From: an uncultured Candidatus Saccharibacteria bacterium
GTDB lineage: Bacteria > Patescibacteriota > 4484-211 > JAGQKX01
Reading direction: 5' to 3'
Length of the DNA stretch: 64,000 nt
NCBI GenBank assembly: GCA_964392315.1
Contig: CAYMOT010000002.1
Span: 139,637 to 203,636 of the forward strand
Shown here: in pieces, positions 1-64,000 of the stretch
Position numbering within the stretch: position 1 is the first letter of the stretch
Layout of the letters: each line of letters opens with the position of its first letter
Notes under the pieces: model-generated
What the model was told of the DNA's origin: nothing
What the model saw: the letters and a program-made list of their open reading frames with translations, nothing else
Databases searched by the model: none
Made by a program: the position numbers and the translations under genes

Positions 1-1
1 A

Positions 2-964
2 GGAAAACGTTATTCATTGCACGAAGGTATCGTCCAAGTTCCAGGTATTGCAGTTAACAATAATGCTGACATTCCTCGCTATCGTGCGGGGAATCTCAAG
101 CTTGTGTTTGGTGTCGTGTTTTCGCTGGACAAAGAGTCAGTAGATGAGCTTAACGCGCTGCAGCAAACGGAATACGATTTTTCAAAAATGAACGGACTTA
201 AATATGGATTGAGCGGAGCCGTTGAACAACTTGCGTACTATCATGATGTTTTGCATACATATGCAGATGATTTGCAATTAGTTCGTTCTCGCGCAGACTA
301 TGAAAATCTGGCCGGCAAGATAGGAATGCTTCTGCACTTAGAAGGGATAGATTATATTTCAGATATTTCCTTACTTGAATCGTTTTATAAAATGGGAGTG
401 CGAAGTGTCGCAATGACGTGGAGAAATAAAAATATTTTTGCTTCGGGAAATAATGTGGAAGGTGGTTTGACCGATGTAGGAAGAGAATTGATAGCAAAGA
501 CACGAGAACTCGATATGGTTTTTGATCTGGCACACGCTAATCCACAGACGTTTTGGGATGCAATGGAAGCTATTGATTTTCCTTTCATGGTCTCGCATAC
601 ACTCGTCAATGCGATTAAAGAAAACTCACGCAATCTCACAGACGATCAGATAAAGGCAGTGGCTCAGCGAGGTGGGGTCATCGGTATTGCGACAATCCCT
701 GATTATATGACTGGCGATTCAATGGATGATTATGTTGACCAGTTTGACTATATCTTGAAATTGGTCGGAGAGGATCATGTTGCGTTTGGTACTGACTTTG
801 ACGGGTTGGTCGATCCGACTGATCGTTTTGTGCAGGGATTTGAAGACGCGTCAATGTATCAAAATGTGTTACAGGCTTTTGACAAACGAGGTTTCTCAGA
901 ATCCACTATTGAGAAGATCGCGTATAAAAACGCTGAGCGGTTAATCTTGTCAGCGCTTTCCTAG
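2..964 (+). CDS. Membrane dipeptidase (peptidase M19 family), 5'-partial. The frame is open to the window start.
   Basis: C-terminal motif GEDHVAFGTDFDG matches the M19 'G.DHVG.GSDFDG' signature; VSHTLVNAIKENSRNLTDDQIKA..GGVIGI matches the M19 core. The N-terminal HxD motif is absent, so the gene starts upstream of the window. Confidence 0.7.
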   Translation, partial: GKRYSLHEGIVQVPGIAVNNNADIPRYRAGNLKLVFGVVFSLDKESVDELNALQQTEYDFSKMNGLKYGLSGAVEQLAYYHDVLHTYADDLQLVRSRADYENLAGKIGMLLHLEGIDYISDISLLESFYKMGVRSVAMTWRNKNIFASGNNVEGGLTDVGRELIAKTRELDMVFDLAHANPQTFWDAMEAIDFPFMVSHTLVNAIKENSRNLTDDQIKAVAQRGGVIGIATIPDYMTGDSMDDYVDQFDYILKLVGEDHVAFGTDFDGLVDPTDRFVQGFEDASMYQNVLQAFDKRGFSESTIEKIAYKNAERLILSALS

Positions 965-969
965 GTTCT

Positions 970-1881
970 ATGATTATAGATGTGCATACTCACGTTGGAT
1001 TTAATGCGAAGCGTGCATTTAACGGTATTCACCCGTTCTGCCAATCAGCTCAGGATTTGGTGCGGAAGATGGACCAGTTTGGCATTGATACAGCAGTCAC
1101 TTTTCCCTTCGAGCCTACTCTATATGATGACCCGAAAGATTACTACACCCTTATTCCAACAGGCTTAATGGAGTATCCGTATCAATATGAAAATCGGCTT
1201 CTCATAGATCAAGTGAAAAAATTTGGCAAGGATCGTTTGATTCCGTTTGCATGCGTCGATCCACTACGAGAGGTTGATAAACAAGCAGCACAATTACGAG
1301 CATGGGCAGAAGAGGGTTTAATTCGTGGTTTTAAAATTCACACAAAAAGTATGCAAGCAGATGGTAGAACTATGATTAATTCGCCATTTGCTGCTATTGC
1401 GGAAGAGTTCAAGCTGTCAATGCTGTTTCACACCTATATGCAAGAGGTTGCGCACCCGCTGCATGTGATGGAGTTTGTAAAAAACCATTCAAGCATCCAT
1501 GTGTGTATTGCGCATGGCGGTGGGTTTATTCAAGAGTTTTATGATGAGCTGGAGAAAGTAAACCCACAGAATTTTTTCATTGACCTCTCCCCTACTACAG
1601 CACTCCTAACTTTTATCCGGAAAGAATCAAAAGAACGGGGATTTACGGTGTTAGATCTGCCGTATGAAAACCCACAAGAAGTTGTCCAGCAGATGGTAAA
1701 GAACTATGGGGAATATATTGTGTTTGGGACTGATGAGCCGTTCACCACCTACATTAATGATTTAGAAGGTGGGTCGATCATATCGGATATGGGAAAAGAG
1801 TTAGAGATATTTAGATCGCTGTCTACAGAAGATTTTGAAAAAGTAACTGACAGTAACCCGAGACGGTTTTTGCATCTTTAA
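970..1881 (+). CDS. Amidohydrolase-family metal-dependent hydrolase (TIM barrel)
   Basis: N-terminal IIDVHTHVGFN (the HxH metal-binding start typical of amidohydrolase 2); 303 aa; lies 5 nt after the dipeptidase stop, so likely in an operon with it. Confidence 0.55.
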   Translation: MIIDVHTHVGFNAKRAFNGIHPFCQSAQDLVRKMDQFGIDTAVTFPFEPTLYDDPKDYYTLIPTGLMEYPYQYENRLLIDQVKKFGKDRLIPFACVDPLREVDKQAAQLRAWAEEGLIRGFKIHTKSMQADGRTMINSPFAAIAEEFKLSMLFHTYMQEVAHPLHVMEFVKNHSSIHVCIAHGGGFIQEFYDELEKVNPQNFFIDLSPTTALLTFIRKESKERGFTVLDLPYENPQEVVQQMVKNYGEYIVFGTDEPFTTYINDLEGGSIISDMGKELEIFRSLSTEDFEKVTDSNPRRFLHL

Positions 1882-1936
1882 GTTCAGGAAGATGGAGAGA
1901 AACAGGAGCCGGTTCGGCCGGCCCCTGTTTGGGTTA

Positions 1937-3484
1937 CTACTTGCGCCAATTGGCGCGTTTTTTCATCCAGTTGACGATGCCTTCAAGCTCCGAAGGCTCT
2001 TTTTCGATGGCGATTGGATGGAGTCTCCACCCGCCGAGAACCATATCGAGTTGCGAGCTGACAAACCCTCGCAGGAAACACTGTCCAGCAGGGCTGGACA
2101 GGAGCGTAGCAGCATCTGTCTCGAGGGCTGCCTGCTTCTCTCGAAGCGTGGCGCGTTCAGGGTCTACTTCCGATCGTGCTCCTGCGACCGCTTGCTGAAC
2201 TGCTTCGCGGGTTGGGGCTTTCTTTAGTGCACTGAGCAGGCGAGGATTTAGTTGTTGCACTTCTTTCTCAGCCCACCGACGCAGTAGGTCTTCGTCTTCT
2301 GGCGCCTCCAAGTCGACTTGCTCGCGAATCGCTTTTGCCCGGTGACTTTGCTCTTCAGCGAGCTTGTTCCACGCCTCGTACATTTCAAGCAATCGGTTGA
2401 CAGTAGGAGCGGCCCAGTCTGGCGTCCAAAAGTACTTGAGATGATTAGACGGATGAAGGACGTACGTCACATCCTTCGGAAGCCCGAGTGGATCTGCAAG
2501 CAGGTCCCACAGCTGTTCGATTTCGGCACGACGCTCAGCGGATTCGTCATCATCGAGCAGGTACGTCACCATCGAGGTCCCGCTGATGTGATGGACCAAT
2601 TCGCCGCCTGACCGAGCGAGCTGTGCCATCACCGGCAGCACGACATAAGCCGTTGTGTCAAGAATTGCTCCACTCATACGAAATAAGTCGGGTTTCTCAC
2701 CCGGCTTACTAAGAATCTCCGCAATGTACTGCATGAGCTGGAGCGCGATTTTCGACAGTAGTTCTGTCGGTATCTGCGGTCCTCCGTGGTAGCGCGTCCG
2801 GATCGGGCCAACGTCTCGTAAGGGCCGGCGTACACCTTGTTCCACCCACTCGTAAAAGTGGCGAGGCAGATGTTGGGCGATCAGTGCAAGTGCCTCCGGG
2901 AGTTTATCCCATGACAGCAGAAACTCACTCGCACTTATCGGATTAGCGTGCGGGAAGGCATAGCGTAGCATACTGTAGTGATACTGCGCAGGCGTCTGCG
3001 CATGCACCGCAAGCAGCCCTGGTGGAACGATTCTTTCAAGCTGGCAAGCCACTTCCCATTGCATGCCTCCCTTTGAGGCAAGTCCGACGATGGGGTTGGG
3101 CAATACCGAACCCATCATACCGCTCCAAACACCGAGCAATTCTTCCCACTGCTGTTGCAAGCGTGCAGTGAGTAGAAAACCGGGTTGGAACGTGTAGGGT
3201 GGCTTAGCCCAGATTGCCGCAGGACCGATAACCTGCCCATCGTGGCTGACGATAAGGCTCGCGCCGTCATAGGTCAACGTGTCGACAGGGTATGCACCGT
3301 CGCCAGCGGGGGTGAACTCGTGCTGAATGAAATCCAGCCCGTGGCCACCTAACGCTGCAAGAACGGCTAGCCGCTGGCTGTTTTGTGTGCCAATATGAGA
3401 TGAGGTCCCGATTGGGACACCACCATCCAAAGCTTCTCGTAGTCGGTTGAGGGGATCATTGCCTCTTACTATTGTGAAAGCCAT
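1937..3484 (-). CDS. Hypothetical 515-aa protein, GC-rich; paralog of the 6808-8241 gene (unknown family, HHISGTSM motif)
   Basis: Longest ORF in a visibly GC-rich segment. GGAGG Shine-Dalgarno 7 nt upstream of the ATG at 3484. Ala/Arg/Leu/Pro/Trp-rich composition unlike neighbouring proteins. N-terminus MAFTIVRGNDPLNRLREAL aligns with MPINFVNGSQITLRESLEF of the 6808 gene; shared ..YAFPH.. and ..SGTSM.. blocks. Confidence 0.7.
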   Translation of the reverse strand: MAFTIVRGNDPLNRLREALDGGVPIGTSSHIGTQNSQRLAVLAALGGHGLDFIQHEFTPAGDGAYPVDTLTYDGASLIVSHDGQVIGPAAIWAKPPYTFQPGFLLTARLQQQWEELLGVWSGMMGSVLPNPIVGLASKGGMQWEVACQLERIVPPGLLAVHAQTPAQYHYSMLRYAFPHANPISASEFLLSWDKLPEALALIAQHLPRHFYEWVEQGVRRPLRDVGPIRTRYHGGPQIPTELLSKIALQLMQYIAEILSKPGEKPDLFRMSGAILDTTAYVVLPVMAQLARSGGELVHHISGTSMVTYLLDDDESAERRAEIEQLWDLLADPLGLPKDVTYVLHPSNHLKYFWTPDWAAPTVNRLLEMYEAWNKLAEEQSHRAKAIREQVDLEAPEDEDLLRRWAEKEVQQLNPRLLSALKKAPTREAVQQAVAGARSEVDPERATLREKQAALETDAATLLSSPAGQCFLRGFVSSQLDMVLGGWRLHPIAIEKEPSELEGIVNWMKKRANWRK

Positions 3485-3802
3485 CGTAACCTCCGTTTAC
3501 AGAAATTTGAAGGGGCGTGCTTCGAATACATCCGTGTCAGGGGATGACACAAGAAACAATAAACCGCGGAAGCAGCACGGTCGTGTTCCTTATCGGTTTT
3601 CGTGACGATGCACGTCGGATCCTGCGGGGAAACGCATTGATTCCTCAATCGTTGGCGTTTAATCCGATAGAGAAGAGATAGTGTTGGGTACTATCATTTG
3701 GAGAGATATGTGCAGGTGGTGGGGATTCTAAGCGAACTTAGGAGGAGGAGAGGGGAAAAAGAGAGGAAGGTACAAAGGGGAAAGGAGTTAATAAGCGTTC
3801 AT

Positions 3803-3838
3803 TTACATATTTGTACTATTTGCATATTTGCTTATTTT
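3803..3838 (+). promoter_or_regulatory. Copy of the TTGTAC-TATTTG promoter-like motif (-35 TTGTAC, 16-nt spacer, -10 TATTTT) with no plus-strand gene downstream
   Basis: ATTTGTACTATTTGCATATTTGCTTATTTT. It lies between two minus-strand genes, so it is either an antisense/sRNA promoter or a protein-binding site used in either orientation. Confidence 0.3.
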
Positions 3839-3904
3839 CTCCTCCCCCACTTATACCGATTCCTCGTAAGTTGTTAATGTTCCTGACAAAGAGGCAGTGG
3901 ATTT

Positions 3905-6016
3905 TTAGATGAGCGTTTGCTCAAGATATGCATTGCCGGTTGATCCGTTGAAGTAAAGCGTGTAGAGCAGCGGGAATCCTAAAAAGCTCAAAAAACGATT
4001 ATGTTTCCCTTGTTGTGGCCTATAAAATTCTTCGAGTACATTAACAACAGCAGTTTTTTCGTTATTGCTCTGTTGCATGATTGCATCCAGGTAAGGTGTT
4101 TCATTGATTGATTGCTGTAATCTCGAGAATGTCATTGGTGTTTCTTGAATTAACTCTTCGACAAGTGCATCGCGTTTGGCAGGCGATAATTCATGCTGAT
4201 ATACCTCAACCATCAGTTCGTGTAAATTGGTGCTATCCGAATTTATGCCTTCGAGACGATGCACTGGGTTACGCTCTAGATACATTGATTGCAGTAGCGA
4301 TGGATAGCGTTTATACAGAGTGAGCGCAATGTCAAATAAAATGCATCCACTCACAAACTCGCCATTATAATCCTCTATCAACTCAATTACCTTTTGTCCG
4401 TTATCGTAGGTTAAGTAAATATTATTTCCTTTTTCCAGAACAGAATATGCTTCTGAACCTGAATGATGTGTCAGAACATATTTCAAGATATCGTGAGAAA
4501 GTGCTTTTACTACAGGGCTTGATTCAAGTGTCAACTCGTCAAGTGGGTACCCAAGATCCTCTAACATTTTGAAATACGTGTCGTAATTGATACGGTTGAT
4601 CACATGGTATTCATCAATCATTGCAGTACGTTCGATGCGGAGCGTAGGATTTAGCTTTGTAATAACATCGATTACATAATTTGCGATGAGTACTCCTGCA
4701 CGTTGGGATAAGCCTTCGTTTCTGTCTGCATGCACGTGTGCGGTCTCGATGTTCATGGCGGTATGACTCAACGCCAATTGTTTCACTACTTCACTTTCCT
4801 CAAGTCCTGTTTGTGGAAGTTTTGTATTCCAATCGACCGGGAAATATTCTTTTATAGTACCGGTGCGCATAACAACGCTTCCGGACCGGATTTTTTGGGT
4901 GGCAAACCACTCCTGTAGGTTGTTCGCCGGTAGTATTTTGCCGGTAGATCCTTTTTTGTTAAGCATCTCTTCAAACTCATTCGTGCTTTGAAAGGAAGTA
5001 GTAATGTCCGTTGGAATCAACAATACGATATCTTTCTGCCCTATTTGTAGCTGTGTAGATTGGAAAGGCGTTGCAGAATGACCGCCCAGTGAATAGTCAT
5101 TGTGCTCAGGAGAAATGACATGGGTAAGTTTTTTGGTAAAAAAATCTTCTGCGCTTTTGGGAGAAAGTTGCACTATACTTGCATTTCCAATGAGCACGGT
5201 CTTGACATATCGTATGCCGTCTTTTACATATTCTTGTGCGCCGATGAATCCTATACCTTCTGCAATTTTGCGAAGATATGCATAATAATCGAGTAGCAAA
5301 TTAGATACCTCAAATGGGTATTGTGTCAAAAAACGCTCGTACACGTCTGCCAATTCTTTGATCTCAGGTCGGGATTCTTGTGAATCTCCATTATTCGTGA
5401 ATACGCAGGCAACGATATTATCGGTTTTGTTTTTGTATACTGCTATGTAATTAGCGTTTATTTCACGCCTGCCTTCAGTATTACTTTCAGAGTGGACAGG
5501 TAAGTATTCAGTAGTATAGCCTCTATCGACGCCGCGCTCGTTAATTGCCATAAGAAATCTGTGAAAGTCTTTGCACTGCCGATATGTCGTTTCCGCATCT
5601 AAGATGGCATCCTCATCGTTTTGTTCTTTTAGAACTGCATCCAATCCCATGATTCTGGAAAAATGGCCAAATTCATCCCGGATCTCATGCTTTTGTGCGG
5701 TTTCTTTATCAGTAAGACAAAGCTCGTTAAAGGGTGTACCAAATTCCAATAGCGCAGAGATTTCGCTTTTGATCTCTTCGGTATAGGGCTGATTTAGTTC
5801 TAGCTGTGAAAAGATAGTCTCTAACGTAACTGAAGCGCCATTTTTGGCACTTTCTGCGAGGATCATGAGTTCTGCTTTGGTTAGCTCATAAAATTGTTGT
5901 TGTTTATTAAGGGGTAAGGCATAAAAGATATCGACATCTAAGCCTTTAAAGTCGAGCACGAGCTGTGCTACCCCCTGAGGCAGGGTGTGAGTTTTGTTTG
6001 CTATTACATTTTCCAT
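3905..6016 (-). CDS. Hypothetical 703-aa protein (AT-rich; no recognisable domain)
   Basis: Long intact ORF with Lys/Asn/Ile/Glu-rich composition typical of the host. A perfect TATAAT lies ~23 nt upstream of the ATG. No SD. It sits 40 nt downstream of a minus-strand tRNA, so co-transcription is possible. Confidence 0.65.
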   Translation of the reverse strand: MENVIANKTHTLPQGVAQLVLDFKGLDVDIFYALPLNKQQQFYELTKAELMILAESAKNGASVTLETIFSQLELNQPYTEEIKSEISALLEFGTPFNELCLTDKETAQKHEIRDEFGHFSRIMGLDAVLKEQNDEDAILDAETTYRQCKDFHRFLMAINERGVDRGYTTEYLPVHSESNTEGRREINANYIAVYKNKTDNIVACVFTNNGDSQESRPEIKELADVYERFLTQYPFEVSNLLLDYYAYLRKIAEGIGFIGAQEYVKDGIRYVKTVLIGNASIVQLSPKSAEDFFTKKLTHVISPEHNDYSLGGHSATPFQSTQLQIGQKDIVLLIPTDITTSFQSTNEFEEMLNKKGSTGKILPANNLQEWFATQKIRSGSVVMRTGTIKEYFPVDWNTKLPQTGLEESEVVKQLALSHTAMNIETAHVHADRNEGLSQRAGVLIANYVIDVITKLNPTLRIERTAMIDEYHVINRINYDTYFKMLEDLGYPLDELTLESSPVVKALSHDILKYVLTHHSGSEAYSVLEKGNNIYLTYDNGQKVIELIEDYNGEFVSGCILFDIALTLYKRYPSLLQSMYLERNPVHRLEGINSDSTNLHELMVEVYQHELSPAKRDALVEELIQETPMTFSRLQQSINETPYLDAIMQQSNNEKTAVVNVLEEFYRPQQGKHNRFLSFLGFPLLYTLYFNGSTGNAYLEQTLI

Positions 6017-6056
6017 TTGCTTATTTGTTTGTTTGCATATTATAAATTTGTTGACT

Positions 6057-6133
6057 TGGCTCCCCGGGAAGGATTCGAACCTCCAACCAACTGCTAAGAA
6101 TACAGCCGCTCTGTCCTATTGAGCTACCAGGGA
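6057..6133 (-). tRNA. tRNA, anticodon read as TCT (Arg); atypical anticodon loop (AUUCUUA, U at position 37)
   Basis: Cloverleaf folded by hand. Acceptor TCCCTGG/CCGGGGA, D stem GCTC/GAGC, T arm GGAGG-TTCGAAT-CCTTC, encoded CCA. The anticodon stem GCTGT/GCAGT needs two G-U pairs. Confidence 0.6.
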
Positions 6134-6142
6134 TATAAATAA

Positions 6143-6190
6143 ACCTCCGGTGAGGGAGGTTCTGGTTCTTTTTTTATTTTTTTAATTTAA
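6143..6190. terminator. Intrinsic terminator hairpin ACCTCC-GGTGAG-GGAGGT followed by a T-run (bidirectional context)
   Basis: Perfect 6-bp stem plus TTCTGGTTCTTTTTTTATTTTTT on the plus strand; A-rich on the other side. Confidence 0.55.
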
Positions 6191-6526
6191 TTTTAGCGAG
6201 AACCCCCTATACCGTCTTTGTGATCCAGAGGACCATAAAGAAAAAAGTAATGAGACCAATAAGCATATGCTTGCTGGCCTGGGGGGTACGATAATTTGTT
6301 GTTGCTAAAATTTGGGTCATACGTCGGCTTTCTCTTATAACAGAAATTTGGCAAATCTGTCAACAGGTTTTTTGACAGAGTTAGAATACTTGTGGTATAT
6401 ACGTGTTTCATGGAAACGTCCTTATCGAGTATACAACCAAAGCGTTGGCACCAATATTATGGTTACCGGTTTACCGCGGGAGGTCTTTTCATGTTCTAAA
6501 TCCATATACAAATAAATAAACGAAGT

Positions 6527-6556
6527 ATGTTGCCTCCCGAACGGGAGGTTTTTTTG
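6527..6556 (+). terminator. Intrinsic terminator CCTCCC-GAAC-GGGAGG + TTTTTTT
   Basis: GC hairpin immediately followed by 7 T; 12 nt after the stop of the small ORF 6312-6515. Confidence 0.55.
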
Positions 6557-6637
6557 TATATGGGCACATTAACAACTAAAGTATAAAGACGGGTCACGTG
6601 TAAATTATCCGGTACAAATATTTCTTTTTGCATGTTT

Positions 6638-6681
6638 TCATTTGCTTAATTGTACTATTTGCATTATTTGCTTATTAATTT
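6638..6681 (+). promoter_or_regulatory. Sigma70-like promoter carrying the recurrent TTGTAC-TATTTG motif (-35 TTGTAC, 17-nt spacer, -10 TATTAA)
   Basis: TTGTACtatttgcattatttgctTATTAA lies ~125 nt upstream of the SD-supported start at 6808. The same motif recurs in >=10 intergenic regions. Confidence 0.5.
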
Positions 6682-6807
6682 TTGCCTGTCCCCTCTTTGT
6701 AACCCCTCTATCCTCGTTTTTATAAAGCCACTTTCCTCTTGTGGCAAAACCGCCCGGTTTTACAAATCCTCGCTTGTTTGGGAGCACACGTAAAAAGGAG
6801 TAGATCA

Positions 6808-8241
6808 ATGCCAATCAATTTTGTAAATGGTTCTCAGATTACACTGAGAGAAAGTTTGGAGTTTAACGGCCGCGGCTCTCGAACGCCGCATCCCGGTTGG
6901 GAGAATACGATGACCACGATTCTTGCCCAACTTGGGGTACCTATTGAATTGTGTTGGGAAGTGCGTGCAGATCTGAAAGGGTATCGCGTGACACATCTTG
7001 GCGGTCATCGCATATCGCAGGACGACGCGAAGTGTGGTCCGTGGGCGCAGTTTGATGTGGTGAAGTGGGCAACGGTCAGGGCCACCTTACCTGGCAGTGT
7101 TCAATCGGTCGTTTCAACCTGCTGTACGCCGTTTCAAGCACACATGGCACTAGCAAAAGCAGCGTTTCCGCACATACAAACATCGGCTGATCTGTACCTT
7201 CGTCACGGCGAATTGGTGCAAAAAGCGCTAGATGTGCTTGCTCATAGTAGGTTTCGTGAGCATTTTGCGAAATATGTAGACGGCCAAGGGTATCTGCATC
7301 CAATCTACCAGGCACATGGTAATACCGTGTATTACCAGGGAAACCAAAAGGTGCACGCCCCACACCTGGAAGGCGGGTATATGAGACTCCTTGAGTTTGT
7401 GAAGGCGTCACAGAAGCACGGCGCCCAGGTTGCCTATCCCGCTTGGGGAGTGCTTCCTGATGCGCGGATTCTATGTCTACTGGATATGGTGGTGTATGCA
7501 CTGAGTGGGAATATTGACCACGTGTATGCGTGGTCGGGCACGTCGATGATGCAATACATCCTCAAAGAAGCTGATTCACAGCGGTGGCGAGAGATTGTGT
7601 CAGGGATGTATGACTTGGTGCGGCAACGTGCTTTGCCGGAGTTACCACGAGTATTAGATTTCACGCTAATACCTACGTTGGGTTTGGGTGATCTGGCTGT
7701 GACAGATGCAAGCATGGCGCAAGCAGTTAATACCCAACTGTGTCAGTTAAATGTTGCGGGAGTACGTGAGGAGCGGACAGACAAAGTTGGTTTGCAGCAA
7801 ATGGCGCGTGATGATGCGTATGCATTCTTGGCGCACATTGCTTTGTCCCTGGAGCCAAACGCGTGCACTGAGATTGCTCAGATGCTTGATGACGGCAATT
7901 GGCAAGGTGCCGGCGGCAAAGCTTCGGCATTGATATCTCTGCGCAGCAAAAAGCAGCACGTATGTGATCGGCATGTGGTTGAGGCTGAGTTAGGAGAACT
8001 GCTGCGAGATAACACCGGAAGATTTGTCCTTGCCAATCAACCGGCAGTAGATGCGCTGGCGTATGCAAACGGTACGCGATTGCACCTGTTGGTGGGTGTT
8101 TTGGATATTCCGGCAGGTAAGTTTGATTCGTATCGGGCGCGATTGGCAAACATCGCGTCGAGAGGGCAACGTAAAAATACTTCTCAAGAAGATGGTCCTC
8201 TCTTGCCCTATTTCAATAGAGCTGGGTGGATGCTAGAGTAA
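6808..8241 (+). CDS. Hypothetical 477-aa protein, GC-rich; paralog of the 1937-3484 gene
   Basis: AAAGGAG SD 8 nt upstream of the ATG at 6808 (the ORF track start at 6739 is probably too early). N-terminus and the internal AFPH / AWSGTSM blocks align with the 515-aa protein. GC-rich. Confidence 0.7.
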   Translation: MPINFVNGSQITLRESLEFNGRGSRTPHPGWENTMTTILAQLGVPIELCWEVRADLKGYRVTHLGGHRISQDDAKCGPWAQFDVVKWATVRATLPGSVQSVVSTCCTPFQAHMALAKAAFPHIQTSADLYLRHGELVQKALDVLAHSRFREHFAKYVDGQGYLHPIYQAHGNTVYYQGNQKVHAPHLEGGYMRLLEFVKASQKHGAQVAYPAWGVLPDARILCLLDMVVYALSGNIDHVYAWSGTSMMQYILKEADSQRWREIVSGMYDLVRQRALPELPRVLDFTLIPTLGLGDLAVTDASMAQAVNTQLCQLNVAGVREERTDKVGLQQMARDDAYAFLAHIALSLEPNACTEIAQMLDDGNWQGAGGKASALISLRSKKQHVCDRHVVEAELGELLRDNTGRFVLANQPAVDALAYANGTRLHLLVGVLDIPAGKFDSYRARLANIASRGQRKNTSQEDGPLLPYFNRAGWMLE

Positions 8242-8250
8242 ATAGGAGGT

Positions 8251-8293
8251 ATAAAAAAAAGCCGGCCGCCCACAAGGGGCGTCCGGCTTTTTG
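8251..8293. terminator. Bidirectional intrinsic terminator (A-run, AGCCGGCCGCCC-ACAA-GGGGCGTCCGGCT hairpin, T-run)
   Basis: Sits between convergent genes (6808-8241 + and 8365-8754 -). GC-rich stem flanked by A8 and T5. Confidence 0.6.
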
Positions 8294-8364
8294 CGATTAG
8301 AGCGACATCATGTACGCAAGTCGCTCCATCTGGTATTCCAATTCAGCCGCACACTCACGACATG

Positions 8365-8754
8365 TCAGACCTCCTCGTTGAAAACATAACCGAGCCATTG
8401 CAGCACGGGGCGGACATACTTGCCGCCGCAGTCGAGCCAGATAACCGAACAGCTCGCGACATCGAAAATGCCAAGAGCCACTTCCTGCTTCTGGACGACT
8501 GTTCCTTCCTGGTAGCCCATTTGCTTCAGGGCCTCGATCACGGTCGGGGTGACCGACACGCGATTAATCAAGATGGCGCCATATCCGCGTCGCTGGTATT
8601 CTTCGGTACCTTGGAAGTACCTTACCCAGTGTTCGATAGCGATTTTGGCGCTTTCCACATCCGCGCCGAACGAATATTGCCGTCCTTCTACGAAGGTGAA
8701 GCCGGACGTTAACCTCAGCCAGTACTCGCCGAGCGTCATGGTGGGGATTGTCAT
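8365..8754 (-). CDS. Hypothetical 129-aa protein, possibly a GNAT-fold acetyltransferase
   Basis: GGAGGTG SD 5 nt upstream of the ATG at 8754. The ATGA overlap with the upstream 181-aa gene means translational coupling. QRRGYGAIL resembles GNAT motif A (Q/R-x-x-G-x-G/A). Confidence 0.45.
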   Translation of the reverse strand: MTIPTMTLGEYWLRLTSGFTFVEGRQYSFGADVESAKIAIEHWVRYFQGTEEYQRRGYGAILINRVSVTPTVIEALKQMGYQEGTVVQKQEVALGIFDVASCSVIWLDCGGKYVRPVLQWLGYVFNEEV

Positions 8755-9296
8755 TTCCCACCTCCGACGACCGCACCGCAGCGGATGCAATAATCACGCA
8801 ATACGGCTTTATCGTTGACGAGATCTCCGAGTCGACGCGTACCGTGGTTGTGTTCACACTTCGCGTATGTCCAATAGGGTTGATCGAGAATGTTCCAACC
8901 CACGCGGGCGTACATGAAGGTCTTATAGTGAAGTACGCAAGGCGCCCACGGTATCGTTCCTTCCGGGCATACCGTAAAGGTTGCATAGTGCTCGTGGGAT
9001 ACCCGAGTCACTCTTGATATCCCTTCACTGTGCGCACGAAGTACAGCTGACGTCCACCCTGTGGGGACGTAGGTGGGGATGCGCGAAGACATGCCGAACC
9101 AATATACGCTCTTATCACCCTCAAAAATAGCAACAAGAGTTGTTGCATCGACCGAAAGCGCAATGTAATACGACATGACCTGCTCTTTTTCGATGCCGAG
9201 AATTTCTGCAACCTCGGACAGTTTGTTCCAACCCCATTTACCGAACTTGAAGGGTTGGATGTTCGGAAACCGATAAACCGCTGGTGCTACTATCAT
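8751..9296 (-). CDS. Hypothetical 181-aa protein with a C-terminal Cys/His cluster (CEHNH..CIRCG)
   Basis: AAGGAAGG SD upstream of the ATG at 9296 (ORF track start 9347 is probably too early). GC-rich. Its stop overlaps the start of the 129-aa gene. Confidence 0.45.
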   Translation of the reverse strand: MIVAPAVYRFPNIQPFKFGKWGWNKLSEVAEILGIEKEQVMSYYIALSVDATTLVAIFEGDKSVYWFGMSSRIPTYVPTGWTSAVLRAHSEGISRVTRVSHEHYATFTVCPEGTIPWAPCVLHYKTFMYARVGWNILDQPYWTYAKCEHNHGTRRLGDLVNDKAVLRDYCIRCGAVVGGGK

Positions 9297-9767
9297 ACTT
9301 TCCTTCCTTTTCAAGGATGCCTTAGGAAAGATTCGTTTAACGCCCATCGGCGTTCTGATCTGAATTGTGCATACCCTAGATGCAACGGGCCAAATCAGCC
9401 CGTGGTGTCTCCGTGAGACGAGTGAAGCTGAACATTGGGTTACTTCATCTAAGAAGTTCTAAACTGGGTGTTTAGAGCAATGCAGCAAGTTATATGGCTT
9501 GTTTTCTTTTGGTGGGAACCTAAAAAAACAAAGGTGTGAGGGGTATTGTGACATATATGCAGGGAGGCATATGTTTGTCTGGGAAGCGTCAGGTAGGGAG
9601 CCTGATTTTGCAAACGTGTGCAGTGCTTCTAATTGGTCGTAAAGACCGTAAAGCGGGGAGTCTTGGGAGAGGAGAGGAAGATAGGAAAGTACAAATAAGC
9701 AGATAAGCAAATACTATAGGACCAGCTTGGTTAAGTAAGGATCTGATTGATAAGGGTATTGAAACAT

Positions 9768-9796
9768 GAAAAAAGCCACCTTTTCCAAGGGTGGCT
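9768..9796 (-). terminator. Intrinsic terminator for the 458-aa gene (GCCACC-CTTGGAAAA-GGTGGC + T-run on the minus strand)
   Basis: Hairpin 40 nt after the stop at 9836, followed on the minus strand by TTTTTT. Confidence 0.6.
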
Positions 9797-9835
9797 CTGC
9801 GAATCGCCCGGCTGGGCCGAGCGACTCATAAATGG

Positions 9836-11212
9836 TTACTTCTTGCTTGTCAATGCGTCAAGCCAATTGGCCAAACGCTCCATCCATCGTGGAATGGGGA
9901 ATCTCATTCCCACCAACTCATCGAATTGAGAGGCAGTAACGGCTTTGGCCAACGCACGACGGATCGCGTTTCGGAAACGCAGTGCACGGATGTGAGATCT
10001 GCTCCAAGGTTGTATCTCAAATCGGGGTCTTTCACCGGGATGCCAGATTACTCCGACAGCAACACCGTCGTCTTTGTTTCCAAAGAGATCGAAGCCGTAC
10101 TGTGTACCGGCGTATTCCCCCATCCAGCGCTCGAAGCGCTCTCCTGTTCTGTTCTCCTCGTTAGGCAGGTTCTCCAGGATCGCCTCCACGATGTGCCGGC
10201 AAAGGTGTAGCGTTTCCACTGGACCATAGGGTTCAATTCCCTTCCAATCTCGTCGTGAGAATGAACGGAACACCTGAACAGTCCTTTTTGGATACTTACC
10301 CTGATTATTGGAGATTACTGTATTGCAAAATCCAACATATTCGAGAGCAGGGTTTTCCAAAAAAAGTCTGTCCACTAGCCAATACAGAATTCTCGGCAGT
10401 TCTTGTGTACCTCCAGATGGCGCGAGGAAGACGTGGGTAACAGGAAGATGCTCCATGGAATCTTGAATCGACGTGGGAGTGAAATGGTTCTTGAAGAAGA
10501 AAGTCTCAAGTGTACCCGTAATCCCTAATTCAGTCGATAAACCTGTATCCAGGTCAACACCATGATACCGGTCATCATCATCAAGGAGCTGCACGATCAA
10601 CCCAAATGGACCCGTTACCGGTCCATAATGTTGCCAATAACTGCCATTGGCTGAAGTCACCTTCCAGAAGACACGATTGATTGGCTCGACGCGTGTCTCC
10701 AGGTACGGGAATAGTTGTCGAACCAATTCACCTTGATCATGTTCGTAGGTAACCGGGATCATCCCTTTAGGCAGCCTAGGACGAGCGTATCGGTCTCCAA
10801 CCTTTAGGGCTTGGATACTTCCACCCTTTGGATCTCGGGCCATCATCCAATCGCCACCCCAGTCATAGAGTTCTTCGAGTCGACCTGTTTCTAACAGGTG
10901 GTTGTAGATATCAAAGAACTCTTGTGAAGTCATTGGCCAGCCCGTGGATGCGACTTGGACATTCCAGAAGTGTCCGATGAACGGACTTGTCCGAACGAGC
11001 TCATCGATTTGGGTGGGTATTGCTTTTAAGGCGTCCAATTTGGACATTGGAGCTGATCTCAGAAACCTCCCATCATAGGCTGCAAACGCCTCAAATTGCT
11101 CTTTCCACCAAATGTGAGAAATACCCACCGATATCCACGGTATCCTCAGATTGGTGGGCTTACCCGGTCTTACTTCGATGTACGGCTTACGTGAAACCAT
11201 CCCACTCGTCAT
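9836..11212 (-). CDS. Hypothetical 458-aa protein (GC-rich, Trp-rich, LLDDDDRYHGVDLDTGL acidic block)
   Basis: Long intact ORF in the GC-rich block. ATGA start/stop overlap with the upstream 98-aa gene. Dedicated terminator downstream. No domain recognised. Confidence 0.6.
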   Translation of the reverse strand: MTSGMVSRKPYIEVRPGKPTNLRIPWISVGISHIWWKEQFEAFAAYDGRFLRSAPMSKLDALKAIPTQIDELVRTSPFIGHFWNVQVASTGWPMTSQEFFDIYNHLLETGRLEELYDWGGDWMMARDPKGGSIQALKVGDRYARPRLPKGMIPVTYEHDQGELVRQLFPYLETRVEPINRVFWKVTSANGSYWQHYGPVTGPFGLIVQLLDDDDRYHGVDLDTGLSTELGITGTLETFFFKNHFTPTSIQDSMEHLPVTHVFLAPSGGTQELPRILYWLVDRLFLENPALEYVGFCNTVISNNQGKYPKRTVQVFRSFSRRDWKGIEPYGPVETLHLCRHIVEAILENLPNEENRTGERFERWMGEYAGTQYGFDLFGNKDDGVAVGVIWHPGERPRFEIQPWSRSHIRALRFRNAIRRALAKAVTASQFDELVGMRFPIPRWMERLANWLDALTSKK

Positions 11213-11505
11213 GACGCCACCTCCGCATGTCCGTTGCCAAGACGCAGTTGTTCGCGGACGATTTCCAGAACGTCATCGCGGACTGATGCCGTATAGGCAT
11301 CAACCCGGAAATAGAGCCCTGAGATATCGATCGTAACAAAGTTGCCATCAAGGCCTATGCGTACCGGAACAGAGGGCACTTTTAGGGGAACCGTGATCTC
11401 AGCATCCAGATCAAGCAGAGCGAGAACTTCCTCGCGACCGAACAAAACGGCCCACTTCGAATGGCCGTTTATTCCAACGGAAATAAAACGTTTGTTTGTA
11501 TTCAC
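11209..11505 (-). CDS. Hypothetical 98-aa protein (GTG start), first gene of a coupled pair with the 458-aa gene
   Basis: AAGGAG SD 6 nt upstream of the GTG at 11505. Its stop overlaps the ATG of the 458-aa gene. Confidence 0.45.
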   Translation of the reverse strand: MNTNKRFISVGINGHSKWAVLFGREEVLALLDLDAEITVPLKVPSVPVRIGLDGNFVTIDISGLYFRVDAYTASVRDDVLEIVREQLRLGNGHAEVAS

Positions 11506-12365
11506 AACATTCTCCTTACATCATCTTCTAAAGGAAAACACGTTGGCGTTCCCAGCTTCCCGGGCTGAGGGTTTTTGAACACAGTTTGATGCAACTATGC
11601 GTCGCATCGAGGACAGGCTAAAAGCGGATGCATGTAAAACCAAAATCACGCATCACACTATCCTCTCGTCTTAACCCAGTCGTCAGTAAAACGACCTGGA
11701 TTTTGAAGACTTCTCGTGTTGTCGTCACGAGCATTAAATGGACCGTTTCCATCGGGTGATGGAAATCCTACTAGGAGATTCGGCCATTCCTCACGGCCAC
11801 GGACTCGCCACGTATGACGAGCCGTTCGCAGTTGATCCAAAACTGCTTTTGGAGCTGACTGACACATCAGCTTTTTGTATGAGGGGAATTGCAGGCGCAT
11901 GCACGGTAGCCCATGCATGGCAAATATGCGGGGACAGAACTTGAATGGTGAATTCAAGGTGTTTTCTTCAATACCAGTCGGGAGACAGGTAAGGAAAAAA
12001 CGAGGGTTTTTGGTAGGAGTTTTGTCAACCTAACTGACAGGGTGGTCAGTATAACGGTTGTATTGAATCATTTGATTGGGAGTCAAATGTGTCTTTGATA
12101 GACGTATTCAATTAGAGGAATTGAAAAAGGGTGGGGGTCGAAAGAGAGAGGAAAGGTATACTTTGTGTTTTTGCCAAGAATCAACTTGATCCATGGGTTA
12201 TTAGTTAATTAACAAAGTGCACGTTTCCTCCATCTTAAGTACCTTGATCCTTTCTAGTCCTACTTTCCCTATTCCCTCATACATAATATATATAGATTGT
12301 TAATGAACGGAAAATATGGTGCGAATTATACGCGTAAATTACATATATGTAAATACTATGGGACC

Positions 12366-12930
12366 AATATGTCATTTAAAAAATGTTATAGAAAGATACT
12401 GTAGTGTATGCAGCAAAAAGCCCTCCGCATCTCCCCCATAGTTTGGAGTTGCGAAGGGCAGCTATTAGGCCAATATAGTACATGGCCTTTTTAAGTCCCG
12501 AAGGACTCGAACTATTTTCTTGGCTGGCTCTACACCGTAGCCCCAAGAGCGCCGTTCGAAGGCTGAGGAGTCCGCTACCCTTACACATGTAAGGACGGCT
12601 GAAGATCTGTTACCAGACCTTTTGTTTTGGTACGCACAAGTCGTACCCTCCGCTACTCACCTGCCCTCTTTCGATCTCGCAGGTTGCCGTATGACTTGAG
12701 TAGCCGCATAGGCTGTATTGGTGAGTATTATGATAATTCTTTTGGTTCAGGAAGTGCCGAGGGGCAGGCGATTCCAGGCACCTACCCCTCAAACATCCGT
12801 CCTCCGGTGATTCACGCCTCGCTTCGTGAACATTTATGCCTTCATGTACAACACATCTAGAGTAATAAGCTAATAATCAAATAATCCAATAAACAAATAT
12901 ACAAATAAATTGAAAGGCCTATAAACGAAT
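12366..12930 (+). ncRNA. Candidate large structured non-coding RNA of unknown class
   Basis: ORF-free 1.3 kb gap. GC-rich island (12400-12860) inside AT-rich DNA. Nested perfect helices (GCTACTC..CCTGC..GCAGG..GAGTAGC) and a pseudoknot-like GTGCC/GAGGGG..GGCAC..CCCCTC arrangement. An upstream AAATACTATGGGACC promoter-like motif and a downstream CCTCCC hairpin terminator (12932-12968) bracket it. tRNA-Leu follows. Confidence 0.3.
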
Positions 12931-12931
12931 G

Positions 12932-12968
12932 AACCTCCCTTTTGTGGGAGGTTGTGTATTTGTTTCTT
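12932..12968 (+). terminator. Intrinsic terminator CCTCCC-TTTTGT-GGGAGG + T-rich tail
   Basis: Perfect 6-bp GC stem followed by TTGTGTATTTGTTTCTTT. Same hairpin family as 6143 and 6527. Confidence 0.5.
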
Positions 12969-13236
12969 TGATTTATAAAACAAACCTCCCTATGAATAAT
13001 TGCCAATAATGACAAAAAGCATAGTATCCTGGTGCTTGGTCCAGGATGTGGAGATCTGAGAGTTGGTTGCGAAACAGCTGTACATACTAATGTGGACTAT
13101 AACGTTATTTAATATGTCCGTCAATGGGAGGTTATAATATATAAATACACCAATAATCTAATAGTCGAGTAGCCTAAATAGTAAAAATAATAATAATCAT
13201 AATCATATAAATAATAAAGATAGGCACCTATCAATC

Positions 13237-13280
13237 GATTTGCTTATTTGTACTATTTGTAGTATTTGTTTATTACTCAG
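13237..13280 (+). promoter_or_regulatory. Sigma70-like promoter for tRNA-Leu (-35 TTGTAC, 17-nt spacer, -10 TATTAC, 5-6 nt to the tRNA 5' end)
   Basis: TTGCTTATTTGTACtatttgtagtatttgttTATTACtcagG, where the final G is tRNA position 1. Confidence 0.55.
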
Positions 13281-13365
13281 GCCGGTGTGGTGAAATTGGC
13301 AGACACGCTTGGTTTAGGACCAAGTGCCGAAAGGCTTGGGGGTTCAAGTCCCTCCACCGGCACCA
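13281..13365 (+). tRNA. tRNA-Leu (anticodon TAG), class II with a long variable arm
   Basis: Hand-folded. Acceptor GCCGGTG/CACCGGC, 3-bp D stem, anticodon arm CTTGG-TTTAGGA-CCAAG, 13-nt variable arm, T arm GGGGG-TTCAAGT-CCCTC, A73, encoded CCA. Confidence 0.85.
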
Positions 13366-13432
13366 CAAAAAATAATTTCAAATAATCAAATATACAAATA
13401 AGCAAATAGAAAGAGGGTAATTTTCGAATACG

Positions 13433-14587
13433 TTACTTCTGATACACCGAGACGTTGTCGATGAAGGCGGTGTTTGCTTTTCCATCACCATCCAGATAAA
13501 ACTGGATGCGGGTGCTCTTAACCAAATTGCTTGAAGGTGTGTAAGAGAACGCCTTGGTTCCTACATAATTCTTCTCAACGGTGCCCACGATTTGACCGGA
13601 GATCCAGTTGCCTTGCTCGTCATATTCGTCCATATACATACCCATACTCGCTCCTTTTATACCTATGGTGTTAGCGAAGAACGCAATCTGGTGTGTCGAC
13701 GTTGCTGCGAAAGCAAGTGCTTCGCTACGTACATATGCGTTTCGCTTCTTTGCCGTTGTTGTAATTTTCAAAGCATTCTTGGGCTCAGGATACTGTCCGT
13801 TATTTTTGGTATCAATCACCGATCCCGCCATGTCAGGCCATTTTTGAGCTCCTTGATTAAAGGTATCACTCCACTGTGGCGTTAGCTTAGTGGTATCTAA
13901 TACGTGTTGGACAGGCAAAACTGAGGTTCCTTTATTTACTGCATAAGAAACGTGCTCTTCTAGGTCACTAATTCGGGTCACGTATTCGTTGTTAGCCTGA
14001 AAATCTGTTTGTATGTCATGATAGACGAGGATAAGCCATGCATTTGTCGCATGAGCCTCATCAATCCAAGCTTGTACTTGTTGGACACTGACTCCGCGTT
14101 CAATTGATTTTACTTGCAGTACGTAAAACGCATACGGCCATGCATTTAAATTATCTCTATCCCAAAAACCTCGAGCCGCGTTGTAATGTCGATTAACATG
14201 AACCAAAGATCGCATATCATATGCGCCATACGGAAAAGCAAATGTGTTGATCGTAAGGCCTTTGCCTTCCAAAAAGGTTTTGGACCCGACAATTTCCTGC
14301 CGTACCGCATCGTCAGATAACGTAGGAATCTCGCGGTGTGTTAACGAGTGGCTGCCGATCTCCCAACCGGCCGCTTGTAATGTTTTAATTTGATTCCAGG
14401 TCATGTAACCTTGATCACCGGTGTGAGATTTTGTGACATATGCGGTGCCTTGGACGTTATGCGCTTGCATGATCGGAAAAGCTTCATCATATGTAGAAGC
14501 GTATCCGTCATCAAACGTAAACGAAACATACCCGCGCATCGCAGTTTGTGCAACTGCTGTGCTCGGTACAAACGTACTGAGTAGCAT
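13433..14587 (-). CDS. Polysaccharide deacetylase (NodB homology domain) with a C-terminal beta-rich extension
   Basis: FTFDDGY and HSLTH motifs (NodB motifs 1 and 2); N-terminal signal-like segment; 384 aa. Confidence 0.65.
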   Translation of the reverse strand: MLLSTFVPSTAVAQTAMRGYVSFTFDDGYASTYDEAFPIMQAHNVQGTAYVTKSHTGDQGYMTWNQIKTLQAAGWEIGSHSLTHREIPTLSDDAVRQEIVGSKTFLEGKGLTINTFAFPYGAYDMRSLVHVNRHYNAARGFWDRDNLNAWPYAFYVLQVKSIERGVSVQQVQAWIDEAHATNAWLILVYHDIQTDFQANNEYVTRISDLEEHVSYAVNKGTSVLPVQHVLDTTKLTPQWSDTFNQGAQKWPDMAGSVIDTKNNGQYPEPKNALKITTTAKKRNAYVRSEALAFAATSTHQIAFFANTIGIKGASMGMYMDEYDEQGNWISGQIVGTVEKNYVGTKAFSYTPSSNLVKSTRIQFYLDGDGKANTAFIDNVSVYQK

Positions 14588-14634
14588 GGTCGCTATAAAT
14601 TGAATAAGTATGGTAAGTATGAGTTTTTGGTGTT

Positions 14635-15294
14635 TCAGTTTGTTTGTGCATCACTTGATACTATGCGTTCAAGTGTAGCGCGTACTGCAAAACGTTGTTC
14701 TGACAAGCGTCCTTCACATGTGACCAATGTAAGGATTGGTGCTTCAGTTTGGTAAAACACTGATACATTACTCGGTGTCGTTAATTCTTGATCCGTAACG
14801 CGGTAATAAGCGACTGCTGTATCAGTGTGCAGGATTATAACATCACCTGGCTTGAGGTGTTTGATAGGTCTGAATGCGTCTGCTCTGTCATGGCCAAACA
14901 AACCGACGTTTCCTATTTTGTCATTTACTAATGCAGTTCCTTGCGCGTAATTGGCCACCTTATCGACCACTGGCCAGGTGCCGTCTGCGAGTGGAACTTC
15001 GACTACTGGTAGATCCATAGTAAGTACGGGGATTACCAGGCGCGTTGGTGCCTCGGGTTCCAATTCATTTTGTTGGACAATTTCTGCTTGCTCAGCTATG
15101 GGTAACTCGCGTGCTTCTACGGGATGTACGTGCCTGTTCAATGCAGTTCGTACCCCAATAACCCAGTCTTCAAACAAAATCCCCATCCCACTTCGTATAA
15201 ACAAGTTATACCCCTGCACCGCTGTAAATGCAGTCAGTCCTATGACGAGCAGTATTGATGTATGTTTTGCAATCAAGTTTTTTAAGTGATGCAT
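14635..15294 (-). CDS. Sortase-family transpeptidase
   Basis: N-terminal TM segment; catalytic TLVTC motif (LTLVTCEG); a conserved His (LFGHDRA) and Arg near the C-terminus. Confidence 0.7.
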   Translation of the reverse strand: MHHLKNLIAKHTSILLVIGLTAFTAVQGYNLFIRSGMGILFEDWVIGVRTALNRHVHPVEARELPIAEQAEIVQQNELEPEAPTRLVIPVLTMDLPVVEVPLADGTWPVVDKVANYAQGTALVNDKIGNVGLFGHDRADAFRPIKHLKPGDVIILHTDTAVAYYRVTDQELTTPSNVSVFYQTEAPILTLVTCEGRLSEQRFAVRATLERIVSSDAQTN

Positions 15295-15350
15295 ACACCA
15301 GGATCAATCGGTTAAAAAATAGACCGACGACCCTAGTCTATAAACCACCG

Positions 15351-15543
15351 TTATGACCGACGATTGCGCATATAACGGCTAACCATTGCAACAGTCAACA
15401 TTACGCTGACCGCGTTTACTGCCAAAAGACCAACGAGTACGCCGGTATTGGCGTGGTTTAAGAATGCTACTGCAGTAGCTGCAGTTACCGGTAATGTAGT
15501 AGCTGAGCTAAGTACTGCGCCTTGTGTATAGTTTTGCATAATT
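15351..15543 (-). CDS. Small hydrophobic 64-aa protein (hypothetical)
   Basis: ORF MQNYTQGAVLSSATTLPVTAATAVAFLNHANTGVLVGLLAVNAVSVMLTVAMVSRYMRNRRS with one predicted TM helix, directly after the GT2 gene stop. No SD check was possible. Confidence 0.25.
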
Positions 15544-15552
15544 TTCACCCCC

Positions 15553-16809
15553 TTAAGAATTTGAGGTACGAGTGCCCCAAGAGGCGGTATACCCCATAAG
15601 ACCAAATGTCTTGAGTCCTTTTTTGTATACATTTGTCATCACAGGTGGAATGACTGTTGTGTAGAGAAAAAATACGTATGACCCAAGCATTACAATGCTC
15701 AGGATCATGGAGTACACTGTCTCTGGAATGAGCGTTAAGCGTAGGATCCAGTCCCCTAAGTCAGCGTCAGCATATCGCTTCAGTACGAATATATGAAAAA
15801 GCGTGCCAATAACAAACTGAGACAATGCCAGTAACACGATGATTCTAATTGATATCTCACTCGCACTGCCGGATGCATCCAAAACAAATGATGCAGCAAT
15901 GAGTGCTATCGTACTAAGAAAAAGTACATGACCGATGATATCTTGCAAAACTGCCGCAAAATAATTGCCTTCTGAACGCACGACATGTAGTCCCCAGTAG
16001 GTCCACCGCACACGTTGACGCCATAGTTGTGAAAGCTTTGTTGGTACGTCTGTCCATGCTGAGGCATGCGGTACGATAAGCACGTTCCAGCCCCACTTTT
16101 TCATGCGTGCAGTGATGTCATAATCTTCGATAAGATTTGCTTCACTAAAGCCCTTAACTTCTTTTATCGCGTGATACCGGAACGCAGTAAACATTCCCTG
16201 CATAACAAGCGGGCCATGGTAAAAGCCATTGTCAGCGACCTTACTAATCGAAAATCCGTGATATTCAAGTGCTTGCAAACGGGTCAAGATATTGTGGTTT
16301 TTGTTCGAAACACGCGCTGTCGTAGAAGCTGCCCCTATGGTGCTTGAGCTAAATAATCCTTGTACCAATAGTTCAACGGTATGTTCATTGATTCTCACGT
16401 CATCATCACACGTGATAATGATTTCAGGAAGACGGTTTGCGTAGTGTTGGGCGATAAAGTCGATGCCCGCGTTTATTGCGCCAGGTTTTCGTCGATTCTG
16501 TGGAAGTCTGATGTAATGCGCCCTGTCGCAATTTTCTCCGAGTTCTTTGATGTGCTGAAGTATTTTGCCAGATTGACCGCTAAAGCTTCCGCCATCATCA
16601 ACAACTACCACATGCATCTGAATGGTATTAGCAAGGAGGGAGGTAATAAGCTCATAAATAGCTGGTGTAGGATTTAGGGTTGGAATCACTGCGACACCGA
16701 AAAACCCCTCGGGTAAGGTAACCAAGTTTATATTTTGTTTGCGTGGAACGAAGAAATTTTTACCAGCATGGTACCATTTTTTTAATACTACAGGCTCAGC
16801 GTGTGTCAT
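15553..16809 (-). CDS. Family 2 glycosyltransferase (membrane-anchored, PgaC/cellulose-synthase-like)
   Basis: VVVVDDGGS and ITCDDDV (DxD-type) motifs; C-terminal multi-TM region; 418 aa. Confidence 0.65.
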   Translation of the reverse strand: MTHAEPVVLKKWYHAGKNFFVPRKQNINLVTLPEGFFGVAVIPTLNPTPAIYELITSLLANTIQMHVVVVDDGGSFSGQSGKILQHIKELGENCDRAHYIRLPQNRRKPGAINAGIDFIAQHYANRLPEIIITCDDDVRINEHTVELLVQGLFSSSTIGAASTTARVSNKNHNILTRLQALEYHGFSISKVADNGFYHGPLVMQGMFTAFRYHAIKEVKGFSEANLIEDYDITARMKKWGWNVLIVPHASAWTDVPTKLSQLWRQRVRWTYWGLHVVRSEGNYFAAVLQDIIGHVLFLSTIALIAASFVLDASGSASEISIRIIVLLALSQFVIGTLFHIFVLKRYADADLGDWILRLTLIPETVYSMILSIVMLGSYVFFLYTTVIPPVMTNVYKKGLKTFGLMGYTASWGTRTSNS

Positions 16810-16877
16810 GGCCGTGTATTATAGGCAAAAACCACTTATTTGTCAATACTATAGGTATATATTCGGGGTTGAGATTT

Positions 16878-17516
16878 TTAGAGCTGGGATTTAATTTGCT
16901 CCATTATTGAAGCAACATGGGTACGCCATCCACCATGTGTTTGAGCACTTTGCGGAGTATATAGCTGTTCTATTTGTGCAGGGGTCACGCGGCCATTCTT
17001 GATGTAATTTTCGCAGAGTCCCTGCCCTACTCGTTCAATTGCGTGATCCCAGTTTTCGAATACTGCACCGCTTGATTTACCCGAGTAAATTGCCCACCCA
17101 AATGCATTGAACGATCCGCGGGGAATTATTCGTCCATATCCTGACTCTTTACCCGCAATTGCGGGTAAAAGAGCCCAGTCCATTGGACATGCGTCAGCAA
17201 CGCGGATAAACGTCTCTGCATGACCAGCCATGGGTGAATTCTGTGCGATAAGAAATTTTTCTAATACATACGGGCGTTTGTCATTATCACCTTCGGTAAA
17301 TCCAAAAATGCTGCTTACTTTTGGAATAGCTGCAAAATAACCAGATTTAGTAGTGCTGGACGCTTCTGTCTGATTAGCCCCGCCAGAATGTCGCTGCCAA
17401 ATTCCATACACTAATACACCAGAAACAAGTATTGCTCCAAAAAACCAAACACTCAGCGCATAGAGACCAAGAGGCATATGAATTAACCGGAAAGTTTTGA
17501 AGGGAGTGCGTATCAT
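16878..17516 (-). CDS. Glucosaminidase-domain (FlgJ-C / N-acetylglucosaminidase-like) peptidoglycan hydrolase
   Basis: N-terminal TM. LLPAIAGKESGYG ... NAFGW block typical of the mannosyl-glycoprotein endo-beta-N-acetylglucosaminidase domain. Confidence 0.5.
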   Translation of the reverse strand: MIRTPFKTFRLIHMPLGLYALSVWFFGAILVSGVLVYGIWQRHSGGANQTEASSTTKSGYFAAIPKVSSIFGFTEGDNDKRPYVLEKFLIAQNSPMAGHAETFIRVADACPMDWALLPAIAGKESGYGRIIPRGSFNAFGWAIYSGKSSGAVFENWDHAIERVGQGLCENYIKNGRVTPAQIEQLYTPQSAQTHGGWRTHVASIMEQIKSQL

Positions 17517-17519
17517 AGA

Positions 17520-19418
17520 CTAGCAGCCAACGCCTTCATCAAGCTGAGATGGCTGGGGTGCGCTTTGCATTTCCTGAGGGAATCCGCACGCTGACCAATA
17601 AACATAATACGTCTTCTCTTCAGTGTTACATGGTGTAAGATCTGCATACAGTGCGATTTCGTCTGTAGTGAGTGATGTAAGATATCCTTGACGATAGTCA
17701 GTAATAACACAACCATCTCTTTCCGATATTTGGGGTATCGATGCAAGATATTCGTTATTTATGGTCAGCATGTCGAGCTGTGTTGGGTATTTTCCATTGT
17801 TATCAATATAGTAAGCATTAAGTGCTGTAGAGATTTGCCCAATATCTGACATGACCATTGAATTTTCTGCATTACCCAAAAACCCTCCAAAAACCGTCTC
17901 TATGTATTCTTCAATTGGTGCACTTTCTGTGGGGATGGTGATAACGGGAGTTTGATTGATATTAGTAAACTCTGCAACAAATGAGAGATTAACCGTATCT
18001 TTTTTGACTTCGCTCTCAGCGAGCACTTTTGTAGCTCCCGCTACTAACGGTCCGTTTGGATTAAAAACAATAGGAAGAGCGGGTAAAACATCTTCATAGT
18101 TATATGCATATGAGATGACTACCTGTACTTTGCGCATAATGTAAGAATCTTCATCAATCCATGTATCAATAACAAATTGTGAGAAATCATTCAGCGACTC
18201 TTTTAAAATTGCTTGATCCTCTGGGTCCATAGGACTACCCTGTGCGTTAGCTGAGGTTGCGATAAATTGTGCCATTGTTTCGCTTGATGGCTCCATATGC
18301 AGTCGATATGCGGAGGTATTATCTGATAACTTTTCCTTTCCTGTTAGGGTTATCTCCTTTTTAACCGATTCCTGTTCATACATGGTCTGCAGGACTCCCT
18401 TCATTGATTCATAGAGTGCATCTTCTTCGGATGGTGTAATAGTCGATTCCAGCGCTGCTCTTGCTTGCGATTCAAGTTGACTTATATCTGAGTAATACCA
18501 GGTACCAGCGGGAGGCAAAAATTCCCCGAAACTACTCAGTGCACCAGTTACCGTATCCAATTGCACATACGCTTTTTCTTTTGTTGTCACAAAGTTTGCG
18601 GATATTTGACCGGTCAATTCTGCAGCGGAAGATTGCAATGCGATGTTGGTTTGCATCTTGTCTATTTCACCAGTTTCTGTGAAAGCAATATCGCCCACCG
18701 CTTTTATGTCAAATTGGCTATCCCCACTCATGATGCCGAACTGTTGTGAATCAAAGTCTACACTTGCAGAAACGTCATAATGGTACGACGAAAGCTCCGC
18801 AGTGGCTCCAAGAGCTTTGTTAATAACGTATGCTGCATCTTTTTTTGCAAAAGGCAGTAGTGGAAGAAAGTCAGCGTTTCCCGATACGACCATAGCCATT
18901 ACCGCGCCAAAGATTGCCATGACCAAGAACAACACTATGCCGGTTATGAGCTTTCTTCCCTGTACTTTCACGGTATGTGCAGGAATAAACGTATCGGTTT
19001 TCGTGAAATCTTTTGGTGGTACATCGAGGTTTGCTACTTGTTCAACATCTTTTGCGATGCCTGCATACTCATTTGGAACATCTGTTAATGGAGAAGGTGC
19101 AGGTGCAGGAGGGATCGGGGGTGATGGTGGGGCTGGTGCAACAGGTACTTCTGGTACTTCCCCCGTGGCAGGTGTTGGAATATTTCCTTGCATCTCTAGT
19201 GGTTCAGGTTGCACACTTGGGCTTGCGGTCATTTCATTAAGCGCTTGTTGGATGTCTTGTTCAGTTTGCACGGTTGATGTATCTATGGAAGCGGTCTCAC
19301 TTGTATCATTAAAGAATTTATCAAATGGGTTTGTGTGATCAACTGCAGGTTTAGTGGGCGTGTTTGGGTCTTGAGGATCCATTAGTATTAGTGTAGATGG
19401 CAGAACATGAAAAATCAA
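17520..19418 (-). CDS. Proline-rich membrane-anchored hypothetical protein (632 aa)
   Basis: PAPPSPPIPPAPAPSP low-complexity linker, a single TM (IVLFLVMAIFGAVMAMVV) and a large extracytoplasmic domain. No catalytic motif recognised. Confidence 0.5.
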   Translation of the reverse strand: MIFHVLPSTLILMDPQDPNTPTKPAVDHTNPFDKFFNDTSETASIDTSTVQTEQDIQQALNEMTASPSVQPEPLEMQGNIPTPATGEVPEVPVAPAPPSPPIPPAPAPSPLTDVPNEYAGIAKDVEQVANLDVPPKDFTKTDTFIPAHTVKVQGRKLITGIVLFLVMAIFGAVMAMVVSGNADFLPLLPFAKKDAAYVINKALGATAELSSYHYDVSASVDFDSQQFGIMSGDSQFDIKAVGDIAFTETGEIDKMQTNIALQSSAAELTGQISANFVTTKEKAYVQLDTVTGALSSFGEFLPPAGTWYYSDISQLESQARAALESTITPSEEDALYESMKGVLQTMYEQESVKKEITLTGKEKLSDNTSAYRLHMEPSSETMAQFIATSANAQGSPMDPEDQAILKESLNDFSQFVIDTWIDEDSYIMRKVQVVISYAYNYEDVLPALPIVFNPNGPLVAGATKVLAESEVKKDTVNLSFVAEFTNINQTPVITIPTESAPIEEYIETVFGGFLGNAENSMVMSDIGQISTALNAYYIDNNGKYPTQLDMLTINNEYLASIPQISERDGCVITDYRQGYLTSLTTDEIALYADLTPCNTEEKTYYVYWSACGFPQEMQSAPQPSQLDEGVGC

Positions 19419-19518
19419 GCATGGCGTGAGTAACTAAATAAGCAAATAAACAAATAACCCAATTAAATAGTATTTGTACTATTTGTCCGCCAGCTGGCGG
19501 ATTTGCTATTATCTTATT

Positions 19519-20190
19519 ATGTTTCACGTTGCCATTTTTGATCTCAATGGGACCATACTTGACGATGAGTGGTTATGGAAGCAGTCGTTTGAGCGTGTTT
19601 TCCGCAGTGAGGGAGGAAGTGGTACACCGCAAACAAGACCAGGTGTTGGTATTTTGGATAATTGGAAACATATAACATCTGGTAATTCAGAACTCAAACG
19701 ATCCGATATTGAAGTATTAGTCCGTAAGACATTGGATGATTATAGTGACCATATTGACGACGTCGCGACATTCAGAAAAGGAGTAGTAGAATATCTCCAA
19801 TTTTTGGACACGTCATCTGTAGCAATTGCATTGGCGACTTCTTCATCGGAGCGTACCTTACAAAAAATTGCACACTACTTCCCTACTCTCTTTGATGTAT
19901 TTTCGGTAGTTGTCCATGGTGATGAAGTACAAAACCGCAAACCTGCACCGGATATTTTTCTAAAAGCGCTTGAAAAAGTAAATGCCGTTTCTCAACAACA
20001 GTATACGACCCATGATTGTGTCGTGTTTGAAGACTCGAATGCAGGGGTACAAGCAGCAAAGTCTGCTAAGATGTATGTTGTGCATCTACCCAATGGCCTC
20101 GAACAATCTATCATGACTCCATCCCCTGACCTTGTTGCCAAAGATTTTACGGATAAGAGAATTTATAAGTTATTTGAAGGAGGTGCATAA
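19519..20190 (+). CDS. HAD-superfamily hydrolase (beta-phosphoglucomutase-like)
   Basis: Motif I FDLNGT (DxDGT-like, second Asp replaced by Asn); RKPAPD and FEDSNAGV motifs. Start moved to the ATG at 19519 (MFHVAIFDLNGT). A TATTAT -10 sits only ~6 nt upstream, so the mRNA may be leaderless. Confidence 0.6.
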   Translation: MFHVAIFDLNGTILDDEWLWKQSFERVFRSEGGSGTPQTRPGVGILDNWKHITSGNSELKRSDIEVLVRKTLDDYSDHIDDVATFRKGVVEYLQFLDTSSVAIALATSSSERTLQKIAHYFPTLFDVFSVVVHGDEVQNRKPAPDIFLKALEKVNAVSQQQYTTHDCVVFEDSNAGVQAAKSAKMYVVHLPNGLEQSIMTPSPDLVAKDFTDKRIYKLFEGGA

Positions 20191-20192
20191 CT

Positions 20193-20426
20193 ATGAAACT
20201 ATTTAATAGAGGTGGTGAAGGAAACATTGTGAGTTCTGGCGAAGCAAAGGATGGCTTTGGCAGAACAAGCTTTAGACGGGTTGGCAAAGATCACACTGGA
20301 AATCGTTCAGATGAGACAGCCTGGAAAGCTGAAGGGAAAATCGATCGAGAATTAGCTCAAAATCAAAGAGATGCGGAGATCGCCGCTGAATTTGATAATT
20401 ATGTGCCTCCACAAAGTAGGAGATAA
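20193..20426 (+). CDS. Small hypothetical protein (77 aa, charged)
   Basis: Strong GGAGGTG SD 7 nt upstream of the ATG; directly follows the HAD gene. Confidence 0.45.
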   Translation: MKLFNRGGEGNIVSSGEAKDGFGRTSFRRVGKDHTGNRSDETAWKAEGKIDRELAQNQRDAEIAAEFDNYVPPQSRR

Positions 20427-20508
20427 TAGTTAAGTTCAAATTTGCTCGATTTTTTTACAAGCTCAAGCCATTTGTTAATTGGTTTATTTGTACTATTTGT
20501 TTATTAAA

Positions 20509-22296
20509 TTAGTAGATCTCGAACTGCTTGAGGAGTTTTTTGTTGCCTTCTATTTGGTACTGTAACAAATCAGCATAGATGCCATCTTGGGTAGAGAGTT
20601 CCTGTGGCGAACCGATGGCTTCGACTTTCTTTTGGTTAAGAACGATAATTTTGTTCGCGTTTTGGATTGTGGAAAAACGGTGTGCAATAACAATAACCAA
20701 CCGGTCTTTGACCAGATTATTAATGGCTTCGCTCACTTCATTTTCGGACTTCGCATCAAGGCTTGATGTTGCTTCGTCGAGTATAAGAATAGGCGCATCC
20801 TTATAGATCGCACGTGCGATTTGAATACGCTGACGTTGACCGCCAGATAATTTGACTCCGCGCTCCCCTACTTCGGTATTGATTCCTTCTTTCAGTGACT
20901 CTACAAATGTCATGGCATTTGCCTTATTCAAGGCGTCTTTTACCTTTTCTTCATCCATAGACGAACCATACGCAACATTCTCCTTAATTGTTGTAGAAAA
21001 AAGTTCGTTTTCCTGAAACACGAGCGCTATGTTTTCGCGGACAAATTTGTGGGTTAGATCTGCATAACTTTTTCCATTAACCATGATTTCGCCGGTGGTA
21101 GGTTCATAGAATTTCAAAAGTAAGTTCGCAACGGTGGATTTGCCTGCTCCACTGTGTCCGACCAGGGCAACCATTTCATTTTGGTCTAGGGCAAAGGTAA
21201 CATCCTCAAGAACAGTGCCTGATTCACCATATGCAAACGAAACATTTCTAAACTCGATGTGTGGTTTCTCAACTTTTGCTATTTCTTCATTACCAGAATA
21301 TTCCTCCTTTGCATCCAGATCGAGAATTTCGAAAAACTCTTTGGAACCTGCTTCTGCCATTTGGATTTGTCCGAGAATATATGACATGCCAAATAGCGGA
21401 GAGCGTGCGCGTTCCACGAGTTGTATTAGAATGATCACGGTACCGACAGTGATTAGCCCTTCTAAAGCATTATAAAAAATTATAAGACTCGTCCCAAAGA
21501 GAATGATGTATAAGCTGGTTTCGCGTGCAAAATCGAACAGATGAAACTCATTACTTTGTTTTCGATATATTTCGTTAATATTACCCAAGTTATGAGCGAC
21601 TAAATCATATTCGTTTTTCTCGTTAGTAAATGCCTTTACTAGTTTCATATTTGAAATTACCTCCTGGATACGACCACGGGTTCGGTCTTCAATCCCGTTC
21701 TTGACGACCTCCTTAGTTCCCCAACGTTTTGTCGATATACTGCTGAGCGTCAGGTAAATAGGAAAAATAATAACCATGAGTAACGCGAGGGCGAGGTTAA
21801 AATATGCGAGGGCGCCAATAACAATAATGCCTTGTAAGAACATGGGTACGATAAAATTTGTAGCGGTGTTGATGAACTCTTGAATTGAGGTAATCCCTCG
21901 GTTCAGTTGATTTACGACTTTTCCTGAGATTTCTGAGTCATAATACGACTGCGGTAATCTAAGCGCTTTGTCATAGAATTGCTCGGTGAGATATTTGCGC
22001 ATTTTCCCCGCCAAATGGTCGCCTAGTCGTTGGCCAACAGAGCGGGTAATTAAAAAGCCAATCGTCGCTGAAAGTGAGATCCCCAATAACTTGATAAGTT
22101 GTGCATATTCTCTGGTATCGGTTCCTGCTTGTCGTATGACCTCATCTAATATTTTACCCGACAACAGCGGGGTAACTACCTCTAAGGACGTACTGACCAC
22201 TACTACAAAGGCAATTAAAGCCATGAGGTTATGGAGCGGCTTGGAAAGTTTTAAGATTTTAAAAATATTCTTCATGTAAAAATGGTGCGTAGACAT
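20509..22296 (-). CDS. ABC transporter, fused permease/ATP-binding exporter (MsbA-like)
   Basis: N-terminal 6-TM domain; Walker A GHSGAGKST; signature LSGGQRQR; Walker B ILILDEATS. Confidence 0.85.
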   Translation of the reverse strand: MSTHHFYMKNIFKILKLSKPLHNLMALIAFVVVVSTSLEVVTPLLSGKILDEVIRQAGTDTREYAQLIKLLGISLSATIGFLITRSVGQRLGDHLAGKMRKYLTEQFYDKALRLPQSYYDSEISGKVVNQLNRGITSIQEFINTATNFIVPMFLQGIIVIGALAYFNLALALLMVIIFPIYLTLSSISTKRWGTKEVVKNGIEDRTRGRIQEVISNMKLVKAFTNEKNEYDLVAHNLGNINEIYRKQSNEFHLFDFARETSLYIILFGTSLIIFYNALEGLITVGTVIILIQLVERARSPLFGMSYILGQIQMAEAGSKEFFEILDLDAKEEYSGNEEIAKVEKPHIEFRNVSFAYGESGTVLEDVTFALDQNEMVALVGHSGAGKSTVANLLLKFYEPTTGEIMVNGKSYADLTHKFVRENIALVFQENELFSTTIKENVAYGSSMDEEKVKDALNKANAMTFVESLKEGINTEVGERGVKLSGGQRQRIQIARAIYKDAPILILDEATSSLDAKSENEVSEAINNLVKDRLVIVIAHRFSTIQNANKIIVLNQKKVEAIGSPQELSTQDGIYADLLQYQIEGNKKLLKQFEIY

Positions 22297-22417
22297 CGTA
22301 AGTATACTCTATACAGTAAGTCTGTGCCTACGAAAACCACCTTCTTTTTGCTACAATACAAGACATACTCTTGCGTAGTTATCTTGCTACTTTTACATTT
22401 GCTTATTGTTAGTATTG

Positions 22418-22437
22418 GCCTGCCTTCGCAGGCAGGC
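22418..22437. repeat. GCCTGCC-TTCGC-AGGCAGGC hairpin 20 nt upstream of the tRNA-His 5' end
   Basis: Perfect 8-bp stem. A near-identical stem (CCTGCC-TGCA-GGCAGG) sits 13 nt upstream of the tRNA-Gly 5' end at 52122-52139. Confidence 0.5.
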
Positions 22438-22456
22438 ATACTTGAAAAATTTTCAT

Positions 22457-22533
22457 GGTGGGCGTAGCTCAATTGGCAGAGCATCAGTTTGTGGTACTGA
22501 GGGTTGCGGGTTCGAGTCCCGTCGCTCACCCCA
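22457..22533 (+). tRNA. tRNA-His (anticodon GTG) with an encoded G-1
   Basis: Extra 5' G pairing with C73. Anticodon arm TCAGT-TTGTGGT-ACTGA. T arm GCGGG-TTCGAGT-CCCGT. CCA encoded. Confidence 0.85.
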
Positions 22534-22632
22534 TACGATGGTTATTAGCTCCGAACGACCGAATTGCCCTTATACAGGGGCTCATCCGGTGGATCGAAAA
22601 GCTGACTTCTCTATTTATCGCACGATAGGTGC

Positions 22633-24345
22633 TTATGAGTTGGTAACTAATCGAGGGTGGTCGTGGCCGTAGGACAATCGCTCCTGTAAGTGTTTGATGT
22701 GTTTTGTGCGAATATCTTGGAGTTTGATCGCTTCTTTGGTGAATTTTTTAACAATTGAAGCGGCGTGCGAGCCTCCCAAAAAGTGCGGTAGTATCACATA
22801 GTCTGCCCCTGCATCATACAGGTCGAGTGCATGCTCTATCTGGTGTGCTACAAGGATTACCGCAGTTTTGCTCTTTCCTCTTTTTGCGGAGGAGAGAATA
22901 ATGAGATTGGTTTCAAAATCAGGGACCGTCGATACGACCAACTCACATTGATTGATCCGTAAGTCATCGAGTAGGTCAGGATCATTCGCGTCGCCAAACT
23001 CTGTTGGAATATTGCTCGTTTGCAATTTTTTTACCACATCTGGATCATGCTCAATTACCAAATAGTTTAATTCCTGCTTCATAAACAAATTAATGAAGTC
23101 GTAGCCAATTCTACTTCCACCGATCAGTATTGCATCATTAGTCTGTTTTGGAATTCTTTTTTCTCGAACCTGCTTTCGTTCGAAAATTCCTAAGTAAGGC
23201 GCTATGAATTTATAAATTCCATCCGAATATAAAATGAGATAGCTTGAGGTGAAAATGGTAACAATACCTACGAGCGTAACAATAGACAAAACCTCGGAAG
23301 AAACCTGTCCCAGTGTCACCCCTAACGCGACCAGAATCAGGGAAAACTCACTGATTTGTGCAGCCATCATACCGGTCTGAAAACTTGTCTTTTTGCGAAA
23401 ACCCAGCGCTCCCATCACAATGAGCTGCAGTAGCGGATTGCCAATAAGCACAAACACAGACAGAATGAGAGCCGGTGCAAGAATACTTAAAAAGTCACTT
23501 ACGACCATAGAGGTGCCCAATAATATAAAAAACGTGACAATAAAGAAGTCCCTAAGCGGTGCCAAACGTGCACCAATCTCGTGTCTACTAGGAAGAGTTG
23601 ACAATGCTATCCCTGCAATAAGTGCGCCGCCCTCCAGTGAAAAGCCTAAACTGGCGAAGATGGCAGATACGCACATGCCCCATGCAATCGCAAATAAGAA
23701 CAGAAGCTCTTGAGATTGTGCGACATACGTGTGTAAGTTTCTGATAACAAAATGCGAGACCAAAAAGACACCAATTGCAGCTGCAGTGCCAAGGAGTAAT
23801 GTGTTAATAAGTTCAACGCCACTTCCTTGTGAGCCGGTAATAAACGGAATGGTAAACAATAGCACAATTGCAATCAGATCTTGGAGTAAAAGCGATCCTA
23901 TCGATACTTTGACATATAATTTATCCAAATCCCCTTTGTCCGAGAGCAACTTCATGACAATCACCGTGCTCGAAAATGCAAGTGCAATACCGACATACAA
24001 TGAGGTTATCCAGTCGTAGCCTAATAGCATGCAAATAACCACCCCTACGCCACCAGTTAGGAGCACTTGACCAAATCCTGTCGCGACTGAAACAAGACCA
24101 TAATCCTTTAGAACTCTAGGATTAAGTGTCAAACCCACGCTAAACAGTAAGAATGAAATTCCAAGTTCGCTAAACAGTTTAAAAGTTTCGATGTCGCCAA
24201 ATAGATTAAGCGCAAATCGACCTATTATGAATCCAGTGAGGATATGGCCAATAATCAGCGGCTGGCGAAGTATTCGCATCAAGAATGCGACTGCAGTTGC
24301 TATCCCAATCAAAATGCTTGTTTGTGTGTATATGTTTAGATCCAT
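22633..24345 (-). CDS. Monovalent cation:proton antiporter (CPA2/Kef-type) with a C-terminal RCK/TrkA-N domain
   Basis: ~12 TM N-terminal region; C-terminal Rossmann-like block IAHQIEHALDLYDAGADYVILP. Confidence 0.7.
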   Translation of the reverse strand: MDLNIYTQTSILIGIATAVAFLMRILRQPLIIGHILTGFIIGRFALNLFGDIETFKLFSELGISFLLFSVGLTLNPRVLKDYGLVSVATGFGQVLLTGGVGVVICMLLGYDWITSLYVGIALAFSSTVIVMKLLSDKGDLDKLYVKVSIGSLLLQDLIAIVLLFTIPFITGSQGSGVELINTLLLGTAAAIGVFLVSHFVIRNLHTYVAQSQELLFLFAIAWGMCVSAIFASLGFSLEGGALIAGIALSTLPSRHEIGARLAPLRDFFIVTFFILLGTSMVVSDFLSILAPALILSVFVLIGNPLLQLIVMGALGFRKKTSFQTGMMAAQISEFSLILVALGVTLGQVSSEVLSIVTLVGIVTIFTSSYLILYSDGIYKFIAPYLGIFERKQVREKRIPKQTNDAILIGGSRIGYDFINLFMKQELNYLVIEHDPDVVKKLQTSNIPTEFGDANDPDLLDDLRINQCELVVSTVPDFETNLIILSSAKRGKSKTAVILVAHQIEHALDLYDAGADYVILPHFLGGSHAASIVKKFTKEAIKLQDIRTKHIKHLQERLSYGHDHPRLVTNS

Positions 24346-24350
24346 AAAAA

Positions 24351-25079
24351 TTACGAGAAGTGTGCAGCATCATCCTCTGGTTGATAGCCCAACTCACGTT
24401 GTGCGCTGCTGATATCCCAGTAGCGGCCGGTATTTGCGGAGATTGCGTAATAAATACCAAATGGTACTTTTGTTTCGAGGGACTTTTCTACCATTTGAAC
24501 GAGATCTCTATGGCTCAGCCAGATTTTCATCATCCGCGGGTCTTTTGTGGGGTCGTTTTCTGGTGTCACCAGTCCAATTCGCAAACAAATAGTATGCATA
24601 CCAAAATTTTCGAAATACTGCCGTGCGAGCGCTTCGCCGAATGCTTTGCTTGTACCATAATAGCTATCGGGACGAATGGGATCATTCACCGATATCTGGT
24701 GTGGATTCTCTTCCAAATGGAGCGAGCGTGGGTTGCCTTCATACGCGCCAGTAATATGCGTAGAGCTTGCGTAAATGATTACAGAAACGTCGTATTCCCG
24801 AGCTGCTTCAAGTATGTTTTTTGTACCTACAATATTGTTTTTTAAAACCGAATCCCAGCTGGCAGAGACACGTGAATCACCTGCAAGATGAATAACGGCT
24901 TCAGGCCGAACTTTTTTGAAAACTGCTTCTACCGCTGCTGCCTCTGATATATCCATTTTTAAATACCTGTTTGTCTCTTCACCACTTCTTCCCGTCCCAA
25001 TGACGTCATGTTCATCTGATAATGCTTGTGTCAGTATAGTGCCGATGATTCCGTTTGAACCAGTAATTAGTAGTTTCAT
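24351..25079 (-). CDS. NAD-dependent epimerase/dehydratase (extended SDR)
   Basis: MKLLITGSNGIIG glycine-rich NAD-binding start. YxxxK-type context (YGTSKAFGE). Start placed at MKLL (25079) to avoid overlap with the ATPase gene. Confidence 0.6.
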   Translation of the reverse strand: MKLLITGSNGIIGTILTQALSDEHDVIGTGRSGEETNRYLKMDISEAAAVEAVFKKVRPEAVIHLAGDSRVSASWDSVLKNNIVGTKNILEAAREYDVSVIIYASSTHITGAYEGNPRSLHLEENPHQISVNDPIRPDSYYGTSKAFGEALARQYFENFGMHTICLRIGLVTPENDPTKDPRMMKIWLSHRDLVQMVEKSLETKVPFGIYYAISANTGRYWDISSAQRELGYQPEDDAAHFS

Positions 25080-25084
25080 AATAA

Positions 25085-27757
25085 TTATGCCGAAGGTATG
25101 TATTTTTCTAACACAGGTACGTGCAAATCCAACCATTTTAACCCTTCTATCAGTAAAATACCGCTGGCAGAAAAGAGGAATACAAGCATCCAGTCAAGGG
25201 GTGTGAGTCCCACAGTATCAAATATTTGTCTTCCAAGTGGCGTGTAAATGGTAAAAAGTTGACCGATAAAACCTATACCAACAGCTAACCATAACATGAA
25301 ATTTGAGGAAAGCTGCTCAAGATTTAATGTATGCTTCGAACGGATCGAGAATACGAGCATAAGCTCGAATACGACGCTGGCGGTGAAAACCAAAGTCCGA
25401 ACCTCTTCTATGGGTAGTTTCCATACATTTAGTGCCAAAATATATAATCCAAACATCACTACAAACCCTACAGTTCCAACATATGCAGCGTATCCAGCAG
25501 TACGACTGGTAATTTCTTCGGTACCTTTGTAAGGTTTTTGTTTCATGCTGTCCTTCTCCGCCTTATCCCCACTGAGTGTAAGTGCTGGGAGGGCATCAGT
25601 AGCAAGGTTGATCCACAGGATTTGCAATGGCAAGAGTGGAATGGGCAATCTGAACAAGATGGCAGAAAAAACAAACGCGATACCATAAAAATTCGCACTG
25701 ACCAAATAGCGGATGACCTTTTTAATATTATAAAAGATACGTCTCCCCTCTTCTATTCCTTTGACTATAGATGCGAAGTTGTCGTCTAAGAGTACCATGT
25801 CTGCAACTTCTTTACTTAGGTCTGTGCCAGAGCCAGCCGCAATTCCGATATCTGCACGTTTGATTGCAGGGGCGTCATTTACCCCATCTCCCGTCATGGC
25901 AACTAAGTGTCCCTCCTTTTGCAATACCTCCAGAATTCGTAGTTTGTGCTGTGGAGAAACGCGTGCAAATATGTTAACCGTGTTTGCCGCCTCCAAGAAT
26001 GCTGCGTCATCCAATTGATCAAGCTCTGGACCGGTAAGTGATCGTTCTGAAACGAGACCGATTTTCTCTGCAATTGCACGGGCAGTCTTCTCGTGGTCTC
26101 CGGTCAGCATAATAACGCGTACTCCAGCGCTGTAGCACGTTTGTATTGCAGCAGTGACTTCTTCACGGGGAGGATCATACATCGCGACAAGACCAGTTAA
26201 CTCAAGCCCTTTTAATTCCTTAACGACATTAGCTTCATGATGCGCGACTGCGAGTACACGTAGTCCTTCTTTTGATAGGTGATTAATAAATCGTGTTGCT
26301 TTTTCCTGCTGCTCGGTATCGAGGTTTGTCATAGACAATACAACCTCAGGAGCACCTTTTACTATTGTTTGCATGCTGTGTCCTCGGTCCACGACTACTG
26401 CCATATATTTTTGGTCAGAATTAAAAGGGACCTCGTCAGTCCGCTGTGCTCGCTTTCGTATTCCGTGTGCAGCAATTTTTTGGACTTTTTCCAACGCAAC
26501 GGCAAATGCGCGTTCGGTTGGGTCTCCTACATCCACTGTTGCATCAGAGCATAATGCTCCATATTCGATAACGCGGATTGCATCTTCCTGTCCCATTTTT
26601 TGTGCAAGATGCGCAAATTCTGCACTGAGTACCTCGTCGTATGATAGCGTCCCTTCGAGGTTATAACCATTGCCTGAGATAGTGTATACGCCGCTTGTTG
26701 GCACAAATACATGGGAAATGGTCATTTGGTTGTGCGTAATGGTGCCTGTTTTATCGGTACAAATAATATCTGTGCCGCCGAGGGTTTCTGCGGTAGACAA
26801 TTTACGCACCAGGACATTGACCATGGCCATGCGCCTAATACCGATAGCGAGGGTGATTGTTACGACAATTGGTAATCCTTCAGGGATTGCGGAAACTGCG
26901 AGAGAAATTGCCAATATTATCATTTCATTGAGAGATTGTTGCGTGTATATGCCGAGCAGTACCCCAGGTATGACTACGGCGACACATATAAGGCCAAGCA
27001 TACGTCCAAGTTTTTGCATCGCTTTTTGTAATGGTGTTTGCTCGTTCACCGTTTCCTGGATTTGGTCTGCAATTTTGCCCATCTCAGTTTTTGCACCTAT
27101 ACTTACCACTACCGCTTGCCCATGTCCGCGAGTTATTAAAGATCCAGAAAAGAGCATATTAGTGCGATCTGCGAGTGCGGTGGTTTCCGGTAATTCGCCT
27201 GCTGATTTTTGTACTGGCACCGATTCTCCAGTGAGAAGTGATTCATCTGCCATGAGGGAATATGCTGAGATAATGCGTGCGTCCGCAGTCATTTTTTTGC
27301 CCTCCTCAAGGACTAGGATATCGCCAGGTACAATGTACTTTGCTTGAATAATTTGCTCTTTCCCCTCTCTTATTACTCGAGCCTCGATGATTTCAATCTC
27401 CTTGAGTGAGGCTAGTGATTGCTCTGCTTTGTATTCCTGAACAAATCCAAGTATCCCGTTGATGATGACGATAGTCAGGATAGCAATTGCATCAATATGT
27501 TCTCCAATGGCATATGAAAATATTCCTGCACCAATAAGTAAAAGCACCAAAAAACTTGTAAATTGGGAAATAATAAGTGACAAAACAGAAAACGATTTTT
27601 CTTTTTTTATTTCATTGGGACCAAACGTCCGTTGTCGTTCTTCAACACTTTTAGCGTCGAGTCCGTTTTCCGACGTGTTCAATGAATGGTACACCTGTTC
27701 CAGTGATGGAACGTGGGGATTTGATATGAGCGTTGTTATCGATGGCAGTGTCGACAT
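25085..27757 (-). CDS. P-type cation-transporting ATPase (type II, Ca2+/Mg2+-like)
   Basis: Phosphorylation motif CTDKTGTIT; TGES; hinge motif TGDGVNDAPAIKRADIGIA; 10 predicted TM; 890 aa. Confidence 0.85.
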   Translation of the reverse strand: MSTLPSITTLISNPHVPSLEQVYHSLNTSENGLDAKSVEERQRTFGPNEIKKEKSFSVLSLIISQFTSFLVLLLIGAGIFSYAIGEHIDAIAILTIVIINGILGFVQEYKAEQSLASLKEIEIIEARVIREGKEQIIQAKYIVPGDILVLEEGKKMTADARIISAYSLMADESLLTGESVPVQKSAGELPETTALADRTNMLFSGSLITRGHGQAVVVSIGAKTEMGKIADQIQETVNEQTPLQKAMQKLGRMLGLICVAVVIPGVLLGIYTQQSLNEMIILAISLAVSAIPEGLPIVVTITLAIGIRRMAMVNVLVRKLSTAETLGGTDIICTDKTGTITHNQMTISHVFVPTSGVYTISGNGYNLEGTLSYDEVLSAEFAHLAQKMGQEDAIRVIEYGALCSDATVDVGDPTERAFAVALEKVQKIAAHGIRKRAQRTDEVPFNSDQKYMAVVVDRGHSMQTIVKGAPEVVLSMTNLDTEQQEKATRFINHLSKEGLRVLAVAHHEANVVKELKGLELTGLVAMYDPPREEVTAAIQTCYSAGVRVIMLTGDHEKTARAIAEKIGLVSERSLTGPELDQLDDAAFLEAANTVNIFARVSPQHKLRILEVLQKEGHLVAMTGDGVNDAPAIKRADIGIAAGSGTDLSKEVADMVLLDDNFASIVKGIEEGRRIFYNIKKVIRYLVSANFYGIAFVFSAILFRLPIPLLPLQILWINLATDALPALTLSGDKAEKDSMKQKPYKGTEEITSRTAGYAAYVGTVGFVVMFGLYILALNVWKLPIEEVRTLVFTASVVFELMLVFSIRSKHTLNLEQLSSNFMLWLAVGIGFIGQLFTIYTPLGRQIFDTVGLTPLDWMLVFLFSASGILLIEGLKWLDLHVPVLEKYIPSA

Positions 27758-27832
27758 GCAATTTGATTGTATAATAGTCTTTAATTAGATGTCAGTAGAC
27801 AGCTATGAACAAATAACTTTTTACGGTAATCA

Positions 27833-28678
27833 ATGAATCCATCTTTTCAAATTAACAAAGAAAAAGGGTTGGCTTTTTTCCCCCGTCTCGAGAATCGGTT
27901 TGGTATTTGTAACGCGGTGACTTGGGATAATGTGACCTGGGGTAACATGAACGATGGGTTCGCAAGTTCTGAAGAAGATGTGCATCGAATAAAGATCAAT
28001 GACCAAAAACTCGCTGAACATATGCACGTTTCACGCGTTCTTGCATCAAAAACTCCGGTTGATGCAACAATATCGTGTATTGATGACGCAGCTGCAAATT
28101 ACTTGTTACGTGACGAATTATTTCCACCTCAGGAATTAAAAATGAACATGATATCTGCAAACGCAGTCGTGCTAACCGCTCGAGGCGTTTCGGTTATATT
28201 TGCCCCACGTGACTGTGCACTAGTAAGTATTGTGCACCCTTCATGGAACGGTACATTGCTTATGCACATCGGTGCACATATGATTTTTCAGAATTTACAC
28301 AGTAACTCACTGCTTTTTCTACAAAACCTTCTACCCTACCCTATTGCTGAATGTGAAGGATTTATTACACCACACATCTGTGCGCAGCATTATACAATTG
28401 ATGAAAACGCCTACCGGAGATTTATAGCACATCATAAAAACGTTGGAGAATTCTTGAAACAATCACATGATGAGCGATACCACTTTGACTACATTGGTTA
28501 TATGAAACAAGAACTATCTCAAAGATTCAAGTTAGAAATATGGCATGACAGTGGGGTTTGCAATTATGAGTCTGCACAGCGGGGTAACCTGTTTTCGAAA
28601 AAGTTGACTGACAATAATCCTGAGACATTTCCTAAGGCGGGTTTTAACGTCGGATTTGCATTAGCAGCTGTGAGCTGA
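27833..28678 (+). CDS. Hypothetical protein, possibly a divergent YfiH/DUF152 (laccase-domain/LACC1) family member
   Basis: APRDCALV and MHIGAHMIF loosely resemble the TADCLPV / HAGWRG motifs of YfiH; 281 aa. Weak. Confidence 0.35.
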
Positions 28679-28688
28679 CAGTCACTGT

Positions 28689-29804
28689 ATGGATATTCAT
28701 ACATATATTATTCAACTTGATCAAACACATTCTTTTCGAGAGTATTTAGCGCAATTTACTCAAACACCGTATCCAGGTATTTTTAGGAACGAGCATGTTG
28801 TTTTGCATGTTAAGCCCGAAAAACCATTGCTTGTTATTTTTAATAGCGTTACTGCGGCGGGAAAAGACACGATTATGCAGGCATTGATAGACCGGGGAAT
28901 TGCGATAAAGGCAAAGACCGCAACTACACGTGCACGTCGTGAGAATGAGCCATTGGATCATTATGTTTGGATGCGCGCGCAAAGAAGTGACGAGTCATTT
29001 GCTGATTATCAACAGCACTTAATTGACGAATACGAGCTCATCGAGACTGATGTACATCATGGAAATGTCTATGGCCTTCCGAAGCAAAGTCTTTATGGAG
29101 CTGAAGACCACCAAGTATTGATCATTCAGAATGAGCCGAATGGTGCGAAAACGCTCAAGCAAAAACTATCGGACGATTTTAATATCATAATATTGTTTAT
29201 CGTCCCAGATTCGTGGCAGCAAATGTACGAGCGTATGACCCGAAAGCAGGAAGGTAGAGATAATATTGAAACGAGAATTGAAGATTCGCTGCGCTGGATG
29301 GAGCAAGAAAAACAACTCGCGAATTTTGTAGTGCTTAACACTGAGCAGACTATAAGTGCAGATAGTAATACAAAGACAGGATTAGACATAGTCATCAGAA
29401 GTATCACACAGTTACTTGACGACCTCGTCAAAAATCTAGATAGCCATTTGACAAAGGAGCAGTACAAAGTATTACATGAAAAGGCAACGGAAGCGCCGTT
29501 CTCCGGCAAATTTATAAATCATCATGAAGATGGTATGTATACCTGTGTTGCATGTGGTAACGAATTATTTTCATCACAAACAAAGTTTGAGTCAGGTAGT
29601 GGATGGCCGAGTTTCTATGATATTGCATACGAAAAATCTGTTAGAATTCAAGAAGATGCGAGCTATGGCATGCATAGATTAGAAGTGGTATGTGCACGAT
29701 GCGGGGGACACTTGGGACATGTGTTCGACGATGGTCCGAACCCTACGGGCAAGCGATATTGTATTAATTCGTGTGTATTAGATTTTAAAAAAAACGATGA
29801 ATAA
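28689..29804 (+). CDS. Fusion protein: guanylate-kinase-like P-loop domain + peptide methionine sulfoxide reductase MsrB
   Basis: N-terminal half: SVTAAGKDT (P-loop-like) and [10 protein letters not shown] (Gmk 'TTR..R..E' motif). C-terminal half: MsrB signature CVACGNELF ... GSGWPSF ... [16 protein letters not shown] with both CxxC zinc pairs. Confidence 0.65.
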
Positions 29805-30834
29805 GTCACGATCTTTTTTCTATTTTCTGCTTATAGCGGTTTGTATACTATCAGTCTATGTTTTTCGTGATTTCATATCGGTTGCGCTCCTTGCACTTAT
29901 TGTCGGCTATATGCTTCAGCCTGTGTATAGTTATTTCTATAAAAAAAGGGAATGGGGGCCGGGTCTGTCCACCGTTCTTACTTTTTCTTTCTTACTCCTT
30001 GTAATTATAGTGCCGCTCTTAATCGTGTTTCAGCTGACCATGGTGCAACTCACCCAAATCAATGAGGACCTCAAGTCGTTCCAATTGCCTCAAGATGTTA
30101 CGCTAGATACAACAATCGCACGCATAAACTCAGTTCTTGAGACAGTTCCCTTCCTTGAATATGAACTGACACCTGATACTTTGTCTGCTACGATACAAGG
30201 CGGTATTTCATCGATTGCCGACACATTTGCCCGAAACGCTCTATCTATAAGCAATGCATCTATTCGGATTGTCACTGAGCTTATATTCTTTATAGTTTTT
30301 GTGCTCACTTTTATTCCCAATTATGCCAAGATCACAAAGTATATTAGTAAACTAAGTCCGTTGAGCAATGATATTGATCGGTTGTATCTTACTCGCATAG
30401 CAGGAATGTCGTCCGCCATGGTAAAAGGTAGTGTTGTTGTTGCATTAACGCAGTCAATCCTTACGGGATTTCTCCTGTGGCTCTTTGGCGTTCCGTATGT
30501 TTTCTTCTTGTCACTTTTGACATTTGTACTTTGTGTAATGCCCTTTGGAAGTGGTGTTGTACTAATACCTACGGGCATTATCTTTTTGGCATTAGGAGAT
30601 ATCGCCAAAGGTCTTGCGTTGATCCTTATCTACTTTTTTGTCATTAGTAATATTGACAATTTCCTGCGGCCAATGCTTGCGTCAAAGGATTCGTCAGTAC
30701 ACCCGGTACTCCTTATGGTTGGTGTAGTTGCTGGAATTAGTGTATTTGGTTTTTGGGGCTTTATTTATGGCCCACTTGTGGCAATAATACTAATAACAAC
30801 CTTAGAGGTATACCTAAAAGAGTTTGCAAACTAA
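29797..30834 (+). CDS. AI-2E family transporter (PerM/UPF0118) membrane protein
   Basis: ~8 TM helices; 345 aa; hydrophobic profile and a conserved Gly/Pro-rich C-terminal half typical of this family. Confidence 0.5.
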
Positions 30835-30836
30835 CT

Positions 30837-31214
30837 ATGTCTACAAATCAACGTGTTCTAATAATTGAAGACGAACATGCAATAGCTGAGGCGTTAAAGC
30901 TTCAATTAACCAAAGAAGGATATGAAATAGAAGTGGTGTATGATGGCCGTGAAGCGGTTGCAACGCTTATGTTGCAGCGGCATGACCTCGTACTCTTAGA
31001 CCTAATTATGCCCGGTGAAGACGGTATCGCAATTTTGGAAAAACTCCATGATGCCGCGATAAGTGTGCCGGTAATCGTGACGTCAAATTTGAGCAAAGAG
31101 GAGATACGCCAAAAGGCAATGGACCTCGGAGCAATAGATTTTATAGTGAAATCTGACACCACACTCGAGCAAATCACCGACCGAATCAAAATGTTCTTTG
31201 AGAAGGGAACATAA
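30837..31214 (+). CDS. Response regulator, receiver domain only (CheY-like)
   Basis: VLIIEDEHAIAEAL .. LVLLDLIMPGEDG (phospho-acceptor Asp) .. KSD. No output domain. Start placed at MSTNQRV (30837). Confidence 0.75.
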   Translation: MSTNQRVLIIEDEHAIAEALKLQLTKEGYEIEVVYDGREAVATLMLQRHDLVLLDLIMPGEDGIAILEKLHDAAISVPVIVTSNLSKEEIRQKAMDLGAIDFIVKSDTTLEQITDRIKMFFEKGT

Positions 31215-31224
31215 GACACATCCG

Positions 31225-32856
31225 ATGTTTTCTGCCCTAAGTCTTAAATATAAATTGCTGCTTCCGGTGTTCCTTTTGGGGATATTCTCCAGTGTCGTTT
31301 TGCTCGTCCTCCTGTATTTTGTTCGTTCAGAAATTCCAGATTCAAATATTATCCTTCTCTTTCGTGACGAGTTGACTCGTTTAATAACTATTACGATCGT
31401 CGTTGTTGTAGGAGTATCGACTGTTTTTATAGTGTTGGCGTACCTGTATAGCAGGGATGTAGTACGAAACATACAAGAAATCCAGCGAACATTAAACGCG
31501 GTTGCAGCCGGAAACCTACAAGAAAAAGTCGAGTCCATGGGTTCCGACGAGTTCGGGATTCTTGCTCATAAAATTAATGAAGTGATCACTGAGCTCATTA
31601 TCTCAAATGCGGCACTTACTCAAAGGACACAAGAATATGGAAAGGCACTTAAACAATTAGGAGAGAAGAATGATTCATTAGAGGAAATGCGCTTGCAGAC
31701 TGAGACGATCCTCAATGATCTAAAACATAAGACGAACACACTGCAAGCAGAGAATGCTAAGAATGCCGCCGTAATTGCCAATATTGGAGACGGTCTCATA
31801 ATTACTGATTCTCAAAGGAGAATTACACTTGTTAATGCGGCGGCAGAGCACATTCTTGGTTATTCCGCTCAGGAGCTTGAAGGAGTTATTTGGCCAGAGG
31901 AAAAGTGCGTGGTCACTGATGAGTTTGGTCACAAGGTATTACCTGATAGTCTTCCCATAGTTCGAGCATTGCGATTGCAAGAGACACAAAAAACAACGCT
32001 TGCAAATGCGTACTACTACACAAGAAAGAATGGAACCAAATTTCCGGTAGCCATCACTGCCTCCCCTATTATTATTGATGAAGAAGTCACTGGCGTAATT
32101 ATTGTATTTAGAGATATTACCAATGATAAAGAAGTTGATAAGGCAAAGTCTGAATTTGTCTCGCTTGCCTCCCATCAATTACGGACGCCGTTAACATCAA
32201 TTAATTGGTACACAGAGATGTTGTTAGCAGGTGACGCAGGGCAGACAAATGACAAGCAGCTTAAATATTTGTCAGAAATTTACCGAGGGAGCCAACGCAT
32301 GGTTAATCTCGTAAATTCCCTTTTGAATGCATCGCGTATCGAGCTTGGAACGCTTAAAGTCCTACCAGAAAAAATAAACCTTCGACATGTAACCGACAGC
32401 GTATTAAACGAATTAGCTCCAATGATTGATGAAAAAAAGCTCTCTATTGAAACAGAGTATAAAGATATTCCAGAGATAGATCTGGATCCAAATTTGATCC
32501 GTGTTGTATTCCAAAACATTATTTCTAATGCAGTGATTTATACCCCTGACAAGGGGTCAATCGCAGTAACAATTGAACCGTCAACAGACCACGCGTTGGT
32601 AAAAGTACAGGATACCGGTTATGGTATTCCGGAGAACCAAAAAGATAAAATCTTTACAAAACTATTCCGCGCTGACAATGTACAACAGATGGATACGAAT
32701 GGCAGTGGTCTCGGTCTCTACATTTCGCGGTCAATCATCGAGCAGATGGGTGGGCAAATTTGGTTTGAATCGGAACAAAACAAGGGTTCTGCTTTCTATA
32801 TAAAGGTTCCCTATACGGGCATGCATGAAAAATTAGGTACCAAAGGTTTGGAGTAG
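31225..32856 (+). CDS. Sensor histidine kinase (TM + HAMP + PAS + HisKA + HATPase_c)
   Basis: H-box SHQLRTPLTSI, N-box, G-boxes DTGYGIP and GSGLGLYISRSII. Two N-terminal TM segments. Confidence 0.8.
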   Translation: MFSALSLKYKLLLPVFLLGIFSSVVLLVLLYFVRSEIPDSNIILLFRDELTRLITITIVVVVGVSTVFIVLAYLYSRDVVRNIQEIQRTLNAVAAGNLQEKVESMGSDEFGILAHKINEVITELIISNAALTQRTQEYGKALKQLGEKNDSLEEMRLQTETILNDLKHKTNTLQAENAKNAAVIANIGDGLIITDSQRRITLVNAAAEHILGYSAQELEGVIWPEEKCVVTDEFGHKVLPDSLPIVRALRLQETQKTTLANAYYYTRKNGTKFPVAITASPIIIDEEVTGVIIVFRDITNDKEVDKAKSEFVSLASHQLRTPLTSINWYTEMLLAGDAGQTNDKQLKYLSEIYRGSQRMVNLVNSLLNASRIELGTLKVLPEKINLRHVTDSVLNELAPMIDEKKLSIETEYKDIPEIDLDPNLIRVVFQNIISNAVIYTPDKGSIAVTIEPSTDHALVKVQDTGYGIPENQKDKIFTKLFRADNVQQMDTNGSGLGLYISRSIIEQMGGQIWFESEQNKGSAFYIKVPYTGMHEKLGTKGLE

Positions 32857-32879
32857 CGTGTGGTACACTATGGGGAGGT

Positions 32880-33251
32880 ATGAATGAGCAAACGTTAATA
32901 CTACTAGTTGAAGATGAACAGTCACTTCGTGAAGTCATTGCAGAAAAACTTCAACATGAAGGTTTTGCTGTTGTAGAAGCAGGAAATGGCCAGGAAGGAT
33001 TGGATATTGCCCTGGCTCGTCATCCAAATCTTATTTTGCTAGATATCGTTATGCCAGTGATGAATGGCTTAGAAATGCTTAAAAAACTTCGCGAGGACGA
33101 GTGGGGTGCGCATGTACCGGTTATTCTATTAACCAATGTCAATGATGTTGGAAAAGAGTTTGAATCTATGGAAATGGGAGCATTCGGATATTTGGTAAAA
33201 TCAAACTGGAAGATTGACGATATAATCACCAAGATTAGGGAGACGTTATAA
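32880..33251 (+). CDS. Response regulator, receiver domain only
   Basis: ILLVEDEQSLREVI .. LILLDIVMPVMNG .. 123 aa, no output domain. Confidence 0.75.
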   Translation: MNEQTLILLVEDEQSLREVIAEKLQHEGFAVVEAGNGQEGLDIALARHPNLILLDIVMPVMNGLEMLKKLREDEWGAHVPVILLTNVNDVGKEFESMEMGAFGYLVKSNWKIDDIITKIRETL

Positions 33252-33258
33252 AGACTTT

Positions 33259-33660
33259 ATGGATGAATCTACTAACAACACTCAATATGATGAGAGTAGC
33301 GGCTTTCACCATACTCATCAGCATACTGTATCTCCACGGAAACAATCCTCAGGGGATTCATGGTTTGGTCTCGTATTGATTGCACTTGGCGCAATTTTCC
33401 TCTTGAATACCTTTGACATTATCCCCTGGGAAGTGTGGACCCAAGTATGGAGGTTCTGGCCGCTTCTTCTGGTATTCTGGGGACTGCAGACACTCCTTGG
33501 CAAATCTATGATTGCTCATGGAGTAATGGTCTTGTTTGTGGCAATCGTTCTCTTTTTTGTCGGATTGTATGTGCTCTCCGAATTTCATGAAGGCGTGCGA
33601 AGTTGGAGCGAGCAGAATTTTAATTGGTTGCCCCAGGTGGAGTTGTTTAAAATGCCGTAA
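33259..33660 (+). CDS. Small membrane protein (3-4 TM), hypothetical
   Basis: 133 aa; His-rich N-terminus then hydrophobic helices. Directly follows the second response regulator. Confidence 0.45.
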   Translation: MDESTNNTQYDESSGFHHTHQHTVSPRKQSSGDSWFGLVLIALGAIFLLNTFDIIPWEVWTQVWRFWPLLLVFWGLQTLLGKSMIAHGVMVLFVAIVLFFVGLYVLSEFHEGVRSWSEQNFNWLPQVELFKMP

Positions 33661-33662
33661 GC

Positions 33663-34511
33663 ATGCTCAAGATATTTTGTCCTGGTACTCCCCTATCTAC
33701 AAAACCACCCACATTTTTTAACGGACTTTCAGAGGTAGCGCATTTAGGTCTGGATGGTGAGGAAATTCAATTCGGAAAGGGTTTCTTCATAAAAGATAAT
33801 CAAACTGATGAAATTCGAAAGAAAATTCAGGAGCTCGCTTTAGAGGTGACGATTCATGGTCCTTATTTTATAAACCTTAATGCACGCGAGCGGCAGAAAT
33901 ATCATGCGAGTATTAGCTATATTGTCAAAGCTGCCAAAATTGGACATGCACTGGGAGCACGATCGGTCTGTTTTCACCCGGCGTATCGTTTTGATAATAC
34001 TTCACAGGAATTAATAAAGACTGTTCGAGAAGCACTGACAGAAATTAACGATACTATAGAACAAGAAGGATGGGCAATCGATGTGCGCCCTGAATCAGGC
34101 GGGAAAAAGTCCCAATTTGGCACGTTAGACGAACTCATATCAGTCACAAAGGATTTCTCTCATGTTAAACCTTGTGTCGATTTTGCGCATCATATGGCAG
34201 TGAGTGGTGGGAAATTGAATAATTATGCAGCATTTTCTGGAATGCTTGACGCTATAAAGCAAGGATTGGGTGCAGAAGCATTAGAACAGATGCATATTCA
34301 TGCTGGATCAGTTGCATTTAATAAAAAGGGTGAGCTACATGCACTTGCTTTGGATGATCCTGAGTCCCTATTTAATTACCAAGAATTGATACAAGCATTA
34401 GTTTCATATAATGTAAGCGGTTGGGTAAGTGTAGAAACGCCCGATGTTGAGCGAAGCGCGCTCATGTTTAAAAAAGTGTATGAAGAAGCGTTGCGTAAAG
34501 GGGCAATTTAG
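33663..34511 (+). CDS. nfo: AP endonuclease family 2 (endonuclease IV-like, xylose-isomerase TIM barrel)
   Basis: TIHGPYFINLNA matches the Nfo 'HAPYLINL' motif; CVDFAHH matches the 'CLDTCH' metal-binding motif. Confidence 0.55.
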   Translation: MLKIFCPGTPLSTKPPTFFNGLSEVAHLGLDGEEIQFGKGFFIKDNQTDEIRKKIQELALEVTIHGPYFINLNARERQKYHASISYIVKAAKIGHALGARSVCFHPAYRFDNTSQELIKTVREALTEINDTIEQEGWAIDVRPESGGKKSQFGTLDELISVTKDFSHVKPCVDFAHHMAVSGGKLNNYAAFSGMLDAIKQGLGAEALEQMHIHAGSVAFNKKGELHALALDDPESLFNYQELIQALVSYNVSGWVSVETPDVERSALMFKKVYEEALRKGAI

Positions 34512-34549
34512 TATTTACTCAGTCCCTGTCTATATCCTATACTCGTTAT

Positions 34550-35410
34550 ATGCCCCATACTGTAGTGCACATACGGAAAGCCTCTGGTGAGCTGGTTCCC
34601 TACAACCCACAAAAGATAAAAGAATCGCTCAAACGAGCACAGGTCGATATACCCACTATCAATGTAATTCTAGAAAAACTGGATCCTTTTGTGCAGGAAG
34701 AGATGACAACAAAAGAGGTATATGACAAAGTACATGCACTGCTAAAAGACGTAGATCGTCCCAAGGCATCGACATACAATCTGAAGCAAGCGATTATGGA
34801 ATTAGGTCCTACCGGCTATCCCTTTGAAAAGTTTATGTCAGGCGTGCTTTCGCACCTTGGCTATCTTACAGAATTAAACCAGGTTCTTGCAGGAAGATGC
34901 ATAACGCATGAAACAGATATTATTGCCACTAAAGCAGGTGTGCGCTACATGATTGAGGCAAAATATCACAACAGTGCGGGATCAAAAACAGACGCACAGG
35001 TAGTCTTATATACACAGGCACGTTTTGAGGATATATGTGCAGCCTGGGATCAACAACGAAAAGCAGAACACGAGCTGCACCGGGTATGGCTTATTACGAA
35101 CACCAAGCTGACAACTGACGCGAGATACTATGCAGAGTGTGTAGGTATGCACGTTTCATCGTGGGATTATCCGGAAGGGTTTAGCATTCGCGAACTCATC
35201 ACCCAAAGTGGCACGTATCCAATAACGTCCCTTTTATCCCTTGAAGAGGATCAACGTCAGGTACTACTGGGAATGGACAAGGTTTTGTGTACCGATGTGT
35301 TGGCTCTTTCGAAAGAGACAGTAGAAGCGAATAATCTCGAGACTGTGGTACATGAGGCTCAGGCACTCTGTGCATTGGCAGGCGTAAAACAATCATCCGA
35401 TGAACGCTAA
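34550..35410 (+). CDS. ATP-cone domain fused to a restriction-endonuclease-fold (Mrr-cat-like) domain; hypothetical
   Basis: N-terminal VVHIRKASGELVPYNPQKIKESLKRAQ resembles an ATP-cone. Central block ETDIIATKAGVRYMIEAKYH resembles PD-(D/E)xK / Mrr-cat. Confidence 0.45.
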   Translation: MPHTVVHIRKASGELVPYNPQKIKESLKRAQVDIPTINVILEKLDPFVQEEMTTKEVYDKVHALLKDVDRPKASTYNLKQAIMELGPTGYPFEKFMSGVLSHLGYLTELNQVLAGRCITHETDIIATKAGVRYMIEAKYHNSAGSKTDAQVVLYTQARFEDICAAWDQQRKAEHELHRVWLITNTKLTTDARYYAECVGMHVSSWDYPEGFSIRELITQSGTYPITSLLSLEEDQRQVLLGMDKVLCTDVLALSKETVEANNLETVVHEAQALCALAGVKQSSDER

Positions 35411-35414
35411 TTAA

Positions 35415-37214
35415 CTAGAGCGAGTCAAATGTAATTTTCTCCTCAGGTTCTTTCGTTTGTAATTTATATAGTTTCTCGTACAGCCCTTTTTGCGCAAGTA
35501 ATGCACGATGACTACCCTGTTCTACAATTTTGCCGTTTTTCATGACGACGATAACATCTGCATGTATAACGGTGGCCAACCGATGAGAAATGATTATTGT
35601 CGTACGATCTTTCATGAGCCGCTGCATCGCTTCTTGTATAAGTCGTTCATTTTCTGCATCAAGTGAGCTTGTTGCCTCGTCAAATATGATAATCGGAGGA
35701 TTTTTGAGTAGTGCTTGTGCAATTGCCAAACGCTGTTTTTGCCCACCAGAGAGCCGTACGCCTCTTTCGCCAATCTCAGTATCAAGCTTATCCGGTAGTT
35801 TATTAACAAATTCAGTCATGTTGGAAAGTTGCACAACACGTTCAATATCATCTGTGGTTGCTTTTGGATTTACGAATTTTAGATTGTTCTTAATGGTGTC
35901 GGAAAGCACAAACGGATCCTGAAATACGATGGCGATATGTTTACGAAGTGACGTGAGGTCATAATGAGTAATAGGCGTATCATCGATAGTGATTACTCCG
36001 GTTTGTGGCACATACAATCCCGCAATTAGTTTTGTGAGGGTCGTCTTACCCGATCCACTGGGGCCAACGAGTGCGACTGTGCTTCCCGGTTGAATTTCAA
36101 GTGATATGTTGGAAAGCACATTTCTGGTCTCGTTATACGCATACGAAACATTTGAGAATGAAATTGCTCCCTTCAAATTTCGCGCGATTACTTCTCCGGT
36201 AAAATCTGATGATTCCTTCGGTTCATCAAGGACCTCAAAGAGTCGTTTTATGTTAATTGAAGCTTCTTTAAAATCTAACTGCATATATAAAATTCTGCGA
36301 ATTGGTGTAAGCAAATTTGTGCTTAAAGCAGAAACGAGCGCAAGATCACCAAGGGATAAATTGTCATAAAATATAAGATACGCGGCTAATATTGTTGAAA
36401 TGACCAGTACGGTATCAGAGACTTGTCCTGCCAACCCGCCCCAGAACTGCCGACGCTTGTTTTGTTCTTTGTAATAATGTAAACCCTCTAGCTGAAACTT
36501 TTTTACCTTCGAAAGAATTGACGCGGGAAAACTGTTAACTTTTGTTGATTCAATACTGTTAAATGCTTCGATTAGCTTTCCTCCTGCCTTTTCTTCCATT
36601 TCTACTTTCTTCGGTGAATAGGTAGTAATTGCATTCATCGCAAGTTGGAAGAAAAGTGCATAAAGAGGCGCAGCAATAAGAATTACAATTAAGATTCTAT
36701 AATCAAGCTGGATAAGGATGGAGATAGAAAGTGTAGCGGTTACGAGCGGTGTCAAAATATCCATACTATAGTCAATGACCAAATCGCACAAAAAACTAAC
36801 ACCACCACGAAGCTTTTGGGTAATTTCGCCTACTGTAGTCCTATGAAAAAAGGATTGTTTGAGTGCAAAAAGACTTTCAGATGTACTTTGTACTAAGTCA
36901 ATATGAATTTCTTTTTTCCATGTATATGCATAATGATTACGGAGTGAACTTACGAGAGTTTGAGCGCCAAGGATAACAAAATAAATAACACCTATAACAA
37001 AGACATCTTTGAATGCTTCGGAATTTGATGGATTCTCAGCAATCGTATCTACGAGATGCTTATATACAAAACTTGGTAGTACATCAATTGTTCCTAATAT
37101 TACAGTAAAAATTACAATTACAACTATTTTTGTTCTATGCGGACGTACCAATGAGAATGAGCGAAGAATTTCTTTCACTTCTTCATCGTAATTCTTTTGG
37201 TAGTTACGGGTCAA
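35415..37214 (-). CDS. ABC transporter, fused permease/ATP-binding exporter
   Basis: Walker A GPSGSGKTT; signature LSGGQKQR; Walker B IIIFDEATS; N-terminal 6 TM. Confidence 0.85.
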   Translation of the reverse strand: MTRNYQKNYDEEVKEILRSFSLVRPHRTKIVVIVIFTVILGTIDVLPSFVYKHLVDTIAENPSNSEAFKDVFVIGVIYFVILGAQTLVSSLRNHYAYTWKKEIHIDLVQSTSESLFALKQSFFHRTTVGEITQKLRGGVSFLCDLVIDYSMDILTPLVTATLSISILIQLDYRILIVILIAAPLYALFFQLAMNAITTYSPKKVEMEEKAGGKLIEAFNSIESTKVNSFPASILSKVKKFQLEGLHYYKEQNKRRQFWGGLAGQVSDTVLVISTILAAYLIFYDNLSLGDLALVSALSTNLLTPIRRILYMQLDFKEASINIKRLFEVLDEPKESSDFTGEVIARNLKGAISFSNVSYAYNETRNVLSNISLEIQPGSTVALVGPSGSGKTTLTKLIAGLYVPQTGVITIDDTPITHYDLTSLRKHIAIVFQDPFVLSDTIKNNLKFVNPKATTDDIERVVQLSNMTEFVNKLPDKLDTEIGERGVRLSGGQKQRLAIAQALLKNPPIIIFDEATSSLDAENERLIQEAMQRLMKDRTTIIISHRLATVIHADVIVVMKNGKIVEQGSHRALLAQKGLYEKLYKLQTKEPEEKITFDSL

Positions 37215-37252
37215 TCATTGAAGCGATACTACTTTGAAGGTACAATCATCCA

Positions 37253-38260
37253 ATGTCTGAGCATAAGAATAATACGTACGAGGAAATTTGGGACACTTTG
37301 CAGAAATCAGAAACCATATTTATCCCTTTACATGTAAGTCCCGATCCTGATTCATTTGGCAGTGCTTTGGCTTCAACTATTTTACTTAAAAATTTGGGCA
37401 AAACGGTAACACTAATTTCTGCAGATCAGCCGCCAAAAGCCACTACTCTTGAAAAATTGGAAAATGTTCTAATTAAAGATCCGAGTGAAGTTGATTTAAG
37501 CAAATATGATGTGCTGCTCATTCAGGATTTAAGTGATTATGCACGAATATCTAAGAATAAAATTGAGATTCCGGCTTCGTGCACCATGATTAATATAGAT
37601 CACCATCAGGATAATAAAATTTTTGGTAATCTGAACTACGTAGACTTACAGGCCCATTCTACTGCGGAAATTCTCTTCGATTTGTATTCTAAGGTCGGTG
37701 CCAAAATTACCTATGAAGTCGCCTTAAGTTTGTTCTATGGAGTAGTTTCTGATACCGGATGGTTTGCTTATTCAGTTACACCCAAAACACTTGAGATTGC
37801 AAGCAAACTCGTGTCATATGGGATTGACACTCGATTAGTTCAATACGATTTAAGCACAATAACGTATAAACAGTTAAAATTTTATGGATTGGTATATGCT
37901 AATACACGTATTGATGAAGAATTAAATTTTGCTTACTCCTTTATTTCATACCAACAATTAGTCGAACTCGGTATAGATGGTGATAGACAAGCAACTATAG
38001 GTGATTTAACTAAAATGTATAAATATGTAACAGAACCAAATATTAAATTTGGGATTGTTATAAAAGAGTCAGAACCAGGTAAATTTAAGGCATCACTAAG
38101 AACGCAGGAGAGTGGTACCTTTAATGTCGCAAATATTGCTTCTAAAGTAAGTAATACAGGAGGAGGGCATGTCATGTCAGCAGGTTTTATGATAATGGCT
38201 AATTCTTTTGATGAGATACTCGAGCGTGTGCGTGAAGCTGTCAGATCTGTGAGTGATTAG
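37253..38260 (+). CDS. DHH/DHHA1 phosphoesterase (NrnA-like nanoRNase / pAp phosphatase)
   Basis: Motifs HVSPDPDSFGSALA, NIDHHQDN (DHH) and GGGH (DHHA1). Confidence 0.7.
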   Translation: MSEHKNNTYEEIWDTLQKSETIFIPLHVSPDPDSFGSALASTILLKNLGKTVTLISADQPPKATTLEKLENVLIKDPSEVDLSKYDVLLIQDLSDYARISKNKIEIPASCTMINIDHHQDNKIFGNLNYVDLQAHSTAEILFDLYSKVGAKITYEVALSLFYGVVSDTGWFAYSVTPKTLEIASKLVSYGIDTRLVQYDLSTITYKQLKFYGLVYANTRIDEELNFAYSFISYQQLVELGIDGDRQATIGDLTKMYKYVTEPNIKFGIVIKESEPGKFKASLRTQESGTFNVANIASKVSNTGGGHVMSAGFMIMANSFDEILERVREAVRSVSD

Positions 38261-38776
38261 TTACTTTTTCCTATCCATCAATACATACAATCCAATCACG
38301 ATCAGAATTATTGGCCAGAGTCTGCCAATATCAAAAAAGCGGAAGAATCCGAAATTCTTAAGAAATAGCCAGCTTCCAAGAAGAATAAGAATTACACCAA
38401 GCCAGTTTGTTCCTGAATTTGAAGTTGGTGTTGGGGTTTGCGTAGGTGCCGATTGAGGCTTTTCTTCGTCCTTAAACTCTTGTTCAATTTTGCTTTTCAC
38501 TTCCTGGTATTTATTACCCATTTCCTGGAAACCTTCTCGCATAGTTGCCTCACCGATTGTTTGTGCGGAACTGGTAGCACCTGGAATAACGAGCCACAAA
38601 ATTACATAGAGAATAATTCCGGATCCCGTAGCAAATGCCAATACAATAAATATAATCCTGACGACTGATGGATCAATATCAAAATACTCTCCGATTCCTC
38701 CACATACCCCTGCAATGACTTGATTTGTTGCCGACCGTCTTAAGGTTTTGTTAGGCATACAGGTATTATAACTCAA
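38261..38776 (-). CDS. PspC-domain membrane protein
   Basis: LRRSATNQVIAGVCGGIGEYFDIDPSVVRIIFIVLAF is the PspC signature; 2-3 TM. Confidence 0.65.
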   Translation of the reverse strand: MSYNTCMPNKTLRRSATNQVIAGVCGGIGEYFDIDPSVVRIIFIVLAFATGSGIILYVILWLVIPGATSSAQTIGEATMREGFQEMGNKYQEVKSKIEQEFKDEEKPQSAPTQTPTPTSNSGTNWLGVILILLGSWLFLKNFGFFRFFDIGRLWPIILIVIGLYVLMDRKK

Positions 38777-39339
38777 TTGTAAACATTTGAATCATTCAGT
38801 TCTTCAACCTCCGCATTCATGAATACGTCTTGTACGTCATCGTGCTCTTCCAATGCATCAGCCAAATTAAGGAGCTGCTCGGTAATTTTTTTGTCCTCAA
38901 CATGAATGGTAAATGCAGGATTCTCGGGATCATCTCCAAAGACATATGCTGCGGATCCAGCACTTCCTAATGTACCATTATGTTTGCTAAAGATATTTCT
39001 AATTTCCGCTACTGCCCTGTTACGGTTATCGGTCAATGTTTTCACCAGAAACGCCACCCCTCCCGGGCCGTATCCTTCATAGGTAATTTCTTCCAATGGT
39101 CCCGTATCCAATTCGCCGGTACCGAGTTTGATGGCTTTATCAATTCGGTCTTTGGGTAGATTAAACTTACGTGCCTGTTCGATTGCGGATGCAAGTGTTG
39201 GATTAAACGCGGGGTCGCCTCCCCCACTTCGGGCTGCATAGGTGATTTGACGTGCGAGCTTAGTGAATACTTTTGCTTTCTTCGCATCATTCAGACCTTT
39301 CTGTCTTTTGATTTGAGCCCAATGAGAATGTCCAGCCAT
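38773..39339 (-). CDS. YebC/PmpR-family transcriptional regulator (shorter than typical)
   Basis: MAGHSHWAQIKRQKG N-terminus is the YebC hallmark. ATGA-type overlap with pspC. About 188 aa versus the usual ~240. Confidence 0.65.
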   Translation of the reverse strand: MAGHSHWAQIKRQKGLNDAKKAKVFTKLARQITYAARSGGGDPAFNPTLASAIEQARKFNLPKDRIDKAIKLGTGELDTGPLEEITYEGYGPGGVAFLVKTLTDNRNRAVAEIRNIFSKHNGTLGSAGSAAYVFGDDPENPAFTIHVEDKKITEQLLNLADALEEHDDVQDVFMNAEVEELNDSNVYN

Positions 39340-39421
39340 TGGAATAATGATAGTATAAATAGACAAATAATCAAATAATACAAATCTGGCACTATTTCTT
39401 ACTTACGACTTAGAACTTATT

Positions 39422-40099
39422 TTGTTATACTACCAAGGTATGAAAGAACGTTGGGGAATTTTAGCTGCTGGTGTTATAGTAATCATTTTTGCATACTCCC
39501 TCTTTAGTAAAGGTGGGTTTGACGGAGGAGATGTGAATAGTGCAATCGACACAGACACTACAACTCCAACATCAACCACCATGAAACAGTATCCAAGTGC
39601 TCCAGCAATGATGTTAGAAGATGGCGTTGACTATAAAGCCCTATTAAAAACCACTAAAGGGGAGATAACGATTGATTTGTATGAGACACAAACTCCTATC
39701 ACTGTGAATAATTTTGTGTTTCTTGCCCAAGACGGTTATTACGAAAATGTACCCATACATAGAATAATCAAAAACTTCATGATTCAAACAGGTGACCCGA
39801 CGGGTACAGGGCGTGGAAATCCTGGGTACCAATTTGAAGATGAACTTTTTGAAGGTGAATATACCCGAGGTGTTGTTGCGATGGCTAATGCTGGACCTGA
39901 TACGAACGGAAGTCAGTTTTTTATTATGCACCAAGATTTTGCGCTTCAAAAGAATTATGTCATCTTTGGACAAGTAGTTGAAGGGATTGAGGTTGTAGAT
40001 GCCTTAGCAGATACTCCGGTTCAAGCAAATCAATTTGGTGAGATGTCCATACCTACAGAAAAAGTATTCATCGAATCTGTCGAAATAACTAAAGCGTAG
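39422..40099 (+). CDS. Cyclophilin-type peptidyl-prolyl cis-trans isomerase with an N-terminal membrane anchor
   Basis: HRIIKNFMIQTGDPTGTG, GVVAMANAGPDTNGSQFFI; N-terminal TM. Confidence 0.8.
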   Translation: MLYYQGMKERWGILAAGVIVIIFAYSLFSKGGFDGGDVNSAIDTDTTTPTSTTMKQYPSAPAMMLEDGVDYKALLKTTKGEITIDLYETQTPITVNNFVFLAQDGYYENVPIHRIIKNFMIQTGDPTGTGRGNPGYQFEDELFEGEYTRGVVAMANAGPDTNGSQFFIMHQDFALQKNYVIFGQVVEGIEVVDALADTPVQANQFGEMSIPTEKVFIESVEITKA

Positions 40100-40141
40100 T
40101 GTTTTGCCCCTTAGCCTTTCTGCATGCTAAAATTCATGTAT

Positions 40142-40218
40142 GCCCCAGTAGCTCAGTAGGATAGAGCAACTCCCTTCTAAGGAGTAGGTCAGAGGTTCGA
40201 CTCCTCTCTGGGGTACCA
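40142..40218 (+). tRNA. tRNA-Arg (anticodon TCT), canonical
   Basis: Anticodon arm ACTCC-CTTCTAA-GGAGT; D stem GCTC/GAGC; T arm AGAGG-TTCGACT-CCTCT; A73; CCA encoded. Confidence 0.85.
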
Positions 40219-40219
40219 C

Positions 40220-41509
40220 CTATAGTCCTTCTTGTCTTCTCAGAAGCTCGAAGGCTTCTTCGCGACGGCATAATTTCGCAATATCTTCAGGGTGAGTGAG
40301 AAGGTGTTCTACAATACCTTCTTGTCTTCCGCCTTTGACCAGTATCAGGTCACCTGGTTGAAGTAGTGCTTTAGTTGTTTCAAAGGCTTCTTTGTTGGTT
40401 GCAGTGACATGAATGTGATCGTGTGCAAGGCCTCTTTCCAATAGCCTCGGCAGTGTGAATTCTTTAACGAGCGAACCATTTAAGACGACTTCGTCGAACC
40501 CTACCCCATATAGGCTATCTGCAAGCTCGTGGTGAGATATTTCACTAAAACTTCCCTGCTCTAATAGTGCTCCAATAACCGCGATTTTACGTTTTGCTGG
40601 TATTTCTTTTACGAGATCCAGTATAACCGCCATTGAATTAGCATTTGCATTATACGAGCTATCCAAAATTGTTGTGCCATTAATCCCTTCAAAAATACTT
40701 GATCGACTCGGTGGAAGTTCAAATGTATCAAACGGTGTTGGTAGCGGGATATTCCTGATTTGGGCTAAGGTAAGAGCGGCAAGTATGCTATATCCAAATT
40801 CTTTCGGGAGTACATAACGAAAATGATACGTTTCTCCGTGTATTGTAAATTGCGTGCCGTTTGTAGAAAGTGCATATTTCTCTACTGCATTTATTGATAC
40901 AGGATGTACGCGTGCTGAAGTGCGCTCACACTGCTTCATGAGCCGTGGATCGTCGCCATTTACTATGCAGTAGTCAGAAGTATACTTAAGAAAGTTACCG
41001 AATTCGTATGAGATAGCATCTTGCACATCAGAAAATTCAGAATTTTGCAGACGAGTTTCAAAATTCATTGCATGCGTGCGTGCTGTGTTAAGCCAAATGG
41101 TGATGGCTGGTCTAAGCCGATTTCCCAAAAACTCACCTTCGTGCGGACGGTCACAGTCGGCCTCTGCAACAAATATTCTTTCCTCTGGCAAGCGATAATT
41201 GAGATTAATCAGCGCATGCCAAAATAAGTAAGGCCATTCGCGCATCCTCAATGATATGCGCTTCATGCTGAGGAGAAAAAAGGCAAGTCCGTAGGAGCTA
41301 TTTGCCTTATGAGAATAGACTGCCTGTTCACCGAGAACAGTTTCAACCAGATTTAGCGTAGAGGTTTTACCGTTTGACCCTGTTATCACAATTACTTCGG
41401 GTTTCCACCGTTTAAGTCTAATATGTGCGAAAAACCAAAAGTACGAAGCAAGAGTGAAGTGAAATTTCTTTTTGCCCCATTCCAGGATTTTCTCTAGCTG
41501 CTGTTTCAT
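40220..41509 (-). CDS. Mur ligase family protein (MurF-like)
   Basis: ITGSNGKTST P-loop of Mur ligases; 429 aa. Confidence 0.55.
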   Translation of the reverse strand: MKQQLEKILEWGKKKFHFTLASYFWFFAHIRLKRWKPEVIVITGSNGKTSTLNLVETVLGEQAVYSHKANSSYGLAFFLLSMKRISLRMREWPYLFWHALINLNYRLPEERIFVAEADCDRPHEGEFLGNRLRPAITIWLNTARTHAMNFETRLQNSEFSDVQDAISYEFGNFLKYTSDYCIVNGDDPRLMKQCERTSARVHPVSINAVEKYALSTNGTQFTIHGETYHFRYVLPKEFGYSILAALTLAQIRNIPLPTPFDTFELPPSRSSIFEGINGTTILDSSYNANANSMAVILDLVKEIPAKRKIAVIGALLEQGSFSEISHHELADSLYGVGFDEVVLNGSLVKEFTLPRLLERGLAHDHIHVTATNKEAFETTKALLQPGDLILVKGGRQEGIVEHLLTHPEDIAKLCRREEAFELLRRQEGL

Positions 41510-41524
41510 TAATAGGATTATAAT

Positions 41525-42352
41525 ATGAATACCGTTATCATAGCTATGCTTTTAGAAAAATACTCGCATTTAATGGGCAATGAGCCAAAACATAGTTACT
41601 ATTCCCCCACTAACCTATTTATCATGGACCTCAATAATGATCTGACTATTGAGAGATATGCTAAGGGGTGTTGTTTGATCCGCACTCTACCCATAAGTAA
41701 CCAAAGGGTAGTTTCGTTTGTAGGTCCGGTATCAAAAGCTATCTTCGATCGTTTTCAGGATTCACCAGATATTGTTATTGAGAGTACCGTCCCTTTCGCA
41801 CCGTTTACCGTAGACCGAGACAATGCGGAATATGTATATTCTGTAAAGGAAGTGAGCGTAATACAGGGGAAGCGGTTCGAGAATGTAAGGAGAAAGAACA
41901 ATAGATTCAATAAACAAATAAACAAATACCAAATATGCAATTTAGAAAACTCAGAAGACAAAAGTCTTAGAAGCGGCCTTTGGGAATTCTTTGAGAGGCC
42001 AATTCATTCGTCTGATATAAATGCTCAAGTTGAGGCGATGGCGTTTGAAAAGTGGCTTCTTTTTGCGGACCAGTTGCCGACAAAAGTTGTAACGGTACTA
42101 CACAACGACAAGGTTATTGGGTTTAGTGTTATTGAAGTGCTCAACAAGACACTATTGATACATTTTTTCAAAACTGAACATACTGTTGTAGGCTTGGCCG
42201 AATACTTATTTGTGGAAATTGCACGTATGCATCGGGAAGAAGTTGAATGGATTAACTTCCAACAAGATCTTGGGATTGAAGGTTTAATACAGTTCAAAAA
42301 CCATTTACAGCCTTCACTGCAATTACTCAGCTTTATTCTTGGTTCCGATTAA
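41525..42352 (+). CDS. Hypothetical protein (possible acyltransferase/GNAT-like fold, DUF2156-like)
   Basis: 275 aa; C-terminal KVIGFSVIEVLNKTLLIHFFK .. resembles the LPG-synthase C-terminal/FemAB-like fold. Weak. Confidence 0.3.
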   Translation: MNTVIIAMLLEKYSHLMGNEPKHSYYSPTNLFIMDLNNDLTIERYAKGCCLIRTLPISNQRVVSFVGPVSKAIFDRFQDSPDIVIESTVPFAPFTVDRDNAEYVYSVKEVSVIQGKRFENVRRKNNRFNKQINKYQICNLENSEDKSLRSGLWEFFERPIHSSDINAQVEAMAFEKWLLFADQLPTKVVTVLHNDKVIGFSVIEVLNKTLLIHFFKTEHTVVGLAEYLFVEIARMHREEVEWINFQQDLGIEGLIQFKNHLQPSLQLLSFILGSD

Positions 42353-43546
42353 CCGTTTAAGAGACAGCCGATTGTCATACTCCAATGACCCTACGTCAAA
42401 TAACTTGAATGCAACCCAGAAACCGATACCAACATATACAATCAGGGCGATTGCACTTACTATACCCTCCCATATCGGCAACGCTTGTAGTGTGTTTCTG
42501 CCAAGAAGGATAAGCGGTGCGGTGAAGGGGAAGAAACTCAATATGCGGGCAATAGTTCCCATCGGTTCTTGTATGATGAGCGTTATAAAATAAATCGGAA
42601 AAATCGAAACAATTATAAATATTGAAGAGAAGCTTTGTGCCTCACGGTATGTAGGCATTGCAGCACCCACACCAACCATAATTGTTGCCATGATAAGGAA
42701 TCCAGCAAAAAGATAGAATATGCCCAGGATTATGGAAATCGGATCAATGACAATTGCTGACCAGTCAATTTCAATTGGTAGTTTGTCTATTGTAAACCAT
42801 AGGATTGCTATACTACAGGTGCCAAGTACCAGTACTTGTGTCACCGTCACTCCGACAAGTCCTACAATTTTTCCCCATACTAAGTGTTTGGATGGCATAA
42901 TAGACAGCAGAATTTCGATCATGCGGGATTCTTTTTCTTCAGATACGCTCAAAAGCAGGAAGCTCGTTGACATCATCGTCAGTAAAAAGTAAAGAACAAG
43001 GATTACCGCAGGTACGACAAATTTTTCAATATCAATGATAACCTCTTCCCCATTGGCATATGTTTTTGTGTTTACCTCTAGTTGCGCGTTGTATAGTTGT
43101 ATAAGATGAGGATCTCCGATTCGTAGCAGAATGCTCTGTTGGAGTAGATTTCGCGCAACGTCATTGAATCGTCCACGTGTAACAAGCCCGGTGTCTTTGG
43201 CGTGTACTATTATTTCCTGATCTTGTGCGATGGCAGAAGGATAATAGATGAGTGCGTCTATATTGCCGCTTTTAACTTGTGAGAGCGATTGTTCATAATC
43301 GGTTACCAGGACAAATGGTGTAGCAATAAGTGTCGGATTTATGTAGCCAGATTCGTCAAATACCTCAATTGCACTCGCATTCTGTACTTGCTCTTGGATT
43401 TTTTTCTCTGCTTGCTCAGCTGTGTAACCCGAAATAAAACTAACCAAGCCGATAAATGCCGGTAAAAGCAATGTAGAAACCCAAAAAGAGGGTTTCCTCA
43501 CAATTTTTATATATTCTCGTTGTGCGACAAGTAGTAGATTGCGCAT
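42323..43546 (-). CDS. ABC-2 type transporter permease
   Basis: N-terminal TM, large extracytoplasmic loop, then 5 TM; follows the ABC ATPase gene. Confidence 0.6.
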   Translation of the reverse strand: MRNLLLVAQREYIKIVRKPSFWVSTLLLPAFIGLVSFISGYTAEQAEKKIQEQVQNASAIEVFDESGYINPTLIATPFVLVTDYEQSLSQVKSGNIDALIYYPSAIAQDQEIIVHAKDTGLVTRGRFNDVARNLLQQSILLRIGDPHLIQLYNAQLEVNTKTYANGEEVIIDIEKFVVPAVILVLYFLLTMMSTSFLLLSVSEEKESRMIEILLSIMPSKHLVWGKIVGLVGVTVTQVLVLGTCSIAILWFTIDKLPIEIDWSAIVIDPISIILGIFYLFAGFLIMATIMVGVGAAMPTYREAQSFSSIFIIVSIFPIYFITLIIQEPMGTIARILSFFPFTAPLILLGRNTLQALPIWEGIVSAIALIVYVGIGFWVAFKLFDVGSLEYDNRLSLKRLIGTKNKAE

Positions 43547-43584
43547 AATTTAATTAGTATGCAAATTTACAAACGTAGTAATTT

Positions 43585-44322
43585 TTAGGTGGTCTCCTCC
43601 TTCCTTGATACATCAACAAAGATTTCATGTAATGACTTCCCTCCGAATCCCTTTTTAATTTGATCCAATGGCCCATACAGTATTTTCTTACCTTGCTTTA
43701 TCATAAGGATTCTGTGTGCGATCTTCTCAACTTCCTCCATCTGATGTGAAATAAAAATAATGGTAGAACCTTGCTGGTTTAGTTCTAGAAGCGATTGCAT
43801 GAGGATATCCTGGTTTAAGGGGTCCAGGCCTTTTGTGGGTTCATCCAGAATCATAAGTCTTGGTTTGTTAATAATAGCGATGCCTAATTGCACTTTTTGT
43901 TGTTGACCGGAGGAGAGTCGCTTGATTTCAACATTTGCCTTATCGGCGAGTTCAACCCATTCTAAGTATTCATGGGCTCTTGTCTTTGCTTCTGCTTTGG
44001 AGAGTCCTTTTATTTGGCCAAAATATATGAGTGTCTCCAGTACTCGAGCATCTTTGTACAGCCCTCGTTCTTCGGGAAGATACCCAATCATTTGCGCCAT
44101 ATTAGTGGAAAATGGTTTATTATCAATAAGCAATGTCCCAGACGTAGGAGTGTAAATTCCCAAAAGGCATCGTACCGTGGTTGTTTTACCTGAACCGTTT
44201 GAGCCAAGAAAAGCAAAAATTTCACCTTCATTCACTTCAAATGAAAGGTCATCTACAGCAATCATATCGCCGAACCGTTTCGTAAAGTGTTCGACCTTGA
44301 TCATAAAAAGATTATATACCAC
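43585..44322 (-). CDS. ABC transporter ATP-binding protein (partner of the ABC-2 permease)
   Basis: Walker A GSNGSGKTT; signature LSSGQQQK; Walker B LMILDEPTKGLD. Confidence 0.8.
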   Translation of the reverse strand: MVYNLFMIKVEHFTKRFGDMIAVDDLSFEVNEGEIFAFLGSNGSGKTTTVRCLLGIYTPTSGTLLIDNKPFSTNMAQMIGYLPEERGLYKDARVLETLIYFGQIKGLSKAEAKTRAHEYLEWVELADKANVEIKRLSSGQQQKVQLGIAIINKPRLMILDEPTKGLDPLNQDILMQSLLELNQQGSTIIFISHQMEEVEKIAHRILMIKQGKKILYGPLDQIKKGFGGKSLHEIFVDVSRKEETT

Positions 44323-44328
44323 GTGGCG

Positions 44329-45186
44329 TCATTTTATTAAATTTGAGTTTTTAGCGGAGTGTATATAGTTATTTGCCGCAAGCCAACCATCGGGTGTTCC
44401 GCAGTCCATGTATTCTCCCGAAGGTATAAGAATTGCTATATTTTGACTTTGTGCATACGCCAACAACGGAGTCGTTAAGAGGTACTCATTAAGTATGGGA
44501 TCAGGTTGTTGTACAAAAATAAATTCAAATATGTCAGGAGTGAGCAAGTATTTACTGACATTTGCCAAATTAGAGGTTGCTTCAGTGATTACCGGCTTTT
44601 CAACAATATTTGTCATGAATTTGTATGTCGATCGCTCCTCAAATTCAACTACACCGTAGCGACTGACTGTCTCCCAGGGGATTTCTCTACACGTAATGAC
44701 ACCCTGTGCACTGGCTTCAGTAAGGAGCATATTCATTTCATTTAAGAGACTCTTGCCATTTTTATAGAAAATAAAGTCATCACCCATTAAAACTGCAAAA
44801 CGAGGTTCATCTTTAACATGTTCATAACATAGTTTGAGCGGAATGCTTGTGCCATAGGGTTTATCCGGACCAATTTCTTGCTCTACAAAGGTAAATATAA
44901 CTGACGAAATTCGTGCTAGGTGCTCTAAGTACTTTTCCTCTTTTTTGTTGCTTTCTAGATATCGGAGGGTGGTTGTGTTCTCGGTATAAAAGTCTCTAAT
45001 TTGTGTGTCGCCTTTTCGTACGACAAAAATAATCTCTTCGATTCCAGCATTAATACAATCTTCTACCACGTAGTCAATTACAGGGCGTGTAAGTATAGGA
45101 AGCATTTCCTTGTTGATCGTTGCAGTTATGGGAAGAAATCTTGTGCCGGTACCAGCGGCTGGTATTATTGCCTTTCGGATTTTCAT
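44329..45186 (-). CDS. galU: UTP--glucose-1-phosphate uridylyltransferase
   Basis: KAIIPAAGTGTRFLPITATINKEMLPI matches the GalU 'PAAGLGTRFLPATK..PKEMLP' signature. Confidence 0.75.
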   Translation of the reverse strand: MKIRKAIIPAAGTGTRFLPITATINKEMLPILTRPVIDYVVEDCINAGIEEIIFVVRKGDTQIRDFYTENTTTLRYLESNKKEEKYLEHLARISSVIFTFVEQEIGPDKPYGTSIPLKLCYEHVKDEPRFAVLMGDDFIFYKNGKSLLNEMNMLLTEASAQGVITCREIPWETVSRYGVVEFEERSTYKFMTNIVEKPVITEATSNLANVSKYLLTPDIFEFIFVQQPDPILNEYLLTTPLLAYAQSQNIAILIPSGEYMDCGTPDGWLAANNYIHSAKNSNLIK

Positions 45187-45212
45187 ATAATGAGTTTACA
45201 ATACAAGGTGAT

Positions 45213-45845
45213 ATGCAAGTACGTGCAGATTTGGTTAATACCGAATTGAAAAAGCTCTACCCAACTCCTCCATCAACGCCATTACACTATGCAACTCCGT
45301 GGGAATTGTTGGTAGCGGTTATTTTGTCAGCGCAATGTACCGATGAAAGAGTCAATATTGTCACAGCACAGCTATTCAAAAAATATAAAAACATGAGTGA
45401 TTATGCGAATGCAGACATGAGCGAATTTGAGCACGATATCATGTCTACGGGGTTCTACAAAAACAAAGCAAAAAGTGTTATTGGTGCTGCCCAGAAAATT
45501 CTGAACGACTATAATGGCGAACTTCCATCAACGCTGGAAGAATTAATTACATTGCCCGGTGTAGGAAGGAAAACAGCGAATGTAATTTTGGGTGAAATAT
45601 TTCATACACATGAAGGCATAGTGGTTGATACGCATGTGTTGAGGTTGTGTAAGAAGTTTGGCTTGAGTGAGAGTAAAAATGCTGAAACCTTAGAAAGGGA
45701 ATTAATGGAGCTTATTCCAAAAGAAGATTGGTGGGGGTTTGGGGCGCGTCTTAAGCATTACGGCCGAGATTATAGCCCGGCGAAGTTGAATACTGTGTAT
45801 GAGGATCCAATAGGACAAAAATTACTAACCGAAGGACTAATATGA
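45213..45845 (+). CDS. nth: Endonuclease III-like HhH-GPD DNA glycosylase, lacking the C-terminal Fe-S cysteine cluster
   Basis: LPGVGRKTANVIL helix-hairpin-helix + catalytic Asp region (VDTHV). AAGGTG SD upstream of the ATG at 45213. No Cx6Cx2Cx5C motif at the C-terminus. Confidence 0.65.
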   Translation: MQVRADLVNTELKKLYPTPPSTPLHYATPWELLVAVILSAQCTDERVNIVTAQLFKKYKNMSDYANADMSEFEHDIMSTGFYKNKAKSVIGAAQKILNDYNGELPSTLEELITLPGVGRKTANVILGEIFHTHEGIVVDTHVLRLCKKFGLSESKNAETLERELMELIPKEDWWGFGARLKHYGRDYSPAKLNTVYEDPIGQKLLTEGLI

Positions 45846-45871
45846 TTAGCCACTAGTCAGCTGCTAATTGT

Positions 45872-46129
45872 TTAGCTGACAGTTGATACCTCGCTCATGA
45901 CAGCTGTAATCTCGGTTAAGTCATGGCCGACAACAATTTCTTCAGATCCATCTTTTTTGGTAATTACTAAAACCGGAACGCTTTTTTGATTAGACTTCTT
46001 GATCATTTCTCCGGCAGCGTCATTATCAAGATCTACAAGTTTTTCCGTATACTCAATGTGACTAGTATCTAAATATTCCTTAATGGGAATGCAGGTTTGG
46101 CACGTGGTTGTTGTGTAGAGAGTAATCAT
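45872..46129 (-). CDS. Glutaredoxin/NrdH-like small redox protein
   Basis: 85 aa; CQTC active-site motif near the N-terminus; thioredoxin-fold pattern. Confidence 0.6.
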   Translation of the reverse strand: MITLYTTTTCQTCIPIKEYLDTSHIEYTEKLVDLDNDAAGEMIKKSNQKSVPVLVITKKDGSEEIVVGHDLTEITAVMSEVSTVS

Positions 46130-46893
46130 ACCGGTGTTCTTAGTATATAGTGATACTTTTGAAACGTAAACAATGGTGTAATATATACCTTCTGATATGG
46201 TATGAAACTAAGCTTCCGCCATTTGAGACCTCCTTTACCAATACCTACTGCATAAAAATAATCTCCGCGTTGCTCCCCAACTATGCGTACCCGTTCATAC
46301 AATTCAAAGTACCCTCCAAACGGTAAAAGAGTCCGTTGATCCCATATGACGGGTATGCGTGTTCCTTCCGGGGTTCGTACTATTAAGGTCTGTGCTGATG
46401 GTGTTACTTCAATTATTTCGCCAACTATCCATAGTTCACCGTGAAATTGTTCTCTCATGAATGGTCGGGCGGCCGGCACATGGTGTATTTGTTCATTAAG
46501 CCCAATCTGGTCTAACACAAACCCACCACTCAGTATTCCCACGATAATTGCACCGGCGACAGCCAGGAAGTTGTGTTTATACGAGAACTCATATTTTCGT
46601 ATAAATATAAGACCGCAGATGATTGCTCCAAAAGCAATTCCTAACGGAATCCAAGGAAACGTTTCAATAAATGCACGTAACCCAAATTCTCCAAACCAAA
46701 GATACCCGAGTGGTCCAATACTTCTGAGGTGTTGCGCAGCAAAATTGGTAAAAATTGTTGCTATGAGGAATAACAGTGTGATGCCCAGGCCTAAGATAAC
46801 GGTGCCAACTAAAAAGTAAGCTTTGGGTCGTATACGTACATCTTTCTGCTCAATTGTCTGCATGACCTGGTCGGTCAAATTAAGTTTATCCAT
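46126..46893 (-). CDS. Membrane protein downstream of the ECF sigma factor (putative anti-sigma factor)
   Basis: ATGA-type overlap with the sigma gene; multiple TM helices. Role is assigned by position only. Confidence 0.4.
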   Translation of the reverse strand: MDKLNLTDQVMQTIEQKDVRIRPKAYFLVGTVILGLGITLLFLIATIFTNFAAQHLRSIGPLGYLWFGEFGLRAFIETFPWIPLGIAFGAIICGLIFIRKYEFSYKHNFLAVAGAIIVGILSGGFVLDQIGLNEQIHHVPAARPFMREQFHGELWIVGEIIEVTPSAQTLIVRTPEGTRIPVIWDQRTLLPFGGYFELYERVRIVGEQRGDYFYAVGIGKGGLKWRKLSFIPYQKVYITPLFTFQKYHYILRTPV

Positions 46894-47434
46894 AGTATTC
46901 GTTAATAAGTTGCTTCAGTTGATCCTTTCCACGCAATATGCGTATACCTACTGTGCCAATGGGTATTCGTAAAATGTCGCTGATTTCTTCATAACTCCTC
47001 TCTTCCATAAAGTATAAAATAAGCACCTCACGATACTTAAAGGGAAGTGAGGCTACCAGACGCTGGATATGCTCGTCTTGCTCCATTCTTTCAAAAAGCG
47101 TGTCAACATTTACGCTCGGATCCTTCACGTCGTATGCCTCATTTGTAAGCTGCATCTGGTTTCTATGCTTTTTTATATAGTTAATCGCCTCATTATGTAC
47201 AATTCTGTATATCCAACTTGAGAACTTCTTTGATGTATCAAATCCATTAAGATTGATATATGCCTTAATAAAAGCCTGTTGTACGACATCCTTTGCTGCA
47301 TCTTCATGTTTAAGTAGATACAAAGCATATGAATAGAGCTTATGTTGATATCGCTCAACAATTTCTCGGTACAGTTCTTTGTTTGAAGTGCGAACGATCT
47401 GTGCGATCTCTTCGTCCGACTTTTGTTGGGACAT
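46886..47434 (-). CDS. RNA polymerase sigma factor, ECF (sigma-70 regions 2 and 4)
   Basis: Region 2 DVVQQAFIKAY .. SWIYRIVHNEAINYIKK and a region 4 HTH near the C-terminus; 182 aa. Confidence 0.75.
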   Translation of the reverse strand: MSQQKSDEEIAQIVRTSNKELYREIVERYQHKLYSYALYLLKHEDAAKDVVQQAFIKAYINLNGFDTSKKFSSWIYRIVHNEAINYIKKHRNQMQLTNEAYDVKDPSVNVDTLFERMEQDEHIQRLVASLPFKYREVLILYFMEERSYEEISDILRIPIGTVGIRILRGKDQLKQLINEYYG

Positions 47435-47488
47435 ATTGATGTATTACCGTCTGGTATGGTGGATTATTTCAGAGATAATTGTCTGGGG

Positions 47489-48232
47489 TTAAAATAACCT
47501 GCCTACCAAATATGCGACACCCGCTGCAGATCCACCCACTAAAAATACTTCCGCAATACATGCTAATAAATGTTCTTTGGTAACTTTCCAGCGTAGCACT
47601 GCAAGCAAAAGTAAAGCAAATACGGTAAAGAAGATTGCATAATAAAACGTGAACTCTGAGTCGCGTAGGAGTACAAACGGAATAAGTGGGATGAATCCAA
47701 AACAAATAAAAGATATAAATGTGGCAATAGCGGTGAGTAACGGACGTTCGTCTTCCGGGTTTTGCATGTCGAGTTCATACCGCATCATAAATTCAGCCCA
47801 GTATGCAGGGTTTTGTGAATACAAATGTGTTATCTGTTGTGCTTGTTCATCGGAAAATCCATGTTTCTTTAGAATGTAAATAGTTTCGTTTGTTTCGTAG
47901 TCTTTGTTATGACGTATTTCGTATTCTTCTTTCTTTTTGTGATTACGGTAGACCTTTTGTGCAGATCTTATTGACAAAAAATTCCCTAGCCCCATTGAGG
48001 TTGCATCGCCAAAGAGATTAGCAAATCCAAAAAGTAATACGGCAAGAACCGATATGTTTACCATATTCGAGTCAGATTGTGCTCCAGCAAAACCCGCAAC
48101 AACGGCGAACGTAGTGACAATGCCATCATTCCCGCCATACACTATTTCGCGTAAATAGGTGGTGAATGGATTGAGGTTGTGTTCCTGTTTTACGTGTTTG
48201 TCTATGTCTCTCTGGGTGAATCGGTGGTGCAT
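47489..48232 (-). CDS. VIT1/CCC1-family Fe/Mn transporter
   Basis: GGNDGIVTTFAVVAGFAGA signature; TM helices in the C-terminal half. Confidence 0.65.
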   Translation of the reverse strand: MHHRFTQRDIDKHVKQEHNLNPFTTYLREIVYGGNDGIVTTFAVVAGFAGAQSDSNMVNISVLAVLLFGFANLFGDATSMGLGNFLSIRSAQKVYRNHKKKEEYEIRHNKDYETNETIYILKKHGFSDEQAQQITHLYSQNPAYWAEFMMRYELDMQNPEDERPLLTAIATFISFICFGFIPLIPFVLLRDSEFTFYYAIFFTVFALLLLAVLRWKVTKEHLLACIAEVFLVGGSAAGVAYLVGRLF

Positions 48233-48247
48233 AAGAGGGGGGTCGTG

Positions 48248-48652
48248 CTACTTAATTTCGTTGACGTGCATTGTGCCGTCGATGATATATATTTTTTCAT
48301 CTACGTCCGTATTCACGGTTCCCGTAAACGTGTATGATCTATCAAAAACAAGTAACGTTATATCAATAGAATCATCAAAAGATACTTGATACGTCTGCCC
48401 GTTGGTAGTTTCTATACCGTATGCACATTCTGCGGTTTGCTGATCTCCCCTCTTAGACAAGCAGGTTAAATTGCCTGTGACTGTTTGCTCCCGCGGTTGC
48501 GGACTAAAAGTAGGAGTCGGCGGTGTGGGTTGCGGAATTTTTTCAACAGGTGAGAGATAGAGTGCATAGAGTACACTCCCTCCTACCAGAAGGAGGATAG
48601 CAATAATAAGTATAGAGACGAATTGTTTAGGCATTTTTTCTGACATACTCAC
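48248..48652 (-). CDS. Hypothetical secreted/membrane-anchored protein (134 aa)
   Basis: N-terminal TM/signal, Pro/Thr-rich linker, beta-rich C-terminal domain. Confidence 0.35.
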   Translation of the reverse strand: MSMSEKMPKQFVSILIIAILLLVGGSVLYALYLSPVEKIPQPTPPTPTFSPQPREQTVTGNLTCLSKRGDQQTAECAYGIETTNGQTYQVSFDDSIDITLLVFDRSYTFTGTVNTDVDEKIYIIDGTMHVNEIK

Positions 48653-48971
48653 AAGCGCTCCAAAAATGATTCTCTAGATCAACCGTTGTAGTGTCAACAA
48701 AATTAACCACTTCTTTTTCAAGTGCGGTTTTCTGTGTTTCTTCGTTCATACTATATGAATCACCAAGCAATGTTCCATCATCTCGTACCACTCGATGAAT
48801 AGGAATCATGTCATCGTCAATTTCCTTGAGTGCCCAAAGAATAGTATCCTCGGAGACTTCTAACCCATCTGCCATTTCCTTAACAGTCGCAACATGTCCG
48901 TATGGAATGACGGCAATGGTCTCTTTAATCTTGTGGAATTCAAGACTTCGATCCATACAAGTATTGTACAT
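48627..48971 (-). CDS. MGMT-like DNA-binding domain protein lacking the catalytic cysteine (alkyltransferase-like, ATL)
   Basis: AVIPYGHVATVKEMA ... MIPIHRVV matches the O6-alkylguanine-DNA alkyltransferase DNA-binding domain, but PCHRV is replaced by PIHRV. Confidence 0.6.
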   Translation of the reverse strand: MYNTCMDRSLEFHKIKETIAVIPYGHVATVKEMADGLEVSEDTILWALKEIDDDMIPIHRVVRDDGTLLGDSYSMNEETQKTALEKEVVNFVDTTTVDLENHFWSACEYVRKNA

Positions 48972-48990
48972 TAATTTTCATTGCCTTGTC

Positions 48991-49380
48991 TTAATGAGTA
49001 CTATTCGGTGCTAATTCTAAACAATTAGTATGATCATTAGGCAAAGATGGCCAGCGCACTGTCAAGATAACTGCGTCTTTACGCACAACATACTTATGTG
49101 CGACGCCAGGTCTTGATAAGAAATATTCATTTTCACTTATATTTACCACTTCTCCCTTTAATATAACTTGCAATTCTCCTGAAATAACCAAAGAAATGGT
49201 ATGTGCGGTTTGATTAATAGACCATGTTTCACGACTTGTCCCTTTGGGTAATTTGCTAAATTTGATTTCGACGTCCTTAGAAAAACGTATATCGGATGGT
49301 TCAATAAAATGACCGATAATCCAGCCTCTATGGCTTAGGCTTTCTTGTTCAGCATTTCCAATAACGTATTCTTGGTGCAT
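48991..49380 (-). CDS. Cupin-domain protein
   Basis: 129 aa; a two-motif cupin-like beta-barrel pattern (GEVVNISENEYFLSRPGVAHKY). Confidence 0.4.
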   Translation of the reverse strand: MHQEYVIGNAEQESLSHRGWIIGHFIEPSDIRFSKDVEIKFSKLPKGTSRETWSINQTAHTISLVISGELQVILKGEVVNISENEYFLSRPGVAHKYVVRKDAVILTVRWPSLPNDHTNCLELAPNSTH

Positions 49381-49388
49381 TTTTACTA

Positions 49389-50141
49389 TTATCGTGTAGC
49401 TCGGTAGGTAGTTAATCCAGCGTATGTTTGGTCAATGGGCATGATTTCTACATTATCGATATTTACATGAAGTGGCTGATCGATAATCCATTTAATGGTG
49501 TTTGCAATATCTTCTGGTTTGAGCATGCGTGCGTTTACGTATACCGCATTTGCTTTTTCTTGATCTCCCTTGAATCGAACAAGCGAAAATTCAGTCTCAG
49601 CTGCTCCTGGTTCTATATTTGAAATACGGATATTTGTGCCAATTAAATCTGTTCGAAGATTTCGTGAGAATTGCCGTACAAAAGCCTTTGTTGCTCCGTA
49701 GACATTACCTTTTGGATATGGAGCAATCGCGGATACAGAGCCAATGTTGACGATATGGCCGCTATTTCGTTGTTTCATTATCTCCAGTGTTAGTCGGGTA
49801 ACATAGGTGACACCTTTTATATTGGTGTTAATCATTTCTTCCCAATCGTCCAAATGTGCATCTTGTGCCAAATCAAGTCCGCGTGCAAGACCTGCATTAT
49901 TTACCAGTACATCAATATTTCTAAACTCTTCAGGAATTTCGTTGAAGAATCGTTCTACCTGCTCTCGCTGCGTGATATCAACTTGGGCAAGATATGTTTG
50001 AGTGTTCAAGATTTTCTGTAACTCTTTAAGCCGTTCTAGGCGTCGGGCAATTAATATGAGGTTGTGTCCGTCTTTTGCCAAAAGTTCAGCTGTTGCTTTG
50101 CCAAATCCTGAAGAAGCTCCGGTAATGAGGATTGTTTTCAT
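49389..50141 (-). CDS. Short-chain dehydrogenase/reductase (SDR)
   Basis: TGASSGFG cofactor motif; NNAG; catalytic YxxxK (YGATKAF). Confidence 0.8.
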   Translation of the reverse strand: MKTILITGASSGFGKATAELLAKDGHNLILIARRLERLKELQKILNTQTYLAQVDITQREQVERFFNEIPEEFRNIDVLVNNAGLARGLDLAQDAHLDDWEEMINTNIKGVTYVTRLTLEIMKQRNSGHIVNIGSVSAIAPYPKGNVYGATKAFVRQFSRNLRTDLIGTNIRISNIEPGAAETEFSLVRFKGDQEKANAVYVNARMLKPEDIANTIKWIIDQPLHVNIDNVEIMPIDQTYAGLTTYRATR

Positions 50142-50165
50142 TTAGAATGTGTTTTTATCAAGCAA

Positions 50166-50774
50166 TTACTCTCTTCCTGTAAGATTTTTGGAATTGTAAT
50201 TATTAGTTACGAACTCATACCACCACCATTCTTGTGGGTTAGAATCTTTCATCTTCAGGATAATGGTTTTTGCGGACTCAGTATAAAATTTTGGTACGGT
50301 CATCGCCTGTTTATCGTCAAACCATCGCTGTGCTAATTTGTTTCCTTGCCATCCAAGAACCCATTCTTGATACATTTGTTCGACCAGATCAGCATCTTTC
50401 GCACATTGTGCCGTTAATGTATCTCTTTTTTCGTATTCAATTATTAGTTTATGCAAATCAGATCCAAAGTCGAAACCGGCAAAAGTATCCGTAATAGCTT
50501 TTTCCTCGTCAGGTTTGGAATAGTTTTTTTGGATAAAGTCGAAATCTCCTGTTCGTGCCTCTGGTAAATCATGAAGATTAGCCATAGCCATTGCTCGCAT
50601 TCCTTCTTCGTGTGATAGATTTTCCATTCTTGCAATAGAGTAAGCGATAATTGCAGTATGATGGCTGTGTGAAGCAACTGTATCAAAAGTATTACCAAGA
50701 TTTCGTTTGTGTGTTCGCGGCATTTGCATAAGCATGCCGGCTTGTTGAATGAAGAAGAGGATGCGTTTGTTCAT
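50166..50774 (-). CDS. HD-domain phosphohydrolase (YfbR-like 5'-nucleotidase family)
   Basis: HSHHTAIIA ... HDLPEARTGD (H..HD...D metal-binding pattern). Confidence 0.55.
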   Translation of the reverse strand: MNKRILFFIQQAGMLMQMPRTHKRNLGNTFDTVASHSHHTAIIAYSIARMENLSHEEGMRAMAMANLHDLPEARTGDFDFIQKNYSKPDEEKAITDTFAGFDFGSDLHKLIIEYEKRDTLTAQCAKDADLVEQMYQEWVLGWQGNKLAQRWFDDKQAMTVPKFYTESAKTIILKMKDSNPQEWWWYEFVTNNYNSKNLTGRE

Positions 50775-50829
50775 TATTATAGAGCAATTATGCTAAGATT
50801 ATAACATTAATTTAAAGGAGGCGATTATA

Positions 50830-51120
50830 ATGTCAGAAAGACAAAGCTCTGATGTTGAATTCGTAGCTGCAAGATTTGATGCGCAAAATTTGGCTGATAA
50901 GCTTCAGTTAAGATTACCTAATGTGCAAATAGAAGTTGTCGAAACTGAAGGACTTAATGGAACCGAAATAACTATTGTAATCCCAGACGAGATCATGGTT
51001 ACCTATGGTGCCTCAAATGCGCGAGAATTACTAGGTATTCTTGAAAAAATCCAGGTTGATGACAAACAATTAGCAAAAAATGAATTGGGGGATTCTTCGG
51101 AAAACGGTGAGAACGAATAG
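50830..51120 (+). CDS. Small acidic hypothetical protein (96 aa)
   Basis: Strong AAAGGAGG SD 8 nt upstream of the ATG. Confidence 0.45.
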   Translation: MSERQSSDVEFVAARFDAQNLADKLQLRLPNVQIEVVETEGLNGTEITIVIPDEIMVTYGASNARELLGILEKIQVDDKQLAKNELGDSSENGENE

Positions 51121-51319
51121 TTGTTTATATAATTGCTCTTTCTAGCTACGTACGAACTTGTAGTGACTTCTGTGGTTATTACATAAACCATAAAAATTGG
51201 TATGGATCTAACTTCTTGTCATTCGAAAATCGTTTTAGTGAGAAAGGATGACACGAAATAGTCTTGCAGGTGGTGAACACCTGTAAACCACCTGCTATCA
51301 CTTGTCAGGTGGTTTCACT

Positions 51320-52033
51320 TTATTCATGTTTCTTATATCTCAGCCAAACACAATCTTTGTCTAAGCGCTGTACACTTAGCAATCTAAAATTCTTAATATC
51401 AAGTTCTATTGTGTTTCTTTCAAACAGAGATGGTGCCTTGCTCTGATTAATGGCAATCGGTGTAAGCAGTAGACTTATTTCATCAATCAAGTCTTGTTCG
51501 AGGATTGAACCATTAATAATTCCTCCCCCTTCAAGTACTATTTTCTCTATACCAAAAAGTTCCTTTGTTTTCTTAAATAATCTCAAAAAATCTATTGAAT
51601 CGTCTCCTCCAAACACATATGAAATATTCTTTTCTCGCAAATAGGCTAAATATTCCTGTGGAGTTGAATAATTAACTACGATAATTAGATTAACATTTTG
51701 ATCAACGTTTGAGAGATTTATAAAGTTGTCTTTCCAACGCAATACACCCTTTGTGTCAATGGCAAAAGCATGGAATTTGCTGTCGTGAGAAATTAAGAAG
51801 TCTTCGTGATCAGATGTTTGAGAGAGTGTTGGTAGCGGTGTATTTTTCGTTTCAGCAAACATTTCCATGGTCACACGACCAAACATGTATGCCTTGGTTT
51901 CTAGTTCGTCCTCAGTATGTGTATACAGATCAAAGTAATCCATTAGAATATCTTCACCGGTAGCTGAAGTGATTTTGCCGTCAATTGTCGTCATCATGTG
52001 ACAAATGATATATGGTCGTTCTATTTTTGACAT
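51320..52033 (-). CDS. RibD C-terminal domain / dihydrofolate-reductase-like reductase
   Basis: YIICHMMTTIDGKI N-terminus and EGGGIINGSIL glycine motif. Confidence 0.6.
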   Translation of the reverse strand: MSKIERPYIICHMMTTIDGKITSATGEDILMDYFDLYTHTEDELETKAYMFGRVTMEMFAETKNTPLPTLSQTSDHEDFLISHDSKFHAFAIDTKGVLRWKDNFINLSNVDQNVNLIIVVNYSTPQEYLAYLREKNISYVFGGDDSIDFLRLFKKTKELFGIEKIVLEGGGIINGSILEQDLIDEISLLLTPIAINQSKAPSLFERNTIELDIKNFRLLSVQRLDKDCVWLRYKKHE

Positions 52034-52036
52034 TAG

Positions 52037-52111
52037 TGGAGCGGGATACGGGAATCGAACCCGTCACTTCACCTTGGAAGGGTGATGTTTGAGCCACTAA
52101 ACTAATCCCGC
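52037..52111 (-). tRNA. tRNA-Gly (anticodon TCC)
   Basis: Acceptor GCGGGAT/ATCCCGC; anticodon arm TCACC-CTTCCAA-GGTGA; T arm ACGGG-TTCGATT-CCCGT; U73; CCA encoded. Confidence 0.85.
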
Positions 52112-52121
52112 GTATGAGCAT

Positions 52122-52139
52122 ACGCCTGCCTGCACAGGC
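52122..52139. repeat. CCTGCC-TGCA-GGCAGG hairpin 13 nt upstream (minus strand) of the tRNA-Gly 5' end
   Basis: Same stem sequence as the tRNA-His-associated hairpin. Both are followed by (G/A)TA(T/C) before the tRNA. Confidence 0.5.
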
Positions 52140-52170
52140 AGGTAAATAATCAAATCAATTATAACAAAAG

Positions 52171-52869
52171 TTATAGCACTTCATCGGGATAAATTGCTTG
52201 TGTATAGATCTCTGTTTGCTTTCGAACTTTTGGCTCTGTAACTTTGGCAACAGCATATCCAAATACAAATCCTCCAATATGTGCCCACCAGGCAACTCCT
52301 GAGTTCGCTGAAGTGCCAGTTAGGCTGGCTGCACCATTAAACACCTGCGTAATAAACCAGAATGCCAATACAATTCTGGATGAAAGTCGTGCATTAAAAA
52401 AGAAAAAAATACTGGGGATCAAAGTGTGGATCTTGTGGCGTGGAAACCGGACAGCATAAAATCCCAAAACAGCCGCAATAGCGCCGCTTGCACCAAGTAT
52501 AGGAATAATCTGCCCGATCAAAAAAACATATTGTGTAATACCAGCGACAATACCTCCAATAATAAAGAACAGTAAAAATTTTACGTGCCCCAAAGCGCCC
52601 TCTACATTATCGCCAAATATACGCAAAAACCACATATTCGATAAAAAATGCATAAGTCCACCATGCAAAAAAATAGAAGTGATGAATGTATACAAGGTTT
52701 CTGGTTGAGAAAATTCTATATAGCCGGGAACAAGCGCCCATTTACTCAGGAAGCCAGTTATATCAGTGCTGAAAAACTCGAATACGAGAATAACTGTACA
52801 CACACCAATGATGAGATAAGTCACCAATGGGGTGATACCCGATGGCTGGTCGTCATTAAGCGGGAGCAT
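52171..52869 (-). CDS. Rhomboid-family intramembrane serine protease
   Basis: GASGAIAAVLG (GxSG catalytic Ser); a downstream His in a TM helix (AHIGGFVFGY); 6 TM. Confidence 0.75.
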   Translation of the reverse strand: MLPLNDDQPSGITPLVTYLIIGVCTVILVFEFFSTDITGFLSKWALVPGYIEFSQPETLYTFITSIFLHGGLMHFLSNMWFLRIFGDNVEGALGHVKFLLFFIIGGIVAGITQYVFLIGQIIPILGASGAIAAVLGFYAVRFPRHKIHTLIPSIFFFFNARLSSRIVLAFWFITQVFNGAASLTGTSANSGVAWWAHIGGFVFGYAVAKVTEPKVRKQTEIYTQAIYPDEVL

Positions 52870-52941
52870 GGGTTAAGTATAGGAGTAATGATGTAATGAA
52901 TAAATAAGCAAATAGGCAAATAAGCGAATACTTTGTTTTTA

Positions 52942-53748
52942 TTAATCCTTCAATGAAAGTTGGTTATCATTAATGGTGAGGAAACCTTCTCGTTCGAGGT
53001 TTGAAAGAATCGAATGTAGCCGAGGTGCATCTGTGGATAACCGTTTGGTTAACTCATTATATGACATATATTTTTCATGAATTAGCATGCGAAGAATTGC
53101 CCCTCTCATCTGGCGGTCTGAACCTTCAAACCGTGTTTGCTTGGTGTAGTGTTTACTCTTGCGGTTAGGATTGGGATGAAGTTTTTTGAGGTATGCACCG
53201 TAATCCATTAATGCGTAGTACCATTCGCGTGGACATTTTGTATCCATCGTTTCTTCGATAAGAGGAAGTATATCTCTGTCATATACACGGTCACTATCAG
53301 CAAAGAAATGATGAATAAATACGGTGCGGATATTGGTTTCTATTACGACGGCCGGTTCATTGAATGCAAACGCCACTATTGCAGCGGCAGTATACGGGCC
53401 GATTCCTGGTAGTGTCTGTAATGTGTCCTGATCCCAGGGTAATTGGTCATTAAAACGTGTATGTACTTGTTGTGCTGCTTTGTGAAGGTATAGCGCACGC
53501 CTGTTATATCCCAAACCTTGCCAATACCGTAACACTTTTGCCTGGTTTGCTTGAGCCAAAGTTTTAAAGTCAGGGAAATGATTAATAAAAGCCGTATATT
53601 TAGGCGTTACCCTATCAGTTTGGGTTTGCTGCAACATGAATTCTGATACGAGGATTGAATAGGGATCAGTTGTCTCTCGCCAGGGAAACGAGCGTTTCTG
53701 TATTGAATAAAAATCGAGTACTAGCTTTCGAAATTCGCGTATATCCAT
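52942..53748 (-). CDS. A/G-specific adenine glycosylase-like HhH-GPD protein (MutY-like), without the Fe-S cysteine cluster
   Basis: LPGIGPYTAAAIVAFAFNEP HhH-GPD block and conserved Asp region. Only one Cys in the C-terminal half. Start placed at MDIREF (53748). Confidence 0.55.
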   Translation of the reverse strand: MDIREFRKLVLDFYSIQKRSFPWRETTDPYSILVSEFMLQQTQTDRVTPKYTAFINHFPDFKTLAQANQAKVLRYWQGLGYNRRALYLHKAAQQVHTRFNDQLPWDQDTLQTLPGIGPYTAAAIVAFAFNEPAVVIETNIRTVFIHHFFADSDRVYDRDILPLIEETMDTKCPREWYYALMDYGAYLKKLHPNPNRKSKHYTKQTRFEGSDRQMRGAILRMLIHEKYMSYNELTKRLSTDAPRLHSILSNLEREGFLTINDNQLSLKD

Positions 53749-53803
53749 GCACACGTTTGTACCAGATACGAACTGACTGCAAAAGAATCGCTTATTTGCA
53801 TGC

Positions 53804-54244
53804 TTATATCCACAATGCAAATATAAGACCCGCAATAGTCAATGCGAATAACCAATAACCGTTTTCTATTGCCCAGAGTTTCATATTTCCCCCTTCGAAT
53901 AATTTATTCGTAAAACTAGTTGTTGCAGAAACAAGCCAGACTCCAAAGCCTACCCCTTTTCCTACGAATATCGCATCAAGAAACGTCATCGGTATATTCG
54001 GAAAAAAATAACTTGCAGCCAAGCTCACGCCAAGACCAACAACGAGCGACATTACTACTGCATTAATGAAAGCAATGCCGTATGTCTTGGGCAAGTCTCC
54101 ACTATTTGCAATCTGCTCTTCTGTTTTACCCACTAATACCATCCACTGCTTACCAAAAATTGGCCCATACCATAATGCACCGATTATCATACTAATAACT
54201 GCAGATATGATGAGTGCAAGAAAATTAATATCGATTCCAAACAT
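53804..54244 (-). CDS. Small membrane protein (DUF1761-like), hypothetical
   Basis: 146 aa, 4 TM; GALWYGPIFGKQW motif. Confidence 0.4.
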   Translation of the reverse strand: MFGIDINFLALIISAVISMIIGALWYGPIFGKQWMVLVGKTEEQIANSGDLPKTYGIAFINAVVMSLVVGLGVSLAASYFFPNIPMTFLDAIFVGKGVGFGVWLVSATTSFTNKLFEGGNMKLWAIENGYWLFALTIAGLIFALWI

Positions 54245-54264
54245 AAAGAATCACCTCCCAAAGC

Positions 54265-55827
54265 CTATTCATATCGTAATGCGTTGAGTGCTGATATTTT
54301 AGTAGCACGACGAGCCGGATAGAGTCCAGTAAATATTCCCACGAATAAAGAAAGCAACCCAATGACCAGAATAAGTGAATTGGGGATATACGATACATCG
54401 ATATACCCACCACCTTGTGACCATGAGAATATGCTGAGAATAATATTGATCATAAGTCCGCCGATGGCTCCAAATAATAAACCAGATAATCCACCAAATA
54501 TGCCCATTAATAAAGATTCCGTGAGAAACAGATCTTTTATTTCATGTGATTTCATCCCCATGGCTTTCATAAAACCTACCTCACGAGTACGCTCTAAAAG
54601 GGAAACGGTAAGAGTATTGAACATACCAAGTGCTGCAATTATGACTGCAACAAAGCCTACAATTGCCAAAACAAGCCGAAGAGTTCCAAATAGGCTGTCT
54701 ATTTGTGAAACAGTGTCTATAACAGAGGTTGTCATAAAGCCTTGAGCCTCGATGTGTTGGCGTACAGTTGGTACATTTACTTCGTCGTCGACGATAACCT
54801 TGATCTGTGAGAAATTAGCTATTCCAATCCCTCGTAAATCGATAAATGGTACATAAAAAAACGGAGAATCATTCTCTGCGCTTACACCTACCACGGTATA
54901 TGTAGTAGGTATTGTCTCTATTCTCTCATCTATACTATTTAACAAACTTCCAACTACAATAAAGGAAACTTCGAATGTCTTACCAATTGCCGTATCTTCA
55001 GTAAGTCCTAATGAGTCCAGAAATGCTTTATTAATCACGGCCTCTTTTACTGCAGTATTCGAAAGGGGTAGTATAGAGACGATTTCTTCTTGGGTTGCCG
55101 TGGGATCAATCTCTGTTATGTCCACGGTGTCTGTTTTTTCAGCCAAAACAATTTCCTCTGTAGGTGTTGAAAACACATCACTTTCAAAAGAGGACCCTAC
55201 AGTCATTTTAATGGCTGATTCCTCTAAATAGGATCGTGTTACACCATACACTGCTATGTCAGAGTTAGAATTTTCGTAAGTAACCCGCCCAACAATAGCG
55301 ATTTGGGGTAGGCTCTTTTCTACATGAGGAATCTTGTTAAAAAGCGAGATACTTTCTTCGGTCAGTTTCGTATTACTGCCTATTTGCGGGGAGACATTAA
55401 TTTGTTTAAGTTCTTCTAAACGAGCTACTCGGCTAATGACCAATTCTTGTAATCCGTATCCGATAGATTGCAGCAGCACTATTGCGCCAACCCCGACTGC
55501 CATACCGCCGACGGTAATAAACGTACGGGTTTTCTTTGCAATCATGTTCTTTATCGCCAGGTCTATTAAGTTAATACGATTTATTGTTACCTGACTTCTT
55601 CTATTAAATGACACTAATCGAAGGTATATGCGCTCAACCGCAGCGTGCAACGGGTTGCGAATGAAGGGTGGTAATAAACGATTGTTCACGATCCATTCCA
55701 TACCATTATGTAGTAAATACACTGCTAACAACATAGAAAAGCTAATATATGACATGGCTGCTTTTGGATATCCTAAGAAAAAGGTTCTTATTGAGTTTTT
55801 ACCTTCCCGTTTATCTTTTTGCTTCAT
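54265..55827 (-). CDS. ABC transporter permease, FtsX/MacB type (large periplasmic domain + 4 TM)
   Basis: Single N-terminal TM, ~250-aa extracytoplasmic domain, C-terminal FtsX 3-TM bundle. ATGA overlap with the ATPase gene. Confidence 0.75.
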   Translation of the reverse strand: MKQKDKREGKNSIRTFFLGYPKAAMSYISFSMLLAVYLLHNGMEWIVNNRLLPPFIRNPLHAAVERIYLRLVSFNRRSQVTINRINLIDLAIKNMIAKKTRTFITVGGMAVGVGAIVLLQSIGYGLQELVISRVARLEELKQINVSPQIGSNTKLTEESISLFNKIPHVEKSLPQIAIVGRVTYENSNSDIAVYGVTRSYLEESAIKMTVGSSFESDVFSTPTEEIVLAEKTDTVDITEIDPTATQEEIVSILPLSNTAVKEAVINKAFLDSLGLTEDTAIGKTFEVSFIVVGSLLNSIDERIETIPTTYTVVGVSAENDSPFFYVPFIDLRGIGIANFSQIKVIVDDEVNVPTVRQHIEAQGFMTTSVIDTVSQIDSLFGTLRLVLAIVGFVAVIIAALGMFNTLTVSLLERTREVGFMKAMGMKSHEIKDLFLTESLLMGIFGGLSGLLFGAIGGLMINIILSIFSWSQGGGYIDVSYIPNSLILVIGLLSLFVGIFTGLYPARRATKISALNALRYE

Positions 55828-56585
55828 GCTGCATTTACTCCCACTCCCCTCTTTAACTTTACCTCACTGAGCAAATTATCTTTTGCTTTGCCCTCTAGAA
55901 TATCGGTTACTTTGCCGTCCATGATGCGAATCACTGATTTTGCAAATCGTACATATTCCAAGTCGTGAGTTACCATTACGATAGTTCTTTTTTCCTGGGT
56001 ATTTAGATCCTGCAGGATTTGCATGACCGTCTGTCCTGAATTATAGTCAAGGTTACCCGTTGGCTCATCTGCAATAATAATTTCAGGATTATTGATTAAG
56101 GCACGTGCCATCGCGATTCTTTGTTGTTGTCCAGAGGAAAGCTCTGTAGGCTTGTATCCGGCCCAGTCAGTCATTGAAACTTTTTCCAATAGAGCCTGTG
56201 CCTTTTGAATAGATTCATTTTTTTCTCTCCCTAGTAATAATAGCGGAAAAGCGACATTTTCGATGACACTCAGTGATTTAATCCAGTTTGGTTGCTGATA
56301 TACCATACCAACGAGTTGTTTCCTGAGAACTGCACGGTCATCTTCTGTGCGGTATGAATAAATATCTTCACCTACAATACTCACCGTTCCTGAGCTTGGC
56401 TCTTCGAGTCCAAGCATTATATGAAGCAGTGTTGATTTACCTGATCCTGATGGGCCAGATACAATAACAAAGTCTCCATCGTGCACATCAAACGTTACGC
56501 CCTTTAGAATCTGAACATCCTGGTTACCGACTCTAAAAGATTTCTTTACATTCACTACCGATATTATTGTTGATTTTTGCGTCAT
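55824..56585 (-). CDS. ABC transporter ATP-binding protein (MacB/LolD-like)
   Basis: Walker A GPSGSGKST; signature LSSGQQQR; Walker B IIIADEPTGNLD. Overlaps both neighbours by 4 nt. Confidence 0.85.
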   Translation of the reverse strand: MTQKSTIISVVNVKKSFRVGNQDVQILKGVTFDVHDGDFVIVSGPSGSGKSTLLHIMLGLEEPSSGTVSIVGEDIYSYRTEDDRAVLRKQLVGMVYQQPNWIKSLSVIENVAFPLLLLGREKNESIQKAQALLEKVSMTDWAGYKPTELSSGQQQRIAMARALINNPEIIIADEPTGNLDYNSGQTVMQILQDLNTQEKRTIVMVTHDLEYVRFAKSVIRIMDGKVTDILEGKAKDNLLSEVKLKRGVGVNAA

Positions 56586-59500
56586 CTTTGTAAAAATTTA
56601 AATACTTGTTGCAAATTACTAATAACTAAATCAAGCGCATTCGCGGTGGCTTTCGGGGTAATAGCTACCGTATCTATTGAGTAGCCTGCGTTGCCTGCAC
56701 TATCCTCTGAGACCGTGCGCACATGATATACCTTTGATGGGGTGAGGTTAGAGATTGTCACGCTATGGTTTGTAGTTAAGCTTTCGTCTTTTTGAGTCTT
56801 CTGCGCATATGTGGTACCAGTTCCTTCCCCATATTCTATTTGTGAGGTAGACAATTCATCGGTTTCCCAGGTTATGATGATTTGAGCCAGCGGTGTTTGA
56901 TTGTTTGGAAGTTGCTGAATGGTGCTATCTACTTTCAAATTGATTGTTCGGGGTGCGCGTGTATCTGTAGACGTGGTAAACGATTGAGGATCAGATGATG
57001 CTTCGTTCCCATACTGATCAATACCTTTCACCAGAAGAGTATAGGCGGTGTTTGGCAATAGCGCAGTTATAAGCTGCTCATGACCACCTTTTGTCCTCGT
57101 TAAATTAACCTGATCTAATGTAGCTGTAGCATTACCGCTTGGATGGTAGGTGAGCACCGATGTTGTTTCAACATTTGTCTCCCATGAAATAAGCATGCTG
57201 GGTTGAGCGGTACCGCGTACTTCTTGCATTGTTACATTTGTGATGCGTGGTCGGGGTATTGTACTGAATTCAAGAATTGTTCCCTCATACTCAAAATCAT
57301 CGGAGTCAATTGGGTCAATTCGGTAGCTATATTGTGTGCCGTCTTCAAGATTATCGAGTACTACCGTATAGGTTGATTCAAGTATGGATGTCTCAACTTC
57401 TTTTTCAGTACTGAGAGCAATCCCTTTTCCGTAGCGGATGGTAGCACCTTTTGCATTGATGCTGGTGAATTGGACTAATGCGGAAGATAAGGTTGTGTTT
57501 GGAACCGATACTGATTTGACGGTTGGAGCAGGATTTGTTTCGAAGGTTAATTCATCGGAAGCACCTGCATTTCCGTCTTCATCGGTCCATTTTGCGACAA
57601 CAAAATAGCGTGTGCCTGGGGTCAAGTTATTAAGGGTCAGTGTGTGCACTTTTGTTTGTGTGGAATTTGACGGTTCTTCTTCGAAGTAGTCGTTGCTTGC
57701 CAAACCATATTGAATTCGCGTATCTGAGTCACGGTCGGTTGTCCAGGATATGGTTGCTTTACGTGTAGTAATTTCGGTTACTGATGGTTCTGTAACTAAT
57801 AAAGCAGGTTCGGTATAACGTCCATCGGGATACAGGGATACCGGTTGTGTGTCAGCACCGCAGTTATTAGCGTTGTCACACGCTCTGACCTTGTAATAAT
57901 GTGTAGTTTGTTCCAAATTTGTACCGATATAGGCAATACCATTTGTTGAGGATGCCAATTCGTATTCGGAATTGTCTGTGGAAACATACACCTCATATTT
58001 AGCAACGTTTTCATCATTGGATGGAGGTTCCCAAGAAAGTGCAAGTTTCCATGATTCTGTAGTCTTGACTGATACATCAGCAATTTCCACGTTCAATGGT
58101 AACCCGGGAGCAGGAGTGTCAACGGTAAAAACGACCTCAGCTTTCGCTCCATAATTTATGTTTCCTACATTGTCGCGTGCAACAAGATACAAGATGTTCT
58201 CTTGGGGTTGATTGGCGTATGCATCAATTGGTAGTGAAGTCACGCCTGGTGCCGTAAAAGTACAGGTTGCACTAGAGGGCAATGTATTAATGGTGTAGCA
58301 GTAGCGGATTTCATTTTGAGTTCCCGAAAATGTCTCTGGTGGTTCCCAAGTAAATGAAAATGCGTTCTCTTGACTGATACCTGTTGGAGAAACAGAAAGA
58401 TTGCGTGGTGCAGTGGGGGCTTCACCTGCATAATAAAACGAGACTTGTATAGTCGACGCTGACACATTTCCAGCATTGTCTACCGTTCTTAAGAAGAACA
58501 AGTTTGCGTTCTCTTGATACGCTACGTCAGAGAGGGTTATTGACGTATCCGTAATAGTATCCGACCAGTCGCTGAATGTACCGGTCAGTGCTCCTGTCTT
58601 GTATTGATAACCCGCAACCTGAGATCCTACGTCAGAGCCCGCGGTTGACCAGAAGAATGTAAATTCGTTTGTCCCGGAGTAACCAGAAGGAGATACTGAT
58701 AATCCGTCGGGATTTGTTGGGGCTGAGGCATCATACTTATAGATAAATGGATACCAAACGGTGCTCACATTTTGTGCGTTATCTTTCGCTTGGATTCTGA
58801 GGTGATAGGTTGCACCACTCACTAAATTAGACGGTGTGAATGTTGTGCCTGTCTGGAATATGGTATAGGCTGTTTCAGGTGTAGCATTGCTATCGGTCCC
58901 AAAATAGACATAATATCCTGCTATTCCTGAACCTCCCGAATCGGTAGAACCACCAATTGTTTCAGCCGTTGGCCAGGTAAACTGAGGTGAAGGATGCGGA
59001 TACCACGTGTTTGTCGTAATACTGGTGCCACCAGCACCTGACAGTGCGGTTAAAGTAGTAGGTTCTGATGGATCGTCGGTATCAGATGTCGCAGTGATCT
59101 CAACCGATGTAAGTTCTGTCTGTTCTGAACCGTTTCCTGACAAGACGGCTTGCCACATAATTCCACCTCCACTTGCATTAAATGAATCTATTGCATTAGT
59201 TACGGTGGCTGCGTCATTTGATTGCAACGTGGATGCAGATATTTCCCATGAATCACCATCCCAGTAATACCAAGTACTGCCGCTGTTTGCGGATAATCGA
59301 TACGTAATGGTACCTTCGGGGCTGCCAGGTAACGTTTCATTAAAGTCCTCCCAGTTTTTAATATCTTCCATGAAGACTGCCGTGGTAGGTGACACCGTTT
59401 GAGCAGTGGTTGCGTAGGGGGAAGTAGTAAAACTGGATCGTGCAATATTGCTTATTCGTATCTCATCAAGCATTCCGTCAAAATAGTACTGTCCTGTGCC

Positions 59501-62500
59501 AGAACTTGAAATACCTTTTGATAACCCGATAAATAATTCTTGTGTATTGTCAGGTATAGTCAAAGTCTTTGCAGTACTTCCCACATTCGATCCGTCAATA
59601 AATAATTCCATTGTGGTTCCGTCATACCGTGCGGCGACATGGTGCCAATCTGTATTGTGAGTATTGGTTGATGACTGCACATAGCCATTGTTACCATATG
59701 ACCAGACCATTGCATCACTGTTTGCGGTATTTCCGGTACCAACGTATAGTTTTCCTTTATGCACGGTCATTGACTTTATTTCTTCAACAGTCGAATCGAG
59801 CCAGCTCTCATTAATACCATCTCCTCCGATATGCATCCACGATGACCCGTCATATTTCCATACTTCAGCATCTCCTGCGCTTGCACCTAATCCTGCATAG
59901 AGATCACCGTTATAAACTCCTAATGCCCCAACCCATTCATAATTGTTAGCATCAAGCCAGCCTTGATTGTCTGCACCATCGCTATCACCAGCAATTTTTG
60001 TCCATGAAGGTGTGCCGTTACAATCATCACATAGCCATACTTCTGCATCATTGTTAGGTGCACCGCCGCCAGTTGAGCCAAGGCCTGCCACTAACTTATC
60101 ATTCCAAATCGCTAAATCAGGAATATCTTCATAAATAGTATTCCAACTGCTATACAGTCCGCTGCCTCCTACTTGTGTCCAGTTTGTGCCACTTCCACTA
60201 TAACGATATACTCGAGCCTGGTTAGTAGAATTGCCTATGCCAACATATAACGTTTCCTTATGTACAACCATTGATGTAACATTTCTAAAAGGAGTTGCTC
60301 CCCAGTTACCAGATGCAGTACCTCCTATTTGTGTCCATGATGGTGATACCCCGTCGCAACCGGTACATTCCCATACATCAGCATCTCCTGACCCGTTGTT
60401 ACCAGTACCTGCATATAATTTGTCATTAGCTACAGCCAAAGAAGAAACTGTTTCTATGTTGGTACTCCACCCAGCGCCATCACCTCCGACTATAGTCCAA
60501 CCAGGATTGTCGAATCGCCAAACTTCAGCGTCTTGGCTCGTAGTAACACCAAGTCCGACATACAATTTGTTTTTGTAATTAACCATATAAACAACTGATT
60601 CATGTGTGTCGATACCCCAACTACCATTCACTCCTTGACCACCAACAATAGACCAATATCCTGTATTTGGATCCTGTTCCCATACAGTTGCATCTCCAGC
60701 AGTATTCATCCCTGTTCCAATATAAAGTTTTCCTCCGACCGTGGCAGAAGATTCAACAGAGTCGATGTTGTATTGTCCCCAGCTTTTATTTACGTACTTA
60801 CCGCCAATTCGACTGCTTCCCCAGTTTGGGGTGTTGTCACAGGAAGTACATTTCCAAAAATGTCCCTCGGTTGTATTGGTAAGTCCTGCATATACTGTGG
60901 TGTCATCAACGACTAATGTTCGTATACTATTGTGAGTTGCATTCCATGTGTTTGTCCCTGCTTGATTATCTCCACCTACACGATTCCATGAACCGTCATA
61001 CCGATACACCTCGTCATCTCCATTTGCTGAACTACCCGTACCCACATATAAGGTACCCCCATTATTCCTAATACTATAGATTCCTTCCTTATCAATTCCA
61101 AAATGAGTCGCATTACCAATCTGTGTCCATCCAGCGGTATCACTGCATGTAGCTGAGGTATCACAACTCCAGACATTTGCATCAGCATTTGCAGTAATAC
61201 CCGTTCCTACAAACACTGTATTTCCATTAGAGGTTAATGACAGAACATATTCAGCAGACCCCCAGCTTTGTCCTCCCGCACCAGTGCCATCGCCTCCACG
61301 TTTTGTCCAGGTCGCAGACCCTGGTGTTGTACAACTTGCAGTACAATGCCACACTTCTCCATCACCTGCTCCTGATCCTAGACCAACTATGGGATTAGTC
61401 CCAATGATTGCTAACGAATATGCCACTTCAAATCCCGAGCTCCATCCACGTGCAGTACCAGAGAAACCACCAAGTCTGCTTCCGTTCCAGTTAGGGCTTG
61501 TTTCGCAATTAGTACAGACCCATACCTGACCCATATTACCTCCTGTACCTAACCCAGCCCACAAGGTAGTCCCACTTACCGCAAGTGAATACACACCATT
61601 AAACGCGTTACCTGCCCATCCAGAATTAAGTCCGTCTCCCCCGATTTTTGCCCATGATCCTGATTTAAATCGCCATACATCACCATCGTTAGTACCAGTT
61701 CCAAGTCCAGCATAGAGAACATCGGTGCCGTTTGTTGCAAGACTGAGTACTGCTTCATACGCATTTGTACTAATTTCGTTGTTCCAGCTTGAGTTAATAC
61801 CACTACCTGCGATTTGTGTCCAAAGTCCTGAAGAGGTGTTGTATTCCCATACTTCGGCATCATTGGTGCTGCCACCCAAACCTACGTAAATATTCGAACC
61901 CATTTTTACACTCGCAAAAACATTTTGCTTCCCATTCTGTCCCCAACTGCGATTCACTTTTGCAGCATTGTTTGCCAGCATGTCGTACCCTGCTTGTTGA
62001 GTCCAGAGTGTTGAGTTTGCATTCGCAAGCTCGTAGGTAACTTTTCCTGTTTCGTTGTCAAAGTAAAGTTTATAGGATCCTTTATTTACAATGGTTTGAG
62101 GACCTTGGGTGGCACCGGCACTGAAACCAGAATCAAACTTAGCCCATGCTTCAATAGTGTTGGACTGTGTAAGGGAGAGAGCTTCCGAATCAGCTATTTG
62201 TATTTTTGAAGTTGTTCCATCAAAATCACCTGCATTATTTAATGAACCAGTTGTATAGGCTAATCCAGTTTGTGCAGTTGTATGACCATGGGATGATGAA
62301 TCTGTTGGATTTCCTGAGCTTTCATCGAGATGAAGGAGTAATTTTGTATTGGCATCACTGGTGTAATTCCTTACCTTTAACCGTGCACCTGTTCCTGTTA
62401 CTTCGATTTGGTTGGCATCCGATACATTATACTCGCCGGGTGTCGCAAAATCCCAAACTTCGTTCACGTCACCAGCTGCATTAATATCCCCAAAAATGCC

Positions 62501-62614
62501 AATGAGTACTGCATACATTCCTGCAATAGCCCCTACGAAAATCGCAATAATCAGGACGATATCGAGCTCCCATTCGGGCAATGTGACTTTATTTTTCAAG
62601 AAGAATAATTTCAT
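56582..62614 (-). CDS. Giant (2010 aa) N-terminally membrane-anchored surface protein. It has two LamG/concanavalin-like modules, >=14 tandem ~50-aa YxGxG...DAxVW repeats and C-terminal fibronectin-III-like domains.
   Basis: Single intact 6-kb ORF. N-terminal TM IVLIIAIFVGAIAGMYAVLIGIF. Repeats such as KLYVGLGVTTSQDAEVWRF, TLYAGLGTGTNDGDVWRF, KLYAGTGNNGSGDADVWEC. A recurring W-x-C-T-x-C-x-T-P-x-W after alternate repeats. A second LamG-like block (WHHVAARYDGTTMELFIDGS). A Thr/Ser-rich Ig/FN3-like C-terminal third. Confidence 0.8.
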   Translation of the reverse strand: MKLFFLKNKVTLPEWELDIVLIIAIFVGAIAGMYAVLIGIFGDINAAGDVNEVWDFATPGEYNVSDANQIEVTGTGARLKVRNYTSDANTKLLLHLDESSGNPTDSSSHGHTTAQTGLAYTTGSLNNAGDFDGTTSKIQIADSEALSLTQSNTIEAWAKFDSGFSAGATQGPQTIVNKGSYKLYFDNETGKVTYELANANSTLWTQQAGYDMLANNAAKVNRSWGQNGKQNVFASVKMGSNIYVGLGGSTNDAEVWEYNTSSGLWTQIAGSGINSSWNNEISTNAYEAVLSLATNGTDVLYAGLGTGTNDGDVWRFKSGSWAKIGGDGLNSGWAGNAFNGVYSLAVSGTTLWAGLGTGGNMGQVWVCTNCETSPNWNGSRLGGFSGTARGWSSGFEVAYSLAIIGTNPIVGLGSGAGDGEVWHCTASCTTPGSATWTKRGGDGTGAGGQSWGSAEYVLSLTSNGNTVFVGTGITANADANVWSCDTSATCSDTAGWTQIGNATHFGIDKEGIYSIRNNGGTLYVGTGSSANGDDEVYRYDGSWNRVGGDNQAGTNTWNATHNSIRTLVVDDTTVYAGLTNTTEGHFWKCTSCDNTPNWGSSRIGGKYVNKSWGQYNIDSVESSATVGGKLYIGTGMNTAGDATVWEQDPNTGYWSIVGGQGVNGSWGIDTHESVVYMVNYKNKLYVGLGVTTSQDAEVWRFDNPGWTIVGGDGAGWSTNIETVSSLAVANDKLYAGTGNNGSGDADVWECTGCDGVSPSWTQIGGTASGNWGATPFRNVTSMVVHKETLYVGIGNSTNQARVYRYSGSGTNWTQVGGSGLYSSWNTIYEDIPDLAIWNDKLVAGLGSTGGGAPNNDAEVWLCDDCNGTPSWTKIAGDSDGADNQGWLDANNYEWVGALGVYNGDLYAGLGASAGDAEVWKYDGSSWMHIGGDGINESWLDSTVEEIKSMTVHKGKLYVGTGNTANSDAMVWSYGNNGYVQSSTNTHNTDWHHVAARYDGTTMELFIDGSNVGSTAKTLTIPDNTQELFIGLSKGISSSGTGQYYFDGMLDEIRISNIARSSFTTSPYATTAQTVSPTTAVFMEDIKNWEDFNETLPGSPEGTITYRLSANSGSTWYYWDGDSWEISASTLQSNDAATVTNAIDSFNASGGGIMWQAVLSGNGSEQTELTSVEITATSDTDDPSEPTTLTALSGAGGTSITTNTWYPHPSPQFTWPTAETIGGSTDSGGSGIAGYYVYFGTDSNATPETAYTIFQTGTTFTPSNLVSGATYHLRIQAKDNAQNVSTVWYPFIYKYDASAPTNPDGLSVSPSGYSGTNEFTFFWSTAGSDVGSQVAGYQYKTGALTGTFSDWSDTITDTSITLSDVAYQENANLFFLRTVDNAGNVSASTIQVSFYYAGEAPTAPRNLSVSPTGISQENAFSFTWEPPETFSGTQNEIRYCYTINTLPSSATCTFTAPGVTSLPIDAYANQPQENILYLVARDNVGNINYGAKAEVVFTVDTPAPGLPLNVEIADVSVKTTESWKLALSWEPPSNDENVAKYEVYVSTDNSEYELASSTNGIAYIGTNLEQTTHYYKVRACDNANNCGADTQPVSLYPDGRYTEPALLVTEPSVTEITTRKATISWTTDRDSDTRIQYGLASNDYFEEEPSNSTQTKVHTLTLNNLTPGTRYFVVAKWTDEDGNAGASDELTFETNPAPTVKSVSVPNTTLSSALVQFTSINAKGATIRYGKGIALSTEKEVETSILESTYTVVLDNLEDGTQYSYRIDPIDSDDFEYEGTILEFSTIPRPRITNVTMQEVRGTAQPSMLISWETNVETTSVLTYHPSGNATATLDQVNLTRTKGGHEQLITALLPNTAYTLLVKGIDQYGNEASSDPQSFTTSTDTRAPRTINLKVDSTIQQLPNNQTPLAQIIITWETDELSTSQIEYGEGTGTTYAQKTQKDESLTTNHSVTISNLTPSKVYHVRTVSEDSAGNAGYSIDTVAITPKATANALDLVISNLQQVFKFLQR

Positions 62615-62713
62615 TTTATAAATAGGTACATGCGGTAATATTCCTATAATAGCCGCTTATGTACCGAACTTCAACAAGCGGCACCTACTATACTATAGAT
62701 GTATACTTACCAA

Positions 62714-64000
62714 ATGGAAAATACTATTCTTCCCACCGTTCTTGTTATTTTTGGTGCAACCGGTGACCTGATGGCGCGTATGGTTGCTCCCGCACTGCTT
62801 CAATTACTGCAAAAAAACAAACTACCGGAACAATTTAGAATAATCGCGTTTTCTCGAAGAGATTTTGATGATCAGATGTATCGGGAATACTTACTCGAAA
62901 AAATGCACCACATTAAAAGCATACCCGTTGATGTAGATGCATCACCTCTTTTATCCACCATCACGTATCACAAAGGTACATTTGATAGTATCGAAAGCTA
63001 TAGAAATCTCTCATTATCATTGTCTGATAATGACACATTATGGAATATTTGTGCCAATAAACTTTTCTATTTACCTATTCCTCCTGAATATTATCCCGTT
63101 GTTTTGGAGAACTTATCAGCGAGTGGGCTTACTGATCCCTGTGGAATTGATGAAGGCTGGACACGGGTGTTGGTCGAAAAACCCTTTGGGAAGAATCTCG
63201 AATCAGCATTAAAACTTGAGGAACAATTAAAAAGGTTATTTCAGGAAGAGCAAATTTATAGGATTGATCATTATCTTGCCAAAGAGACTGTACAAAACAT
63301 CTTGTCTTTTCGTTTTTCCAATAGAATTTTTGAACCCGCACTCCATAAAGACTATGTTGCAAAAATTCATCTTCGTCTAAATGAAACATTGGGCTTAGAT
63401 GACAGAGGAGATTTTTTCGATGGACTGGGCTCGCTACGTGATGTGGGGGCTAATCATTTATTGCAGGTTGCAGCGTTATTAATGATGGATAAACCACGTG
63501 CGTTTGATGCAGCGGGTATTCGAGAATCAAGAGCAAAGTTTTTGCAATCCATTGTTGAGCCAACCAGGCAATCGATTCCTAAAAATACAAAAAGAGGACA
63601 ATATAAAGGTTATACACAAATAGAAGGAGTATCTCCTCACTCACAAACTGAAACCTACTTCTGTATAGAATTGGCTTCATTACAACAACGATGGCATGGT
63701 GTACCGATTATTCTCGAGGGTGGCAAAAAGCGACCGTTAGAACAAAAAGACGTAACGATATTTTATCAGGCTCCAATACCCAGCTATATCCCACCTGACG
63801 AAACTGACGTACAGGACTTTGTAAGATTTGATCTGACCGATAAAGAAAGGATTGAGTTATCTTTGATGTTTCGTCAGCCGTCGCACGAGACCGCCTTCCA
63901 AAGAAACACCCTCCATTATCATACCTATGGTAATACAGAAAGAAATGAACGCTTGGAAGAATATGAATTTGTACTATTGGACGCTATTAGAGGAGATCAG
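62714..64000 (+). CDS. zwf: Glucose-6-phosphate 1-dehydrogenase, 3'-partial (runs off the window)
   Basis: VLVIFGATGDLMARM NADP motif; RIDHYLAKE (the G6PD 'RIDHYLGKE' signature); no stop before position 64000. Confidence 0.85.
   Translation, partial: MENTILPTVLVIFGATGDLMARMVAPALLQLLQKNKLPEQFRIIAFSRRDFDDQMYREYLLEKMHHIKSIPVDVDASPLLSTITYHKGTFDSIESYRNLSLSLSDNDTLWNICANKLFYLPIPPEYYPVVLENLSASGLTDPCGIDEGWTRVLVEKPFGKNLESALKLEEQLKRLFQEEQIYRIDHYLAKETVQNILSFRFSNRIFEPALHKDYVAKIHLRLNETLGLDDRGDFFDGLGSLRDVGANHLLQVAALLMMDKPRAFDAAGIRESRAKFLQSIVEPTRQSIPKNTKRGQYKGYTQIEGVSPHSQTETYFCIELASLQQRWHGVPIILEGGKKRPLEQKDVTIFYQAPIPSYIPPDETDVQDFVRFDLTDKERIELSLMFRQPSHETAFQRNTLHYHTYGNTERNERLEEYEFVLLDAIRGDQ

Follow-up and report, generated by a model that had tools for sequence, protein, structure and literature searches.

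The GC-rich block in the 64,000-nt stretch of wastewater Saccharibacteria DNA analysed here (the window) closes, on the right, a mosaic of accessory genes ~52 kb long, C2:98.9–151.6 kb, and the region as a whole is a flexible genomic island of known kind, holding one undescribed enzyme family. The first-pass annotation had read the block as foreign DNA, possibly from a high-GC host or partner organism, and this interpretation is partly supported overall. The best explanation, favoured here with moderate confidence, is a patchwork flexible accessory region reshuffled by recombination between strains. The gene layout (Table 1) agrees with that annotation.

Table 1. Features in the right-hand part of the variable region, in window coordinates.
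Feature	Position	Strand	Remarks
Peptidase_M19 dipeptidase	2..964	+	5' end just beyond window; normal GC; third trio member
Amidohydro_2 family hydrolase	970..1881	+	Pfam PF04909, E 3e-16; normal GC
515-aa gene	1937..3484	-	GC-rich; predicted class-I aaRS/BshC-like fold
AT-rich 8-nt-periodic repeat (AAATA/TATTT core)	3801..3838	.	In 420-nt spacer between 703-aa and 515-aa genes
703-aa gene	3905..6016	-	Normal GC; partner of 515-type gene
tRNA-Arg(UCU), second copy	6057..6133	-	41 nt upstream of 703-aa gene, same strand
Further 8-nt-periodic repeat copies	6640-6677, 12861-12915, 13238-13275, 13370-13416		
477-aa gene	6808..8241	+	Short-type 515 paralog; ORF extends to TTG at 6739
129-aa ORFan	8365..8754	-	4-nt overlap with 181-aa gene
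181-aa ORFan	8751..9296	-	Coupled to 129-aa gene
Imperfect 25-nt direct repeat	left 9700..9724, right 12342-12366	+	Flanks 2.6-kb unit
2.6-kb strain-variable unit	9712..12296	.	Carries 458-aa, 98-aa and doubtful 99-aa ORFs
458-aa ORFan	9836..11212	-	4-nt overlap with 98-aa gene
98-aa ORFan	11209..11505	-	Coupled to 458-aa gene
99-aa ORF, doubtful	11658..11957	-	Inside 2.6-kb strain-variable unit
tRNA-Leu(UAG)	13281..13365	+	Right-end marker of variable region; core-type genes beyond

The source genome (995 kb, 9 contigs) has a mean GC of 0.432 (sd 0.036, 1-kb bins). Scanned in 300-nt windows, GC is 0.55–0.57 at positions 1951–3450, 0.36–0.45 at 3751–6750 and 0.49–0.56 at 6751–9150, dips to 0.43–0.47 at 9301–9900, and is 0.45–0.55 at 9901–12000 and 0.34–0.44 immediately past 12000. 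The contrast reported by eye is real, but its size (mid-50s versus upper-30s %) was overstated, the values being ~50–57% versus 41–43%; block GC is 49–57%, compared with 43.2% for the genome on average. The block genes do stand out by third-position GC (GC3), with z scores of +2.1 to +6.2 against a background of 0.387 ± 0.051: 0.57 (z 3.6) for the 515-aa gene (55.8% GC overall), 0.49 (z 2.1) for the 477/500-aa gene (51% GC), 0.54 (z 3.0) for the 181/198-aa gene, 0.50 (z 2.3) for the 458-aa gene and 0.70 (z 6.2), the top value in the block, for the 129/141-aa gene. The exception is the 703-aa gene, with a normal GC3 of 0.39 (z 0.1). In dinucleotide signature, the portion inside the window is ordinary (delta* 31–43, genome mean 42).

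The variable region is bounded by tRNA-Val (C2:96724) and the trigger factor gene on one side and by tRNA-Leu on the other. GC-rich DNA occupies C2:98.9–137 kb, 141.5–143.1 kb and 146.4–151.6 kb, the first of these segments (window −40.7 kb to −2.6 kb) lying beyond the earlier reader's view. The region makes up 5% of the genome and contains 48 of its 64 high-GC3 ORFs (> mean + 2 sd). Few of its genes belong to known families: the 56 upstream ORFs yielded 7 Pfam families, versus 71 from the 45 ORFs at 12–64 kb, and Pfam, PHROGs and NCBIfam gave no match for any block protein. The normal-GC M19 gene at the window's edge was identified by PF01244 (G000:C2:139560-140582, E 4.5e-75). A suggested defence or toxin cargo is not supported, PADLOC having given no such signal on the 56 upstream ORFs, the only ones on which it was run. 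In G002, which represents another genus of the same family, a 16-kb GC-rich stretch likewise adjoins the trigger factor gene, and the tRNA-Leu(UAG) is 93% conserved in the relative L004.

Comparison with L042, a near-identical strain, reveals a recombination mosaic at the locus. Identity is 100% up to window position 1200, falls to 93% at ~1200 within the Amidohydro_2 gene, and runs at 78–99% over 1200–4200, a tract spanning the 515-aa gene. It is ~100% over 4200–6900, 90–92% over 6900–7500 in the 477-aa gene and 61–77% further on; past ~7500 the alignment is lost and all sequence to the right is replaced. Between close strains, the 3' part of the 477-aa gene is replaced. Both tract ends, ~1200 and ~4200, fall inside normal-GC genes (Amidohydro_2 and the 3' end of the 703-aa gene). 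Synonymous divergence (dS) from L042 is ~0 for arginase and for M19, which is 100% identical, 0.26 for both Amidohydro_2 and the 515-aa gene, 0.04 for the 703-aa gene and 0.77 for the 477-aa gene. Against L004, dS is saturated (1.5–3.8), and the 477-aa protein aligns with that of a 469-aa gene at 63% identity over 467 residues; despite this, L004 has the same GC mosaic, with GC3 of 0.54 for its 515-aa counterpart and 0.70 for its 129-like gene. Values of dN/dS are 0.04–0.24 for the genes compared (0.04–0.20 for the 515-aa gene), indicating purifying selection.

The 98/458-aa unit, 2.6 kb long, is present or absent as an indel. In L042, 89 nt stand in its place, it is absent from L004, and in a contig of study X7 position 9712 is joined to 12758 with 253 different letters between; contigs of studies X1 and X2 carry it intact. 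The copies of its flanking 25-nt repeat share 84% identity at a spacing of 2642 nt, its 16-mer core is found twice in the window where 0.09 occurrences are expected, and in L042 the site holds a long hairpin. Gene flux at the locus is thus real, as shown by this indel and by the replacement past ~7500 in so close a strain. The 458-aa protein has no homologue besides itself. The 129-aa protein has just two other clusters (75% and 68% identity), with an L004 ortholog at 68% identity (dN/dS 0.22), and the 181-aa protein is 43% identical to a 177-aa protein of L042; no family match was found for this pair. Among 5.8 billion clusters, no block protein other than the 515- and 477-aa proteins has a homologue outside its own lineage. 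In support of the foreign reading, the genes were not found in the 40 GTDB relatives searched, bar one, a same-order genome with a 515-like gene next to M19 (515 family in 1/40, M19 in 3/40). The 515-family match in G012 adjoins M19.

The 515- and 477-aa proteins belong to one undescribed enzyme family. The proposed paralogy between them is real but remote: they align over their full length, with 24% identity across 187 aa (E 8e-10). The family has no Pfam or NCBIfam match at E ≤ 0.1 and no PDB sequence match. The AF2 model of the 515-aa protein (pLDDT 95.1, pTM 0.91) predicts a class-I aaRS/BshC-like nucleotidyltransferase fold: BshC was the top Foldseek match, and structural comparison gave Z 13.1 for BshC (4wbd) and Z 11.2 for class I LysRS (1irx; rmsd 4.1 Å over 243 residues), with further class I aaRS next in rank (ArgRS, GlnRS, GluRS, CysRS, MetRS; >20 matches at Z 5–8). 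Sequence searches returned 217 remote homologues. An invariant H-x-G (H30 and G32 in 67/67 sequences) follows the first strand, at the position of HIGH in class I aaRS, and G302 and Y308 are conserved in 68/68 sequences; the second motif reads H-[LF]-S-G-x-x-M-x-x-Y rather than KMSKS, whose equivalent is uncertain. Also unlike class I aaRS, the family lacks a recognisable anticodon-binding domain and has a patchy, accessory distribution, and the ordinary translation synthetases are separate genes in the genome. The protein resembles BshC (bacillithiol synthesis) and MshC (mycothiol Cys ligase, 3c8z; Z 6.2) in its ~500-aa length and in having a Rossmann domain of class-I-aaRS type that leads into a long, helical C-terminal coiled coil, but it has no sequence-level membership with them, and its gene context is an M19 dipeptidase and the 703-aa partner, unlike their thiol-synthesis genes. 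The rmsd to BshC is high (12.9 Å over 329 residues), and therefore the domain arrangement differs. The 515/477 proteins are predicted to bind ATP and to activate a carboxylate substrate (for example an amino acid) for ligation by adenylating it.

The family is nearly restricted to Patescibacteria, with ~45 of the 51 carrier genera belonging to Patescibacteriota; in 18 of the 51, M19 lies within 5 kb of the family gene, versus 0 at random places. The homologue of L035 has native GC3 (0.22) and raised GC2 (0.40), and part of the surplus GC that the GC-rich genes show at their first two codon positions is intrinsic to the protein family. A trio of genes encoding a 675–677-aa protein, a 543–561-aa protein and Peptidase_M19 occurs in four distant Patescibacteria contigs (L035, L037, L038/L039). 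Aligned along its whole length, the 703-aa protein shows 28% identity to the 676-aa L035 protein (E 2e-62), and it is 71% identical to its counterpart in L004; a weak SpoIIE/PP2C lead is its only functional indication. It had been called an orphan on an AT-rich insert splitting one block. Neither description holds: the gene is a conserved partner of the 515-type gene in the four contigs, and the two are operon partners. Aminotransferase, arginase, M19, Amidohydro_2, the 515- and 703-aa genes and the extra tRNA-Arg would together form an accessory enzyme module, whose core trio (703-like, 515-like, M19) also occurs in distant Patescibacteria.

In free-living bacteria, flexible genomic islands are replaced by homologous recombination, and the region probably changes by homologous recombination between related strains, with crossovers in flanking normal-GC genes. 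It is most probably a patchwork whose modules differ in age, and not a single insert. In it, lineage-restricted ORFan cassettes (129/181, 98/458) are swapped among strains, or present in some and missing in others, and cassettes would enter or leave through short indels, with no integrase detectable. Natural transformation is a plausible route of DNA uptake. The upstream and block ORFs scanned for families yielded no integrase, transposase or phage gene, so the mode of entry is an inference. The GC-rich genes may have come from, or been exchanged with, a GC-richer and essentially unsampled gene pool, probably within or around Patescibacteria, and homologue searches allow no donor to be named. 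Acquisition was not simply recent, as L004 carries the mosaic at saturated synonymous sites; given this and the GC-rich stretch in G002, a simple course of acquisition and amelioration needs a very GC-rich source or continued input. Genomic islands reach up to 13% of Patescibacteria genomes (PMC12455944). Like those islands, the region is a compositional outlier, ORFan-rich, strain-variable and tRNA-adjacent, and most exchange appears to be within the phylum. Unlike known islands, no mobility gene was found in it, its composition is mosaic, with normal-GC accessory enzyme genes interleaved, and its GC-rich state is common to relatives at saturated dS and to another genus at the same chromosomal position.

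The persistence of the GC3 excess in L004, the GC-rich DNA beside trigger factor in G002, the heavy recombination at the locus, the genome's own 8-nt repeats in the spacers and the intrinsically raised GC2 of the 515 family would also suit long-resident genes whose high GC is maintained, rather than foreign, through GC-biased gene conversion in a hot region of recombination or through sequence selection. This is nonetheless unlikely, as the normal-GC genes of the same tract (Amidohydro_2, 3' end of the 703-aa gene) are not GC-enriched, the 458/98 unit is simply an insertion that strains have or lack, the ORFan content suits imported DNA, and gene conversion is reported to shift bacterial GC3 by a few points, not 15–30. 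A mobile element integrated here, intact or decayed to a remnant (prophage, integrative element or plasmid of Saccharibacteria), is less probable again. The region is large, contiguous and ORFan-rich, has a tRNA gene at each end, carries an extra tRNA and includes the direct repeat around the 2.6-kb unit; against this, no integrase, terminase, portal, capsid or conjugation family was detected in the 56 + 8 ORFs scanned, IMG/VR scans with the 458-, 564- and 585-aa proteins gave no match, native accessory enzyme genes are interleaved, and neither flanking tRNA has a duplicated 3' end.

A single recent block from a high-GC host or partner, for example an actinobacterial host, later split by an AT-rich insert, is very improbable. 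GC is high in all three codon positions of the genes, which were not found in most relatives searched, and the upstream island contains a UPF0182 gene, of a family common in Actinomycetota and rare in its own phylum (2/101 genomes). This copy, the one widespread island gene compared across phyla, however, has no close relative in Actinomycetota or any other phylum, the 515 family's carriers and the lineage-bound remainder of the block do not indicate such a donor, the supposed insert is a conserved partner gene, the mosaic is shared at saturated dS, and the segments differ in history. That assembly or binning fused the DNA of two organisms, conceivable for a metagenome-assembled genome with abrupt GC switches, is scarcely credible, as independently assembled contigs from the wastewater and sludge studies X1, X2 and X7 bridge every junction, the relatives L004 and L042 show the same mosaic, the GC/AT junctions fall at gene ends within single contigs free of N runs, and the genome is 100% complete and 1.06% contaminated by CheckM-type figures. 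The GC-rich stretch exists and its assembly is correct: at least 11 studies of wastewater, sludge or bioreactors contain it, a Logan contig of 113 kb shows no difference across the 21.5 kb fetched, and another MAG's contig spans the left junction at 94–95% identity.

Clusters of the 8-nt repeat number 22 genome-wide versus 0 in shuffles and, by this count, are not enriched in the island. The tRNA-Arg(UCU) has the sole redundant anticodon among the genome's 45 tRNAs, its two copies agreeing in 70 of 112 aligned columns, flanks included. The window copy is 100% identical across G000, L004 and L042 and has a U at position 37, the sole pyrimidine-37 among the 45.

The GC-rich block lies in a flexible genomic island, and islands of this kind have been described in Patescibacteria before (PMC12455944); what is new here is a protein family with the fold of aminoacyl-tRNA synthetases (aaRS) and BshC, encoded with a conserved 703-aa partner and a Peptidase_M19 dipeptidase, and the odd extra tRNA-Arg gene alongside. 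The abrupt switch in base composition seen by the first-pass annotation was borne out in 300-nt windows, in which the transitions coincide with gene ends: GC content is 0.55-0.57 at 1951-3450, 0.36-0.45 at 3751-6750, 0.49-0.56 at 6751-9150, 0.45-0.55 at 9901-12000 and 0.34-0.44 past 12000, in a genome (995 kb, 9 contigs) with a mean GC of 0.432 (sd 0.036). Measured against a GC3 background of 0.387 +/- 0.051, taken from the 829 ORFs outside the GC-rich region among 885 ORFs of at least 100 aa, the block genes show the deviant codon usage of a genomic island, with z-scores of +3.6 (515 aa), +2.1 (477/500 aa), +3.0 (181/198 aa), +6.2 (129/141 aa) and +2.3 (458 aa); the z-score of the 703-aa gene is +0.1, and the dinucleotide signature is elevated in the upstream part only. 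The gene layout, with two pairs of genes overlapping by 4 nt and a tRNA-Arg, is as first described, and the 515- and 477-aa proteins are indeed distant paralogs (24% identity over 187 aa, E = 8e-10). The block is only the end of a 52-kb region that accounts for 5% of the genome.

Features of the GC-rich region, its flanks and related loci. Plain numbers are window positions; C1 to C3 are contigs of the same genome (C2 is CAYMOT010000002.1); L042 is the locus of a near-identical strain and G002 a genome of another genus in the family.
Feature	Coordinates	Strand	Remarks
Whole 52-kb region	C2:98.9-151.65 kb		contains 48 of 64 ORFs whose GC3 exceeds the mean by more than 2 sd
Left boundary			tRNA-Val(gac) and trigger factor
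Upstream GC-rich DNA (L013, L014)	C2:98,900-137,000		39 kb, beginning 40.7 kb upstream of the window; 50-59% GC; GC3 up to 0.79; nearly all ORFans
613-aa/198-aa pair	C2:113581-116015	-	HATPase_c_3 (MORC-like ATPase) and partner
Run of four genes	C2:121.7-127.1 kb		564, 395, 245 and 585 aa
Aminotransferase	C2:137467-139519 (window -2169 to -117)		beside arginase
Peptidase_M19	2-964	+	dipeptidase
Amidohydro_2	970-1881	+
GC-rich DNA, 515-aa gene	C2:141.5-143.1 kb
tRNA-Arg(UCU)	6057-6133	-	41 nt upstream of the 703-aa gene, same strand
GC-rich DNA, last part	C2:146.4-151.6 kb
458/98 unit	9712-12296		2.6 kb; coupled 458- and 98-aa ORFans and a doubtful 99-aa ORF
Imperfect 25-nt direct repeat	9700-9724 and 12342-12366		flanks the 2.6-kb unit only
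8-nt-period repeats (AAATA core)	3801-3838, 6640-6677, 12861-12915, 13238-13275, 13370-13416; also 19436, 39357, 52902		AT-rich, intergenic
Right boundary			tRNA-Leu(tag), then polysaccharide deacetylase and sortase
Second, small GC-rich ORFan patch (L045)	C3:76,700-82,000		GC3 up to 0.81; none of 5 ORFs with a Pfam family
tRNA-Ile, anticodon TAT	C1:94865-94939
Hairpin at the site of the 2.6-kb unit	L042:11190-11330		long, near-perfect; arms about 45 nt
Pair related to the 613-aa/198-aa pair	G002:C4:30237-32880		42% and 38% identity

A chimeric assembly, which the first-pass annotation had itself named as something to be checked, was excluded because independent contigs bridge every junction. 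The stretch 1500-9500 is present in at least 11 wastewater, sludge or bioreactor metagenome studies, and contigs from three of them cover 1-5910 (X7), 340-2074, 5881-8362 and 9221-12354 (X1), and 3477-7619 and 9328-12494 (X2). There are no runs of N within the region, and quality estimates for the genome are 100% completeness and 1.06% contamination. Run ERR2586217 yielded a 113-kb Logan contig, which may derive from the source sample and is identical across the 21.5 kb fetched. The left junction is spanned by contig CAZBOT010000030.1 of a different MAG (G109; loci L017 and L021), 94-95% identical to and collinear with C2:97857-119534. This MAG, labelled Candidatus Saccharibacteria, has a listed size of 2.8 Mb, roughly threefold that of typical genomes in the group, and is therefore probably a mixed bin; a search for the window's block within it found nothing.

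Three related populations were recovered. In a relative with about 72% nucleotide identity (L004), the flanking enzymes are 68-89% identical at the protein level with saturated dS (1.5-3.8), and the gene order (469-aa paralog, 703-aa gene, 515-aa gene, Amidohydro_2, M19, arginase, aminotransferase) and the GC mosaic are the same, the 515-aa gene having a GC3 of 0.54 versus 0.41-0.46 in its flanks. The 515-aa gene is also present in the near-identical strain (L042), whose similarity to the window changes along its length: identity is 100% from -1200 to 1200, 78-99% at 1200-4200, 99.7-100% at 4200-6600, 98.7% at 6600-6900, 90-92% at 6900-7500 and 61-77% between 7500 and about 8400, the point at which the alignment stops, with scattered short matches farther right. 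The divergent tract at 1200-4200 takes in the 3' two-thirds of Amidohydro_2, the entire 515-aa gene and the 3' end of the 703-aa gene, and dS is 0.26 for both Amidohydro_2 and the 515-aa gene. Because this tract ends within genes of normal GC, the GC-rich allele appears to have been transferred by homologous recombination, with the neighboring genes as homology arms. With dN/dS values of 0.20 against L042 and 0.04 against L004, the 515-aa gene is under purifying selection.

Gene content in the region is variable as well, both in the 458/98 unit and in the replacement of sequence right of about 7500 in L042, where other GC-rich ORFans (329, 101, 100, 259, 273 and 633 aa) are found. The 458/98 unit is intact in the X1 and X2 contigs, replaced by 89 nt in L042, absent from L004 and skipped in the X7 contig, where 253 other nucleotides link 9712 to 12758. 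No family was found for the block proteins in Pfam, PHROGs or NCBIfam; the 458-aa protein had no homolog but itself among 5.8 billion clusters and returned nothing from the ESM Atlas, and the 129-aa protein has two homologs only (75% and 68% identity). The AAATA repeats were considered as marks of cassette boundaries and rejected, being intergenic genome-wide with no enrichment in the region; they form 22 clusters versus none in shuffled sequences, several adjoin tRNA genes, and they may serve as promoters or as an array to which proteins bind. Contigs of other strains were also seen to join at these sites, e.g., 9712 to 3801, and 6639 to 12918 inverted. The first interpretation is thus right in part, the region being foreign-looking, accessory and in flux; its description as a single block with an AT-rich insert does not stand, since the 703-aa gene is a conserved partner.

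The upstream part of the island is poor in recognizable genes, its 56 ORFs yielding only 7 Pfam families, compared to 71 from the 45 ORFs in the rest of the window. These are UPF0182, CitMHS, two HATPase_c-type models on a single 613-aa protein and CSD, with weak matches to CSDE1 and CarboxypepD_reg. No integrase, transposase or conjugation family was detected by Pfam or PHROGs in 8 window ORFs, the 56 upstream ORFs or the flanks, and the PHROGs scans found no virion, terminase or integrase gene that would indicate a prophage, their output consisting of a cold-shock protein, a weak lipoprotein match, a weak regulator match and unknowns. An integrase was sought next to the tRNA-Val, and the 370-aa ORF there is the trigger factor. 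A tRNA gene stands at either end of the 52-kb region, and no duplicated tRNA end was seen. The suggestion of a defense, toxin or interaction cargo found no support in the 56 upstream ORFs, from which PADLOC returned only CSD_V and a weak match to PDC-M01B. The 613-aa/198-aa pair, which is kept in a different genus, may be a two-gene system, with defense as one possibility, although PADLOC gave it no clear match. The run of four genes has no Pfam family and no informative PHROG match, apart from the weak lipoprotein match (E = 8e-4) of its 245-aa ORF, and IMG/VR scans with the 458-, 564- and 585-aa proteins returned nothing.

A high-GC host or partner organism had been proposed as donor, and this proposal is unsupported, as no donor could be named. 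The ORFans have no homologs outside the lineage, and the divergent 1068-aa UPF0182 protein of the upstream part, a family with few carriers in the phylum (2 of 101 sampled genomes and, in a census, about 150 of 4172 genera), has no close relative in any phylum in that census. The same-family genus G002 carries a 16-kb stretch of 50-56% GC beside its trigger factor, with weak homologs of three island ORFs and its 613-aa and 198-aa pair on the other side of the trigger factor; a GC-rich variable region at this position thus predates the genus. That the DNA here has stayed GC-rich across genera poses a minor puzzle of amelioration. Three scenarios would fit a GC3 that is high even where dS is saturated: import long ago from a very GC-rich source followed by partial amelioration, recurrent supply from a GC-rich pool, or biased gene conversion at a recombination hot spot. 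Saccharibacteria live as obligate epibionts and have genomes of about 1 Mb, and the accessory DNA that they keep is a clue to their dealings with hosts and environment. That 5% of a reduced genome is a recombining patchwork of genes without known relatives suggests that it taps a private, largely unsampled gene pool, with homologous recombination, in the absence of obvious mobile-element machinery, as the suggested route of entry.

The 703-aa gene had been taken for an orphan within an AT-rich insert, a view that gave way once a full-length homolog and a conserved pairing were found in distant genomes. In four low-GC contigs of Patescibacteria type (L035, L037, L038/L039), a long-type homolog of the 515-aa gene (543-561 aa) is flanked by a 675-677-aa gene on one side and Peptidase_M19 on the other, with gene starts abutting or overlapping; the 676-aa protein of L035 is homologous to the 703-aa protein over its full length (28% identity, E = 2e-62). 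In 18 of the 51 genera carrying the 515/477 family an M19 gene is at most 5 kb away, versus none at random places. In L035 the 515-aa homolog has the GC3 of its own genome (0.22) and a GC2 of 0.40, raised versus about 0.31, which indicates that part of the GC excess is intrinsic to the protein, and that the GC3 excess in the present lineage is not. Trigger factor and tRNA-Val(gac) lie at most 10 kb from the trio in L038, suggesting that genes now separated by 39 kb of GC-rich DNA in the present genome were once neighbors. When 40 GTDB relatives (genomes of 0.5-2 Mb) were searched with the 515-family profile, only G012, of the same order, matched, with the gene adjoining M19; M19 itself occurs in 3 of the 40 and was not found in the two same-family genomes, and its scarcity indicates that the normal-GC enzyme module is accessory too. 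A search of the ESM Atlas with the 703-aa protein pointed to SpoIIE/PP2C with a score of 0.92 from only 114-120 shared features, which we treat as a lead only. A 414-aa neighbor of a short-type homolog (locus L040) showed no relation to the 703-aa protein and was not found in the present genome.

A word-based search with the 515-aa protein recovered three relatives only (76%, 76% and 54% identity), all metagenomic, and an exhaustive profile search from six family members recovered 217 remote homologs. Carriers amount to 51 of 36,145 genera, about 45 of them Patescibacteriota. Neither the 515- nor the 477-aa protein matched a Pfam or NCBIfam family at E <= 0.1, BshC models matched none of 68 superfamily members, and nothing meaningful emerged when PDB sequences were searched with the family profile. 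An AlphaFold model of the 515-aa protein, built on a 68-sequence alignment after a first AF2 run with 6 sequences (pLDDT 55) was discarded, reached a pLDDT of 95.1 and a pTM of 0.91, and exhibits the Rossmann-type catalytic fold of the class I aaRS-like (HUP) superfamily. Among 48,161 chains compared by VIA-align, the best matches were BshC (4wbd; Z 13.1, 329 residues, rmsd 12.9 Å) and class I LysRS (1irx; Z 11.2, 243 residues, rmsd 4.1 Å), followed by an unbroken series of class I synthetases (ArgRS, GlnRS, GluRS, CysRS and MetRS; Z 5-8); MshC (Z 6.2), cyclodipeptide synthases and NaMN adenylyltransferases were also matched. Foldseek gave the same ranking, with all matches at E > 0.001. Like BshC, the protein has long helices in its C-terminal 150 residues. 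A HIGH-type motif (consensus R-S-A-H-[VI]-G-N), with H30 and G32 present in 67 of 67 aligned homologs, follows strand 25-30 and precedes helix 36-48, the HIGH position of the superfamily. A second conserved block, H299-x-S301-G302-x-x-M305-x-x-Y308, in which G302 and Y308 are invariant, follows strand 296-301 and may be the counterpart of KMSKS/ISST. With this fold and these motifs in place, the 515- and 477-aa proteins are predicted to be ATP-using adenylate-forming ligases. A family almost confined to Patescibacteria, found in about 1% of its genera and having a high-confidence model, offers a new target for study.

The tRNA-Arg(UCU) beside the 703-aa gene has the sole redundant anticodon and the sole pyrimidine (U) at position 37 among the 45 tRNAs of the genome, and its sequence is unchanged (100% identity) in relatives in which the dS of protein genes is saturated; no tRNA was found adjoining the trio in distant genomes. 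The only Pfam domain seen in the 68 sampled homologs, an HGTP_anticodon domain fused to one of them, hints at tRNA binding in the family. The best score of the aminotransferase, although below the cut-off, was to arginine-modifying PLP enzymes (GntC, VioD and beta-methylarginine aminotransferase), and this enzyme, the arginase and the extra tRNA-Arg lend the module an arginine theme. A tRNA-dependent system of the 515-aa enzyme and its 703-aa partner, rather than a small-molecule ligase, is conceivable but quite improbable; in this lineage it would use the atypical tRNA-Arg(UCU), charging it or drawing on aminoacyl-tRNA outside normal translation, for a peptide or arginine pathway with M19, arginase and the arginine-type PLP enzyme. 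The genome also encodes a tRNA-Ile with the anticodon TAT, which is uncommon in bacteria, where AUA is mostly read by a modified CAT tRNA.

Follow-up and report, generated by a model that had tools for sequence, protein, structure and literature searches.

The closest described structural relative of protein A, a main subject of this study, is BshC, the bacillithiol cysteine-adding enzyme (4wbd; PF10079), whose reaction has not been reconstituted and for which an extra protein partner has been suggested (PMC5790435). A catalytic Rossmann fold like that of A is also found in class I aminoacyl-tRNA synthetases (aaRS; LysRS-I 1irx, ArgRS, GluRS/GlnRS, CysRS), in MshC and in cyclodipeptide synthases (CDPS). 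At the genome level, islands can account for up to 13% of the length of small CPR genomes, and most transfers take place between Patescibacteria (PMC12455944).

Here, we analysed a 64,000-nt stretch of DNA (the window) from a wastewater or activated-sludge bacterium, most likely of Candidatus Saccharibacteria, with a genome of ~1 Mb; relatives in the phylum have genomes of 0.5–2 Mb. A first-pass annotation had described a foreign GC-rich block near the start of the window. We consider it about 60% probable that this block is part of a mosaic flexible region, in which a conserved operon (genes A, B and C) stands among orphan cassettes and the GC content was raised by mixed causes, not by one import of high-GC DNA.

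Ligase-like paralogs

Gene A (1937–3484, minus strand; GC 0.558, GC3 0.57) encodes a 515-aa putative ATP-dependent ligase. Its AF2 model (pLDDT 95.4, pTM 0.91) confidently predicts a class-I-aaRS-type Rossmann domain with a long helical domain after it, nearest to BshC. BshC was the best structural match (Z 11.8 over 355 residues across 1–501), followed by LysRS-I 1irx (Z 10.4); ArgRS, GlnRS, GluRS, CysRS, MshC, TyrRS and CDPS gave Z 5–7.7. BshC (540 aa) resembles A in length, both have a Rossmann core and then a long helical or coiled-coil domain, and both are class-I-aaRS-like proteins whose chemistry cannot be read from sequence. However, BshC is only about 6% identical to A, PF10079 has no match in this genome whereas control genomes do match, and a profile of 99 family members misses 4wbd. 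Moreover, neither bshA nor bshB was found above the cut-off in this genome, and the neighbourhood of A consists of a B-like protein and an M19 dipeptidase.

Similar to class I aaRS, A has a HIGH-like motif ('HIGN/HIGT', H30/G32) after its first strand. In contrast, it lacks a KMSKS-like lysine motif; the invariant 'SG..M..Y' at 301–308 ('SGTSM' in A) stands in its place. Across 99 homologs H30, G32, H169, G217 and M305 are near-invariant, and G302 and Y308 invariant. A also differs from class I aaRS in having no recognisable anticodon-binding domain (HGTP_anticodon occurs in 1 of 99 relatives) and no match to the Pfam aaRS models, nor does it match the Pfam BshC model. The 99 members share no Pfam family; five matches concern single members, and one of these is strong.

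Gene C (6808–8241, plus strand; GC 0.512) encodes 477 aa, or 500 aa from an alternative TTG start at 6739. It is a paralog of A, as the first-pass annotation had proposed, and an ancient one (24% identity over 187 aa, BLASTP E 8e-10); it forms a clade with P0006 and P0008–10 that is separate from the others. The A/C family comprises 217 clusters at E ≤ 1e-3 and is found in AT-rich and GC-rich genomes alike. From the fold and one motif, on which their putative enzymatic role is based, A and C would be ATP-dependent ligases with an amino acid or similar carboxylate as the activated substrate; B and the dipeptidase may act together with them in the metabolism of peptides or amino-acid conjugates.

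A conserved operon

A B-like protein (~675–700 aa), an A/C-type gene and Peptidase_M19 follow each other in this order in at least four other lineages. The lengths are 675-543-M19 in L029, 674-478-M19 in L039/L040 (the operon that holds P0009), 677-561-M19 in L041/L042 and 419-506-M19 in L030/L031; in genome G012 the C-type gene comes directly after the B-like gene. B itself (3905–6016, minus strand; 703 aa) has a native GC of 0.410. It is homologous over its full length (E 1e-55) to the 675-aa protein encoded ahead of the A-like gene in L029, is 34% identical to the G012 protein immediately upstream of the C-type gene, and belongs to a family whose alignment contains conserved motifs. B had been read as an orphan in an AT-rich insert. 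This reading is not supported: B and A form a conserved pair that recurs in distant lineages, which makes B an operon partner of the ligase. The third member is represented here by an inverted Peptidase_M19 gene (membrane dipeptidase, PF01244; 2–964, plus strand, truncated by the window start; GC 0.41). We read the genes A, B and C as a copy of this operon that has been rearranged and duplicated.

The syntenic relative L009 keeps the gene order arginase-M19-amidohydrolase-A-B-tRNA-C-...-D. Amino acid identity to L009 is 88% for M19, 89% for the Amidohydro_2 gene (970–1881, plus strand; PF04909, E 3e-16; pN 0.06, pS 0.68), 76% for A (pN 0.14, pS 0.75) and 62% for C. The tRNA between the two paralogs, already noted in the first-pass annotation, is a tRNA-Arg(TCT) at 6057–6133 on the minus strand (ARAGORN; Rfam 54.5 bits), with a T at position 37. 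It is the second copy in the window (73% identical to that at 40142–40218), and 77/77 of its positions are identical in L009, though the flanks differ. Across the genes of the region, pN against L009 is about 0.06–0.26 versus a pS of about 0.6–0.8; this pattern (pN << pS) points to purifying selection on real genes. A, B, C, D and the GC mosaic are shared with L009 at saturated synonymous sites and thus appear to be inherited, so that part of the presumed island has probably descended vertically at least since this genome (G000) and L009 split. As few of the sampled genomes of the phylum have the A/C family (3/301), this lineage could conceivably have received the entire operon by transfer.

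Base composition and extent of the mosaic

In 300-nt windows, GC jumps from 0.43 (1651–1950) to 0.57 (1951–2250) at the stop of the amidohydrolase gene (1881), which has native GC and forms the left border of the first GC-rich segment. The abrupt switch seen by eye is thus real. GC stays at 0.55–0.57 up to ~3450, drops to 0.38–0.45 over 3750–6750, and is 0.49–0.56 over 6750–9150 and 0.45–0.55 over 9750–11950, in agreement with the described course through A, resuming near 6740 and ending near 11960. The shift is weaker than the supposed mid-50s against upper-30s %, as the background is 41–43%; mid-50s values hold for A and D/E only, and F/G have about 49–51%. Composition is not uniform at the gene level either: A, C, D (0.554), E (0.513), F (0.495) and G (0.512) lie +2.0 to +3.9 sd above the mean of 829 ORFs outside the region (0.427, sd 0.034), and their pooled GC3 is 0.538 versus 0.386 in the background.

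The block belongs to a longer tract. GC-rich DNA continues upstream of the window from C2:98.5k to 137k, so that the mosaic measures ~53 kb in all (C2:98.5–151.6k), with the described block as its last ~10 kb. Of its 57 ORFs with a length of 100 aa or more, 51 are GC-rich; elsewhere in the genome only 14 ORFs exceed +2 sd. The upstream part includes a gene of UPF0182, a family that is matched in Corynebacterium too and has a scattered occurrence in the phylum (14/301 genomes). A tRNA-Val (C2:96724–96800) lies near the left edge. On the right, GC-rich DNA ends at ambiguous small ORFs (11658–11957; 99 aa on the minus strand, or a called 68-aa gene at 11738–11944 on the plus strand whose product is 100% identical in L015), and a tRNA-Leu(TAG) (13281–13365, plus strand) lies just beyond the edge.

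Similar to the islands of Patescibacteria (PMC12455944), the mosaic, at about 5% of the genome, is orphan-rich and GC-deviant, and has a cassette in common with related backgrounds. In contrast to those islands, integrase, transposase, phage and conjugation genes were absent among the 38 ORFs scanned, no direct repeats were found at the region, and a conserved, vertically inherited operon forms part of it.

Orphan genes in a variable slot

The convergent genes C and D are separated by a palindromic GC-rich hairpin (8256–8292; 16-nt arms, 94% complementary) with A and T runs on its flanks, which is likely a bidirectional terminator. D (8365–8754, minus strand; 129-aa orphan, GC3 0.70) is 68% identical to its counterpart in L009 (pN 0.22 versus pS 0.59) and 75% to that in L015, and is translationally coupled to E (8751–9296, minus strand), a fast-evolving 181-aa orphan that is 45% identical to a 172-aa gene of L015. 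G (11209–11505, minus strand; 98 aa, 100% identical in L015) lies upstream of F (9836–11212, minus strand; 458 aa). Gene calls confirmed both coupled pairs of the first-pass annotation, each with a 4-nt overlap. D/E and the G/F cassette are lineage-restricted orphans. Among 5.8e9 proteins F matched itself only, and no match to F was found in Pfam, PHROGs, PADLOC, NCBIfam, PDB, phages or plasmids. That none of the island proteins could be assigned to a family holds for A–G in Pfam, PHROGs, PADLOC and NCBIfam.

G/F is carried by a 3.1-kb cassette (9337–12459) in a variable slot that has E on one side and the tRNA-Leu region on the other; in L009, too, this tRNA adjoins a variable slot. The 3.2-kb stretch 9300–12499 matches L015, a different genomic background known over 12.6 kb. 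The cassette differs from L015 at 2 of 3123 bp, and 14 further differences cluster in 40-bp junction zones (9305–9336 and 12460–12495). The flanks in L015 are ~75% identical or unalignable, and the neighbouring genes 45–75% identical or unrelated; this background may belong to a distant lineage or to the same species, in the latter case as a strain in which the locus is hypervariable. The cassette is absent from the corresponding site in L009. Of the horizontal acquisition proposed earlier, gene flux therefore stands for the near-identical cassette, and a single foreign block does not, with A–D inherited.

Causes of the raised GC content

According to our preferred reading, the block makes up the distal end of a GC-elevated, orphan-rich, strain-variable region in which A, B and C would be inherited genes rather than recent cargo. 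D/E and especially G/F would occupy a variable slot beside the tRNA-Leu, with turnover through recombination between co-occurring relatives. Part of the GC rise may come from the ligase family, which seems intrinsically rich in Gly, Ala, Arg and Pro: A/C-type genes exceed their neighbours by +2 to +7 GC points in every lineage examined (7 lineages). The ligases of this clade would carry a further excess that includes GC3. Amino acid composition does not account for the GC3 of A (0.57 versus a background of 0.39), an excess that persists in G000, L009 and L013 despite saturated synonymous sites. The orphan cassettes may have been drawn from a GC-richer shared gene pool.

A tentative alternative, which we consider rather unlikely, is that the locus is a recombination hot spot where GC-biased gene conversion or repeated allelic replacement keeps GC high, such that raised GC would be a by-product of frequent recombination and no mark of origin. 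The region is indeed strain-variable, and its GC-rich segments are the variable ones: in run X3 depth was 41–44 on native-GC parts but 2–7 on A and 14 for the cassette, with diverged replacements of equal length inside A. Furthermore, segments with 99.9%, ~75% and no identity adjoin each other, the GC3 of A stays at 0.54–0.62 in three lineages down to 54% amino acid identity, and A/C-type genes lie 12–15 GC points above the B neighbour in G000, L009 and G012. Yet, the dN of A against L009 (0.155) falls inside the 0.065–0.25 of its native neighbours, which fits simple vertical descent.

It is doubtful that the mosaic is a classical genomic island from a high-GC donor, such as an actinobacterial host of an epibiont, that was partly ameliorated and later interrupted by native DNA. 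Estimates of source GC for A and C, based on the Muto-Osawa/Lawrence-Ochman regression coefficients, are 57–65% from GC1/GC2 and 48–53% from GC3, a ranking that would be expected while amelioration is under way. Cultivated Saccharibacteria live on Actinobacteria (PMC10633639), the mosaic is flanked by tRNA genes, and its upstream parts, with their UPF0182 gene, are outliers in base-composition-normalised tetranucleotide usage (0.53–0.64). Within the window, in contrast, this signature is host-like in the GC-rich genes (r = 0.77, versus 0.79, sd 0.07, for 7-kb background chunks), so that tetranucleotide usage is deviant only upstream. The operon has ordinary local GC in other lineages (two of the genomes, checked for size, are small, at 0.8 and 1.0 Mb), and B, the conserved partner of A, has native GC. 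Neither a high-GC donor nor a host donor was found: a word-index search of 5.8 billion proteins returned only three metagenome homologs of A, two of them from L009. The absence of mobility genes from the ORFs scanned, and of direct repeats, also argues against such an island, as does the age of the mosaic, older than a split that saturated synonymous sites. A single neutral import would require an initial GC3 of an estimated ~0.9–1.0.

Equally doubtful is the idea that G/F, and perhaps D/E, form a new type of defence, toxin-antitoxin or host-interaction module whose turnover would result from conflict with phages or hosts. A small and a large gene with a 4-nt overlap, orphan in 5.8e9 proteins, near-identical in two backgrounds, missing from a third and placed in a variable slot beside a tRNA would suit such a module. 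However, the defence or toxin cargo suggested in the first-pass annotation matched no defence or toxin model, and motifs of nucleases, NTPases or toxins could not be recognised in G/F.

Assembly and distribution

The genome is metagenome-assembled and shows abrupt GC changes at the borders of genes, but a chimeric mis-assembly of two organisms is extremely improbable. GC switches at least six times rather than once, and the region has no N gaps in or near it (nearest N run at C2:228265). Contig L014 from run ERR2586217, which may be the sample that the window itself came from, matches at 100% identity over 21.4 kb. The diverged relative L009, built from four runs, shares these joins and the GC mosaic, and 12 or more runs contain at least half of the sampled words of the stretch. 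Over 9.2 kb, the region has 94% identity to a contig of another MAG. The runs that hold the stretch come from 14 studies and, where labelled, all from wastewater, sludge or bioreactors.

Composition and extent of the GC-rich DNA

Directly after the stop codon of the amidohydrolase gene, the GC content of the window rises from 0.43 to 0.57. In 300-nt windows it stays at 0.55–0.57 to ~3450, lies at 0.38–0.45 at 3750–6750, and returns to 0.49–0.56 at 6750–9150 and 0.45–0.55 at 9750–11950. This stretch contains gene A (515 aa; 1937..3484, minus strand; GC 0.558), gene B (703 aa; 3905..6016, minus strand; GC 0.410), gene C, a 477-aa paralog of A (6808..8241, plus strand; GC 0.512), and two translationally coupled pairs, D/E (129 and 181 aa; GC 0.554 and 0.513) and G/F (98 and 458 aa; GC 0.512 and 0.495), the latter inside a 3.1-kb cassette (9337..12459). 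Both couplings, predicted by eye in the first-pass annotation, were confirmed.

The genome (G000; 995 kb in 9 contigs), in which the window spans C2:139637–203636, has 43.2% GC, and 829 ORFs outside the region have a mean GC of 0.427 (sd 0.034). Against this background, the GC-rich ORFs of the window deviate by +2 to +3.9 sd each, and their GC3 is 0.538 when pooled (also given as 0.54–0.59) compared to 0.386. The GC shift noticed by eye is therefore real and far beyond chance. Its estimated size, mid-50s versus upper-30s per cent, was right in direction but too large over most of the block.

This block itself forms the tail of a larger GC mosaic of ~53 kb. Upstream of the window, C2:98.5k–137k is unbroken GC-rich DNA (0.50–0.59). 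It is followed by a segment of native GC (C2:137–141.5k) with aminotransferase, arginase, M19 dipeptidase and amidohydrolase genes, and then by the GC-rich segments of the window, up to 151.6k. Of the 57 ORFs of at least 100 aa in the mosaic, 51 are GC-rich; elsewhere in the genome only 14 ORFs lie more than 2 sd above the mean. Ribosomal RNA does not explain the other GC-rich spots of the genome, which gave no rRNA match.

Pfam matches among 38 ORFs of the region were confined to UPF0182, an HATPase_c protein, a CitMHS transporter and a cold-shock domain. Along with the transporter and the cold-shock-domain protein, the upstream 38 kb encodes a 1068-aa UPF0182 protein, a 613-aa HATPase_c protein (MORC/HSP90-like) and dozens of family-less ORFs. 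In a syntenic but diverged relative (L009), a Na+/H+ antiporter takes the place of the CitMHS segment. Over 9.2 kb of the upstream DNA, a contig from another Saccharibacteria bin reaches 94% identity. Further GC-rich islets occur at C3:76.7–82k and C5:32.7–34.4k (ORF GC 0.60–0.65, GC3 up to 0.81), the latter adjoining a 100-N scaffold gap.

Mis-assembly as a source of the mosaic is ruled out by several observations. The nearest run of Ns is at C2:228265, and in a 113-kb Logan contig (L014) 21.4 kb spanning every junction match at 100% identity. L009, which was assembled from four runs, retains arginase, M19, amidohydrolase, A, B, tRNA-Arg, C and, further on, D, with the same GC mosaic (A 0.54 versus flanks 0.43). 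Moreover, in each of 12 runs half or more of the sampled words are present, and the holding runs come from 14 studies, of wastewater, sludge or bioreactors in all cases with a label. Genomes of relatives in the same phylum measure 0.5–2 Mb; a 2.8-Mb bin (G041), incomplete or mixed, had no match to window positions 1885–11960.

A conserved operon

A, B and C form a conserved operon and are not cargo. In an index of 5.8 billion proteins only three homologs of A turned up, while an exhaustive search with an A+C profile retrieved 217 clusters at 50% identity, a lower bound for the family, with 62 at E ≤ 1e-10. In other lineages, a B-like protein is followed by an A/C-type putative ligase and an M19 dipeptidase. 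The first two proteins measure 675 aa and 543 aa (A-like) at L029, 674 aa and 478 aa (C-type) at L039/L040, 677 and 561 aa at L041/L042, and 419 and 506 aa at L030/L031, with Peptidase_M19 third at each. In G012, a genome of the same order as ours, a C-type gene lies directly after a gene for a B-like protein.

B is homologous to the 675-aa protein of L029 across its full length (E 1e-55) and shares 34% identity with the G012 protein; invariant motifs in the alignment include 'HFSRIM', 'AH.HADR', 'D.YHV.N', 'ESSP' and 'FY.PQQ.K.N'. B had been taken for an AT-rich orphan insert between the two paralogs, a view that does not hold because its homologs precede A/C-type genes in L029 and G012. In the window, the operon has been rearranged, with B and A on the minus strand and convergent with amidohydrolase and M19, and duplicated, with C beyond the tRNA from B and A. 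The paralogy of A and C was confirmed. In the family tree, A stands beside the clade of P0011–14 and C alone on a long branch, and hence they are old paralogs, not products of a recent duplication.

Among 99 family members we found no common Pfam family, only five single-member matches of which one was strong (HGTP_anticodon), and the A/C family had no sequence match in the PDB. Scans of all eight ORFs with Pfam, PHROGs, PADLOC and NCBIfam gave nothing usable, the NCBIfam rows being far below cut-off. The best ESM Atlas lead for A, phage Translat_reg at 0.76, was below the useful level and was discarded; the lead for B, SpoIIE/PP2C, scored 0.92 but had just 114–120 of 256 features in common. 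Of the genes first described as of unknown function, A, B and C belong to a conserved, unnamed enzyme system; G/F and D/E stay family-less.

B is an obvious candidate partner of A. By hhalign, the A family and B are not related to each other (probability 0.1%), and a complex prediction of A with residues 405–703 of B scored 0.00, which counts neither for nor against binding.

Fold of the putative ligase

A structural model of A from a 6-sequence alignment was unusable (AF2; pLDDT 55) and was superseded by one from 99 sequences (pLDDT 95.4, pTM 0.91). Foldseek of this model against the PDB returned nothing at E ≤ 1e-3, and only its consistent ranking was used (4wbd at probability 0.92; the top 30 nearly all from one aaRS/BshC set), which VIA-align, a method independent of Foldseek, then confirmed. 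The top VIA-align match was BshC (4wbd_A; Z 11.8, 355 aligned residues, model residues 1–501), with class I LysRS (1irx; Z 10.4) second and many class I synthetases, MshC and cyclodipeptide synthases at Z 5–7.7.

Like BshC, A is modelled with a class-I-aaRS-like Rossmann core and a C-terminal coiled-coil or helical domain. Unlike BshC (PF10079 / TIGR03998), A and C have no Pfam or NCBIfam match at E ≤ 0.1. PF10079 had no match in the genome, while the same model matches in B. subtilis, Thermus and Deinococcus, and bshA and bshB were likewise not found above cut-off: the best scores were 102 bits for TIGR03999 (cut-off 273.7) and 54 bits for TIGR04001 (182.5), from generic GT4 and LmbE-like proteins only. 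A therefore lies outside the BshC family. In addition, the 99-member profile did not reach 4wbd at E ≤ 1.

A also resembles class I synthetases in having a HIGH-type motif after the first beta-strand of the Rossmann fold (strand 25–30, then helix 36–48 in the model). This motif, 'SSHIGTQN' in A and 'RSAHIGN' in the consensus, is the most conserved N-terminal element of the family, with H30 and G32 kept in at least 90% of the 99 sequences. In contrast to these synthetases, the family lacks KMSKS and any conserved Lys-containing motif; the element after strand 296–301 is 'SGTSM..Y', in which G302 and Y308 are invariant and M305 near-invariant. The C-terminal half, made of helices, can be aligned to aaRS only loosely, and HGTP_anticodon occurs in just 1 of the 99 relatives. 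Judged from the model, A is probably a nucleotide-dependent ligase of the BshC or class-I-synthetase type, outside both families.

The BshC reaction has not yet been reconstituted, and a protein partner has been proposed for it (PMC5790435). Work on a related system in which a candidate partner is obvious could thus shed light on both problems.

Lateral flux and strain-variable cassettes

The region shows the deviant base composition of a classical genomic island. By composition-normalised tetranucleotides, the GC-rich genes of the window are host-like (r = 0.77, versus 0.79 with sd 0.07 for background chunks), whereas the upstream 38 kb is an outlier (0.53–0.64). Integrase, transposase, phage and conjugation genes were not detected by Pfam among the 38 region ORFs, nor were tRNA-derived direct or att-like repeats in a search from three tRNAs. 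The A/C family occurs in 3 of 301 genomes of the phylum, and a search of 40 species-level relatives did not detect A. At the L009 site the cassette is missing, yet A, B, C and D are all there in syntenic order.

The first-pass annotation was largely right in its observation and half right in its interpretation as horizontal acquisition: lateral flux does occur here, but the block, with a conserved operon inside, is not a single foreign one, and a high-GC donor was not identifiable. A defence or toxin cargo, also suggested there, left no such signature (at E ≤ 0.1, none of the 8 ORFs matched a PADLOC family). The region is of a known kind, a flexible genomic region of a CPR bacterium. Islands make up as much as 13% of Patescibacteria genomes, and most individual gene transfers occur among Patescibacteria (PMC12455944).

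F has no relatives among 5.8 billion proteins, the PDB, phage records or plasmid records, and an identical F protein is found on 12 contigs in two contexts. Window positions 9300–12499 are 99.5% identical to loci in another genomic background (L015–L019); 14 of the 16 differences fall within two 40-bp junction zones, and the inner 3123 bp differ at 2 sites. Beside the cassette, L015 and G000 share only 75% identity in D, 45% in E and 46% in the C-terminal part of C, and for the six genes upstream in L015, G000 has no equivalent. L015 could be a recipient of the cassette in a distant lineage, or a strain of the same species whose locus is hypervariable. The near-identity across diverged backgrounds suggests very recent exchange among co-occurring Saccharibacteria, without recognisable mobility genes nearby. 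In L009, the slot from E to a conserved element near tRNA-Leu holds a CDP-alcohol phosphatidyltransferase gene.

In the DNA run X3, contigs of at least 95% identity had a depth of 41–44 on the native-GC parts, 2–7 on A and 14 on the cassette, and diverged replacements of equal length occurred inside A. The GC-rich segments are thus the strain-variable ones. RNA-library contigs partly covered A, B, C and the flanks and were absent from 8407–12609 (depth was low, and DNA carry-over is possible).

Positions 8254–8362 (C2:147890–147998) are the remnant of a very GC-rich gene of 132/135 aa (GC3 0.75–0.81) located between C and D in L009 and L015. Just its last 21 codons and downstream DNA are left, indicating deletion in the window's lineage. 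In one X3 contig, 6639 is connected to 12918 on the other strand, the shorter side measuring 36 nt; the two positions bracket the entire C-to-cassette block. Such a join may reflect an inversion or another strain's alternative arrangement, or arise as an artefact of shared hairpin repeats.

Possible causes of the raised GC content

Several contributions may have raised the GC content. In all lineages analysed, the GC of the ligase gene lies 2–7 points above that of the neighbouring B and M19 genes, chiefly at codon positions 1 and 2, and the composition of the family itself would thus add GC. A clade-specific excess comes on top: in G000, L009 and G012 the excess is 12–15 points, GC3 included, and the more distant A-clade member in L013 has a GC of 0.565 and a GC3 of 0.62. 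Finally, the orphan cassettes and the upstream 38 kb look like material acquired from an unsampled pool, in agreement with published Patescibacteria islands and transfers (PMC12455944).

An alternative explanation might be that GC is maintained locally, by biased gene conversion or because GC-richer relatives, for instance L039 (~50% GC; its C-type gene 0.556), repeatedly donate replacement alleles. A single neutral import before the split of G000 and L009, with an actinobacterial donor, is just possible. Synonymous sites between the two are saturated (pS 0.6–0.8; pN 0.06–0.26), and by our own estimate the import would need an initial GC3 of ~0.9–1.0; it fits badly with the conserved operon, the native GC of B and the host-like tetranucleotide signature.

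Together, the B-like protein, the A/C-type ligase and the M19 dipeptidase might constitute an undescribed amino-acid-ligating system of ultra-small bacteria, with BshC-like chemistry and a dedicated partner, possibly making or recycling a small peptide- or thiol-like metabolite; in this Saccharibacteria clade its ligases would be duplicated, hypervariable from strain to strain and kept GC-high by recurrent recombination. We give this tentative reading a probability of roughly 0.15. If true, the ligase locus would be under diversifying selection, perhaps tied to an episymbiotic lifestyle. Three 'orphans' have become a testable unit: a large unnamed class-I-synthetase/BshC-like family with a fixed partner and an M19 dipeptidase. 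It is this system, and the persistent excess in GC3, that merit follow-up. In a streamlined symbiont genome, a GC-deviant 'island' can hide conserved metabolic genes as well as truly mobile cassettes, and GC by itself mislabels the former as foreign.

tRNA genes, repeats and non-coding elements

The tRNA noted within the block was confirmed as one of two tRNA-Arg(TCT) genes, at 6057–6133 (minus strand) and 40142–40218 (plus strand), which are 73% identical. The copy next to B has T at position 37, where a purine is normal, and two G-T pairs in the anticodon stem, and is identical at 77 of 77 positions in L009 (L009:7345–7421) despite the divergence. It adjoins the pair of B and the synthetase-like gene in the window and in L009, an adjacency not seen in L029 or L030.

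The 53-kb mosaic is bracketed by tRNA-Val and tRNA-Leu. Just upstream of these genes lies a 21-nt inverted match (20/21; C2:96807–96827 and C2:152890–152910, window 13254–13274), probably a promoter element common to both tRNAs and less likely an attachment site.

An AT-rich period-8 repeat ('AATAA.CAAATA'-like) at 12861–12907 has copies at 9691–9713, 13141–13163 and 13378–13400, the set lying between genes around tRNA-Leu and within the cassette. An inverted pair of 17 nt lies at 9688–9704 and 13238–13254, and one X3 contig skips 12909–13238.

Near tRNA-Leu, the non-coding stretch 12924–13049 is 78% conserved in L009 (L009:2221–2349). A tmRNA match at 12946–13156, the sole overlap with this stretch, was rejected at 14 bits against a gathering score of 47. 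The conserved stretch contains a hairpin at 12932–12953 ('AACCTCCC....GGGAGGTT'), and similar CCTCC/GGAGG hairpins occur at 6142–6161 and 6532–6549.

What the first reader, a model, noticed from the sequence alone, without database searches (positions are those of the whole stretch)
1937..8241. Divergently oriented pair of ~500-aa paralogs of an unrecognised family (HHISGTSM / AWSGTSM motif)
The 515-aa (minus strand) and 477-aa (plus strand) proteins align along their whole length. Examples: MAFTIVRGNDPLNRLREAL vs MPINFVNGSQITLRESLEF; LRYAFPHANP vs LAKAAFPHIQT; VVLPVMAQLARSGGELVHHISGTSMVTYLL vs LLDMVVYALSGNIDHVYAWSGTSMMQYIL. That is roughly 25% identity, so the duplication is ancient and the pair has been retained. 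The x-S-G-T-S-M block loosely resembles phosphate-binding loops (ASKHA phosphate-1, AnmK MSGTSLDG), but it lies far from the N-terminus, so a fold assignment is not possible by eye. Both genes have good SD sequences. The 477-aa gene sits behind a sigma70-like promoter with the locus-wide TTGTAC motif.
Basis: seen in the sequence. Interest (0 to 1): 0.7.

Follow-up and report, generated by a model that had tools for sequence, protein, structure and literature searches.

The report
Undescribed tRNA-synthetase-like enzyme pair
The two ~500-residue proteins are real but very distant relatives from an undescribed enzyme family with the nucleotide-binding fold of class I tRNA synthetases, and the family is encoded beside a dipeptidase and, in this group of bacteria, an odd tRNA gene, which points to an unknown amino-acid-ligating pathway in uncultured bacteria.

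Summary
A (1937-3484, minus, 515 aa) and B (6808-8241, plus, 477 aa) are homologous (BLASTP E=8e-10; Smith-Waterman z=15.7 against shuffles). The similarity is strongest in the central ~190 residues, not along the whole length.

No Pfam, NCBIfam, PADLOC or PHROGs model matches either protein. An exhaustive profile search of 1.84 billion proteins finds only 206 relatives, all without a domain assignment for the matched part.

A and B are not sister copies. They belong to different ancient clades, and A has 56% GC in a 42% GC genome.

The genes sit in a conserved module: irregular tRNA, then an unknown 663-703-aa protein, then the family enzyme, then an M19 dipeptidase. One relative is fused to a ThrRS anticodon-binding domain.

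I infer an ATP-dependent, aaRS-like amino-acid ligase, possibly acting on the module's own tRNA. The function is untested.

The parts
1937..3484 (-). Protein A, 515 aa. A typical member of the undescribed class-I-aaRS-like superfamily. It occupies the slot directly after the 703-aa gene.
3380..3406 (-). HIGH-like motif of A (TSSHIGTQN), between the first core strand and the following helix.
   Evidence: Translation. H is present in 103/105 and G in 102/105 members. Secondary structure: E25-29, loop, H34-44.
2561..2593 (-).
   Evidence: Translation. G and Y are invariant and M is 96/105. It lies at the junction of strand E296-301 and helix H303-311.
3801..3838 (.). AT-rich repeat element (ATTTACATATTTGTACTATTTGCATATTTGCTTATTTT) in the 420-nt spacer upstream of A. 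It may be a promoter or regulatory element.
   Evidence: Repeat family D2/D3, with copies at 3801, 6012, 6640 and 13238.
3905..6016 (-). 703-aa protein of unknown fold. It is the conserved upstream partner of the family enzyme.
   Evidence: Full-length homologues of 663-674 aa lie directly upstream of B-type genes in L006, L008, L009 and L043, and a 703-aa one lies upstream of the A-type gene in L002. Invariant motifs are listed. No Pfam, NCBIfam or PDB match.
6057..6133 (-). tRNA with anticodon UCU and an irregular anticodon loop (AUUCUUA: A32, U37), 40 nt upstream of and co-oriented with the 703-aa gene.
   Evidence: ARAGORN and Rfam, 54.5 bits. A co-oriented tRNA lies at this position in all six lineages, and three of them have 6-nt anticodon loops. 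A canonical tRNA-Arg(UCU) lies elsewhere at 40142-40218.
6640..6677 (.). Copy of the AT-rich TTGTAC repeat, 130 nt upstream of B.
6808..8241 (+). Protein B, 477 aa. It belongs to the Woesebacteria-type subfamily, which has derived motifs.
6880..6906 (+). HIGH-like motif of B (RTPHPGWEN). H and G are kept, and the fourth position is W.
7525..7557 (+). The family's first His is replaced by Ala.
970..1881 (+). Amidohydro_2 metal-dependent hydrolase, next to the module here and in L002 and L006.
   Evidence: PF04909 annotation of the identical gene in L001. 48-89% identical neighbours in L006 and L002.
1..964 (+). Peptidase M19 (membrane-dipeptidase family) gene, cut by the window start. It is the conserved neighbour of the family enzyme.
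   Evidence: PF01244 annotation on the identical gene in L001. M19 genes follow the family gene in L006, L008, L009 and L043, and in a second clade, L021-L028, that is only 22-27% identical.

Best explanation
A and B are two anciently diverged members of an undescribed protein superfamily. [quoted passage not shown] The closest solved structures are BshC and class I LysRS.

Shown:
- The homology between A and B.
- The family signature: R-S-x-H-x-G-N after the first core strand, a conserved acidic residue, a second His, H-x-S-G-x-x-M-x-x-Y at a strand-helix junction, and a C-terminal Q-Y-D.
- The conserved gene module: tRNA, then a 663-703-aa unknown protein, then the family enzyme, then an M19 dipeptidase (then Amidohydro_2 here and in L006).

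Inferred:
- The H-x-G motif plays the role of the HIGH signature and binds ATP.
- The enzyme activates an amino acid, or an amino-acid-like carboxylate, as an acyl-adenylate.
- It then transfers that group to an acceptor. The acceptor is either the 3' end of the module's own tRNA, which appears not to decode, or an amine. The result would be an ester or amide (dipeptide-type) product that the co-encoded M19 peptidase turns over or matures.

The 703-aa protein is an obligatory partner of unknown role. A keeps the family consensus at every motif. B belongs to a derived subfamily (HPGW, and Ala in place of the first His of the block), so the two probably differ in substrate or step and are not redundant.
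For: Homology.

Motif position: H-x-G lies in the loop between a strand and the following helix. The SG..M block lies at the junction of strand 238-243 and helix 245-253 in B. Conservation over 105 members.

Link to tRNA and aaRS biology:
- P0075 and two independent contigs (L018, L019; 73-74% identical) carry the family core fused to a ThrRS-type anticodon-binding domain (Pfam E=1.9e-21, thrS E=1.8e-27). In L018 this gene lies beside the canonical ThrRS and a TadA-like deaminase.
- Neighbours in other clades are PheS-related ligases (SrmL), ArgRS and HisRS.

Link to peptide and amino-acid metabolism:
- An M19 dipeptidase lies directly downstream in two clades that share only 22-27% (enzyme) and 30-33% (M19) identity.
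- In L043 the module is kept while both outer flanks differ.
- An Asp/Glu racemase and a prolyl-aminopeptidase-like gene follow the family gene in L040. The racemase also follows it in L038 and L039.

tRNA: it is co-oriented and 11-87 nt upstream of the partner gene in all six lineages. The cloverleaf arms are intact and keep their pairing although the stem sequences differ between lineages. The anticodon loop is irregular in five of the six.
Against: - No biochemical data exist for any member.
- No KMSKS-like motif is conserved after the last core strand.
- No anticodon-binding domain is present in A or B.
- Residue-level superposition of H-x-G on HIGH could not be done, because no coordinates were available.
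- Woesebacteria-like genomes are highly syntenic, so tRNA and M19 adjacency within that group is weaker evidence than it looks. The tRNA is absent from the second M19-linked clade.
- BshC, the nearest structure, has itself never been reconstituted in vitro (PMC5790435).
- B lacks one family-conserved His and might be catalytically altered.
Confidence: 0.5

Rival explanations
1. tRNA-independent small-molecule ligase of the BshC/MshC type. The enzyme would join an amino acid to an amine-bearing metabolite, for example to make a low-molecular-weight thiol or a dipeptide-like compound. The adjacent tRNA would be an ordinary gene or a decaying one in a syntenic block.
For: BshC is the top structural match for both models, and MshC also appears. 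M19, Amidohydro_2, arginase and an aminotransferase are neighbours in the window's genome. The second M19-linked clade has no tRNA.
Against: The BshC Pfam and NCBIfam models do not match. The fusion to a ThrRS anticodon-binding domain exists on independent contigs. The tRNA stays attached to the module in L043 although the outer flanks differ.
Confidence: 0.25
2. ATP-independent aminoacyl-tRNA-dependent transferase. Like cyclodipeptide synthases, it would use already charged tRNAs to build a peptide bond.
Confidence: 0.1
3. Component of a mobile or defence-type system, or a non-catalytic scaffold, and not a metabolic ligase.
For: The family is rare and patchy: 206 clusters in 1.84 billion proteins, and 2 hits in 185,579 species genomes. 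A and B are GC outliers. P0082 lies near an integrase and an AAA_14 gene. A MazE/PIN pair lies upstream in L043. A, B and the 703-aa protein are less conserved between the window and L002 (61-76% identity) than the flanking M19 and Amidohydro_2 (88-89%).
Against: There is no PADLOC or PHROGs hit and no relative in viral contigs. The conserved His, Gly and Tyr residues suggest an active site. The recurring neighbours are translation and amino-acid enzymes, not nucleases or abortive-infection effectors.
Confidence: 0.1
4. ASKHA-type sugar or acetate kinase or an AnmK-like enzyme.
For: Only the loose resemblance of x-S-G-T-S-M to ASKHA phosphate loops.
Confidence: 0.01

Closest known systems
BshC (bacillithiol synthesis putative cysteine ligase; PDB 4wbd)
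   Different: There is no sequence similarity detectable by HMMER or Pfam. From memory, BshC lacks an H-x-G-N motif. No bshA or bshB context was seen here. The gene partners differ: the 703-aa protein, M19 and a tRNA.
Class I lysyl-tRNA synthetase (PDB 1irx) and class I aaRSs in general
   Different: There is no KMSKS motif, no anticodon-binding domain in A or B, and no Pfam or NCBIfam aaRS hit. The distribution is rare and patchy, not universal. The linked tRNA looks unfit for decoding.
aaRS paralogues with non-translational roles (MshC, cyclodipeptide synthases, GluQRS)
   Different: None matches by sequence. The motif set and the gene neighbourhood are different.
Pseudo-tRNAs with roles outside translation (B. 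cereus tRNA-Other; staphylococcal tRNA-Gly used for peptidoglycan)
   Same: These are tRNA-shaped RNAs with features incompatible with normal decoding. Some are charged and used outside the ribosome (PMC3399842).
   Different: Here the tRNA is tied to a specific operon that encodes an aaRS-like enzyme. No expression or charging data exist.
NCBIfam NF051887 'PheS-related mystery ligase SrmL'
   Same: It is another uncharacterised aaRS-derived ligase. Two copies lie next to a short member of this family in L029, together with a radical SAM enzyme.
   Different: It has a class II fold, is not homologous to A or B, and is not present in the window.

Membership tests
Class I aminoacyl-tRNA synthetase catalytic-domain superfamily (HUP class) | Rossmann-type nucleotide-binding fold | tested here: met
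Class I aminoacyl-tRNA synthetase catalytic-domain superfamily (HUP class) | HIGH signature at the start of the first helix | tested here: inconclusive
   H-x-G-[N/T/W] is conserved (H 103/105, G 102/105) and lies in the loop between a strand and a helix. The second His is absent, and residue-level superposition could not be done.
Class I aminoacyl-tRNA synthetase catalytic-domain superfamily (HUP class) | KMSKS loop after the last core strand | tested here: not met
   Only P-T is conserved after that strand. No column with a conserved Lys or Arg was found.
Bona fide aminoacyl-tRNA synthetase (any of the known enzymes) | Match to a curated aaRS family model, and an anticodon-binding domain | tested here: not met
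   No Pfam or NCBIfam hit for A or B. None of 105 relatives has an aaRS core domain. Only the P0075 clade carries an HGTP_anticodon domain.
BshC family (Pfam PF10079) | Match to the family model | tested here: not met
   The Pfam scan at E≤1 returned nothing for A or B. A profile search of PDB sequences did not return 4wbd.
BshC family (Pfam PF10079) | Co-occurrence with bshA and bshB | not tested
   None was seen among the annotated neighbours. The whole genome was not available.
ASKHA superfamily (AnmK, sugar kinases, actin-like) | Duplicated RNase-H-like domains with phosphate-1/2 and adenosine motifs | tested here: not met
Cyclodipeptide synthases | Compact ~230-aa aaRS-like core without ATP-binding signatures | tested here: not met
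tRNA (Rfam RF00005), for the gene at 6057-6133 | Cloverleaf scoring above the gathering threshold | tested here: met
   54.5 bits against a threshold of 29. The acceptor, D and T stems are all paired.
Canonical decoding tRNA, for the gene at 6057-6133 and its counterparts | 7-nt anticodon loop with U33 and a purine at position 37 | tested here: not met
   The window and L002 loop is AUUCUUA (U37). L006, L009 and L043 fold with 6-nt loops. Only L008 is canonical.
Peptidase M19, for the neighbour at 1-964 | Match to PF01244 | tested here: met
   PF01244 is annotated on the identical gene in L001. The L021 partner scores E=6.6e-58 and clusters with the window protein.

The most novel reading that the evidence does not exclude
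The module encodes a new tRNA-dependent pathway. A class-I-aaRS-like enzyme with no KMSKS motif and no anticodon-binding domain would charge, or draw from, a dedicated tRNA that no longer decodes and is encoded at the head of its own operon. The 663-703-aa protein and the M19 peptidase would convert the tRNA-bound aminoacyl group into, or release it as, a peptide-like product. This would be an aaRS/tRNA pair that has left translation altogether, found in candidate-phyla-radiation bacteria.
Probability: 0.2. Interest if true: 0.85.

Novelty: new variant of a known kind. Interest (0 to 1): 0.72.

Why it matters
- Class I aaRS-like cores recruited for non-translational chemistry are few, for example MshC, BshC, cyclodipeptide synthases and GluQRS. 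Each has opened a new piece of biochemistry.
- This family has about 200 sequence clusters and no entry in Pfam, NCBIfam, PADLOC or PHROGs. It has clear active-site-like motifs and a reproducible gene module.
- Its nearest structural relative, BshC, is an enzyme whose reaction has resisted reconstitution for over a decade. A related family with different partners may help explain both.
- If the linked irregular tRNA is a substrate, this would be a compact, testable case of a dedicated non-decoding tRNA system in uncultured, reduced-genome bacteria.

Tried and rejected
- Pfam, NCBIfam, PADLOC and PHROGs scans of A, B and four neighbours gave nothing. Pfam on 105 relatives gave nothing for the matched part.
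- HMMER profiles of A1, A2, A4 and A6 against all PDB sequences gave nothing significant.
- hhalign found no relation between the 703-aa family and A/B, the 417-438-aa partner family (A6), or the 337-345-aa partner family (A7). It found none between the superfamily and ArgRS.
- Foldseek against the PDB was not significant. The afdb50 library was unavailable.
- The third word-indexed homologue search, run with the broad alignment, added only one protein.
- The scan of species genomes found two loci, only one of them a complete gene. The first attempt with alignment A2 failed because no stretch was conserved enough.
- Viral contigs hold no relatives.
- An integration-island reading around the tRNA was considered. 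No direct repeat of the tRNA 3' end was found, and the tRNA belongs to the module in every lineage, so I rejected it.
- The consensus promoter scan was not above chance.
- Rfam at permissive thresholds found no T-box or riboswitch upstream of B. It found nothing in the 1.8-kb gene-poor stretch at 11506-13280.
- The BshC structure paper (PMC4303302) is not held. A literature search for 'BshC-like' found no papers, and the papers matching 'SrmL' use it as an unrelated abbreviation.
- Both structure-prediction jobs went to A and B, so the 703-aa protein could not be modelled.
Full report
**Observation.**
The window has a 515-aa ORF on the minus strand (A, 1937-3484). It also has a 477-aa ORF on the plus strand (B, 6808-8241 from the ATG; an upstream TTG at 6739 would add 23 residues). 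All B homologues begin with MPI.F, which supports the ATG. Both genes have good Shine-Dalgarno sequences: GGAGG before A and AAAGGAG before B.

BLASTP aligns A164-346 with B107-290 at 24% identity, E=8e-10. The Smith-Waterman score is 123, against 38±5.4 for 1000 shuffles (z=15.7). By segment, the core has z=18.5, the N-termini z=2.3 and the C-terminal thirds z≈0.

Profiles extend the relationship. A B-family HMM matches A159-477 at E≈4e-20. A superfamily HMM built without A-type or B-type sequences covers A 3-512 (184 bits) and B 1-334 (180 bits). The homology is therefore real, and the architecture is shared over most of the length. Pairwise similarity is limited to the middle.

The two genes are divergent but not adjacent. 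A 703-aa gene (3905-6016, minus) and a tRNA (6057-6133, minus) lie between them. A six-frame HMM scan finds no third copy in the window.

**An unrecognised family.**
Pfam, NCBIfam, PADLOC and PHROGs give no hit for A, B or the 703-aa protein. They also give none for the four ORFs beyond B. The word-indexed search of 5.8 billion proteins finds 4 relatives of A and 13 of B. One of these is a hypothetical protein of Candidatus Woesebacteria.

An exhaustive HMMER profile search of 1.84 billion cluster representatives finds 206 proteins at E≤1e-3 and 71 at E≤1e-10. None of 105 of them carries a Pfam domain on the matched part. Profiles find no relative among PDB sequences. A scan of 185,579 species genomes finds only a Woesebacteria contig and a Saccharibacteria fragment. 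Viral contigs hold none.

**Family signature.**
Over 105 members the conserved positions, in B numbering, are these:
- R25-S-x-H28-x-G30-N31
- an acidic residue near position 50
- H112
- G161
- H241-x-S243-G244-x-x-M247-x-x-Y250
- P289-T290
- a C-terminal Q-Y-D

S is 78/105, and the T and second S vary.

A keeps the consensus at every motif: SSHIGTQN, HEF, HHISGTSMVTY and SQLD. The B subfamily is derived: HPGW, and Ala in place of H241.

**Fold.**
AlphaFold2 with the 17-18-sequence alignments gave pLDDT 73.6 and pTM 0.68 for A. Its 59-154 insertion is disordered. B gave pLDDT 86.5 and pTM 0.79.

In the models the H-x-G motif lies in the loop between a strand (B 23-25) and a helix (34-41). That is where class I enzymes carry HIGH. 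The SG..M block lies at the junction of strand 238-243 and helix 245-253, where class I enzymes carry their second conserved glycine motif. No KMSKS-like motif follows the last core strand. I could not superpose residues because coordinates are not exposed.

**A and B are not a simple duplicate pair.**
On 374 trimmed columns A and B share 20% identity. At least 18 proteins from other clades are closer to A than any B-type protein is. The superfamily splits into about 30 clades at the 30% level.

A has 55.8% GC (GC3 0.57) and B 51.2%, in a window of 42.5% GC. The 703-aa gene has 41%. The same holds in a related genome (L002). There A is 76% identical to the window copy, B 61% and the 703-aa protein 71%, while the flanking M19 and Amidohydro_2 are 88-89% identical.

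In all other lineages a B-type gene follows the 663-674-aa gene directly. In the window and L002 that slot is held by A behind a ~400-nt spacer, and B sits on the other side of the tRNA. Acquisition of A by transfer, with displacement of B, is at least as likely as an in-situ duplication.

**Conserved module.**
The 703-aa protein is homologous over its full length (29-30% identity, E≈1e-70) to the 663-672-aa proteins encoded directly upstream of B-type genes in L006, L008 and L009. L043 has a 674-aa gene in the same position. The family has many invariant motifs: HFSRIMGLD, CKDF.RF, E.AH.HADR, MID.YHV.NR and ESSP. It has no detectable relative in Pfam, NCBIfam or the PDB.

A Peptidase_M19 gene follows the B-type gene in L006, L008, L009 and L043. 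It lies next to A, inverted and together with Amidohydro_2, in the window and L002. In L043 the genes on both outer sides differ, so the module itself is the conserved unit.

A metagenome scan with a different subfamily gave 25 more loci. In eight of them (L021-L028, seven distinct sequences) the family gene is followed within 2-17 nt by an M19 gene (E=6.6e-58). These enzymes are 22-27% identical to A and B. Their M19 partners are 30-33% identical to the window's M19. The pairing has therefore survived very deep divergence. In six contigs of this subfamily scan the upstream gene is a different unknown family of 417-438 aa.

Other clades have other neighbours:
- An Asp/Glu racemase follows the family gene in L038-L040, with a prolyl-aminopeptidase-like gene after it in L040.
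- An unknown 337-345-aa protein and then ArgRS follow it in L012 and L033-L035.
- Two copies of NCBIfam's 'PheS-related mystery ligase SrmL', a radical SAM enzyme, a methyltransferase and a thioester-reductase-like protein follow it in L029.

One clade (P0075, L018, L019) is fused to a ThrRS-type anticodon-binding domain (Pfam E=1.9e-21; thrS E=1.8e-27). The fusion is present on two independent contigs. In L018 it lies between the canonical ThrRS and a TadA-like deaminase.

**The tRNA.**
In all six lineages with the 663-703-aa partner, a tRNA gene lies 11-87 nt upstream of that gene and is co-oriented with it. The window and L002 copies are identical over 77 nt. The acceptor, D and T arms are fully paired, and the acceptor stem stays paired although its sequence differs between lineages. 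Four of the five distinct sequences share the same T arm.

The anticodon loop is irregular and differs between lineages:
- window and L002: AUUCUUA (UCU, but A32 and U37)
- L006/L016: AUCUUA, 6 nt
- L009: CACUUA, 6 nt
- L043: GCUUUA, 6 nt by minimum free energy
- L008: canonical Lys(UUU)

Rfam scores are 40-54 bits, against 65-71 for canonical tRNAs. The window also has a canonical tRNA-Arg(UCU) at 40142-40218, only about 75% identical.

Pseudo-tRNAs that act outside translation are documented (PMC3399842). This tRNA is absent from the second M19-linked clade. Its link to the enzymes is therefore a hypothesis, not a result.

**Interpretation.**
Shown:
- homology between A and B
- membership of an undescribed superfamily
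- the motif set
- the gene module

Inferred: an ATP-dependent, adenylate-forming amino-acid ligase. Its product would be an ester or amide handled by the M19 peptidase. The acceptor would be either the module tRNA or an amine.

The rivals are a tRNA-independent BshC/MshC-type ligase, an ATP-independent aminoacyl-tRNA transferase, and a defence or mobile-element component. The ASKHA reading is rejected.

Membership in the class I aaRSs proper, in BshC, or in the cyclodipeptide synthases fails on tested features: there is no family-model hit, no KMSKS motif and no anticodon-binding domain. I therefore file it as a new family within a known fold class.

**Verdict.**
Interest 0.72. Novelty: a new variant of a known kind.

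Noticed in passing
window 6057-6133 (-); L002 7345-7421; L006 1512-1585; L009 5132-5207; L043 5846-5922; L008 6751-6825: A tRNA lies directly upstream of the 663-703-aa gene in every lineage. Its arms are intact, but the anticodon loop is irregular and varies between lineages: U37 in the window and L002, and 6-nt loops in three lineages. The window also has a canonical tRNA-Arg(UCU) at 40142-40218.
   Followed up: partly
window 8242-11505: A block of four minus-strand ORFs (129, 181/198, 458 and 98 aa) has 50-56% GC (GC3 up to 0.70) in a 42.5% GC genome. None of the three that were scanned (198, 458 and 98 aa) matches Pfam, NCBIfam, PADLOC or PHROGs. A 68%-identical homologue of the 129-aa protein lies beside B in L002.
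   Followed up: partly
window 3801-3838, 6012-6028, 6640-6677, 13238-13275; inverted copies at 9688-9704 and 13393-13410: An AT-rich element (ATTTGCTTAtTTGTACTATTTG...) recurs in intergenic regions upstream of A, the 703-aa gene, B and tRNA-Leu. It may be a lineage-specific promoter or operator. The generic sigma-70 scan was not above chance.
   Followed up: partly
window 12856-12915, 13136-13179, 13373-13416: Runs of 8-nt periodic AATAA[TG]C-like repeats flank tRNA-Leu (13281-13365).
   Followed up: no
window 11506-13280: A stretch of about 1.8 kb has no long ORF (only a 99-aa ORF, and a 68-aa called gene in L001). Rfam finds nothing at permissive thresholds.
   Followed up: partly
L029 1736-10450 (also L030): A biosynthetic-looking cluster: tRNA-Trp, a 438-aa unknown protein (A6 family), a short (299-aa) member of the superfamily, two 'PheS-related mystery ligase SrmL' genes above the NCBIfam cut-off, a radical SAM enzyme, a methyltransferase and a thioester-reductase-like SDR.
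   Followed up: partly
L018 4702-10255: Gene order: tRNA-Arg(CCU), canonical ThrRS, then a superfamily member fused to a ThrRS-type anticodon-binding domain, then a TadA-like deaminase. The fusion recurs on a second contig (L019).
   Followed up: partly
L021 9232-12133: A 23S rRNA gene with several large insertions relative to the bacterial model lies on a contig of the second M19-linked clade.
   Followed up: no
window 56582-62614 (-): A 2010-aa protein with fibronectin type III, Laminin_G_3 and Ig-like domains, probably a large surface protein.
   Followed up: no
window 6193-6411 (-): A small 72-aa ORF, called as a gene in the identical contig L001, lies between the tRNA and B. A hairpin at 6141-6162 follows it.
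   Followed up: no
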